A stretch of DNA of 24,000 nt, from positions 292,418 to 316,417 of the forward strand of contig MTLP01000042.1 of the NCBI GenBank assembly GCA_002009975.1. Direction: 5' to 3'. The notes below the pieces were generated by a model, which was not told the origin of the DNA, ran no database searches, and saw only the letters and a program-made list of their open reading frames with translations. Of the stretch, positions 1 to 24,000 are shown in pieces (within the stretch, counting starts at the first letter, position 1; every line of letters starts with the position of its first letter). This DNA is from Thermococcus sp. JdFR-02. GTDB taxonomy: Archaea; Methanobacteriota_B; Thermococci; Thermococcales; Thermococcaceae. The position numbers and the translations under genes are program-made.

Positions 1-451
1 CTTCCATAGCCGCCATTACTGCCATATCAGCTAACTTACAAGCTTCCATTATTGTGTTAATCTCTTCTGGAGTTTTTATAAGCCTAAGTTCTTTTATTGG
101 CTCGTCTATTATTTTAATACCCTCAACCTTTGCCTTTTCTTTTACTGTGTTAATGAAGCCTAAACTTGTAGTTCCTTCAACACCTAAACTCTTAAACTTC
201 TTTAGTTGCTCCAAAAATTCATCAACCTTTTTGAATTTTTCAACTGGAACAGAAGATTCTTCTTTAGTGGCTTCATATTCAAGCTCAGGAACAAATAGCG
301 TTGCATCATCTGCTGTCAAAACTAAATAACCACCTGCCAGTGGAGAGGCATTAGAGAAATAAAAAATGTTTTCTTTCTTTGAAATTAAAGCTGCATCAAT
401 TTCATTATCAGCCAAATAAGATTGTAGCTTTTCAATTCGTTGTTTCATCAT
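1..451 (-). CDS. pepQ: Xaa-Pro dipeptidase (prolidase, M24B family), N-terminal part; the gene continues beyond the left edge
   Basis: Absent from the ORF track because the window edge truncates it. Reverse-strand reading from ATG 451-449 gives MMKQRIEKLQSYLADNEIDAALISKKENIFYFSNASPLAGGYLVLTADDATLFVPELEYEATKEESSVPVEKFKK..IKELRLIKTPEEINTIMEACKLADMAVMAAME. This is co-linear with the N-terminal domain of Pyrococcus-type prolidase as I remember it. SD GGAGGTGGC is at 452-460 (rc). Confidence 0.8.
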   Translation of the reverse strand, partial: MMKQRIEKLQSYLADNEIDAALISKKENIFYFSNASPLAGGYLVLTADDATLFVPELEYEATKEESSVPVEKFKKVDEFLEQLKKFKSLGVEGTTSLGFINTVKEKAKVEGIKIIDEPIKELRLIKTPEEINTIMEACKLADMAVMAAME

Positions 452-552
452 GCCACCTCCATCACCAATTTAATAAATAAAAATAAAACTCTTTCTATAA
501 ACTAAGTGGCAAACGACAAAAATCATAACTAAAAAGAAGAGATTATCAAAGC

Positions 553-720
553 TCAATCGTAGAGCCTACCTTCTCTAGTAATTACTTTCCAATACTTGTA
601 GTTTTCTCCAACGATTTTATACACTCCATCTTCGAGCTTTTCTAAAAACCTCTCCACCATCCCGTCTTCGATTGTTGCAACTTTAATCCCCTTCCCACTA
701 TTCCAGATTTCAACTTTCAT
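553..720 (-). CDS. small hypothetical protein, 55 aa (below the ORF-track size cutoff)
   Basis: Hand-translated from ATG 720-718 to TGA 555-553: MKVEIWNSGKGIKVATIEDGMVERFLEKLEDGVYKIVGENYKYWKVITREGRLYD. A strong SD GGAGGGGTGA lies 6 nt upstream (rc of 727-736). Amino-acid composition resembles the neighbouring genes. I recognise no family. Confidence 0.5.
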   Translation of the reverse strand: MKVEIWNSGKGIKVATIEDGMVERFLEKLEDGVYKIVGENYKYWKVITREGRLYD

Positions 721-903
721 GAGCTTCACCCCTCCAATTATATTCGTTAGTTTGCATAATATTTTAAAAATTTTTCTATTCTATTCAAGATTCATGGAAA
801 AATTTTTCGATATTTTTTGTAAAAGTGTAAGGCGATTGGATGTTTAAAAGCGGAGGTGAGTAAGGTTTAAAAGCTGAGACCTAAAATTGAACTCGGAGGG
901 ATA

Positions 904-1167
904 ATGATGAGGAAAGGAATAATTCTAAGCTATGTGAGGAGTAAAGAAAACCAAAACAATAACCACATGATAATTAAGCCCCTTGGAATTGACAGCAGAG
1001 AACAAGCTGCAACACTAATTGGAAGGAAAGTAATTTGGAAAAGCCCAAGCGGTAAACTCTTGGTGGGCAAGATAATGAAGCCACACGGAAATAGGGGAGA
1101 AGTCAAAGTTAGATTTGAAAAAGGCTTACCAGGGCAAGCTTTGGGAGATTACGTAGAAATTCGCTGA
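904..1167 (+). CDS. rpl35ae: 50S ribosomal protein L35Ae (eL33)
   Basis: 87-aa [48 protein letters not shown] matches the archaeal L35Ae sequence nearly residue for residue as I recall it from Pyrococcus. SD GGAGGG at 895-900. Confidence 0.9.
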
Positions 1168-1213
1168 ATCTTTTTTAACTCTTTTACGTCTTAGTTTCTT
1201 TGGAGGATTAACA

Positions 1214-2368
1214 ATGCAAAATATTGAATTAGTTGAAGTTAGAGAGGGAAAAGCAAAGATCCTAATCCCTAAAGCTGAGAGAATTTATGACTCTCCAGTT
1301 TTCTATAACCCCATTATGGCATTTAATAGAGATTTGAGTGTTTTAGCTTTGAGAGTTCTAAAGCCTAAAACTGCCCTTGATTCGTTAAGTGCAACAGGGG
1401 TTAGAGGAATTAGATATGCATTGGAGAGTGACGTAGATGAGGTTTGGCTCAACGACATCAACCCTCTTGCCTTTGAATTAATCATTAAGAACCTTGAATT
1501 AAACTTTGGAAAAATCAAAGTTAATGAAAAACTAGCAAAATTTGAGAATGAAAAAACTTTAATTGCTACAAACAAAGATGCTAATCTATTGATGGATGAG
1601 AAATTTAGATATTTTGAGTTTGTTGATTTAGATCCCTTTGGCTCACCCATGCCCTTTTTAGATTCTGCTCTAAGGAGCGTTAAAAGACATGGGAGCTTAG
1701 GCATTACGGCAACTGATACTGGACCTTTATGTGGAGCCTATCCAAATGCTTGCATTAGAAAATACAACGCTTACCCGGTTAGAGGCGAACTTTGTCACGA
1801 AAGTGGTTTGAGAATTCTAATTGGTGCGATTGCAAAATATATCGCAAAATATGATCTTGGCTTTGATGTTCTTCTCGCTTACTATAAAGATCATTATTTT
1901 AGAGTTTTCTTGAAAGTTAAAGATGGTGCAAAAAAAGGAGATGAAACGTTATCCAATGTAGGTTACCTCTACTTTGATAACAAAACTGGGAAATTTGAAG
2001 TAGAAAAAAGCATTTTTCCAGATAAAAGAGAGAATATGAAGATTTTTGGTCCTATGTGGCTTGGTCCATTAAAAGCCCAAGAATTTATCGAAAATCTCTA
2101 TAATAAAGCTCAAAAAGTCGAATTAGCCCAAAAAAGGAAGGTTTTAGAATTTCTGGAGATGATAAAGAATGAGCTTGATTTACCTTTCTTCTACGATGTG
2201 CATGGAATAGCGAGAAGATACAGGTTGCAAGTGAGAAAACTAAGCACCATTATTGAGATCCTACAAGATAAGGGCTATAAGGCGAGCAGAACTCATATTT
2301 CCCCAACGGCTATAAAGAGCGATGCGCCATTTGATGTCTTCTTAGAAACCCTAAAGGAACTCCAATAA
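1214..2368 (+). CDS. trm1: tRNA (guanine26-N2)-dimethyltransferase Trm1
   Basis: 384-aa [76 protein letters not shown] is co-linear with Pyrococcus horikoshii Trm1. SD GGAGGA 6 nt upstream. Confidence 0.92.
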
Positions 2369-2380
2369 AAAGTAAAAGAG

Positions 2381-2884
2381 TTAAAGAAGTCTGCCAACAC
2401 CCTCTAAAGACTTAGATGAAATCCTTTCTCTTGCTATCTTTTCAGCAGTTCTCATTCTAATTTCATCCTCAATTTCTTCTGGTTTTCCAAAGAATATTGC
2501 CTCAGCTGGACACATTTCACTACATGCTGGTTCCATTCCCACTCTTCTTCTATCTGCACACATGTCACACTTTGTAACCACCTTTACCCTTACATCAAAG
2601 CTTGGAGCACCAAAGGGACATACTGCTAAACACATCAAACAACCAATACATTTCTTGGGATCAATAATTACTGCACCGTCGGAGTCCTTGTAAATTGCAT
2701 TTGATGGACAAACTTCCATACATGGGGCCTTTTCACAGTGCCTACAGTTTATTGGGATTGGCAATCCGCTCATTGTGTAATAAATTCTGATGTTTGGCTT
2801 TCCATGGTGTATAAACTCACAAACACCTTGACATGTCTCACATCCAATACACAAGCTGTAATCAACGTGAAGGAGTCTTCTCAT
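2381..2884 (-). CDS. four-cluster [4Fe-4S] electron-transfer subunit (HycB/DmsB/NrfC-like)
   Basis: Four Cys motifs: CIGCETCQGVC, CRHCEKAPCMEVCP, CIGCLMCLAVCP, CDMCADR..ACSEMCP. The track start (GTG 2893) lies inside the SD GGAGGTGA. I place the start at ATG 2884 (MRRLLHV..), 6 nt after the SD. The upstream gene's TGA stop (2890-2892) is embedded in that SD. Confidence 0.8.
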   Translation of the reverse strand: MRRLLHVDYSLCIGCETCQGVCEFIHHGKPNIRIYYTMSGLPIPINCRHCEKAPCMEVCPSNAIYKDSDGAVIIDPKKCIGCLMCLAVCPFGAPSFDVRVKVVTKCDMCADRRRVGMEPACSEMCPAEAIFFGKPEEIEDEIRMRTAEKIARERISSKSLEGVGRLL

Positions 2885-2889
2885 TTTAT

Positions 2890-3945
2890 TCACCTCCCAC
2901 TAAGCCACATGTGCATTGATTCCGCAGCCACTAACCCATCTAAAACTGCCCTACCAACTTTAGAGGGTCCAATTACAACGTCTCCAGCTGCAAAAACGCC
3001 TTCCCTGCTTGTCATGTGTCTTGAGTCAACGACTATTCTTCCTTTCTTATCAACTGCAATTCCGATATCTTCATTGAATGGTGGTGTAGCTTTTTGACCA
3101 ACTGCGAACACAACCATGTCAACATCGATTTGGAAGTTTGAGCCTTCTATTGGAATAGGTCTTCTTCTTCCACTCTCATCTGGTTCACCAAGCTTACACT
3201 TCTGCAACTCTATAGCTTTAACTTTACCATATTCTCCAATGATCCTAACTGGTGTTGCTAATTCAAGCCATCTAACACCTCTTTGTTTTAGCAAGTTGAT
3301 TTCATAAGCTCCAGCCGGAGCTTCATTTATAGTTCTCCTATAAACTAAGTAAACTCTCTCAGCTCCGAGCAATAGACTTTCCATAGCAGCATCTACAGCT
3401 GTGTGTCCAGCCCCAACAACCACAACACTCTTTCCATCAATTTTTGGAACCTCTTCCCAAGATACATGTCCGAGCTTAGCTGATTTTATTTTAAATAGGT
3501 AATCTAATGCTGGATAAACTCCATCCAATTCAACACCTTCGATTTTAGGAATAGTTGACTCCCATGTTCCAGTTGCTATTAGAACCGCATCATATTCCTT
3601 TACTAACTCCTCAAACTCAACAAAATTCTCAACAAACTCATCTCCTTCCTCTTCCTTTTTGCTGGATATAACCTTTGTCTTTGGGTAAAATGTTACTTCA
3701 AAAATGTTCTTAAGCTCTTCATAGCCCTTTCTAACCCTGTAAATCGGAATTCTAAACTCTGGAATGCCAAAGAGCATTAATCCGCCCGGTTCTGGTAGCT
3801 TATCATAGATGTGAACATCATAACCATGGCACACTAAATATCCTGCCGCTGACAATCCAGCAGGTCCTGCTCCAATAATTGCTATTTTTTTGCCGTTTTT
3901 TTCGGGTTTTTCCTTACACAGGAAAGCAAATCGCATGCCCTTCAT
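2890..3945 (-). CDS. FAD/NAD(P)H oxidoreductase of the glutamate synthase small-subunit (GltD)/SudA/NfnB family, lacking the usual N-terminal Fe-S domain
   Basis: Two dinucleotide-binding motifs (KKIAIIGAGPAGLSAAGYL and KSVVVVGAGHTAVDAAMESLLLGA) and a GltD-type C-terminus (GVFAAGDVVIGPSKVGRAVLDGLVAAESM). The track start 4050 overlaps the upstream gene by about 95 nt. ATG 3945 (MKGMRFAF..) has SD GAGGTGA 5 nt upstream and lies 10 nt after the upstream stop. Confidence 0.8.
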   Translation of the reverse strand: MKGMRFAFLCKEKPEKNGKKIAIIGAGPAGLSAAGYLVCHGYDVHIYDKLPEPGGLMLFGIPEFRIPIYRVRKGYEELKNIFEVTFYPKTKVISSKKEEEGDEFVENFVEFEELVKEYDAVLIATGTWESTIPKIEGVELDGVYPALDYLFKIKSAKLGHVSWEEVPKIDGKSVVVVGAGHTAVDAAMESLLLGAERVYLVYRRTINEAPAGAYEINLLKQRGVRWLELATPVRIIGEYGKVKAIELQKCKLGEPDESGRRRPIPIEGSNFQIDVDMVVFAVGQKATPPFNEDIGIAVDKKGRIVVDSRHMTSREGVFAAGDVVIGPSKVGRAVLDGLVAAESMHMWLSGR

Positions 3946-3955
3946 TTTAATCACC

Positions 3956-4333
3956 TCATAACATATACCCCTTATAGTGATTTGAGGCAAAAGATAACCT
4001 ATCCCTTTTACATTCATCACAGAGGAAAGCCAATTCAGCATTTTCGCCAATTTTCATGAGCTTTTTAGCCAAATATTCAGCTTCTTTTGATGTATATTGA
4101 AGCTCTTTTCCACAAACTGCACATTGAGCAAATTCAAATTCTAAAATCTCTTTGCTTGGAAGCCCTTGCAAAGCCTTGGTTGGACAACTTTCATTACATT
4201 CAAAGTTGCAATTGCCGCATTTTTCTGGATAGAATAGTATTCTCCGATTCCTATTGTCATCTACTCTGATCGCTTCAAAAGGACAAGTAGATGCACAGAT
4301 TCCACATCCAATACAGAGTTCTATTTTTAGCAC
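3956..4333 (-). CDS. ferredoxin-like 2x[4Fe-4S] protein with a C-terminal CxxC..CxxC zinc-ribbon-like tail
   Basis: CIGCGICASTCP and CGNCNFECNESCP cluster motifs, then CAVCGKE...CDECK. GTG start at 4333-4331 with SD GGTGAT 5 nt upstream. First gene of a three-gene minus-strand operon. Confidence 0.7.
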   Translation of the reverse strand: MLKIELCIGCGICASTCPFEAIRVDDNRNRRILFYPEKCGNCNFECNESCPTKALQGLPSKEILEFEFAQCAVCGKELQYTSKEAEYLAKKLMKIGENAELAFLCDECKRDRLSFASNHYKGYML

Positions 4334-4656
4334 TTGTGATCACCACTGAAATTTAATATCCTCATGAATTTTTGTGAGTTGCAATGAACTTTTTTGTCGA
4401 ACTGTGCGCATGTTCTCAGATGTTCCTTAAAAGAAGCTTTATAAAAGAGTTTTTTAAACAGCTTATTTGCAACCTTTGGTTGAGAAAGGGAATTTTGGAG
4501 CTTCGTTTTTTCTCCTTCCATCCTGAGTATTTTGCACTTTTTTACATCTTTTTCTGATAAACTTTTGAGGGTTGCCCTTTGTAAAGTGAAAAATATTTAG
4601 CACCACACATCGCTTCTAATTCATAAGAACCTCATAGATACAAAGAAGTAGATAAT

Positions 4657-4669
4657 GAAAGAGAAAAAA
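4657..4669 (-). terminator. oligo-T tract directly after the valS stop
   Basis: The minus strand reads TGA TTTTTTCTCTTTC. Archaeal RNA polymerase terminates at oligo-T runs. Confidence 0.5.
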
Positions 4670-7336
4670 TCATGCGAAGAACAAAATTACAACATCCTTT
4701 ACAACAGCAGTCTCAACTTCCTCTCCTTCGCTGAATACGGCTTTTCTTATGACGATATCCTCTTTGCTAAGCTCGACTTTTTGTCCCTCTATTTCAAACT
4801 CAACTTTGCCTTTTTCTTTAAGCTTTCTTGAGACTTCTTTAGCATTCTCTTTTAGATAAGCGGTTATCTTTGGAACTAGCTTACCATATTTAGGTCCAAC
4901 ACTCTTAAAGTTTGGCTTAATCTCAGTGATTCTCTCCTCCAATGCTGGTTCTCCTTTGATTATCTCAAGCTTTTCGATATTCATAGTTCCAGCAATGTCT
5001 TTTTCAATTTGCTTGAGCGTATCATAGCTATCTAAAGCATAAACTGCAACATGTTTAAGCTTTGCATTTAATGACAAGCCATGCGAATTCTTATAACGCC
5101 TCATTGCTCCTATTATCTCGCTTGCTAATTCTCCAATTTTTTCTGCTTCTTCATCAACCCTCTCTTCCTTGTATTCGGGCCAGCTTAAGAGATGAATGCT
5201 TTTGGCTTTTACTTTTTCCTTAAAGAGTCCTTGATACAGTTCTTCTGTGATGTGAGGAGCAATTGGAGCTAAAAGCAACAGTACATTGTAGAGCAACTCA
5301 TAAAGGGCTACTTTAGCTTTAAGTTTGCTTTCCTCGTCATTTCCATATAAGCGGTGCTTAATCATCTCAAGGTATTCATCAGCGACTTCATGCCATACGA
5401 ACGTCATTAGCTCTCTTGTGAAGAGGTTGAAGCGATAGTTCTCCAATTCACTGGTTGCAAATTTGATCAAACGGTGAAGCCTTGAGAGAATCCACTTATC
5501 GAGAGGTTCAAGCTCAATGTTCTTGTGTTGCTCATAATCAAAACCTTTTATGTGCCTTTCAGCGAATCTAAAGATATTCCACAGCTTTTGTAAGAACCTA
5601 TAGTTGTAATCAACTGTTTCCCACTTAAATGGATGGTCTTCTCCGGGTGGTGCTAAAGCTGTCCAAATCCTCAAAGCATCGGCACCATATTTTGGAATAA
5701 CTTCCTCTGGAGAGACTACATTTCCATAACTTTTACTCATCTTTCTTCCATCTGGTCCAGCAACCATTCCATTTATTAAGATATCATGCCATGGCTTTTC
5801 TCCCGTTAAGATGTAAGTCCTAAAGATTGTATAGAATGCCCATGTTCTAATGATGTCAGTTCCTTGTGGTCTCAAGTTGTTGGGGAAGTTTATGCTAAAC
5901 CACTTCTCATCTTTGCCCCATTTTGAAATTGCCAAAGGAGTTATTGATGAGTCAATCCAACAGTCTAAGACGTCTTTAACTCCCTCAATGTTAGTCGAAC
6001 CACATTTTGGACATTTATCTACAGGCGGCTTATCAAATCTTGGATCTACAGGCAAATCTTCCTCTCTTGCTGGGATTATCTCACCACAATCTTTACATAC
6101 CCAGAATGGGAGTGGTGTTCCAAACACTCTTTGTCTACTTATAACCCAGTCCCAATCCATACTATCTGCCCAATCCTTGAGTCTTAGGAACATATCTTCA
6201 GGATACCACTTGATTTGCTTGGAAACTTCAACTACCTCTTGGGTGTAATCCTTAACTCTAATAAACCACTGCTTCTTAGGTAAAAGTTCAATTGGAGCCA
6301 TACATGAGCTTCTCTCTGTATGCCTTAGTACTCTGTGATGAACTTTCTTCTTTTCATAAAGTAGCCCCATTTCTTCTAAGTCCTTTGCAATAGCCTCTTT
6401 AGCTTCTTGTGCTGTCATTCCCTTGTATTTTCCTGCTACCTCTGTCATTCTTCCCCTTTCATCAATTGCAATAATTACTGGCAAATTATAGCGCTTTTGC
6501 CATATGATATCCTGCTCATCACCATAGGTACAATTATAAACCGCGCCAGTTCCAAAGGATGGATCAACATCTTCATCTGCTAAAATTGGGACTTCCCTCT
6601 CAAATATTGGAAGCTTAACTTTTTTACCAACTAAATGCTTATATCTTTCATCTTCGGGATGAACAAACACCGCTACACAAGCTGGCATAAGCTCTGGTCT
6701 TGTCGTGGCAATTGGAACAAACCCCTCTTCATCTGCTAATGGGAGCTTTATGTAGTATAGATAGCCATCTTCTTCAACGTAGCCTACCTCAGCTTTTGCC
6801 AAAGAAGTCCTACATTTTGGACACCAGAATACTGGATGCTTGTCTTGATAAAGCATATCTTTCTTGTAAAACTCCAAGAGCGTTTTTTGAACCAACGCTT
6901 TATACTCATCATCCATTGTATGATACTCTAAATCCCAATCAGCTGAATAACCAATTCTAATAAATTGATTTCTCATTTTTTCAATTGCTTCCCATGTCCA
7001 CTCTATACACTTTTGCAAGAATAATTCAGGCTGATCTTTGCTTATTCCAAATTCCTTCTCTACTTTAAGCTCCGTTGGTAATCCATGATTGTCAAAACCC
7101 TGGGGAAACATTACATTAAATCCCCTCATTCTCCTGTATCTTGCAACGATATCAATCCATGTGTGGCTTAAAACGTGCCCTAAATGCAGAGTTCCGGATG
7201 TAAATGGTGGCGGTGTGTCAATAGAATAGTTTGGTCTTCTTTCATCTGGTTCATACTTGTAAATCTTCTCATCGAGCCAGAATTTTTGCCACTTTGGTTC
7301 AATTTCATTTGGATCATAATTCTTAGGTAGTGCCAT
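4670..7336 (-). CDS. valS: valyl-tRNA synthetase
   Basis: 888-aa ORF. Class I HIGH-type motif (PPPFTSGTLHLGHVLSH) and KMSKS (GRKMSKSYGN). The N-terminus NYDPNEIEPKWQKFW and the overall length are typical of archaeal ValRS. SD GGAGGT 6 nt upstream of ATG 7336. Confidence 0.95.
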   Translation of the reverse strand: MALPKNYDPNEIEPKWQKFWLDEKIYKYEPDERRPNYSIDTPPPFTSGTLHLGHVLSHTWIDIVARYRRMRGFNVMFPQGFDNHGLPTELKVEKEFGISKDQPELFLQKCIEWTWEAIEKMRNQFIRIGYSADWDLEYHTMDDEYKALVQKTLLEFYKKDMLYQDKHPVFWCPKCRTSLAKAEVGYVEEDGYLYYIKLPLADEEGFVPIATTRPELMPACVAVFVHPEDERYKHLVGKKVKLPIFEREVPILADEDVDPSFGTGAVYNCTYGDEQDIIWQKRYNLPVIIAIDERGRMTEVAGKYKGMTAQEAKEAIAKDLEEMGLLYEKKKVHHRVLRHTERSSCMAPIELLPKKQWFIRVKDYTQEVVEVSKQIKWYPEDMFLRLKDWADSMDWDWVISRQRVFGTPLPFWVCKDCGEIIPAREEDLPVDPRFDKPPVDKCPKCGSTNIEGVKDVLDCWIDSSITPLAISKWGKDEKWFSINFPNNLRPQGTDIIRTWAFYTIFRTYILTGEKPWHDILINGMVAGPDGRKMSKSYGNVVSPEEVIPKYGADALRIWTALAPPGEDHPFKWETVDYNYRFLQKLWNIFRFAERHIKGFDYEQHKNIELEPLDKWILSRLHRLIKFATSELENYRFNLFTRELMTFVWHEVADEYLEMIKHRLYGNDEESKLKAKVALYELLYNVLLLLAPIAPHITEELYQGLFKEKVKAKSIHLLSWPEYKEERVDEEAEKIGELASEIIGAMRRYKNSHGLSLNAKLKHVAVYALDSYDTLKQIEKDIAGTMNIEKLEIIKGEPALEERITEIKPNFKSVGPKYGKLVPKITAYLKENAKEVSRKLKEKGKVEFEIEGQKVELSKEDIVIRKAVFSEGEEVETAVVKDVVILFFA

Positions 7337-7378
7337 GTTCTTACCTCCTATCCCGCTTGGCTTAATTTGAGAGCTTAA

Positions 7379-7395
7379 GCTAAAAGGTTTTTCGG
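7379..7395 (-). promoter_or_regulatory. putative BRE/TATA for valS
   Basis: The minus strand reads CCGAAAAAC CTTTTAGC about 45-60 nt upstream of the ATG. The purine-rich CGAAA BRE is good but the TATA is weak. Confidence 0.35.
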
Positions 7396-7414
7396 TTTTA
7401 TCATCAAGATAAAT

Positions 7415-7792
7415 TTAATAATTTAAAAACTCAAAAAGGCTTTTTAATCTTATCTTTTCTCTAAGAGCAGTATAAACATTGCTATCATCGAAATTTAAGC
7501 TGTATTCAGCATTAATTTCATCTAAAATAGCCCTCATTATTTGAAATGCATACTTAGCTTTGCTACCTTCCATTTCAACGATTATGAATGGCTTTTCTCT
7601 TTTTCCAATGATTAAGTCAAAATTAAACCTATCTCCTAAATAAACGTCTATAAAACTCAGCTTTTCTTGAGTTCTCATTTGCCTTACTAAGACATTAGGA
7701 AACCTTTCCTTTAGTTTTTCAATTACTGTTAGGGCTTTCTCATATTGCTCACCCTTCAACTCTGCCTTTAATCTTACACGCTCTATGATCAT
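7415..7792 (-). CDS. hypothetical protein, 125 aa, divergent from reverse gyrase
   Basis: Clean ORF with no family I recognise. The track start GTG 7801 is part of the SD GAGGTG. The likely start is ATG 7792 (MIIERVRLK..). Confidence 0.6.
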   Translation of the reverse strand: MIIERVRLKAELKGEQYEKALTVIEKLKERFPNVLVRQMRTQEKLSFIDVYLGDRFNFDLIIGKREKPFIIVEMEGSKAKYAFQIMRAILDEINAEYSLNFDDSNVYTALREKIRLKSLFEFLNY

Positions 7793-7877
7793 CGCCAACA
7801 CCTCTTGAGTTTAACAACTCTCAAAAAAGCCTTATAAACTTTATAGAGTTTAAATAAAACAATAGTAGGTGAGCAAA

Positions 7878-10800
7878 ATGAAGGCAGTATATAGAGAAAT
7901 GTGTCCTAACTGCGAAGAGAGAATCACTGATGAGCGCTTATATATGAAACATCCATGTGAGAATTGTCTCGATGTCAAAATTCGAGCTGAGACTTATTTT
8001 GATTTGCTTAAAGCTGTCAGAGAGGCTTTAAAAGTTAAAAGAACTCTAAAACATTGGGAGGAGTTGTATTCTGTTGAAAGAAAGCTTAAAGAAGTTGAAG
8101 AGCTCTTTGAAAAAGCAACTGGATTTAATTTTTGGAGTGCACAGAAGACTTGGGTACGGAGACTAATAAAAAACAAAAGCTTCTCAATAATTGCCCCGAC
8201 TGGAATGGGCAAAAGTGTTTTTGGCAGCTTTATGTCACTTTATTATGCCAAAAGAAAAAAGAGGAGCTATATTGTTCTACCCACAACGCCACTAGTCAAA
8301 CAGACAATAAAGAGAATACAAACTTTTGCTGAAAAAGCGGGAATTGAAGTGAATTTAGCATACTATCATGGAGAGCTAAAGAAAAAAGAGAAGAAAGAGA
8401 TGATGGAGAAGATACAGAGTGGAGATTTTGACATATTGATAACCTCCGCACAATTCCTCGCAAGGAATTTTGACATAATAAAGGATAAGAGATTTGATTT
8501 CATCTTTGTTGATGATGTCGATGCTTTTTTAAAAGCCTCCAAAAACATTGACCGCTCCCTCATATTGTTGGGATTCACTGAAGAAGTTATCCAAAAAGCT
8601 TGGGAAATTATACGCCTTAAAAAGCAGCTTGCAAGATTGCTAAACTCGAAAAAACGAGAAGAGCTTAATGAACTAAACAAACAAATTGAAGCCCTTAACA
8701 AGGAAATCCAAAAATATAAACGGGAAAATAAAATTGGAGCATTAATTGTAGCCTCTGCAACTGGAAGGGCAAGAGGAGATAGAATTAAGCTATATAGAGA
8801 GCTTTTAGGTTTTGAAGTCGGAAGCGGAAGAAGTGCATTAAGGAATGTTGTCGATACTTATCTATTCCCACAAAAGAGCCCTGAAGAGCATGTTGAAGAA
8901 CTTTTAACAAAGCTTGGAAAAGGCGGATTAATCTTTGTTTCAATTGATCAAGGGATTGAATATGCTGAAAAGCTAACTCAATACCTACAAGAAAGAGGAT
9001 TTAAAGTTGAATTGGTTTCTGCGAGAAGTAAAAAAGGTCTTGAGAAGTTCGAAAATGGTGAGATTGACTATTTAGTAGGTGTGGCAACATATTATGGGTC
9101 AATAGTCAGAGGTTTAGATTTGCCGCATTTAATTAGATTCGCTATATTTACAGGTGTTCCAAAGTTCAGGTTTAGTCTCGATTTAGAACAACCCACAATT
9201 TATAGAGTCCTCGGGCTAATGAGCGAGATTATGGAATTTTTAAGTGATGAGGATAGAAGAGAAGCCGAAAAACTGCATGCAAGATTAAGGCGTTTGATAC
9301 AAAACATTCCTCAATTTGAGTTATTGAAGATTGAAGAAGCTTTGGCTGAGGGATTACCCTTAGAAGGCTTCCACAACCATGTTTTAGAAGTGTTTAAGAG
9401 TGCAGTAGAGTTCCTTAGGACAGTTCTAAGGAAAGAAGAAGTTTTAAGAAAAATTGAGGAGGATCCATTCGTTAGTCTGAAGAAAGAGGGAGAGAAGTGG
9501 TACATTGAAATTCCAGACGTTAGAACATATATCCAAGCAAGTGGAAGAACTTCACGTTTATTTGCAGGTGGTATTACAAAAGGTTTAGCGGTTACGATTA
9601 TTGACAACGTTAAAGTGTTTAACGGATTAAAGAGACAAATGAGATGGCGTTTCCAAGAATTTGAGATTAAGCCTTTAGAAGAACTCAATTTAGAAGAGAT
9701 TCTAAAAGAGATTGATGCAGATAGAGAGAAAGTAAGGCTCATTATAGAAGGAAAGATTAGCGAAAAAACAAGAGATTTAGTCAAATCTGCATTGATGATT
9801 GTTGAATCACCAAACAAAGCTAGAACTATAGCGAGCTTCTTTGGACACCCAAGTAAAAGAAGAATTGGAGATTTAGTTGCATATGAAGTCAGCATTGGAG
9901 ACAGAATGCTAACTATCTTAGCAAGCGGTGGACATATGTTTGACTTGGTGACAAACGAGGGCTATCACGGTGTAGAGCTTAGAGAAAATAATGGAAAGTT
10001 ATTCTTCCTTCCAATTTATGACACCATAAAGCGCTGTAGAGAGTGCGGACATCAATTTGTTGATTGGGAAGAAAGAGGTATTTGTCCGAGATGCGGTTCA
10101 AGAAACGTTAGAGATGCCTTGGAAAATGTAATCGCAATGAGAGAAATTGCCCAAGAAGTTGATGAGATACTAATTGGAACTGATCCCGATGTAGAGGGAG
10201 AGAAAATTGCATGGGACATCAGGAACGTTCTATCTCCCTATACACAAAATGTAAAGAGAATAGAGTTCCACGAAGTTACGAGACCAGCTATCTTGAAGGC
10301 TTTAAAAGAAGCAAGGGATATCAATGAATATAGAGTGAATGCCCAATTAGTGAGAAGAATAGAGGATAGATGGATTGGTTTTGAACTCAGTCAAAAGCTC
10401 TGGGAAGTCTTTGAAAACAAGAACCTTTCTGCTGGAAGAGTTCAAACTCCAGTCTTGGGATGGGTAATTCAAAGGTATAAAGAATTCAATGAAAGCGAGA
10501 CTGAATTCTTGGCATTAATCCTAGAAAATGGCATAAATGTAGTGATGGAAGGTGTAAAAGGAGAAATTGAAGAAGTTACGGTTGAGGATGTTTTAATCGA
10601 AGAGAGAGAAATCAATCCATTACCGCCATATACAACAGATACCATGCTTCAAGATGCTTCCCGCTATTTAGGATTTTCAGCATCACACACAATGCAGCTT
10701 GCACAAGATTTGTTTGAACTCTCTTTAACTACCTACCACAGAACAGATAGCGCTCATGTGAGTAATACGGGAATTGAAGTTGCTAAAGAATATATTACAG

Positions 10801-11516
10801 AGGAAATAGGCGAGGAATACTTTGCCCCAAGAAAATGGGGTGAAGAAGGTGCTCACGAATGTATAAGACCAACAAGACCAATTGATACTGGAAGGTTAAT
10901 ACAGTTAATAAGGGACGGAGTTATAACCCTAGCAAAGCCTTTAACGAGAGACCACTTCAGGCTTTACGATTTAATATTCAAACGCTTCATGGCAAGTCAA
11001 ATGAAAGCTGCGAAAGTAGTTTATGAGAAAGCAATAATTGATGCAAAAATTGGAAAAGCCGAAATTGAAGGATACATTGATGTTTTCTTTGAAGGATGGT
11101 CAAAATTAAAACCGCTCCCACTAAGGCAGCTACCTAAGCTTGAGAAGGGACAAACAATTAAAGTAACCGAGACCAGGAAATGGAAAGCACCAAAAGTAAG
11201 CTTATACACTCAAGGAGATCTAATTGCATTGATGAAAGAGAGAAAAATTGGAAGACCATCAACCTATGCTAAGATCGTCAAGACCCTATTGGATAGGCAT
11301 TATGTTATAGAGACCAGCAAAAGAAAACGCTTAGTGCCAACTGAATTAGGAACCAAGGTTTATCATTACTTGCTTAGCAAATATAAGGAACTAGTTAGTG
11401 AAGAAAGGACAAGGCAGCTGGAAGAGCTTATGGACTTAGTTGAGGAAAGCAAGATTGATTACCAAGATGTGCTGAATGATATGTATGCAGAAATAAAACG
11501 TTACGTTTTGGGATAA
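7878..11516 (+). CDS. rgy: reverse gyrase (helicase-like domain fused to type IA topoisomerase)
   Basis: N-terminal Zn finger (CPNCEE..HPCENC). Helicase motifs APTGMGKS and FVDDVD. TOPRIM ([15 protein letters not shown]). Topo IA active-site region LTTYHRTDS. About 1212 aa with no intein insertion. The track GTG 7869 lies within the SD AGGTGA, so ATG 7878 ([12 protein letters not shown]) is the likely start. Confidence 0.95.
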
Positions 11517-11532
11517 TTCCTTGAAAATTTCT

Positions 11533-11576
11533 CTTTTATTTTATTACTATCATCCTCGGTAATATGTTGTTTTTTT
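11533..11576 (+). terminator. T-rich tracts downstream of rgy (CTTTTATTTTATT, then a T7 run at 11570-11576)
   Basis: Oligo-T runs 17-60 nt after the TAA stop at 11514-11516. Confidence 0.4.
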
Positions 11577-11672
11577 CAAACAATTTTGTTCTGAAAACCA
11601 AAAACTTTAAATGGAATAGTAGTAAAAACTTTGTACGTGGATGCAACATTTATAAAATCACGTGAAGTTATG

Positions 11673-11711
11673 CTAAAATAAGATACTAAAATAAGAAGCT
11701 AAACTAACATA
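11673..11711. repeat. three tandem copies of a 13-bp unit (CTAAAATAAGATA / CTAAAATAAGAAG / CTAAACTAACATA)
   Basis: Read directly. Copies 2 and 3 each match copy 1 at 11 of 13 positions. The array ends 14 bp before the putative trmBL2 TATA. Confidence 0.7.
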
Positions 11712-11724
11712 CCTTAGAAAAAAG

Positions 11725-11731
11725 TTATATA
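11725..11731 (+). promoter_or_regulatory. putative TATA box for trmBL2 (AAAGTTATATAGG)
   Basis: TTATATA lies about 45-50 nt upstream of ATG 11776, which fits a short leader carrying the GGTGGT SD. Confidence 0.4.
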
Positions 11732-11775
11732 GGTTAAATCACAAATATTTAAACAAGAAAGCAATGGTGGTAAAA

Positions 11776-12570
11776 ATGGTAAAAGATAGAATGGTAGAAC
11801 TTTTACAAGACCATTTTGAATTGAATTTATACGAAGCAAGGGCATATGTTGCCTTGGTTGCATTTGGAGTTCTTACTCCAGCTGAGTTGGCAAGTGTTTC
11901 TGAAGTCCCTGCCCCAAGAACCTATGATGTTTTAAGAAGTTTAGAAAAGAAAGGATTTGCAATTAGCCAACCTGGCAAAGTAAACAAATACAGACCTGTT
12001 CATCCAAAGAACATCCTTGAGAAGTTTATTGAAGAGTGGCAAGAGAGAGTCAAGGAAGAACTTGAGCTTAAGAGAAAAGCCAAGAATGAGCTAATCGAAT
12101 TAATGACACCCCTTATCGAAACAGAGATTCCAAAGTACGGTGTTGAAAGAGTCTGGGTTGTTAGGGGAATTAGAAACTCCACCTTAAAGACAAGAGAAAT
12201 GCTTGAAGATGTCAAGAAGGAGATTCTCCTAGCAGATGATGGCTATATTGCAATAAACCTTGAAGAAGAAATTGCCCAAGCTGCCGAAAAGGGCGTTGGT
12301 GTTAAAATCGTTGTTACAAGACAAATCTTGCCAAGATTACAAGCCACAAAGATAATGGATCTCTACAAGAAAGGCAAAATTGAGCTTAAGATTGTTGAAA
12401 ACATGGAACTACCAATGCTTATTTGCGATGAGGAAGTCTTCTTTGCCTTAGAAGACATGGCAGCAAGATACTTCAACTATGAGACACAAGTCTGGATCAA
12501 GGACTTTAGAGTTGTTAACCTCTTTAAAGGAAAGTTCAATGAATATTGGGAAAAGGCAGAGAAAGCTTGA
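11776..12570 (+). CDS. trmBL2: TrmB-family DNA-binding protein, TrmBL2-type (chromatin-associated global repressor; no sugar-binding domain)
   Basis: KDRMVELLQDHFELNLYEARAYVALVAFGVLTPAELASVSEVPAPRTYDVLRSLEKKGFA..KYGVERVWVVRGI..LPMLICDEEVFFALED..YFNYETQVWIKD..FNEYWEKAEK is nearly identical to Pyrococcus/Thermococcus TrmBL2 (PF0496/TK0471) as I recall it. The start is ATG 11776, or alternatively 11764. Confidence 0.85.
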   Translation: MVKDRMVELLQDHFELNLYEARAYVALVAFGVLTPAELASVSEVPAPRTYDVLRSLEKKGFAISQPGKVNKYRPVHPKNILEKFIEEWQERVKEELELKRKAKNELIELMTPLIETEIPKYGVERVWVVRGIRNSTLKTREMLEDVKKEILLADDGYIAINLEEEIAQAAEKGVGVKIVVTRQILPRLQATKIMDLYKKGKIELKIVENMELPMLICDEEVFFALEDMAARYFNYETQVWIKDFRVVNLFKGKFNEYWEKAEKA

Positions 12571-12783
12571 TTACGCATATTTAAACTTCTCTTCTTCCTT
12601 ACTTTTCTGTTTGATTCTCCAAAGAATTTTTCCTTCTCTCTCAAAGCTTTCAACTTTCCCCTGCTCTGTCAGTCTAAGCAAAAGCCTTCTTGTCTCAATT
12701 ACAGAGCTTTTAACATGCTCAGCTATCTCATTAACTGTCATCTCTTTTCCTTCAAGTACCTCCAGTATCTTCAAATGCTTCAT
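12571..12783 (-). CDS. small winged-helix DNA-binding protein, 70 aa
   Basis: KILEVLEGKEMTVNEIAEHVKSSVIETRRLLLRLTEQGKVE has a minimal wHTH pattern. ATGA overlap with the upstream gene. The stop abuts the trmBL2 stop with 0 nt between them. Confidence 0.65.
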   Translation of the reverse strand: MKHLKILEVLEGKEMTVNEIAEHVKSSVIETRRLLLRLTEQGKVESFEREGKILWRIKQKSKEEEKFKYA

Positions 12784-13100
12784 TGTTTCACCTCCAACTT
12801 TTTATAACGCTCCAAAATTATAAGGATCTTCTCCATAACCTCAAGGTATTTTGAAAGCTCATCAACATTATTGGGCAAATTGCTTGCCAAGGTTTCAAAT
12901 TTCTCAATGAGAACCTCCTCCACACTTTTGGTTTCAACTTTTTCCTGCTTTTTCCTATGCTCACAAATAGGGCAAAATACCTTTCCATTCTTTTCAAAGA
13001 GAGGGGAGCCACATTTGGAACAATGTTTATCAAGCATTTTCGCTCCTGAAAGCAGGAGAGGGGTTATAATGCTCTTGATCTCCTCTTCACTTACCCCCAT
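12780..13100 (-). CDS. UPF0148-type zinc-ribbon protein (autoantigen p27-like family)
   Basis: LLSGAKMLDKHCSKCGSPLFEKNGKVFCPICEH is the N-terminal helix plus CxxC..CxxC ribbon typical of archaeal UPF0148 proteins. SD GGTGGA upstream of ATG 13100. Confidence 0.7.
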   Translation of the reverse strand: MGVSEEEIKSIITPLLLSGAKMLDKHCSKCGSPLFEKNGKVFCPICEHRKKQEKVETKSVEEVLIEKFETLASNLPNNVDELSKYLEVMEKILIILERYKKLEVKQ

Positions 13101-13102
13101 TT

Positions 13103-13831
13103 TTATCCACCACTTAAAAGTTGAAAGACATCTATTAATGCCCTTTTGCCTAAACGGCTCCTCTTAATCTTATCAGAAATTTCCGAAATGTCAAACGCTA
13201 CTATCTTAAACTTTTTCTTAATCCCCTCCAAAATATCAAGAAGCTCTTCTAAGCTCAATTCTCCATGTTGAAAGCGGGCAATTTTATATTCTGGCTTTAG
13301 AACATCAAGATCAACTGTAAGATAAACCTCATTCCCAAGATACTTTTGAGCCTCTTCTAGGATTTCCTCAACGGAATGAGTTTTCAAACTTTTATAAGCC
13401 CTCCAAACACCTCTAACTTTCCTGCTTCTTGGTAGAGCTGGAAAAATCTTCACCCTCCTTGTCCAAAGCTGAGTCCCTTCAGTCGTTGGTATCATTACAA
13501 CTGAACCTATTATTGATGCCCTCTTGAGTAAATTATTCTCCAGAGCAAAAGCCAACCAAGAGCCGTGATCAAGATAATCATGCATTAAGTCGGTATGGGC
13601 ATCTATACTTATAAGAAAGTTGGGCTTTAATTTCTGAATTATTCCGTAGGTTGCTAAATGCTCCCCAACTATATAGGCATTATCAGAGGGGAGTCTTTCA
13701 GATAGGAGTTCAATGTTATTTGATTCAACTATTATATAATCATCAATTAACATGTTTTTCTTTAACAATTCTAATACGTACAATACTCCATCTCTGTTAG
13801 GTTTTTCGCCAAATGGAATAAATGTAACCAT
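13103..13831 (-). CDS. divergent arginase/agmatinase (ureohydrolase) superfamily protein
   Basis: Family motifs in the right order: VGEHLAT (GGDHS position), SIDAHTDL (DAHxD), TVDLDVLKPE (SxDxDxxDP position). At about 242 aa it is shorter than canonical SpeB. The track start TTG 13843 is replaced by ATG 13831 (MVTFIPFG). Confidence 0.6.
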   Translation of the reverse strand: MVTFIPFGEKPNRDGVLYVLELLKKNMLIDDYIIVESNNIELLSERLPSDNAYIVGEHLATYGIIQKLKPNFLISIDAHTDLMHDYLDHGSWLAFALENNLLKRASIIGSVVMIPTTEGTQLWTRRVKIFPALPRSRKVRGVWRAYKSLKTHSVEEILEEAQKYLGNEVYLTVDLDVLKPEYKIARFQHGELSLEELLDILEGIKKKFKIVAFDISEISDKIKRSRLGKRALIDVFQLLSGG

Positions 13832-14088
13832 CTCAACTCCCAAGAGTTAATCTTATTTTGGGTTTTTAAACTTATATGTAAGCCTCTGGATTTTGAGCTC
13901 TTTTCCTAATGTAAACACTTCACCCGTAGTCTTAACAATAATGTTAAGTACATCTTACTTCTTGAACTCCATAATTCTTTTTTGAGTATTCAAAGAAATC
14001 AGATCTCTGAAGTTTTCAACTTGTTATCCGGAAAATTATATAAGTCAGCAATTACAAAGAAATAATAAAATCTCAGTGGGGGGTATGA

Positions 14089-14784
14089 ATGAAAGAAAAG
14101 ACAGTTATTGATAACATTTTCTCCTTATTTGATGAAATAGTAAAGGGAGACAGTATAGTATTTGAATATTCTTGTCCTGAGAGATTACCTTTAGGAGTAT
14201 TATTGTTGAGTATTTGGACAAAAAAGAAAGGATATCCTTTATTAATTAACGAAACTATAGATCTCCTTCACGTTTATAAGAAAAAATTAGAGCTCAATGG
14301 AATTGATACATGTTTTATAGATAATGCCCTTGTTATCAAAATTGGTGGAGTTATAGAGACTGGAAAAGTCATTGCAAGGGTTCCTATTGAGCCCGATGCG
14401 ATTGTTCTTTTAAGAAAACACCTAAAGATATACCGCAGAGTGCTGGAAGAATACAAGTTTGTCATAAATGTGTGGCTAGATTTTCCCGAATTAATTTCCA
14501 TGTGCTCTGGAAATACAGACTGTGAATATACCTTATTCAGCAATGTTGTGAGATATATTGGAGATAAACACAGAATATCATTCTACTTCATTCCTCCAAA
14601 CCTAGATAGAAGTGCACAATTCCTAAAGAGAGTTGCAACAAAGATCCTGCGTTTAATTGAGATCAAAGAGGGAGAGTTTATGTTGGAGCTGGAAAATCCT
14701 GTGTATGGAACGAGTAAGCATGTCAAGTTTACTTCAGTCGATATCATGGAATATCTCGAGAAAGAAGGGTTTTTGAAAGAATGA
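14089..14784 (+). CDS. hypothetical protein; KaiC/RadA-like domain lacking the P-loop (resembles Pyrococcus DUF257-type proteins)
   Basis: 231-aa ORF with SD GGGGGG 5 nt upstream. The N-terminus follows the KaiC/RecA layout (..LFDEIVKGDSIVFEY [P-loop position = SCPERLP] LGVLLLSIW..KGYPLLINETID...GID...ALVIKIGG). Hand-counted GC is 28-33% on three lines, against about 42% in rgy. Confidence 0.55.
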   Translation: MKEKTVIDNIFSLFDEIVKGDSIVFEYSCPERLPLGVLLLSIWTKKKGYPLLINETIDLLHVYKKKLELNGIDTCFIDNALVIKIGGVIETGKVIARVPIEPDAIVLLRKHLKIYRRVLEEYKFVINVWLDFPELISMCSGNTDCEYTLFSNVVRYIGDKHRISFYFIPPNLDRSAQFLKRVATKILRLIEIKEGEFMLELENPVYGTSKHVKFTSVDIMEYLEKEGFLKE

Positions 14785-14841
14785 GCATTTATTTCCAATT
14801 TCAGATTTTATCATTTCTTTGTTGATAAGTTGATAGTTAAA

Positions 14842-14850
14842 GTTAAAAAT
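14842..14850 (+). promoter_or_regulatory. putative TATA (GTTAAAAAT) for the hps-phi cluster
   Basis: Lies about 46-54 nt upstream of ATG 14896. SD GGGAGGT is at 14882-14888. Confidence 0.4.
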
Positions 14851-14895
14851 GTACAGAGAGAGTGATTACTGAAAATCCTTCGGGAGGTACTCAAG

Positions 14896-16116
14896 ATGAT
14901 TTTACAAGTCGCTTTAGATTTAACAGACATTGAAGAGGCTATTTCTATTGCTGAAAAAGCCGCTCGTGGTGGCGCTCATTGGCTCGAAGTAGGAACACCT
15001 TTAATTAAAAAAGAAGGCATGAGAGCAGTTGAGCTCATGAAGAGAAGATTCCCAGATAGAAAAATCGTTGCAGATCTAAAGACTATGGACACTGGAGCTC
15101 TAGAAGTTGAAATGGCTGCAAGACATGGTGCAGATGTTGTGTCAATTCTCGGTGTTGCAGATGATAAAACAATAAAAGATGCAGTTGCAGTTGCAAAAAA
15201 ATATGGAATCAAGATTATGGTGGATTTAATCGGTGTTAAGAATAAGGTAGAGAGAGCAAAGCAACTTGAAAAAATGGGAGTTCACTATATTTTAGTTCAC
15301 ACTGGAATAGACGAACAAGCTCAAGGTAAAAATCCTCTTGAGGATTTAGAAAAAGTTGTTAAGGCTGTTAAAATTCCAGTTGCAGTTGCTGGGGGATTAA
15401 ATTTAGAGACAATCCCTAAAGTAATTGATCTTGGAGCTACGATTATAATCGTCGGAGGAGCAATTACAAAATCAAAAAATCCTCAAGAGATTACAAGGAA
15501 GATTCTAGACTTATTCTGGGAGGAATATATGTTGACCATAAGAAAAGCTATGCATGACATAACAGACCATATAGATCACGTAGCTGATGCTTTAAGGCTC
15601 GATGAAGTTAGAGGAATGGTAGATGCCATGATTGGAGCAAATAAAGTATTCATCTATGGTGCTGGAAGGAGTGGATTGGTCGGTAAAGCCTTTGCTATGC
15701 GTTTAATGCACCTCGACTTTAATGTCTATGTAGTTGGCGAGACAATTACACCTGCCTTTGAACCTGGAGATTTGCTAATTGCAATTAGTGGTAGTGGTGA
15801 AACAAGAACTATAGTAGATGCTGCTGAAATTGCAAGGAAGCAAGGGGGAAAAGTTGTTGCAATAACATCTTATAAAAATTCAACCTTAGGAAAATTAGCT
15901 GATGTCGTTGTAGAGATACCTGGAAGGGCAAAAACAGATATTCCAACGGATTATATAGCAAGGCAGATGATAACACAATATAAGTGGACTGCTCCAATGG
16001 GGACGTTGTTTGAAGACTCAACAATGGTCTTTTTAGACGGTATAATAGCCCTATTGATGGCAACATTTCAGAAGACCGAAAAAGATATGAAGAGGAAGCA
16101 TGCGACATTAGAATAG
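14896..16116 (+). CDS. hps-phi: bifunctional 3-hexulose-6-phosphate synthase / 6-phospho-3-hexuloisomerase (Hps-Phi fusion, RuMP pathway)
   Basis: The N-terminal half has the OMPDC-like Hps pattern (MILQVALDL..ADLKTMDTG..LVHTGIDEQ..VAGG). The C-terminal half is a SIS-domain Phi (VFIYGAGRSGLVGKAFAMRLMHL..AISGSGET). The 406-aa fusion is characteristic of Thermococcales. Confidence 0.92.
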   Translation: MILQVALDLTDIEEAISIAEKAARGGAHWLEVGTPLIKKEGMRAVELMKRRFPDRKIVADLKTMDTGALEVEMAARHGADVVSILGVADDKTIKDAVAVAKKYGIKIMVDLIGVKNKVERAKQLEKMGVHYILVHTGIDEQAQGKNPLEDLEKVVKAVKIPVAVAGGLNLETIPKVIDLGATIIIVGGAITKSKNPQEITRKILDLFWEEYMLTIRKAMHDITDHIDHVADALRLDEVRGMVDAMIGANKVFIYGAGRSGLVGKAFAMRLMHLDFNVYVVGETITPAFEPGDLLIAISGSGETRTIVDAAEIARKQGGKVVAITSYKNSTLGKLADVVVEIPGRAKTDIPTDYIARQMITQYKWTAPMGTLFEDSTMVFLDGIIALLMATFQKTEKDMKRKHATLE

Positions 16117-16125
16117 GGGATTCGG

Positions 16126-16890
16126 ATGGAAGATTTCCTTCATTTTAATCATCTTTTTGTGGGAATAGGTAACAACGGTTCTCGTATCGTTAAGAATCTG
16201 AATATTAAGAATGCTGGGAGAGTTGTAGTCGATCCAGCAGATTACATCCTAAATAGAAAGGAGCTTATTAGAGATATAAAGGAATTTTTTGGAAAATTAG
16301 ATGACAACACAATAGCTTGGTTTTTGTTTGAGAACAAGCCCATCAATATAGAAATCTCGAAGCAAATTAATTATTATACCCCAAGCAAGGTAATTAGACT
16401 GGCGTATGTTCTAACTCCACATACCGAGCTTGTTGAAATGAATAAGCCAGAATGGGCAGATATGTTTGAAACCGTATTTTATGATTCCCTCAGAGAGCTT
16501 TTGAAAGAATATCAAGAGATACCCTTAAAAGATGCCTTTGAAATGGCGAGCAGATATATAGGTGGAATGTTCTCCAAGCTTTACTATTATCTTGAAAATG
16601 ACATGCTCATCAATGTTGATTATGCTGATCTGTTTGCTATGATAAAAGGAAGAAATGTTGGGATATTAAGGATACTTAATAAAGTTGATTTTGATTGGAA
16701 CTGGGGAATTTGGGAGAGAGGTCTCATAAACATTAGAGCTGGAAGACGCGTTCCATTAAGCAAAGCCCATTTAATTCTCAATAGATTTCAAGATCTTTTA
16801 AGCAAAAAGGATATCATATGGGGAGTTCAGATAGATGAGGAAGTCGAGAAGGATATCGAAATATTAGCGCTTTTAGTTAAGAGGTGGTGA
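16126..16890 (+). CDS. degenerate FtsZ/tubulin-superfamily protein (GTP-binding loops lost, T7 loop and C-terminal domain retained)
   Basis: 254 aa. [12 protein letters not shown] aligns with FtsZ T1 (VVGCGGAGNN). [23 protein letters not shown] aligns with [47 protein letters not shown] aligns with ATIIWGATIDENLENTVRVLLVITGV (M. jannaschii FtsZ, from memory). The T4 signature GGGTGTG position reads [19 protein letters not shown] upstream. Confidence 0.65.
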   Translation: [254 protein letters not shown]

Positions 16891-16891
16891 A

Positions 16892-17536
16892 ATGAGAGCA
16901 ATATTTTTTGACATAGATGAGACTCTCTTGAGTGAGAGACCTTTAATCATGCTATTTTTGCCTCAAGTTTACACAGAACTTTCAAAAAGATTGGGAATAC
17001 CTAAGGATAGCGCTAGATTGAAATTTTTAAAAGAACTCATGGAGCGCAGGAATACTTATGAATGGCATGACTGGAACTTCTTCTTTGAACTTTTTGGAAT
17101 TGATATTAGGTATGAAAACTTACTAAAAGCGTATCCCCACAAACTTCATGTATTTCCAGACGTTAAGCCAACACTAAAGTGGCTTAAAGAAGAAGGATAT
17201 AAGCTCGGTATAATAACAAGTGGTCCAGAATATCAAAGGTTAAAACTTAGATTAACGAAACTCGATAAATATTTTGATATCATAGTAACAAGGGAAGATG
17301 TAAAAACTGTGAAGCCAGATCCCCTAATATTCCTCTACGCATGTCAAAGAATAGGGGTTGAACCACAGGAAACTGTCATGATCGGAGATAATCTGCAACA
17401 AGACGTTTTGGGAGCAAAGAACTCCGGAATGATAGGCGTGTGGATAAATAGAAATGGAGATGAAGATTATCACTTTGCTGATTATGAGATAAAAACCCTT
17501 TATGAGCTAAGAAAGATTTTAGGTGGTGCAAAATGA
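16892..17536 (+). CDS. HAD-superfamily phosphatase (subfamily IA-like)
   Basis: Motif I FFDIDETLL (DxDxT), motif II IITSG, motif III KPDP, motif IV GDNLQQDVLGAKNSGM. The start lies 1 nt after the upstream stop, with SD GAGGTGGTGA. Confidence 0.85.
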   Translation: MRAIFFDIDETLLSERPLIMLFLPQVYTELSKRLGIPKDSARLKFLKELMERRNTYEWHDWNFFFELFGIDIRYENLLKAYPHKLHVFPDVKPTLKWLKEEGYKLGIITSGPEYQRLKLRLTKLDKYFDIIVTREDVKTVKPDPLIFLYACQRIGVEPQETVMIGDNLQQDVLGAKNSGMIGVWINRNGDEDYHFADYEIKTLYELRKILGGAK

Positions 17537-17712
17537 AGGAGATATACAAAAACGAGGGGATTTTCTATGAATATAAGAAGGAAAAAGTAAAGCTTGAAAA
17601 TGGAGATGAAATTATCCATAAGCAAGAGAGACCTACAAAGCTTTGGTGGGAACTTAAAGAAGCTATAAAAGGCAAAAAAGTTAAAATAATCGTCTATGAA
17701 CTTGGAGAATGA
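17533..17712 (+). CDS. small hypothetical protein, 59 aa (one residue under the ORF-track cutoff)
   Basis: Hand-translated: MKEIYKNEGIFYEYKKEKVKLENGDEIIHKQERPTKLWWELKEAIKGKKVKIIVYELGE. Its ATG overlaps the HAD stop (ATGA, 17533-17536) and an SD-like GGTGGTG lies 5 nt upstream. It fills an otherwise unexplained 190-nt gap. Confidence 0.45.
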   Translation: MKEIYKNEGIFYEYKKEKVKLENGDEIIHKQERPTKLWWELKEAIKGKKVKIIVYELGE

Positions 17713-17728
17713 CCTTTCTGGTGATTCC

Positions 17729-18190
17729 ATGAAAGTAGTCTATGAGAAAGAAATCGATGCAAGTAAGATAGTGGTATCACCGAGACCAGTTTGGAAGTGT
17801 AAGGCTTGTCCAATGTATGGCAAAAATCCCTCTTGTCCACCTTATGCTCCACCTTGGCAAGAAGCTAAAGAATGGATCAGGAATTTTAAAAGGGCTTTGG
17901 TAATAAAGTTTGAAGTTGATTATGAGAACTTTGAAACGGAAAAGAGAAAGGCTCTTTTATACCTATTAAGAAAGGAAGAAGAACTATTTAGGAATGGAAA
18001 TTTCTATGCATTCGCTCTTTTTCCTGGAAACTGCAATCTCTGTGAAGAGTGTGAGTTTCAAAAAAGTAAAAAATGCGTAGAGCCAACAAAAGTTAGGTTT
18101 TCTTTATGTGCTGTTGGAATTGAAATAAAGTCATTTGCTAAGGTAAATTTTAGCGAAAGCGTTTTGTATGGGATAATACTCATTGATTAA
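17729..18190 (+). CDS. DUF2284-type predicted metal-binding (Cys-rich) protein
   Basis: CKACPMYGKNPSCPPYAP and CNLCEECEF..KKCVEP..RFSLCAVGIE match the conserved Cys pattern I recall for DUF2284. The likely start is ATG 17729 (MKVVYEK) with SD GGTGA 4 nt upstream. The track start 17696 overlaps the small ORF. Confidence 0.7.
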   Translation: MKVVYEKEIDASKIVVSPRPVWKCKACPMYGKNPSCPPYAPPWQEAKEWIRNFKRALVIKFEVDYENFETEKRKALLYLLRKEEELFRNGNFYAFALFPGNCNLCEECEFQKSKKCVEPTKVRFSLCAVGIEIKSFAKVNFSESVLYGIILID

Positions 18191-18202
18191 AGAGATGATG
18201 TT

Positions 18203-18673
18203 ATGAAAGCGTACATAACCATGCTTGGTCGCTCAACATGGGCAATGATTAATGCGTATTATGCAATTGTAATGCACAAAAAATATCGTCCAGATGAAAT
18301 ATACATCTTTTTAGAGAATATTTACATTAACAAGCTTCCAAAGGCTATTGAGGCTTTAAAAATAATCTCTAGAGCTTTTGGATTTGAGCCGAGAATAAGC
18401 TATGAAATAATTGAAGAAGCAAACTTTCTAGAGGCTGATAAAAAGATTGGAGACCTTTTAAAAGAGCTTAAGGAAAAAGGTTATGAGATAACGATTGAAA
18501 TAACCTCCGGAAGGAAAGCGTTAGTTGCAGGGGCTTTAATACACGGTGTTCCATTAAAAGTCAATCACGTTTTTTATTTAGCAATAAAAAATCTTGAATT
18601 TGCAAACAGACCTTACATGATGATTCCCTTACAGATACAAAAGCTAAAAGATTTCATGGAGGGAAAAGATTGA
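18203..18673 (+). CDS. stand-alone CARF-like (Csa3 N-terminal domain-like) Rossmann-fold protein, 156 aa
   Basis: MKAYITMLGRSTWAMINAYY.. (beta1-LGxST loop), ..EPRISYEIIE.., ..ITIEITSGRKALVAGALIHG (beta4-[DE]xTxGxK loop). These are co-linear with Sulfolobus Csa3 residues 1-120 from memory. No wHTH or effector domain follows. Confidence 0.55.
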   Translation: MKAYITMLGRSTWAMINAYYAIVMHKKYRPDEIYIFLENIYINKLPKAIEALKIISRAFGFEPRISYEIIEEANFLEADKKIGDLLKELKEKGYEITIEITSGRKALVAGALIHGVPLKVNHVFYLAIKNLEFANRPYMMIPLQIQKLKDFMEGKD

Positions 18674-19674
18674 AAGAAGAAATAATATCAAAGCCCGAGT
18701 TGCAACTCCTAATCAATCTCCTTCAAAGAAGTGAACTTAACGTTAGTTATCCTCTTTATGGCAATTTTCCCCTTCTAAAAGCTTGGGTAGAAGATGATGG
18801 CTACAAAATCAAAGTTTTAGCCAATGAAGGGGATTTTTCAAGAGTTCTAAGAGATAAGAGGGAATACATATATGATCTTCCAACATATAGAGATTTTCAC
18901 GAATGCTTCTTAGCAGCAGGGATTTTGCAATATGCTAATATCGATGAGTTCTTAGAGCGCTTGGAAGGGTATAAATCTTTAACAAAGGGGATTATCTTTG
19001 CTCCAGATACAAATTTACTCTATCATGCTTTCATATCCAATTTTAAACCCTTAAAGGGTTATGAAATCGTCATTGTTGATACTGTTAAAAAAGAAATTGA
19101 GAATGCCATGAACTTTAAATATAAGCCAAGTCAATTAAAAGAGCTAAGGAGAATACTGCACAATTATGAACTTTTAAATGAATTCAGCAATAGGAGAATG
19201 AAAAAATCGAGAAAAGCTGCTTATATAGCCTTGAGAGAATTTGAAAAACTAAAGAGTAGATCGATTGAGGTAGAAAGTATAAAAGAAGAGACCCACACTA
19301 ACGACGAGCTAATAGTAAAGACATTAAAAAAGTTTGACAAAGATACACCTACTTTGACTGTTCTCTTGACAGCAGATATAGTCATGACGGATATAGCCAA
19401 GCTTGAAGGTATCGAGTATTTTCTTTTTGAATATCCTCATAAAAAGCTCGATGAACTTTTTGCAACTCCTTATCAACTTCGTTCGCTGCTTTTTAACCTC
19501 GCAACTGTATTTGGCGTAGTTGAGGTGAATAAAGTTTTGATTTTTGGAGAATTTGGAGGGAAAGTTAAACTTAATGAACTAAAATTAAGGTTTCACAGAG
19601 GAGGGCTTTATGAAGAACATAAGTTCCACTTAAACATATGCAGAGAAATAATAAAATTAGGAATAGAAAGATGA
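18670..19674 (+). CDS. multidomain PIN-domain nuclease, 334 aa
   Basis: PIN acidic tetrad in canonical order: D113 (IIFAPDTNLL), E142 (VKKEIEN), D212 (HTNDELIVKTL), D236 (VLLTADIVMTDIAKLEGIEY). The TTG start overlaps the upstream TGA (TTGA), with SD GGAGGG 8 nt upstream. There is no in-frame ATG until residue 147. Confidence 0.6.
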   Translation: MKEEIISKPELQLLINLLQRSELNVSYPLYGNFPLLKAWVEDDGYKIKVLANEGDFSRVLRDKREYIYDLPTYRDFHECFLAAGILQYANIDEFLERLEGYKSLTKGIIFAPDTNLLYHAFISNFKPLKGYEIVIVDTVKKEIENAMNFKYKPSQLKELRRILHNYELLNEFSNRRMKKSRKAAYIALREFEKLKSRSIEVESIKEETHTNDELIVKTLKKFDKDTPTLTVLLTADIVMTDIAKLEGIEYFLFEYPHKKLDELFATPYQLRSLLFNLATVFGVVEVNKVLIFGEFGGKVKLNELKLRFHRGGLYEEHKFHLNICREIIKLGIER

Positions 19675-20997
19675 CTACTGCAACATTCCCTCGAGCTTCT
19701 CAACGTATTCAATGCTTCTCCTAACGTCTGCAAAGAGCTCCTTAGCCTTTTCAATGTGTTCCTTTTCAACCTTTCCGCTTGCAATAATGCTTGCTGGAGC
19801 TAAAAGTTGAACTGCATACCTTAGACTTGTCTTCTCTCCAAGTTCTGCTAAATACTCTATTGCCTCTTCGCTAATTTCAATACCCTCTTCTTTAGCCCTA
19901 ATCTTAACTATTTCCCTTATCTCCTCTTTATTGTATGGTGATGTATTGATAATTAAAAGTCTATCAAGCATGTCAATTGGAATTCCATGTGGAGATTCAA
20001 GATCAGTTCCTCTAATCCTTGTCTTTCCTCTGTTAGTTGCCAAAATCAAGATTGGAGCTAACTCACTTTCCATTGCTCTTGCTAGGAAAGAGAAAGCTTC
20101 AATATCTAACATGTGGCATTCATCAATAAACAAAACTCCTGGGACTAAAACAGCTTTCCCTTCCTCAACCCATTGTTTAACTGTCTCATCAACCCTTTCT
20201 CTAACCTCATCCGTAATTTCCAACCCTCCACCAAAGAGAAGACCAAAAATTCCCCCAGCTCTTGCATTAACTAAGTCCAAGTCATGTAAGCTAACGGTGT
20301 AGGTAAATTCCTTAACTTTCAAAACTCTCCCGCTTGGAATCTCAACTTTTCTGTAAGTGAATAAATCCTCTTCTCCCTTTGCAACTCCAATTCTTGAAAT
20401 CCTTCCGCTATCTGCATCTATTTGAATTACATCACCCTCTCTAATTCCTAGTTCAAGGAGTTGATAGGCTATGTTCCTATCCGCTCTTAATGTTTTTGTC
20501 TCTTCCTTTGTTTTCAAAGTTATGACGGCACTTTCTGGAATCTCTGCATATGGATTGAAGGGATGTCTCGTCATCTTTATATCAACCTTTTCAACTAAAC
20601 CTTCATAAACTCTTCTCTCTTCGCTTATCCTAACACCTATCGCCCTTCTCAAAGCTTGTTTCAAGAATTCCGTCTTCTTTATCTCTGCAGAATAAATCTC
20701 ACTTCCAGAAATCTGAACAAAAGGTACATCTTCACCTAATTCCTTGGCTATTCCCATAGCTATAGCAGTTTTACCAGAACCTGTTGGTCCAACTAAAAGA
20801 ATGCCTTTTCCAGCTAATTTGCCTTTCTTAATTAGTTTTACAGCAATTCCTGCAGCTTCTCTTGCCTTTGTTTGACCTACCATCCCGTCTGCAATGAACT
20901 TCGCTTTTCCATTCTCATCTAAACCAAGACCTTTTATATGAGAATGGAATCCCACTCTTTCAAAGCTGACCTTTGCTATCTCTTCAATTACTGGCAC
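19675..20997 (-). CDS. TIP49 / RuvB-like AAA+ ATPase (archaeal RuvBL homolog)
   Basis: ERVGFHSHIKGLGLDE..GMVGQ..AREAAG..GKGILLVGPTGSGKTAIAMGIAKELG..PF (Walker A), VLFIDECHMLD (Walker B), sensor region ILATNRG. GTG start 20997 with SD GGAGGTGA. Confidence 0.9.
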   Translation of the reverse strand: MPVIEEIAKVSFERVGFHSHIKGLGLDENGKAKFIADGMVGQTKAREAAGIAVKLIKKGKLAGKGILLVGPTGSGKTAIAMGIAKELGEDVPFVQISGSEIYSAEIKKTEFLKQALRRAIGVRISEERRVYEGLVEKVDIKMTRHPFNPYAEIPESAVITLKTKEETKTLRADRNIAYQLLELGIREGDVIQIDADSGRISRIGVAKGEEDLFTYRKVEIPSGRVLKVKEFTYTVSLHDLDLVNARAGGIFGLLFGGGLEITDEVRERVDETVKQWVEEGKAVLVPGVLFIDECHMLDIEAFSFLARAMESELAPILILATNRGKTRIRGTDLESPHGIPIDMLDRLLIINTSPYNKEEIREIVKIRAKEEGIEISEEAIEYLAELGEKTSLRYAVQLLAPASIIASGKVEKEHIEKAKELFADVRRSIEYVEKLEGMLQ

Positions 20998-21241
20998 TTT
21001 ATCACCTCCTGAAAATTTAAAATTCCATTTTGTTATTAAAAGGTGTATTTTAAAAGTTTAACGGAACAATAATGAAAAAGCTTATTAAGATATAAACTAA
21101 ACAAAAACAGTTAAACTGAAAAATTGGAAAAAACTGGGTAGCACATTGCCTCTACAAATGTCTATGGATAGAAAATTTTTAAAATAGACACATTTTCATT
21201 TAAAAACTTTTTCATAGGATTTTAAAATTTGCTATGGTAAA

Positions 21242-21281
21242 CCGAAAAGCTTTTAAAGTTTTCGCCGAAAAGCTTAAAAAT
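21242..21281 (+). promoter_or_regulatory. tandem BRE/TATA elements upstream of gar1 (CCGAAAAGCTTTTAAAG and CCGAAAAGCTTAAAAAT, 23 bp apart)
   Basis: The 11-mer CCGAAAAGCTT occurs at 21242-21252 and 21265-21275. Each copy is a purine-rich BRE (CGAAA) followed by an A/T TATA-like segment. Confidence 0.5.
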
Positions 21282-21303
21282 GAATTTTGTTTGGGGTGGG
21301 GCT

Positions 21304-21612
21304 ATGAAACGTTTAGGCAAAGTTTCTCATTATGCTAAACAAGGCTTCTTGATCTTACGCTCTAATTGGGCGCCTTCGTTAAATGACGTAGTTGTTGATA
21401 AAAATCTCAAGGTTATTGGAATAGTTAAAGACGTTTTTGGACCCGTTAAAATGCCGTATATAGCTGTAAAGCCTAAGGTAAGGAATCCAGAAGAGTTGGT
21501 AGGACAGATCTTGTATGTGGATAAGAGGCGTAAAGAGAAAGTGAGAAAGAAAAACAAACGAGAGAAGAAGGGAAAAAGAAGAAAACGCCCCGCCCCCAAA
21601 AAGAGGGGGTGA
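21304..21612 (+). CDS. gar1: H/ACA ribonucleoprotein complex subunit Gar1
   Basis: MKRLGKVSHYAKQGFLILRSNWAPSLNDVVVDKNLKVIGIVKDVFGPVKMPYIAVKPKV is near-identical to Pyrococcus Gar1 from memory, and a basic K/R tail follows. The likely start is ATG 21304 with SD GGGGTGGGG. The track start 21280 adds 8 non-conserved residues. Confidence 0.9.
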   Translation: MKRLGKVSHYAKQGFLILRSNWAPSLNDVVVDKNLKVIGIVKDVFGPVKMPYIAVKPKVRNPEELVGQILYVDKRRKEKVRKKNKREKKGKRRKRPAPKKRG

Positions 21613-21617
21613 ATTAA

Positions 21618-22538
21618 ATGCCTGCTGCTGAAGATGTTAAAAAATGTCCCGTTTGTGGATCCACCAAGTTAATTTTTGATCCTGAAAGGGGTGAAATAGT
21701 CTGTACAAGTTGTGGTTATGTCGTTGCGCAAAATATAATTGACACTGGACCCGAATGGAGAGCTTTTGATGCTAGCCAAAGAGAAAAGAGAGGGAGAGTT
21801 GGTGCTCCAATTACATATACAATTCACGATAAAGGACTCTCAACTATGATAGACTGGAAAAACAAGGACATTCACGGTCATGAGTTATCTGCAACTACAA
21901 GAGCTCAAATGTATCGTTTGAGAAAATGGCAAAGGAGAATTAGAGTTTCAGATGCAGCTGAAAGAAACTTGGCTTTTGCTTTGAGTGAATTGGATAGAAT
22001 GGCTTCTCAAATGGGATTGCCAAGAAATGTTAAGGAAATGGCAGCCGTTCTTTATAGAAAAGCAGTTATGGAGCACTTAATTAGAGGTCGCTCTATTGAA
22101 GGTGTCACAGCCGCTTGTCTCTATGCAGCATGTAGAATGGCTAAAGTACCAAGAACCTTAGATGAAATTGAAGAGGTCGCAAGAGTTGACAAAAAGGAGA
22201 TAGGAAGGAGTTATAGATTCATAGCAAGGGAATTAAACCTTAGATTACCTCCAACAAGTCCAATTGATTATGTCAACAGATTTGCAGATCAGCTTGGATT
22301 GAGTGAAAGAACCAAATCAAGGGCTATTAAAATACTCCAAGAGGCTATAAAGAAGGGATTGACAAGTGGTAGGGGACCTATGGGTGTTGCAGCTGCCGCT
22401 TTATATATAGCAAGTGTTCTTGAAGGAGAAAAGAGAACGCAGAGAGAAGTAGCTGAAGTTGCTCACGTTACTGAAGTTACAGTTAGAAATAGATACAAAG
22501 AATTGGTTGAAAAGCTTGGAATTAAGCTAAACATTTAG
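21618..22538 (+). CDS. tfb: transcription initiation factor B (TFB)
   Basis: N-terminal Zn ribbon CPVCGS..CTSCGYV, B-finger/linker GPEWRAF, and two cyclin-fold repeats (..[13 protein letters not shown].., ..[16 protein letters not shown]..). SD GGGGGTGA overlaps the gar1 stop. Confidence 0.95.
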
Positions 22539-22551
22539 TTTTTTTTCTTTT
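22539..22551 (+). terminator. oligo-T tract (T8 C T4) immediately after the tfb stop
   Basis: TAG TTTTTTTTCTTTT. It may be only partially efficient, because the next gene has no recognisable BRE/TATA of its own. Confidence 0.45.
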
Positions 22552-22612
22552 CACCAGATGAGGAAACAAACCCGTCGCCGATTGGTGACGAAAGGGGACC
22601 TCTCCGATGGTG
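22552..22612 (+). ncRNA. candidate C/D box sRNA (2'-O-methylation guide) with non-canonical boxes
   Basis: Layout: CACCA-G-[AUGAGGA]-13 nt-[CCGA]-UUG-[GUGACGA]-12 nt-[CCGA]-UGGUG. This gives C, D', C' and D in the archaeal order and spacing. A perfect 5-bp terminal stem abuts box D, and a 3-nt bulge (G,A,U) precedes the C-box GA. Hand-counted GC is 35/61 = 57% in an AT-rich intergenic context. Confidence 0.55.
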
Positions 22613-22617
22613 ATAGA

Positions 22618-23133
22618 ATGAGAATTGGAATATTAAGTGACACTCATTATCCAGACAAAACCTCTTACCTTCCTGATCTAATTTTTGATATTTTTGGGAG
22701 AAAAAAGGTTGAGCTTATTTTACACGCTGGTGATTTGACCGCTCCAAGTGTTAAAGAAACTCTTGAAGAAATTGCACCTGTTGTTGTAGTTAGAGGAAAC
22801 TTAGATTTACCAAGTTACCCAGAGGAGCAGGTGGTTGAAGTTGAGAAACTTAGAATTGGCATGATTCATGGACATCAGCTTTACCCTTTAGATACCCAAA
22901 CCCTAAAATATAAAGCGTTAGATATGGACGTTGATTTATTAATATTTGGACATACTCATAGGTTTTTCTTTGAGACTTATGAGTTTATGGAAAAAAGAGT
23001 GGCGATTTTAAATCCAGGTTCTCCAACTGTGCCGAGATTCAGTGATCCTACCTTTGTTGTCGGTGAAATTAAAGACAAAAAATTTGAGTTTGAGACCTTT
23101 AAACCTTGGGAGACACAATGGAAATATCCTTAA
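22618..23133 (+). CDS. YfcE/MJ0936-type metallophosphoesterase
   Basis: MRIGILSDTH (DxH), HAGD (GD), VRGNLD (GNxD), HGH, FGHTH (GHxH). The likely start is ATG 22618 with SD GGTGAT 3 nt upstream. The track start 22558 adds 20 Arg-rich residues that coincide with the sRNA candidate. Confidence 0.85.
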   Translation: MRIGILSDTHYPDKTSYLPDLIFDIFGRKKVELILHAGDLTAPSVKETLEEIAPVVVVRGNLDLPSYPEEQVVEVEKLRIGMIHGHQLYPLDTQTLKYKALDMDVDLLIFGHTHRFFFETYEFMEKRVAILNPGSPTVPRFSDPTFVVGEIKDKKFEFETFKPWETQWKYP

Positions 23134-23180
23134 AAAGCTTTAAAAATGAAAATACCAAAAATTAAGGAAGAGAATAGAAA

Positions 23181-23384
23181 TCAAGCCTTAATAGCGAGCT
23201 TAATATCCTCGGCTTTGACTGTCTTTCTTCCAGCGTGCTTTGCAAGCTCAACAGCCTTCTTAGCAATCTCAACAGCCTTCTCCTCGAGGTGCTCGGCTAA
23301 TACTTTTGCTGCCTCTTCGCTAACTCTTGCAGCACCTGCCTTTCTAATCAATCTATCAACTGGGGCAATTGGTAACTCAGCCAT
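23181..23384 (-). CDS. archaeal histone (HMf family)
   Basis: 67 aa. [67 protein letters not shown] is a canonical histone fold of Thermococcales histones A/B. Confidence 0.93.
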
Positions 23385-23446
23385 TTCCCCAACCTCCTAA
23401 AATTTTTTTTGTTAATATCTGCATTTTAATTTTTGAACAAAGGCAT

Positions 23447-23462
23447 ATATAAACTTTTCGGA
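23447..23462 (-). promoter_or_regulatory. BRE/TATA of the histone gene (minus strand CCGAAAAG TTTATATA)
   Basis: Near-consensus archaeal BRE plus TATA box, 63-78 nt upstream of ATG 23384. SD GGAGGT lies within the predicted leader. Confidence 0.6.
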
Positions 23463-23634
23463 AAATAACCCCACTCAGGCAAAGATTTGATGATCTCCCT
23501 TATATTTGTTGAGAGTTCTCGAAAAATAATGCTAACAGGATTAAGATAGACATTTTTAGGCATTTTCACCTATATTGCTACTGGTCAAGTTGATCTTCCT
23601 AATCAAAATAGTACTTTGTTGTGTGCTTGTTTTT

Positions 23635-23738
23635 TGTTACATTATGTTACAATCGTATAATGATACCAAAGAATTTCCCTTCCAGTAACACTATGCAAAT
23701 AAACAGTAACATGTCGATATTTGTCGAATGACGTAACG
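23635..23738. repeat. cluster of GTTAC/GTAAC hexamer-core motifs (2 forward TGTTACA, 2 reverse CAGTAACA, 1 CGTAACG)
   Basis: TGTTACA at 23635-23641 and 23645-23651, CAGTAACA at 23683-23690 and 23704-23711, CGTAACG at 23732-23738. The direct repeat TGTCGA is at 23712-23717 and 23722-23727. Confidence 0.6.
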
Positions 23739-23746
23739 TTTATATA
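23739..23746 (+). promoter_or_regulatory. consensus TATA box TTTATATA for the downstream membrane-protein genes
   Basis: Lies 55-62 nt upstream of ATG 23801. SD GGAGGTG is at 23785-23791. Confidence 0.5.
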
Positions 23747-23800
23747 CAAAAATCACGCAAATATACAAACGTCAAATGCTCCAAGGAGGTGCACAATACC

Positions 23801-23893
23801 ATGGCAGGGGCAAACTTTGTTTTGTTTGTACTTCCAACTTTGATAGTGTTAACATCAGTTTTGATATACTACTTTACAGGAAAGAAAAGATAG
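23801..23893 (+). CDS. 30-aa single-pass membrane peptide
   Basis: MAGANFVLFVLPTLIVLTSVLIYYFTGKKR is one hydrophobic helix with a basic C-terminus. A strong SD GGAGGTG lies 9 nt upstream, and the next gene begins 29 nt after the stop. Confidence 0.45.
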   Translation: MAGANFVLFVLPTLIVLTSVLIYYFTGKKR

Positions 23894-23922
23894 ATAAAAA
23901 CAATAAGTTGGGGGTAGAATAA

Positions 23923-24000
23923 ATGGGTGCGTATGAAATGTTAAAAAACCCTGTAGCTTTAGTTGCATTTTTGTTTACATTGTTGTTGCCAATTTTTGTT
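23923..24000 (+). CDS. integral membrane protein, N-terminal 26 codons only (possibly a transporter); continues beyond the right edge
   Basis: MGAYEMLKNPVALVAFLFTLLLPIFV.. with SD-like GGGGGTAG upstream. The fragment is too short to assign a family. Confidence 0.45.
   Translation, partial: MGAYEMLKNPVALVAFLFTLLLPIFV

Follow-up and report, generated by a model that had tools for sequence, protein, structure and literature searches.

A conserved FtsZ-derived protein without GTP-binding motifs in the hps-phi operon of Thermococcales

Introduction

Published censuses count three tubulin-superfamily proteins in most Thermococcales, namely FtsZ1, FtsZ2 and CetZ, the last of which is encoded once per genome by a gene that adjoins type IV pilus genes. 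Brown and Duggin (2023; PMC9856176) recorded a further, strongly diverged protein of the tubulin superfamily (TSF) in Thermococcus sp. AM4 and T. gammatolerans only, and called this fourth tubulin-superfamily protein likely strain-specific or redundant. Among the other divergent branches, FtsZl1 and FtsZl2 (Makarova and Koonin 2010; PMC2875224) carry GTP-binding loops and lie in membrane-remodelling neighbourhoods, and a Thermococcales family like the one described here is absent from that account. The study of Santana-Molina et al. (2023) makes no mention of Thermococcales. In plant chloroplast division, ARC3 provides an example of an FtsZ-like domain within a protein that acts directly against assembly of the Z ring instead of forming it.

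A subunit with one working longitudinal face caps filaments, and one-faced FtsZ mutants reportedly poison filaments sub-stoichiometrically (Redick 2005; Du 2018). Such one-faced FtsZs are laboratory constructs, and SulA and MciZ, both small and unrelated inhibitors, bind FtsZ at its bottom face. The C-terminal domain of FtsZ, together with the T7 loop, is said to fold independently and to activate the GTPase of the subunit below (Oliva, Cordell and Lowe 2004).

Here we describe a protein encoded in a window of 24,000 nucleotides (the whole stretch of Thermococcus sp. JdFR-02 DNA that was analysed). It is a fourth tubulin-superfamily protein of Thermococcales, and almost certainly a conserved FtsZ-derived pseudo-GTPase that is shared with one sister lineage and encoded by the second gene of an operon consisting of hps-phi, the FtsZ-like gene, a HAD phosphatase gene and a 59-aa ORF.

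Results

The FtsZ-like gene is the second gene of a conserved operon

The operon, in which the order of the four genes is conserved and the FtsZ-like gene is always second, comprises the following elements in the window:

14839–14850, + strand: AAAGTTAAAAAT, a BRE/TATA-like element upstream of hps-phi, read from the sequence
14896–16116, + strand: hps-phi (NF041755, 546 bits against a cut-off of 500; Pfam OMPdecase and SIS)
16126–16890, + strand: FtsZ-like pseudo-GTPase gene, second in the operon, with an ATG start and 254 aa
16881–16890, + strand: GAGGTGGTGA, a Shine-Dalgarno-like site for HAD within the last FtsZ-like codons, read from the sequence
16892–17536, + strand: HAD-IA phosphatase, third gene (TIGR02253, 181 bits against a cut-off of 170)
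17533–17712, + strand: 59-aa ORF, fourth gene, overlapping the HAD stop (ATGA)

The sequence of the FtsZ-like ORF is exactly as quoted in the initial annotation, and the spacing given there is also right, the start lying 9 nt past the hps-phi stop (16116) and the end 1 nt ahead of the HAD start (16892). In almost every Thermococci locus an AAAG(T)TTAAAA-type element precedes the hps-phi ATG by the same ~45–55 nt, and AAAGTTAAAAAT is likely to be the operon promoter. No TrmB/Tgr 'TGM' operator was found near the operon, and a TATCA-N9-TGATA palindrome upstream of hps-phi was discarded as a candidate operator, as it is present in just 1 of 36 upstream regions.

The FtsZ-like and HAD genes are 1 nt apart here; in most loci they either overlap slightly or are separated by up to +4 nt (start calls being approximate), and translation of HAD may be coupled to that of the FtsZ-like gene via GAGGTGGTGA. 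The HAD protein matched the PDB entries 4YGQ/4YGR/4YGS at E 2.4e-100, and the T. onnurineus HAD downstream of the FtsZ-like gene is identical to the chain of these entries at all 214 residues. Judged by sequence, the ortholog of the operon HAD in T. onnurineus is TON_0338, an FMN-recognising HAD phosphatase according to a title cited in PMC9850720. The 59-aa ORF is a conserved gene that had previously been missed; it directly follows HAD in 31 of the 31 Thermococci loci that extend that far (41–71% identity, tblastn) and has no match in Pfam or the PDB. Searches of the phage (PHROGs) and defence (PADLOC) libraries gave no meaningful matches.

The FtsZ-like ORF is a real gene under purifying selection. 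Its dN/dS of ~0.19 is close to that of the neighbouring HAD gene (0.15), its homologs form 72 clusters with a constant length of 245–262 aa, and 49 columns of the family alignment are invariant. A decaying pseudogene remnant, which the initial annotation had allowed for, or a chance ORF might be suspected from the failure of the protein to reach the Pfam and NCBIfam thresholds and from the name 'hypothetical protein', the commonest in databases and borne by most homologs; however, these features, together with the fixed synteny and the confidently predicted FtsZ-like fold, already refute such a reading.

The encoded protein has a shortened FtsZ fold

The proposal that the gene encodes a shortened FtsZ/tubulin homolog was borne out. 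A phmmer search of the PDB matched M. jannaschii FtsZ (1W58/1FSZ) at E 2.4e-5, pairing residues 71–180 with 140–250 and residues 199–250 with 285–337, and thereby recovered the pairings of H7/T7 and the C-terminal domain that had been drawn by eye. With the family profile the same FtsZ was matched at E 1.2e-7, better than with the single sequence, and hhalign of the family against an FtsZ alignment gave a probability of 98.6% (E 5.6e-16). The AF2 model (pLDDT 88.3, pTM 0.88) displays the two-domain architecture of a Rossmann-like N-domain, core helix H7 and a C-terminal beta-sheet domain, and the best 50 Foldseek matches of the model in the PDB are all FtsZ, with E-values from 1e-12 to 2e-10 and TM-scores normalised to the query of 0.63–0.73. 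The similarity to FtsZ is thus beyond chance. At the level of family models the protein falls short: the Pfam search gave no match to PF00091 (Tubulin), PF12327 (FtsZ_C) scored 16.2 bits where its gathering score is 27, and TIGR00065 (cell-division FtsZ equivalog) scored 22.2 bits against a cut-off of 295.2. By the family profile, the closest solved relative is euryarchaeal FtsZ1 (1FSZ), ahead of 3ZID, which we take to be M. thermophila CetZ (E 0.066), and of bacterial FtsZ (E 0.09 or weaker).

The family is confined to Thermococcales and one sister branch

Assemblies from across the genera Thermococcus and Pyrococcus contain members of the family, among them those of T. kodakarensis, T. onnurineus, P. 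abyssi and P. horikoshii. Elsewhere, an exhaustive search covering 1.84 billion representatives turned up only one small sister branch. The literature on the locus tags TK0475/0476/0477, PF0220/0221, PH1937-1939 and PAB1221-1223 yielded nothing relevant. The T. gammatolerans member (P0069) is among the few named 'FtsZ/tubulin family protein' by NCBI.

The proteins of the sister branch, a deep lineage that we refer to as the mini branch, have 178 aa; they are without S1 to H3, including T1, and retain T7 and the C-terminal domain. Their gene directly follows a stand-alone Hps gene in 4 of 4 loci, the organism shows 50–53% aRF1 identity to Thermococcales, and Hps is the only conserved neighbour, with neither HAD nor the 59-aa ORF. 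The mini branch and the Thermococcales family have in common the deletion of H9, a W-[DE]-R-G-L motif, the N-x-D-x-A-D motif, a C-terminal aromatic residue and hps directly upstream, and these features define what we call here the Hps-linked FtsZ-like clade, to which both the window protein and the mini branch belong. Because the mini branch dispenses with S1–H3 yet keeps T7 and the C-terminal domain, the shared function of the clade cannot need a nucleotide site of its own. The AF2 model of the mini branch, built from three sequences, has a pLDDT of 44 and was set aside; a metagenome scan for further mini-branch loci found none.

Several other candidate relatives were rejected. From the exhaustive search, P0079, P0082, P0086 and P0088 (ankyrin-repeat and other long matches) were treated as spurious, because those of them checked in Pfam are repeat proteins without an FtsZ domain that match in many short stretches. 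The short matches P0091, P0095, P0098, P0100, P0102-P0105 and P0107 are fragments of true FtsZ with strong FtsZ_C scores, and L034 (Methanomicrobiales) is a truncated true FtsZ carrying GGGAGTG.

The former GTP-binding face has been rebuilt

Three elements mark the former nucleotide site:

16162–16179, + strand: T1-like glycine loop G13-I-G15-N-N-G18, aligned to FtsZ T1 (GVGGSG) by HMMER and hhalign
16330–16353, + strand: T4 tubulin-signature position, ENKPINIE, without glycine, between S4 (62–69) and H4 (72–84) of the AF2 model
16465–16488, + strand: S6/T6 block FETVFYDS on the former nucleotide (top) face, the most conserved stretch

The distance from T1 to T4 is 57 residues (G13 to N70) against 88 in the bona fide FtsZ P0087 (G34 to G122); therefore, ~31 residues corresponding to the S3/T3 segment are missing, and the AF2 model has no S3 strand, as the deletion of T2/T3 suggested in the initial annotation would have it. 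The replacement of the tubulin signature was likewise correctly recognized: where FtsZs have an invariant GGGTG.G (P0087 G122–G128), the window protein has the glycine-free ENKPINIE (family consensus EDKPxNxE), and the signature [SAG]GGTG[SA]G is absent from T4. Four further losses had not been listed. The invariant T6 Asn of FtsZ (P0087 N190) pairs with Y119/D120 in hhalign; the H7 Asp/Asn position holds Ser, Gly, Ala or Thr in the family; helix H9 is missing, as seen in a 16-residue hhalign gap and in the lack of a helix between S7 and S8 of the AF2 model; and the protein terminates at S10 with an invariant W254, without the C-terminal linker and tail, although some members carry short, variable extensions of 3–20 residues. 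In FtsZ, H9 provides the lateral-contact or M-loop region, and the C-terminus bears a linker and a conserved tail peptide that membrane tethers (SepF in archaea) use as a handle. With S3/T3 deleted and the T4 signature, the T6 Asn and the H7 Asp/Asn replaced, the motifs that determine GTP binding are gone, and the protein probably no longer binds GTP.

The T1 assignment fared less clearly. When hhalign was run on the N-terminal half, residues 7–51 aligned with FtsZ S1-T1-H1-S2 at E 0.002, whereas the pairing with T4 has E 0.64, so that T1 is favoured, but the alignment is weak. Neither G13 nor G15 varies within the family, and at least 90% of its members conserve G18; the GG doublet of FtsZ and the following Asn are not retained. 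An assignment of GIGNNG to T4 by forced global profile alignment was rejected, its confidence being very low, the N-terminal half preferring T1 and the N-domain of the model having five strands rather than three. A classical Rossmann NAD/FAD site was also set aside, since S2 ends in either Asp or Asn, like the 'NTD' motif of FtsZ.

The claim that the GTP-binding loops had been lost holds for the T2/T3 segment and the tubulin signature, but the former pocket face, though remodelled, shows strong conservation and no decay. Seven of the eight residues of FETVFYDS (F114, T116–S121) are invariant and lie in the lowest-entropy 12-residue window of the protein, and this conservation suggests a new function for the face. 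Because the GxGxxG loop is retained, some phosphate-bearing ligand may still bind. The remodelled pocket (GxGxxG, T-P-x-x-E-L, K-P-x-W and FETVFYDS) might even be a sensor that binds a metabolite of the operon, such as Ru5P, hexulose-6-P, F6P, or FMN or a riboflavin intermediate, and thereby switches a partner interaction. The conservation of the pocket-lining elements and the glycine loop are compatible with this idea, as are the operon partners, which act on sugar phosphates and, in the case of TON_0338, the ortholog of HAD, on FMN. However, it is drawn from conservation, the searched Pfam and NCBIfam models gave no match to a ligand-binding family, and the mini branch, which is without S1–H3 (including T1), is still linked to Hps, so that the pocket cannot be the clade-wide function. 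We regard a ligand sensor as improbable.

The T7 face is retained

Two elements are located in the second half of the protein:

16603–16629, + strand: T7 loop and start of H8, MLINVDYAD (N163, D165, A167, D168), aligned to FtsZ LINVDFAD
16687–16722, + strand: Trp-rich loop replacing helix H9, recognized from conservation, the AF2 model and the hhalign gap

The retention of T7 noted in the initial annotation (N163-D165-D168) proved general: none of the 31 aligned family members departs from these three residues or from A167. Where the FtsZ-like protein reads LINVDYAD, M. jannaschii FtsZ has LINVDFAD and the mini branch LVNVDLAD, and N-x-D-x-A-D is invariant in the family, in FtsZs and in the mini branch. 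Strand S9 has 'IIWG' where FtsZ has IIWGA, and T7/H8, S7 and S9 rank among the lowest-entropy blocks. The ancestral bottom face (T7 N-x-D-x-A-D, H8 and S9 'IIWG') has therefore been kept almost unchanged. The Trp-rich loop has W191, W193, G194, W196 and G199 invariant in the family.

Both longitudinal faces are thus the most conserved parts of the protein, as would be expected if T7 docked in the top face of the next subunit to form static, nucleotide-independent filaments that organise RuMP enzymes; a pairing of the acidic residues of T7 with the region around K107/K71, which is conserved, would be conceivable. Such a homopolymer is nevertheless rather remote as an explanation, given that the protein has neither the lateral-contact helix H9 nor the tether tail, that the mini branch is without a complete top domain and that nothing suggests polymerisation.

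Adjacency to Hps, the family's most constant feature

The position beside hps-phi, which had been considered unexpected, is not an oddity. Among the Thermococci loci with sufficient flank, of which 29 are distinct (31 if duplicate records are counted), the FtsZ-like gene follows hps-phi without exception, and it follows Hps in all four mini-branch loci as well. Nothing else about the family is as constant as this adjacency, and any functional model must account for the link to Hps. Identity of hps-phi between loci is 85–93%. At one locus, the sole insertion between the two genes is another phospho-sugar-type enzyme.

The FtsZ-like protein may therefore be an accessory subunit, either scaffold or regulator, of Hps or Hps-Phi, the FtsZ fold having been repurposed so that FtsZ polymers are no longer involved. 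Its top face, Trp loop and/or T7 aspartates would bind Hps; T7 might, for instance, reach the Mg2+/sugar-phosphate site, or oligomers of Hps-Phi might be organised by the protein. Genes that stay adjacent over deep divergence often encode partners in a physical interaction, and the Hps to FtsZ-like order holds across lineages with 50–53% aRF1 identity. The gap of -8 to +14 nt in most loci is consistent with translational coupling, Hps is the only neighbour conserved in the mini branch, the single intervening gene also encodes a phospho-sugar-type enzyme, and FETVFYDS and the Trp loop are novel conserved surfaces without an FtsZ counterpart. By contrast, T7-H8 and S9 are still ancestral FtsZ sequence in both branches, which is unexpected if the partner changed. 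The exhaustive search found no fusion to Hps and, as it met the family nowhere else, most archaea and bacteria with Hps are without this FtsZ-like protein; Hps thus does not generally need it. An Hps accessory is, in our view, possible but on the unlikely side.

Discussion

Our preferred mechanism, held tentatively, is that the protein is a one-sided FtsZ subunit that caps FtsZ/CetZ filaments or acts on them as a GTPase-activating protein (GAP); a direct accessory role for Hps is nearly as likely. The T7/C-terminal-domain face would dock on the GTP-bearing top face of an FtsZ1, FtsZ2 or CetZ monomer or filament end and supply the catalytic aspartates in trans. Because the top face of the docked FtsZ-like protein would accept no further subunit, the filament would be capped, or FtsZ-GTP would be converted to FtsZ-GDP. 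Dosage would be set through co-transcription with Hps-Phi, and division or cell shape would in this way be linked to how much of the nucleotide precursor ribulose-5-phosphate is supplied. The remodelled top face and the Trp loop would be candidate surfaces for a new partner, possibly Hps.

This capping or GAP mechanism is favoured by the fold and homology to FtsZ, by the loss of GTP-site motifs alongside an ancestral bottom face, and by the mini branch, which drops S1–H3 yet keeps T7 and the C-terminal domain. Several observations fit it poorly. The sole context signal is Hps rather than division genes, which capping can explain only via co-regulation; capping leaves unexplained both FETVFYDS, the most conserved block, and the invariant Trp loop, neither of which is part of the T7 face; tight coupling to a presumably abundant metabolic enzyme would yield much filament poison; and the GxGxxG T1-like loop is still present.

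The family has been almost wholly missed by surveys of the archaeal cytoskeleton and, where it was probably seen, was dismissed as strain-specific. It represents a natural dissection of the FtsZ subunit, in which the GTP face has been rebuilt (in the mini branch, largely deleted) and the GTPase-activating face has been frozen in its ancestral state. The fixed adjacency to Hps in two lineages with ~52% aRF1 identity hints at a link between pentose-phosphate or nucleotide-precursor metabolism and the cytoskeleton or, alternatively, at a use for the tubulin fold outside the cytoskeleton. It is conceivable, if doubtful, that this is the first lineage of the tubulin/FtsZ superfamily recruited to central metabolism, whether as a natural, free-standing bottom-face/GAP module that is encoded in the RuMP operon and couples Ru5P synthesis to FtsZ/CetZ dynamics or as a nucleotide-free structural or regulatory subunit of Hps. 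Either way, if true, a fourth tubulin-superfamily protein would have escaped notice in T. kodakarensis and Pyrococcus, which are model archaea. The T. kodakarensis member, whose locus tag is presumably TK0476, resides in a genetically tractable host, and the adjoining HAD already has crystal structures.

Compared with known systems, the protein is closest to euryarchaeal FtsZ1 (1FSZ/1W58), its best sequence match, with which it shares the two-domain fold, T7 N-x-D-x-A-D, H7, H8, the order of S7–S10, 'IIWG' and a T1-like GxGxxG. Unlike FtsZ1, it is without S3/T3, GGGTGTG, the T6 Asn and the H7 Asp, its H5 is shortened and H9 deleted, and it has no N-terminal extension, C-terminal linker or tail; it measures 254 aa against ~365 aa, and its gene lies in a metabolic operon. 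The divergent TSF protein of AM4 and T. gammatolerans (PMC9856176) probably belongs to the same family, but, in contrast to that account, the family extends across Thermococcus and Pyrococcus with fixed synteny. CetZ is also of the tubulin superfamily; however, CetZs keep the GTP site whose motifs are gone here, the match to 3ZID is far weaker than that to 1FSZ, and the gene lies with hps-phi and HAD rather than with pilus genes, so that the protein does not group with CetZ. FtsZl1 and FtsZl2 are similarly divergent branches of the FtsZ superfamily found by sensitive sequence analysis and genome context, but by their descriptions they differ from this protein, which is without GTP-binding motifs and belongs to an hps operon. 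ARC3, with its FtsZ-derived domain, is the best functional precedent for a cap or modulator, although it is eukaryotic and multidomain (FtsZ-like, middle and MORN) and has no metabolic-operon context; common ancestry of the two derivations is unlikely. The mini branch corresponds in essence to the isolated GTPase-activating C-terminal domain of FtsZ with T7. Finally, unlike SulA, MciZ and the laboratory one-faced constructs, the FtsZ-like protein would be a natural paralog that offers its bottom face to the top face of FtsZ.

Relationship to FtsZ

Our analysis recovered the same 254-aa protein as the initial annotation, with the same spacing to its neighbours.

Gene encoding the window protein
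16126-16890, + strand: ftsZ-like gene (254-aa ORF), starting 9 nt past the stop of a 406-aa gene and ending 1 nt ahead of a 214-aa gene

Against curated models, this protein (hereafter the window protein; its Thermococcales homologs form the family) had no PF00091 match, and its scores for FtsZ_C (16.2 bits, cut-off 27) and for the canonical FtsZ equivalog TIGR00065 (22 bits, cut-off 295) were below threshold. Among PDB sequences, phmmer matched it to M. jannaschii FtsZ (E 2.4e-5), with H7/T7 and C-terminal pairings identical to those previously made by eye, and a family profile from 31 sequences matched the same FtsZ at E 1.2e-7. Over residues 120-250, profile-profile comparison with bona fide FtsZs reached a probability of 98.6% (E 5.6e-16). 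When an AlphaFold2 model built from the family alignment (pLDDT 88.3, pTM 0.88) was compared with the PDB by Foldseek, the best 50 matches were all FtsZ (E 1e-12 to 2e-10; query-normalised TM 0.63-0.73); the proposed FtsZ/tubulin fold was thus recovered by both profile and structure comparison. The relationship to FtsZ is well beyond chance, and the predicted fold places the window protein in the FtsZ/tubulin superfamily. Judged by its sequence, it lacks the features that define a canonical FtsZ (the T4 signature, the equivalog score and the tail), and a CetZ identity does not fit it.

Secondary-structure elements of the window protein in the AlphaFold2 model (residues)
N-terminal domain, first half: S1 8-14, H1 15-23, S2 31-35, H2 37-42, H3 44-55
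N-terminal domain, second half: S4 62-69, H4 72-84, S5 90-96, short H5 109-113, S6 116-120, H6 123-130
Core helix and T7: H7 134-157, T7 158-165, H8 166-173
C-terminal domain: S7 177-184, 11-residue loop, S8 196-206, H10 211-224, S9 225-237, S10 244-253

In comparison with FtsZ, the S3 strand and the T3 loop are absent from the model, and T1 and T4 are separated by 57 residues (G13 to N70) rather than the 88 of the bona fide archaeal FtsZ P0087 (G34 to G122); at T4, the signature GGGTGTG gives way to the glycine-free ENKPINIE. The initial annotation had reported the missing T2/T3 segment, the replaced tubulin signature and the retained T7, and all three hold; its list of losses was correct but incomplete, as the T6 Asn, the H7 Asp/Asn, H9 and the C-terminal tail are also gone. 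The invariant T6 Asn of FtsZ (N190 in P0087) aligns to the invariant Y119/D120, the H7 Asp/Asn is S142 in the window protein and Ser, Gly, Ala or Thr family-wide, H9 is deleted (a 16-residue gap in hhalign), with an invariant Trp-rich loop (W191-x-W193-G194-x-W196-E-R-G199) in its place, and the protein stops at S10 with an invariant W254, without linker or tail. Retained are a T1-like loop (G13-x-G15-x-x-G18) and a complete T7 motif, whose N163, D165, A167 and D168 are invariant in 31/31 aligned members, just as N-x-D-x-A-D is invariant in FtsZs. A restricted alignment paired the glycine loop with T1 at E 0.002 versus 0.64 for T4, and HMMER likewise chose T1; these profile scores are weak and, together with the topology of the model, they support the assignment to T1 and the N-terminal alignment to FtsZ. 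At the motif level, we infer that GTP binding has been lost; a homopolymer forming independently of nucleotide is one of the lesser alternatives for its activity.

Distribution and selection

A word-indexed search of 5.8 billion proteins returned 72 homolog clusters, and all named ones belong to Thermococcus, Pyrococcus or 'Thermococci archaeon'. Apart from two shorter entries (182 and 232 aa), they are 245-262 aa long; identity to the query is 46-94%, and most are called 'hypothetical protein', with a few carrying the name 'FtsZ/tubulin family protein' or 'cell division GTPase'. When 1.84 billion representatives at 50% identity were searched exhaustively with a HMMER profile, one full-length representative and several fragments were recovered, followed, past a large score gap, by true FtsZs (E 1e-8 or weaker) and by repeat proteins that were rejected as spurious. 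The median pairwise dN/dS of unsaturated pairs was 0.19 for the ftsZ-like gene, 0.15 for the neighbouring HAD and 0.05 for Hps-Phi. Because of this dN/dS, the constant length and the 49 invariant columns of the family alignment, a pseudogene remnant, considered in the initial annotation, is ruled out. By per-element entropy, the most constrained blocks are S6/T6 (FETVFYDS, 7/8 residues invariant), S7, T7/H8, the Trp loop with S8, and S9 ('DIIWG'); this pattern shows a former nucleotide face that is remodelled under strong constraint and not in decay.

A conserved operon

Genomic context is the strongest new evidence on the family. The order hps-phi, ftsZ-like, HAD is retained in T. kodakarensis, P. 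abyssi and T. onnurineus and in 29/29 distinct reference-genome loci with enough flank (31 with duplicate records), with intergenic distances of mostly -8 to +10 nt. The 406-aa gene upstream of ftsZ-like is hps-phi (NF041755, 546 bits, cut-off 500; OMPdecase and SIS domains in Pfam), and the 214-aa gene downstream encodes a HAD-IA hydrolase of the TIGR02253 type.

Further elements of the operon
About 45-55 nt upstream of the hps-phi ATG, nearly all loci: BRE/TATA-like AAAG(T)TTAAAA element
16881-16890, + strand: Shine-Dalgarno-like site GAGGTGGTGA for the HAD gene, formed by the final ftsZ-like codons AAG AGG TGG TGA (K-R-W-stop)
17533-17712, + strand: fourth operon gene, 59-aa ORF MKEIYKNEGIFYEYKKEKVKLENGDEIIHKQERPTKLWWELKEAIKGKKVKIIVYELGE, its ATG overlapping the HAD stop

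The 59-aa ORF, which fell under the 60-aa ORF threshold and was also overlooked in the initial annotation, lies directly 3' of the HAD gene in 31/31 Thermococci loci reaching that far (41-71% identity) and had no Pfam, PDB, PHROG or PADLOC match. As the codons of the conserved 'KRW' ending double as the Shine-Dalgarno-like site, this ending may be under a dual protein and RNA constraint.

Ribulose-5-phosphate (Ru5P), the product of Hps-Phi, is a riboflavin precursor. In T. onnurineus, TON_0336 is HPS/PHI (PMC7143981) and TON_0338, according to a title cited in PMC9850720, is an FMN-recognising HAD phosphatase. The HAD 3' of the T. onnurineus family member (locus L039, 3758-4402) matches the chain of PDB 4YGQ/4YGR/4YGS at 100% identity, and the window HAD (16892-17536) is an ortholog of this crystallised TON_0338. 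The family member between TON_0336 and TON_0338 would be TON_0337, a tag given by position, and that of T. kodakarensis, by gene order, would be TK0476. Because the HAD is the ortholog of an FMN-recognising enzyme and Ru5P leads to riboflavin, the operon may touch flavin metabolism.

Many Thermococcus loci (L001, L017, L020, L022, L027, L032 and others) carry a palindrome, TTGACAT-N4-6-ATGTCAA, ~70-90 nt upstream of the hps-phi ATG and ~20 nt upstream of the BRE/TATA element, which may be an operator; at this position the window has TATCA-N9-TGATA instead (14809-14827), which is not conserved elsewhere. In one Thermococcus MAG (L027, 3204-3905), a 233-aa histidine-phosphatase/phosphoglycerate-mutase-family gene (RHGES motif) lies between hps-phi and ftsZ-like in the same orientation, the sole exception to the tight spacing. 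Two contigs of MAG S013_metabat2_scaf2bin.004 (L018 and L020) each hold a full arginase-like/hps-phi/ftsZ-like/HAD locus, reflecting a duplication or else a bin of mixed strains.

Elsewhere in the window, a DUF2284 metal-binding protein gene (17696-18190) stands ahead of a Csa3-like Rossmann-domain gene (18203-18673; E 5e-5, under the Pfam cut-off) that overlaps a 334-aa PIN-domain gene (18670-19674) by 4 nt. This trio recurs in L005, and GLUCM-like_C and HD genes replace it in T. kodakarensis, P. abyssi and T. onnurineus. The reverse gyrase (7869-11516; 1215 aa) is without intein, and that of T. kodakarensis at the same position has 1711 aa with intein/LAGLIDADG domains.

A mini branch

The exhaustive search also returned P0081, which is 178 aa long, is without a Pfam match and has three relatives.

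Mini-branch genes
L035: 1581-2117
L036: 1745-2281
L037: 1197-1565
L038: 10001-10537

By hhalign, this mini branch matched the family at 97.9% (E 4.5e-13, H9 ungapped) and FtsZ at 91.7% (E 7.7e-7, 17-residue gap), and it shares with the family a W-[DE]-R-G-L motif and a C-terminal aromatic residue; it is thus nearer to the family than to FtsZ. Its alignment to the window protein begins only at about residue 59, so that S1-T1-H1-S2-H3 is wholly absent, and H7 is shortened. The common core of the clade is T7, kept here as N89-x-D91-x-A93-D94, and the C-terminal domain. Sensing of a metabolite through the remodelled pocket, a lesser possibility, is disfavoured by the mini branch as a clade-wide function.

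The host is a low-GC (35%) archaeon (NCBI assembly GCA_964436705.1), whose aRF1 is 50-53% identical to that of Thermococcales and 46-49% to those of Theionarchaea and Methanofastidiosa, which makes it a deep sister lineage. On 4/4 contigs, a stand-alone 207-aa Hps, sharing 58% identity with the Hps half of the window enzyme, lies 13-14 nt upstream of the mini gene, and neither the HAD nor the 59-aa ORF is present. As Hps is adjacent in both branches, the linkage is older than their split. Such deep conservation of the gene pair is what an accessory subunit of Hps, no longer in contact with FtsZ, would show; we consider this main rival only slightly less likely than the one-sided FtsZ subunit discussed below. 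Against it, T7 is still in its ancestral state and the exhaustive search found the protein absent from all other Hps-bearing organisms.

Discussion

The CetZ diversity review (Brown and Duggin 2023, PMC9856176) counted three tubulin-superfamily proteins in most Thermococcales and judged an additional one in AM4 and T. gammatolerans strain-specific or redundant; this protein probably belongs to the present family (P0069 in T. gammatolerans). Thermococcales are not mentioned in the 2023 FtsZ/tubulin evolution survey of Santana-Molina et al., and no papers naming the T. kodakarensis and Pyrococcus locus tags looked up for these genes were found in the literature searched. Already known were database homology labels on a few members; none of the sources searched describes the spread of the family through Thermococcus and Pyrococcus, its pseudo-GTPase anatomy, its operon of four genes or its mini branch.

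With the fold, the motif losses and retentions, selection, distribution and operon structure established, we tentatively favour a one-sided FtsZ subunit as the putative activity, because both branches keep the ancestral FtsZ sequence on the bottom face (T7-H8, S9), with LINVDYAD in the family and LVNVDLAD in the mini branch versus LINVDFAD, and IIWG versus IIWGA; the top face is rebuilt in the family or deleted in the mini branch. In FtsZ, the T7/C-terminal-domain face reaches into the pocket where the adjacent subunit holds GTP and contributes catalytic aspartates. A protein with only this bottom face would be expected to attach to FtsZ1, FtsZ2 or CetZ at the face that carries GTP, to trigger GTP hydrolysis there and to stop further filament growth, and its co-transcription with Hps-Phi would make this activity follow ribulose-5-phosphate demand. 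Several points weigh against such a subunit: the sole context signal comes from metabolism, neither the best-conserved block nor the Trp loop is explained by it, and the coupling to a presumably abundant enzyme would yield much filament poison. The one-sided subunit can also be combined with the accessory role, the novel face lying on Hps and the ancestral face on FtsZ/CetZ. ARC3, which has an FtsZ-like domain and inhibits the assembly of the Z ring directly, provides a functional precedent for the one-sided subunit.

Follow-up and report, generated by a model that had tools for sequence, protein, structure and literature searches.

The CARF domain is known almost entirely as a receiver of cyclic oligoadenylates made by Cas10. 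The stretch of DNA analyzed here, 24,000 nucleotides from Thermococcus sp. JdFR-02 (the window), carries a gene for a small CARF protein (ORF1) overlapping a gene for a PIN nuclease protein (ORF2), and neither cas genes nor a CRISPR-like array are found in the window, as had been stated in an earlier note made from the letters of the sequence. This locus raises the question of which system the two genes form and what its sensor might respond to. The note read them as a possible split pair of sensor and effector, a core reading that is probably right. The analysis goes further in assigning the two proteins, with fair though not firm confidence, as the two subunits of a CARF-PIN ribonuclease of the Crf6 (legacy CARF_m1) family in its split form, predicted to bind a ligand, to assemble as a complex, and to cleave RNA.

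The sequence bears out the two reading frames (156 and 334 codons) and their TTGA overlap, and all of the quoted peptides are present, namely, MKAYITMLGRSTWA, PRISYEIIE, and IEITSGRKALVAGALIHG as well as FAPDTNLL, with D113 at the expected position, KKEIEN, TNDELIV, and LLTADIVMTD. The GGAGGG string before the TTG codon is also there, with a spacer of 6 nt instead of the claimed 8 nt. The features of the locus are compiled in Table 1.

Table 1. Coordinates of the CARF/PIN pair and of adjoining features, in positions of the window
Feature	Position	Strand	Description
HAD-IA hydrolase gene	16892..17536	+	TIGR02253 family, 181.1 bits against a cut-off of 169.75 bits
DUF2284 gene	17696..18190	+	Predicted metal-binding protein, PF10050, E=5.7e-31; directly upstream of ORF1
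ORF1	18203..18673	+	ATG start, 156 aa; stand-alone CARF, Crf6/CARF_m1 sensor subunit
CARF motif I	18227..18238	+	G9-R10-S11-T12, loop following strand 1
CARF motif II	18497..18517	+	E99-I-T101-S-G103-R104-K105, loop following strand 4
GGAGGG	18658..18663	+	Shine-Dalgarno-like, 6 nt before the ORF2 TTG; inside conserved M-E-G codons of ORF1
TTGA	18670..18673	+	Stop/start overlap of 4 nt, giving translational coupling
ORF2	18670..19674	+	TTG start, 334 aa; three-domain PIN protein
ORF2 N-terminal domain	18670..18984	+	Residues 1-105, alpha/beta; candidate adaptor to the CARF subunit
ORF2 PIN_4-type domain	18985..19431	+	Residues 106-254; predicted catalytic residues D113 (19006-19008), E142 (19093-19095), D212 (19303-19305), and D236 (19375-19377)
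ORF2 C-terminal domain	19432..19674	+	Residues 255-334 and stop, alpha-beta-beta-beta-alpha

ORF1 consists of a CARF domain whose predicted nucleotide pocket is intact. The CARF superfamily is characterized by a six-stranded Rossmann-like core in which strands 5 and 6 form a hairpin (PMC4012209), and this six-stranded core is found in ORF1 through its AlphaFold model (pLDDT 91.1), with strands at residues 2-8, 32-38, 64-70, 95-99, 122-128, and 146-150 alternating with helices, and through Foldseek, which had been proposed as a check. The top 42 PDB matches of the model are all CARF proteins, with Csm6, Cam1, Csa3, Can2, Cad1, Crn1, and Card1 among the best. The defining serine or threonine after strand 1 of CARF domains (PMC4012209) corresponds to S11-T12, which follow the strand at residues 2-8. 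The second signature, [DN]X[ST]XXX[RK] after strand 4 (PMC4012209), fits the family consensus DITSGRK; in the window protein E99 takes the place of the aspartate or asparagine, and T101 and K105 are kept. None of 32 ORF1 homologues departs from G9, R10, S11, T101, or G103, and few differ at R104 or K105; in a comparison over eight lineages G9 and R10 do not change, and S11 is replaced, by threonine, solely in Thermococcus kodakarensis. An RPYMMIP motif is also invariant in the family. These conserved pocket residues suggest that ORF1 binds a nucleotide-derived ligand.

Profile searches place the pair in a family that is already catalogued, with one profile for the stand-alone CARF protein and another for the CARF_PIN fusion. 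The CARF_m1 profiles stem from Makarova et al. 2020, as distributed in PADLOC, and the family was renamed Crf6 in Makarova et al. 2025, Table 2, with the curated function code "r" (PMC12669027). The stand-alone profile PDLC01971 (CARF_m1--CARF) matches ORF1 with E=1e-74, residues 1-155 falling on positions 1-154 of 156, and the best CARF model outside the family is 67 orders of magnitude weaker. The fused profile PDLC01973 (CARF_m1--CARF_PIN) recognizes both proteins, ORF1 at model positions 1-146 (8.4e-27) and ORF2 at positions 225-442 (2.6e-16). The CARF and PIN RNase expected of a Crf6 member are both present, as two overlapping genes, and the pair is an ordinary further member of Crf6 in its usual split form; like the family it stands apart from CRISPR loci, as the curators note, and it shows nothing different in kind. 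The opinion of the earlier note that a two-gene CARF/PIN module of this sort had not been characterized holds, as no experimental study of any Crf6 member was found in the literature searched; its architecture, however, is not new.

The description of ORF1 as Csa3-like is right about the fold and imprecise about the family. Csa3 shares the CARF fold (6wxq and 2wte, E about 1e-5 in Foldseek), but it is a type I-A gene product composed of CARF and wHTH domains, whereas ORF1 ends at residue 156, just past the CARF core, has no wHTH, and does not lie beside type I-A genes. Both Csa3 models stay below their cut-offs, Pfam Csa3_N with E=5.4e-5 and 23.6 bits (cut-off, 27 bits) and TIGR01884 with 18.2 bits (cut-off, 60.2 bits), and phmmer of ORF1 against PDB sequences does not recover Csa3. 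The pocket motif is closest to that of the ring nuclease Crn1 (Sso2081 and Sis0455; CARF_m13, now Crf5), a stand-alone CARF of similar size that shares S11 and the R-K dyad (DITGGRK in Crn1, [DE]ITSGRK in the ORF1 family). A subprofile of the CARF profile aligns motif II with LDITGGRK of Sso2081 and places R104/K105 on R105/K106, a short and, taken by itself, statistically weak alignment (E=0.7), by which ORF1 has both the motif I serine and the motif II lysine conserved in Crn1. Sis0455 needs the equivalents of the R-K residues to bind and cleave cA4 (PMC9638899); cleavage of cA4 by ORF1 is a prediction. Unlike Crn1, which works alone and is CRISPR linked, ORF1 has an obligate PIN partner and an RPYMMIP motif of its own, and it lies outside CARF7 (best E=0.0057) and CARF_m13 (no match) in the PADLOC models.

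ORF2 is a predicted metal-dependent PIN nuclease in which all four acidic residues of the tetrad are present. Homologues align with its N terminus from residue 1 on, which supports the TTG start; the next in-frame methionine is M147, and a start there would remove a conserved domain. Residues 112-249 match PF13638 (PIN_4) at positions 3-127 of 132 with E=1.6e-9 and 38.6 bits, above the curated cut-off of 21.9 bits. The tetrad proposed in the note is invariant in 78 homologous sequences. In the AlphaFold model (pLDDT 95.8), D113 follows the strand at residues 107-112, E142 lies within the helix at residues 137-146, D212 opens the helix at residues 211-225, and D236 follows the strand at residues 228-234, so that in this model the four residues occupy the canonical PIN positions of the alpha/beta/alpha fold. 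Foldseek, again a suggested check, returns the PIN domains of SMG6/EST1A, Rrp44, and 3ix7.

The regions of about 100 aa at the N terminus and about 80 aa at the C terminus, which the note could not place, are indeed without Pfam matches (residues 1-105 and 255-334), and they prove to be conserved, confidently folded domains of the family. The N-terminal domain (pLDDT 93-98) contains the invariant residues N16 and N90 and the nearly invariant E10, L11, Q12, P28, and Y30 in the 78 homologues, and a domain of this type follows the CARF domain in natural fusions; it is a candidate adaptor to the CARF subunit. The C-terminal domain carries an invariant loop, G293-E294-x-x-G297-K298, and is by its topology possibly RNA binding.

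The closest solved structure to ORF2 is SiRe_0806 of Sulfolobus islandicus in complex with cA4 (9jxx; a moderate match with E=9e-7 and TMq 0.55 over 347 columns in Foldseek), which also appears among the structural matches of ORF1. TALE proteins head the PDB matches of the CARF profile as an artifact of repeat summation, with no single stretch significant, and the first genuine sequence match is SiRe_0806 (9jxw, E=0.005); a sequence search with the ORF2 profile does not detect this protein. SiRe_0806 (9jxw, apo; 9jxx, with cA4) likewise combines CARF and PIN domains and a cA4-binding pocket, but it is a single fused polypeptide with 13-20% identity, in contrast to the split pair, and probably belongs to another CARF+PIN family (Crf10/11, CARF_m3). 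The literature searched contains no paper on its activity or on CARF, PIN, and cA4 in S. islandicus. ST0035, the one tested CARF-PIN protein from outside Crf6, shows weak cA4 binding and no induced RNase activity (PMC6546367).

The two genes are translationally coupled, codiverging, and occasionally fused. Of 77 informative loci in eight archaeal lineages, 76 have the CARF gene immediately upstream of the PIN gene and in the same orientation, with the CARF partner detected by a local CARF HMM, and stop and start overlap at about 67 of the 77 junctions (by 4 nt at 40 and by 1-32 nt at 27 more). Because of this adjacency and overlap, the arrangement is far beyond chance, and the adjacency and co-conservation that the note had asked for extend across Archaea. 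The string ATGGAGG is seen again where the two genes meet in loci of Thermococci and Methanoculleus. Pairwise identities of the CARF proteins correlate with those of the PIN proteins (r=0.94). Among the best 150 representatives, 98 are stand-alone CARF proteins and 8 are long (485-531 aa), 7 of the latter being CARF fused to a full ORF2-like protein; the split form is the rule for Crf6, and full-length fusions, such as one of 510 aa, are rare. An apparent surplus of partnerless PIN proteins (37 CARF versus at least 177 PIN matches) reflects the limited sensitivity of the word-seeded search and disappears with the local HMM. A 508-aa "fusion" ORF at locus L041 is the PIN frame extended upstream in GC-rich DNA, the CARF stop being present. 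At loci L030 and L032, a MazE/VapC cassette is inserted between the CARF and PIN genes.

In the window, the pair closes a seven-gene codirectional cluster (14896-19674), as described in the note, with gaps or overlaps of 9, 1, -4, -17, 12, and -4 nt. The DUF2284 gene adjoins the pair in Thermococcales, is found in the same cluster at 19 Thermococci loci, and overlaps the start of the CARF gene in T. kodakarensis. In this order the pair lies between DUF2284 and TIP49, among tRNA, rRNA, and transcription genes, and its synteny is stable across the genus Thermococcus; no tRNA is found in the window itself. The search of a phage collection gives no homologues of the pair.

A recurrent third gene beside the pair, missed by the note, encodes a phosphoesterase of the HAD or metallo-phosphoesterase type. 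An HAD gene lies directly 3' of the PIN gene in 34 of 35 Methanomicrobia and 9 of 12 Archaeoglobi loci and at one locus each of Thermoplasmata, Nitrososphaerota, and Thermoproteota; no such linkage exists at the loci of Asgard and Bathyarchaeota, nor at 25 of the 27 in Thermococci. The HAD protein of the window, encoded 2.8 kb away, scores 222 bits on an HMM built from these downstream genes, and its gene is a probable third component of the module that has moved upstream in the Palaeococcus clade. A beta-CASP/RMMBL RNase-like gene stands directly upstream at loci L044 and L079 and nearby at four Archaeoglobi loci. Two further neighbors were discarded: an ORF of ~160 aa about 3 kb upstream in Thermococcus loci is weakly CARF-like and gave nothing convincing in PADLOC, and a CARF3 neighbor is found at a single Archaeoglobus locus (L071).

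How the module might work follows the fused CARF-PIN homodimer. ORF1 would dimerize like other CARF domains and bind a phosphate-rich, probably oligoadenylate-like nucleotide at the dimer interface via S11, R104, and K105. Resting on the N-terminal domains of ORF2, the dimer would form a complex of 2:2 stoichiometry resembling the homodimer of the fused form, and ligand binding would switch on metal-dependent RNA cleavage at the PIN site. The CARF subunit may also destroy its own ligand, since the pocket has the residues of the Crn1 ring nuclease, which would limit the response in time, and the linked HAD or metallo-phosphoesterase might clear away the signal or what is formed from it. Cas10-made cyclic oligoadenylate is probably not the trigger in every host, because T. 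kodakarensis has the complete module and no type III CRISPR-Cas. It is a tentative proposal, held at a good deal less than even chance, that Crf6 is a CRISPR-independent, pan-archaeal signaling RNase whose CARF subunit senses a nucleotide not made by Cas10 and whose phosphoesterase resets the signal; such a ligand could be, for example, a product of RNA decay or RNA damage or a messenger from an unknown synthase, of endogenous or infection-derived origin.

A housekeeping role is an unlikely alternative that several features nevertheless recommend. Here, the CARF protein would recognize a molecule that arises from the cell's own RNA, for instance short linear oligoadenylates or ends with a 2',3'-cyclic phosphate, in the way suggested for RtcR and its divergent CARF, and the PIN protein and phosphoesterase would serve RNA turnover or end healing instead of defense. 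The core-like, syntenic position of the pair among tRNA, rRNA, and transcription genes in Thermococcales, its retention without Cas10, the recurring phosphoesterase, and the beta-CASP/RMMBL gene near some pairs are consistent with this role, and RtcR is a precedent for a CARF domain outside CRISPR (PMC4012209). However, the Crf6 pocket resembles the cA4 pocket and keeps the lysine or arginine mostly missing from RtcR-type CARFs (PMC4012209), the Geoglobus and haloarchaeal modules sit in defense islands, and reports of expression or phenotype for TK1201-1203 were not found in the literature.

The same pocket could instead make the pair a trans-acting type III accessory answering cA4 from a Cas10 encoded elsewhere, as an effector with or without ring nuclease activity. 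In the pocket, the residues agree with those of proteins that bind and cleave cA4; SiRe_0806, the nearest solved structure, is a CARF-PIN protein crystallized with cA4; type III accessory proteins make up all of the structural neighbors of ORF1; and PGAP labels the haloarchaeal relatives "CRISPR-associated ring nuclease." This explanation is nonetheless decidedly improbable. T. kodakarensis keeps the intact pair with a conserved pocket, yet its single cas cluster comprises types I-A and I-B only (PMC3737340). The stable synteny across Thermococcus is unlike that of accessory genes. Furthermore, no CRISPR array is found near the pair in 81 loci, and no cas family is found among the 25 commonest neighbor families listed in the PADLOC scan or in four annotated contexts of +-8-10 kb; a "CRISPR-like" repeat at locus L062 is a degenerate coding tandem repeat of 78-81 nt. 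The pair is not linked to cas genes in the lineages sampled: no type III (cas10) locus contains or adjoins it at these loci, and in T. kodakarensis it exists without one.

A toxin-antitoxin-like pair in which the CARF protein restrains the PIN protein, the other option of the note, is poorly supported and can be given very little credence: the layout, in which a short gene lies upstream of a PIN gene and overlaps it, is that of VapBC, and toxin-antitoxin and restriction genes surround some loci of Archaeoglobi, Methanoculleus, and haloarchaea, but ORF2 is a 334-aa three-domain PIN_4 protein and not a ~135-aa PF01850 VapC, ORF1 has a conserved ligand pocket in place of a DNA-binding antitoxin fold, certain genomes encode the two as one fused protein, the distribution (a single pair at each locus, codiverging and stably syntenic over eight lineages) also differs from that of VapBC, and the genuine MazE/VapC cassette at L030 and L032 shows the contrast at the same place.

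The split CARF-PIN ribonuclease of the Crf6 family is thereby extended by four observations: the split form as the rule, the Crn1-like pocket, the likeness to SiRe_0806, and the recurrent phosphoesterase partner. The analysis yields a predicted two-subunit complex, named pocket and catalytic residues, and a third enzyme as a candidate. The genetically tractable T. kodakarensis offers an orthologous pair, at about 1.056 Mb of AP006878.1 (locus L083, 7538-8981). From Thermococcales to Asgard, Crf6 keeps a cA4-type pocket and a PIN RNase partner without linkage to CRISPR. Its ligand would show either that oligoadenylate-like signals have a further, new origin in Archaea or that the CARF pocket serves a second purpose. 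If the CRISPR-independent reading is true, nucleotide signaling through CARF domains would predate type III CRISPR immunity and reach beyond it.

The gene pair is a new member of the already catalogued Crf6 (CARF_m1) family and had been correctly read as a CARF sensor and a PIN protein. ORF1 matches the PADLOC model PDLC01971 (CARF_m1--CARF) over its whole length (E=1e-74), and in the fused model PDLC01973 (CARF_m1--CARF_PIN, 465 positions), ORF1 falls on positions 1-146 and ORF2 on 225-442. In Pfam, ORF1 yields a single below-threshold match to Csa3_N, and ORF2 matches PIN_4 above the cut-off at residues 112-249. The top 42 PDB matches of the predicted ORF1 structure are all CARF proteins, including Csm6, Cam1, Csa3, Can2, Cad1, Crn1, Card1, and SiRe_0806, which bears out the proposed fold. 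The label "Csa3-like" is imprecise: ORF1 is not a Csa3, since it lacks the wHTH domain and its scores stay below cut-offs. The ORF2 model (pLDDT 95.8, pTM 0.93) shows three parts, and its best PDB match is SiRe_0806 from Sulfolobus islandicus, crystallized with cA4 (9jxx, E=9e-7, TMq 0.55, 347 columns), followed by the PIN domains of an archaeal RuvB-like helicase, 3ix7, SMG6/EST1A, and Rrp44, as expected of a PIN protein. SiRe_0806, named "PIN domain-containing protein," is also the first genuine PDB sequence match of the CARF profile (E=0.005); TALE proteins ranked above it are a repeat artefact. Among 78 ORF2 homologues, D113, T114, N115, E142, D212, and D236 are invariant, as are residues in both flanking domains, for example N16, N90, G293, E294, and K298.

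The window sequence contains both reading frames where the earlier note had placed them, with the TTGA overlap, the quoted peptides, and the codons of the PIN acidic tetrad (D113, E142, D212, and D236). The GGAGGG before the TTG is also present (18658-18663), at a spacing of 6 bases instead of the claimed 8. The TTG start is needed, as it keeps the N-terminal domain aligning from residue 1 in homologues. As described earlier, the pair ends a seven-gene co-directional cluster and lies in a housekeeping neighbourhood. The cluster (HPS-PHI fusion, 254-aa protein, HAD hydrolase, 59-aa ORF, DUF2284, CARF, and PIN) is adjoined by a convergent TIP49 gene, and the remaining genes of the window are housekeeping ones (Trm1, class I aminoacyl-tRNA synthetase, reverse gyrase, TrmB, Gar1, and TFB). 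The window contains no cas gene, CRISPR-like array, or tRNA, in keeping with the claimed distance from CRISPR loci. The pair shows 82% and 69% identity to PAP_05730 and PAP_05725 of P. pacificus, where the gene order is the same; the host is Palaeococcus-like. The 254-aa protein, kept in P. pacificus, has weak FtsZ-like matches (TIGR00065, E=7.5e-5; FtsZ_C, E=0.013) and may be a divergent tubulin/FtsZ-family protein. The DUF2284 gene, encoding a predicted metal-binding protein, is the immediate 5' neighbour of CARF in 19 Thermococci loci; in T. kodakarensis it overlaps the CARF start, and it may be part of the operon in Thermococcales.

Features of the window and of homologous loci (L-handles)
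Sequence	Feature	Position	Strand	Remark
Window	ORF1 (CARF)	18203-18673	+	ATG start, 156 aa
Window	ORF2 (PIN)	18670-19674	+	TTG start, 334 aa
Window	254-aa protein	16126-16890		between HPS-PHI fusion and HAD genes
Window	HAD hydrolase	16892-17536		
Window	DUF2284	17696-18190		
ORF2	N-terminal alpha/beta domain	residues ~1-105		predicted structure
ORF2	PIN domain	residues ~106-254		predicted structure
ORF2	C-terminal alpha-beta-beta-beta-alpha domain	residues ~255-334		predicted structure
L083 (T. kodakarensis KOD1)	DUF2284	7080-7541		
L083	PIN	8001-8981		BAD85391.1
L071 (Archaeoglobus MAG GB_MAG2_100)	degraded module	623-1429, 6149-6934 (with CARF3-family gene)		
L030 (Archaeoglobus sp. UBA234)	MazE/VapC cassette	5303-5993		
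L032 (Geoglobus sp. UBA235)	MazE/VapC cassette	~5340-6004		
L033 (Thermoplasmata MAG)	Metallophos phosphoesterase	6454-7578		
L044 (Nitrososphaerota MAG)	RMMBL gene	3928-5481		
L079 (Thermoproteota MAG)	RMMBL gene	3945-5492		
L028 (Archaeoglobi)	RMMBL gene	2917-4443		
L031 (Archaeoglobi)	RMMBL gene	749-2290		
L062 (Methanoculleus frigidifontis)	tandem repeats	9065-11297		
L085 (Geoglobus)	defence island	1-21017		JADDUK010000005.1
L087 (Halobaculum halobium plasmid)	module	8138-12974		NZ_CP126160.1
L088 (Halorientalis litorea plasmid)	module	8138-11508		

Scanning the PIN alignment against one genome per species yields 80 loci in Thermococci, Archaeoglobi, Methanomicrobia (mostly Methanoculleus), Thermoplasmata, Nitrososphaerota, Bathyarchaeota, Thermoproteota, and two Asgard MAGs. 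In 76 of these and in the window, a local CARF HMM finds the CARF gene immediately 5' of PIN in the same orientation, so the two genes are adjacent and co-conserved in relatives. Three of the other four loci are cut at a contig end; the fourth, L071, is a degraded module with a 5'-truncated PIN gene starting at about residue 67 and two ORFs inserted before HAD. A stand-alone CARF3-family gene (PDLC01877, 1.4e-92) lies 4.7 kb downstream in L071. The junction is a 4-nt overlap in 40 loci and a 1- to 32-nt overlap in 27 more, the family's normal state, and an SD-like GGAGG sits within the conserved Met-Glu-Gly/Asp codons of the CARF C terminus. Across 2,628 pairs, the pairwise identities of CARF and PIN are correlated (r=0.94), and the mean divergence of the two proteins is equal (52% and 51%). 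Among 1.84 billion representative proteins, a profile search finds 308 CARF_m1 clusters; the best 150 include 98 stand-alone proteins of 140 to 199 aa and 8 of 485 to 531 aa, and in 7 of these 8 the CARF domain is followed by a complete ORF2-like region. Fusion is thus rare and the split form the norm, a pattern that is good evidence for the two products acting as one machine. More than 20 named species of Thermococcus and Palaeococcus have the PIN protein, and its DUF2284 and TIP49 neighbours are conserved. In T. kodakarensis KOD1, DUF2284, CARF (157 aa), and PIN (326 aa) lie at ~1.05 Mb; the original annotation of the PIN gene, "hypothetical protein, conserved, flame shift," apparently takes the overlapping genes for a single frameshifted one.

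Computation thus supports, as far as it goes, the reading of ORF1 and ORF2 as a split sensor-effector. The toxin/antitoxin-like alternative, in which the CARF protein restrains the PIN, is unlikely, and a VapBC pair is rejected: L030 and L032 carry a genuine cassette between intact CARF and PIN genes, which breaks their usual overlap and is plainly different, with a MazE/AbrB-type antitoxin (PF04014, 2e-8) and a 138-aa VapC (PF01850, 7.5e-13).

The nucleotide pocket of the sensor subunit follows the CARF definition of S/T after strand 1 and [DN]X[ST]XXX[RK] after strand 4 (PMC4012209), the Crf6 equivalents being LGRSxWA and [DE]ITSGRKA. Among 32 homologues, no substitution occurs at G9, R10, S11, W13, T101, or G103, and almost none at R104 or K105. 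A comparison of eight lineages and three fusions shows G9, R10, W13, T101, G103, R104, and K105 unchanged and S11 replaced, by Thr, in T. kodakarensis alone. A sub-profile covering residues 86-156 finds one PDB family alone, that of the Crn1 ring nuclease Sso2081, with DITsGRKA on LDITGGRKSM and R104/K105 on R105/K106, an exact but short alignment (E=0.7). The homologous Sis0455 neither binds nor cleaves cA4 when it carries R105G; its K106G mutant has lost cleavage and binds more weakly (4.1 uM), and S11 contacts the phosphates (PMC9638899). From this alignment and these mutants, the Crf6 pocket looks cA4-type and is possibly self-cleaving, in agreement with the Crf6 codes "sensor, effector, ring nuclease" (PMC12669027). 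Also invariant is a third motif, RPYMMIP; it falls within segment 129-145 of the ORF1 monomer model, which is predicted with low confidence, and may become ordered at an interface.

Of the gene clusters, just those of PIN, CARF, and an HAD_2 hydrolase recur in more than one lineage. Six-frame searches place HAD directly 3' of PIN in 34/35 Methanomicrobia loci, 9/12 Archaeoglobi loci (2 more within 1.5 kb), 1/2 Thermoplasmata loci, and the single Nitrososphaerota and Thermoproteota loci; 25/27 Thermococci loci lack it, as do the Asgard and Bathyarchaeota loci. The HAD gene of the window, a TIGR02253-family hydrolase above cut-off, reaches 222 bits against the HMM for PIN-following HAD genes, which indicates that the Palaeococcus clade has the same subfamily 2.8 kb 5' in the same gene cluster. 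The Thermoplasmata MAG without HAD has a calcineurin-like Metallophos phosphoesterase directly 3' of PIN instead. Either enzyme may serve signal or product turnover. A gene for a ~515-aa metallo-beta-lactamase/RMMBL (beta-CASP-like RNase) protein lies directly 5' of CARF in L044 and L079 and 1 to 5 kb 5' in several Archaeoglobi loci, such as L028 and L031.

No CRISPR array is found in 81 loci (~860 kb total). Two degenerate arrays of 78- to 81-nt tandem repeats in L062 (74-78% matches; repeat length divisible by 3; 2 to 4 kb 3' of the module) look like repetitive coding sequence and not like a CRISPR array. None of the families that PADLOC lists for 134 representatives of the neighbouring genes is a cas family, and cas genes are absent from four annotated contexts (±8 to 10 kb) in T. 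kodakarensis, P. pacificus, Geoglobus, and Methanoculleus. The sole cas cluster of T. kodakarensis encodes type I-A and I-B systems (PMC3737340). The context of the module is lineage dependent. In contrast to the housekeeping setting in Thermococcales, the CARF-PIN-HAD triad of L085 lies inside a dense defence island (RmuC, HepT/MNT, MazE-VapC [VapBC], type I R-M, SLFN_AlbA_2 [Schlafen/AlbA], and GmrSD); some Archaeoglobi modules adjoin McrBC, and the Asgard loci adjoin a type IIG methylase. None of the phage records searched carries the module. Distant haloarchaeal relatives (24-27% identity) conserve motif II and 3/4 PIN acids, with motif I diverged, and lie on non-mobilizable megaplasmids adjoining BREX or UvrD/PD-(D/E)xK genes. 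L087 and L088 show the order ADP-ribosylglycohydrolase, CARF, PIN, with a metallophosphoesterase next in L087 alone; the haloarchaeal CARF is annotated "CRISPR-associated ring nuclease."

CARF-PIN fusions were noted in 2014 (PMC4012209), and Crf10/Crf11 (CARF_m3) are further archaeal CARF and PIN families (PMC12669027). The CARF-PIN fusion ST0035 binds cA4 weakly, and its RNase is not activated (PMC6546367). RNA housekeeping and CRISPR-independent defence are candidate roles for the pair, whose seemingly cA4-type CARF pocket would also sense a ligand in hosts without Cas10.

Follow-up and report, generated by a model that had tools for sequence, protein, structure and literature searches.

A predicted C/D box sRNA gene of the sR52 lineage upstream of a metallophosphoesterase gene in Thermococcus sp. 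JdFR-02

The locus and the layout of the element

The window, which is the whole 24,000-nt stretch of DNA that was analysed, carries on its plus strand gar1, tfb and a metallophosphoesterase gene, and between the stop codon of tfb and the start of the phosphoesterase lies a 61-nt element laid out like a C/D box sRNA (Table 1). The sequence reads exactly as an earlier note on this DNA had described it, in its boxes, guides, linker and stem as well as in their coordinates. All 5 bp of the terminal stem are perfect, GA is intact in all 4 boxes, and the 3-nt bulge of the K-turn consists of G22557, A22558 and U22559. All positions of the sheared G.A/A.G pairs are intact as well, and the C/D pair deviates from consensus only at 3b:3n, which is G-C. 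The element is also GC-rich, as the same note had pointed out, at 57.4%, while the window is at 36.7% and the host genome (2.36 Mb in 44 contigs) at 38.1%. Folded as a free RNA, it has an MFE z-score of -3.5, with none of 200 dinucleotide shuffles folding as well, and in the free RNA a competing hairpin of CGUCGCC with GGUGACG across D' and C' is possible. A terminator-like match on the minus strand inside the sRNA was discarded, being just this D'/C' hairpin.

Table 1. Features of the gar1-phosphoesterase locus, in window coordinates.
Feature	Coordinates	Strand	Remarks
gar1	21280..21612	+	Pfam Gar1; directly upstream of, and overlapping, sR52 in Pyrococcus
tfb (TFIIB)	21618..22538	+	Pfam TFIIB and Zn_Ribbon_TF; directly upstream of the element
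T8-C-T4 spacer	22539..22551	+	between tfb stop codon and sRNA
Predicted C/D box sRNA element	22552..22612	+	61 nt, read directly from the sequence
Terminal stem, 5' strand CACCA	22552..22556	+	pairs with 22608-22612
Spacer G	22557	+	between 5' stem strand and box C
Box C AUGAGGA	22558..22564	+	consensus RUGAUGA; position 5 is G
D' guide AACAAACCCGUCG	22565..22577	+	13 nt
Box D' CCGA	22578..22581	+	consensus CUGA
K-loop linker UUG	22582..22584	+	3 nt
Box C' GUGACGA	22585..22591	+	position 5 is C, opposite C of box D'
D guide AAGGGGACCUCU	22592..22603	+	12 nt
Box D CCGA	22604..22607	+	position 2 is C, pairs with G5 of box C
Terminal stem, 3' strand UGGUG	22608..22612	+	overlaps Shine-Dalgarno-like GGUGAU
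Shine-Dalgarno-like GGUGAU	22609..22614	+	3 nt before ATG 22618
Metallophosphoesterase (Metallophos_2), true start	22618..23133	+	Pfam PF12850
84-aa ORF	23146..23400	+	directly after phosphoesterase gene; no Pfam match

The four-box layout was examined for specificity with a relaxed regular expression that allows any base at position 5 of boxes C and C' and at position 2 of boxes D and D', guides of 10 to 14 nt and a loop of 2 to 9 nt, on both strands of the host genome. This relaxed C/D scan, which the earlier note had called for, recovers the element as one of 29 matches, as against 0 in the reversed genome, so that the layout is highly specific and not a matter of chance. The host also encodes fibrillarin, Nop5 and L7Ae (matches to PF01269, PF01798 and PF01248, all above cut-offs). 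From what is known of the family, one would expect a K-turn at C/D and a K-loop at D'/C', both of which would bind L7Ae and then bring in Nop5 and fibrillarin. Fibrillarin would in turn 2'-O-methylate the rRNA partner of the guide nucleotide that is fifth upstream from box D or D'.

How the RNA is made can be approached from the surrounding sequence. By eye, no convincing BRE/TATA is present at the right distance, and a scan with a sigma-70 promoter model, which is not applicable to archaea, found nothing. Read-through from tfb (from gar1 in Pyrococcus) is the most likely source of the transcript, with the assembled RNP probably protecting the sRNA from trimming. The T8-C-T4 run could act as an oligo-T terminator, which raises the question of sRNA transcription; it is absent in the sister genus g5, where the distance from the tfb stop to box C is 7 to 12 nt, versus 22 nt in the host.

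Family assignment and conservation

At gathering thresholds, Rfam gives no match anywhere in the window. A permissive search returns sR52 (RF01306) as the top match, with a score of 22.4 bits and an E value of 0.013 over 361 nt or 0.02 genome-wide; since this is well under the gathering score of 50, Rfam misses the element. It is the best RF01306 match of the host genome, and in the alignment the fit is almost perfect from box C' through the D guide to box D. Of the 9 Pyrococcus-genus orthologs described below, 5 likewise score less than 50 bits. The Rfam sR52 model is too narrow, in that it misses these 5 and all 8 orthologs in g5. The earlier note had not recognised this known family.

RF01306 was searched over 61 genomes of the family, with synteny then checked by tblastn, and a covariance model, R1, was made from an alignment, A1, of 17 orthologs. 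The R1 search finds 1 copy in the host and 1 in each genome of g2 (9/9), the genus that we take to be Pyrococcus, and of g5 (8/8), and each of these 17 orthologs is located directly upstream of the same phosphoesterase gene. Synteny thus places the element directly 5' of this gene in 3 genera (g1, g2 and g5). The order of genes is gar1-sRNA-Metallophos_2 phosphoesterase in Pyrococcus, and in g5 it is that of the window, gar1-tfb-sRNA-phosphoesterase. The core of the D guide, GGGGACCUC, is invariant in 17 of 17 orthologs, box C is AUGAGGA in 15 (AUGAAGA in P. abyssi and AUGAAAA in P. furiosus), and the sequence of the K-loop linker varies. The conservation of boxes and stem that the earlier note had proposed to look for in relatives is thus found, with covariation, in both g2 and g5.

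Compared with Pyrococcus sR52, the host element is found at the same place in the genome, with gar1 upstream and the Metallophos_2 gene directly downstream, has the same D guide core and predicted 23S target, and uses the AUGAGGA/CCGA box variant that most Pyrococcus species share. It differs in that tfb separates it from gar1, C.C stands at C'/D', the distance from box D to the phosphoesterase start is longer by about 11 nucleotides, and the D' guide is unrelated, the one of the host being free-standing and matching 23S. The g5 orthologs (loci L010, L015, L016, L018-L020 and L026) have the gene order of the host and are identical to it in boxes C (AUGAGGA) and D (CCGA), in the core of the D guide and in the 3' 11 nt of the D' guide; they differ in having consensus boxes D' (CUGA) and C' (UGAUGA), a tfb stop that abuts the 5' stem with no T-rich spacer, and a phosphoesterase AUG that overlaps box D.

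No true ortholog was found by the R1 covariance search in g3, g4 or g6. In g6 and g3, gar1-tfb-phosphoesterase is kept, with only a short plain spacer before the phosphoesterase, and in g4 what lies upstream of the phosphoesterase is a different neighbour, again without an ortholog. Matches of RF01306 and R1 in g3 and g6 at first looked like orthologs, and were ruled out by their different D' guide, targets and locus. These weaker matches constitute a second sRNA family, with the D' guide AACGUCAGCACG, and one of its members coincides with T. kodakarensis sR61/Tko-sR67, an RNA that is abundant and circularised in T. kodakarensis RNA-seq (PMC9014305). The two families have in common the C/D architecture, a similar-looking D guide (GAAGGGACUUCC in the second family) and U.U/G-C/A-U variation at box C5/box D2, where the second family shows U.U, G.U, G-C, A-U and A.C across genomes. 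The Tko-sR67-like family is no ortholog, because it has another D' guide, other predicted 23S targets and another locus, and because it coexists with the sR52 ortholog in g5. Its guides match 23S sites about 36 nt apart, and in Thermococcus it lies on the strand opposite to gar1, at a distance of about 1 kb (loci L053-L064; G029:C1:2070053-2070120 (-)).

Box variants and predicted rRNA targets

The earlier note had argued that the departures of the boxes from consensus are coordinated rather than random. Both phylogenetic covariation and the genome-wide co-occurrence of box letters bear this out. In A1, box C5/box D2 (columns 20/63) is G-C in 12 distinct sequences and A-U in 2, those of P. furiosus and P. 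abyssi, and is never unpaired; a terminal-stem pair (columns 12/68) is variously C-G, A-U, G-C and G-U across orthologs. The covariation score of the alignment is 0.294, versus 0.148 +/- 0.021 for shuffles, none of 500 of which reaches that value, and slid controls with the 3' partners moved by 1 to 3 columns score 0.05 to 0.12. Among the 29 host candidates, box C5/box D2 is U.U in 21, A-U in 4, G-C in 2, G.U in 1 and C.U in 1, with none U.C, C.C or A.G, and box C'5/box D'2 is U.U in 14, A-U in 5, U.C, C.C and A.G in 3 each and G.U in 1, with none G-C or C.U. A C at position 5 of box C' is always partnered by a C at position 2 of box D'. Both combinations of the host element, G-C at C/D and C.C at C'/D', thus recur in other host candidates, and coordinated box deviations are a general property of these sRNAs and no peculiarity of this one. 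The second candidate with the same AUGAGGA/CCGA pair is at C11:28138 (-), and those sharing C.C at C'/D' are at C20:17408 (-) and C5:8041 (+). For the U-to-C changes in D'/C', a second explanation beside C.C pairing is possible, namely that they strengthen the competing hairpin of the free RNA.

The non-consensus letters sit at the 3b:3n position of the predicted K-turn, which is strongly U:U in box C/D K-turns (PMC5689011). G-C at this position is typical of the K-turn of U4 snRNA, and such G-C K-turns are unfolded in Mg2+ alone and fold only on binding of an L7Ae-family protein (PMC4382518). The C/D pair of the host element would resemble the K-turn of the U4 snRNA 5' stem-loop in having a Watson-Crick G-C after two sheared G.A pairs; the RNA class and the protein partner context are different, and the analogy is a structural one for the variant position only. 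The variability of K-turns has been tabulated by Lui et al. in 2018, who also noted that non-canonical K-motifs give rise to false negatives of models (PMC6009581). What the present locus shows is compensatory change at 3b:3n (U.U, G-C, A-U) in guide RNAs.

For the guides, a complication is that the host assembly, though rated 99.99% complete in its 44 contigs, is without 16S or 23S genes: blastn with the rRNA operon of a relative found only tRNA-like pieces and one 60-nt fragment on contig C43. Hence the targets were scored on relatives' rRNA only, using the rRNA operons of five of them. There the complementarity that the earlier note had predicted for rRNA is found for both guides, in the correct N+5 register. 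The D guide pairs with 23S CGAGGUCCCC over 9 contiguous bp (positions 2-10), and the guides of g5 and P. abyssi over 10 bp. In 23S CGAG[G]UCCCC, the bracketed G is the nucleotide at N+5 and the predicted target; it corresponds in alignment to E. coli G1983, and the five Thermococcales 23S sequences do not differ at this site. Shuffled guides do as well in 14 of 300 cases for the host version and in 7 of 300 for that of g5. We reckon this target to lie just 3' of helix 71, in domain IV. Helices 68-71 of 23S are a known methylation hotspot (PMC4644070).

The D' guide has 10 contiguous bp with g5 23S, at positions 2-11 (11 bp in g5), and only 1 of 300 shuffled guides does as well. Its predicted target is G2943 (G009 numbering) in 23S GAC[G]GGUUUG, in the 3' domain and roughly at E. 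coli 2828. This guide is common only to the host and g5, and among the relatives examined the target sequence is present only in g5 rRNAs; the helix that contains it (G009 ~2925-2950, L031) is CCCG/CGGG in g5 versus CGGG/CCCG, with the strands swapped, in Pyrococcus and g3. Guide and target thus track each other by lineage. The Pyrococcus D' guide was tested in two genomes, P. furiosus and P. abyssi, and matches rRNA convincingly in neither. Nor do the host tRNAs, the other class of target that the earlier note had suggested, offer anything convincing, the best match being 8 bp with tRNA-Tyr. Literature searches on the published target of sR52 and on PF1791/PF1792 yielded nothing useful.

In Pyrococcus the D' guide lies in coding sequence. 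In 8 of the 9 genomes, box C and the D' guide are read in the gar1 frame, as a Lys/Arg tail, and box D' provides the UGA stop. In the ninth (L009) the gar1 stop is the UGA of box C; the overlap of gar1 and sR52 is found at about 1440-1560 of loci L001-L009. Where the D' guide is free of coding, it thus has a lineage-specific 23S match, and where it shares sequence with the gar1 tail, no match to rRNA is convincing. Moreover, because gar1 runs into sR52 and box D supplies the A of the next AUG, a single Pyrococcus sRNA overlaps two ORFs, being wedged between the upstream one, whose stop codon it shares in most Pyrococcus genomes, and the downstream one, whose start codon it shares.

The phosphoesterase start and the standing of the element

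Synteny, conservation of the guide, rRNA complementarity in the N+5 register and covariation of the stem and of C5/D2 all back the C/D box sRNA call made in the earlier note. Very probably, 22552-22612 (+) is a C/D box sRNA gene that is the positional ortholog of Pyrococcus sR52, and a diverged, predicted methylation guide of the sR52 lineage. The same note had also warned that automated annotation would bury the element in a CDS, and this is what has happened. The ORF listing begins the downstream gene at ATG 22558, which is in frame with ATG 22618, and public calls include a 191-aa form (NCBI, JGI/IMG, Logan and MetaClust) as well as one of 171 aa (JGI/IMG only). Positions 1-153 of the PF12850 profile match residues 21-173 of the ORF from 22558, and because the Pfam domain begins at residue 21, the start is assigned to 22618. 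It is preceded by GGUGAU, complementary to the 16S 3' end ...GAUCACCUCCU of the relative G009, and the overlap of this motif with the 3' stem strand is as that note had it. The ATG in box C is no start codon, and the 20-residue N-terminal extension is an artefact. The annotation needs two corrections: the missing RNA gene should be added, and the phosphoesterase CDS, as publicly called, should be shortened by 60 nt.

The relatives indicate how the false extension came about. In both g2 and g5, the AUG of the phosphoesterase takes its A from the end of box D and is completed by UG, and the orthologs have N-termini such as MVRIGILSDTH and MLIGVLSDTH. The frame of the box C ATG is closed in g5 by the UGA of box D', and the U-to-C change in box D' of the host removes that stop. 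About 11 extra nucleotides in the host supply GGUGAU and the start at 22618, so that the false extension was made possible by the U-to-C change together with this insertion. In the host, the AUG of box D is in another frame, where it begins an ORF of four codons (AUG GUG AUA GAA UGA, 22607-22621) whose stop overlaps the real start as AUGA; from its sequence it looks like the remnant of the ancestral start after the ~11-nt insertion. Three close relatives, seen as protein N-termini from metagenome assemblies, keep the long frame open, a sample with an ascertainment bias, since a call of 191 aa presupposes an open frame. Their few amino-acid changes fall in the loop, at the 5'-most and least critical position of the D guide and after the sRNA, and the box codons are unchanged. 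From one of them, in which L is replaced by S, we infer a base change in the linker codon, UUG to UCG.

The open frame from 22558, the public 191-aa calls and the open frames of the close relatives are what would speak for the element being coding, with translation from ATG 22558 giving a basic 20-aa N-terminal extension. This is extremely unlikely, given that position 1 of the Metallophos_2 profile falls on residue 21, that all g5 and g2 orthologs start M(V/L)xxG with the box C frame of g5 running into a UGA in D', that no Shine-Dalgarno precedes 22558 whereas GGUGAU precedes 22618, and that conservation follows RNA rules, namely boxes and stem covariation, rather than codon rules. The non-consensus boxes could also be taken to mean that the element is a decaying relic of sR52, with box-like motifs but no assembly or guiding. 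In favour of this are the departures from consensus in 3 of the 4 boxes, the low RF01306 score and a D-guide duplex shorter than that of g5; but the sheared pairs are intact, the deviations are confined to 3b:3n and recur both in other host sRNAs and in orthologs, the terminal stem is perfect, and close relatives keep the box codons. Decay to a relic is hence very unlikely.

It is also conceivable that the element acts mainly in cis, as a K-turn that binds L7Ae in the 5' leader of the phosphoesterase mRNA and would control its translation or processing, with guiding secondary or lost. The 3' strand of the stem overlaps the Shine-Dalgarno, and where the AUG shares the A of box D, as in g2 and g5, sRNA excision and translation would be mutually exclusive on a single transcript. 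L7Ae-dependent translational control via K-turns is documented in archaea (PMC5539422, PMC6298567), and the same idea has been published for 5' overlaps of sense sRNAs with ORFs (PMC6009581). Yet in a bare regulatory K-turn there would be no need for a second motif (C'/D'), for 12-nt spacers or for a guide core that is invariant over three genera and matches a conserved 23S site, and since g6 and g3 keep gar1-tfb-phosphoesterase without the element, the gene does not need it. A mainly cis-acting role is thus unlikely, and we prefer the sR52-type guide RNA. A further reading is that the phosphoesterase gene and its sRNA constitute an either/or unit that has been conserved, in which RNP assembly and excision from a gar1 or tfb read-through transcript would destroy or mask the translation start. 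In the host, the ~11-nt insertion would have partly uncoupled the two, but because the terminal stem still contains the Shine-Dalgarno, the output could still be set by L7Ae occupancy. Coupling to translation is plausible because the K-turn stem takes in the Shine-Dalgarno and, in relatives, even the start codon, and it is not essential because genera without the sRNA keep the phosphoesterase gene. On the whole, we regard the either/or unit as improbable.

The value of this locus is modest, consisting of a correction to annotation and an illustration of known principles. None of the three themes that it brings together (compensatory change at 3b:3n, the dependence of the D' guide on its coding context, and an sRNA wedged between two ORFs) should surprise a specialist, because all are already in the C/D sRNA literature.

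The leaders of L7Ae genes are known to carry autoregulatory K-turns. Elsewhere in the host genome, at C23:19756 (+), a four-box candidate (AUGAAGA...CUGA...GUGAUGA...CUGA) is located about 140 nt upstream of an L7Ae-family gene (C23:19954-20232) on the same strand.
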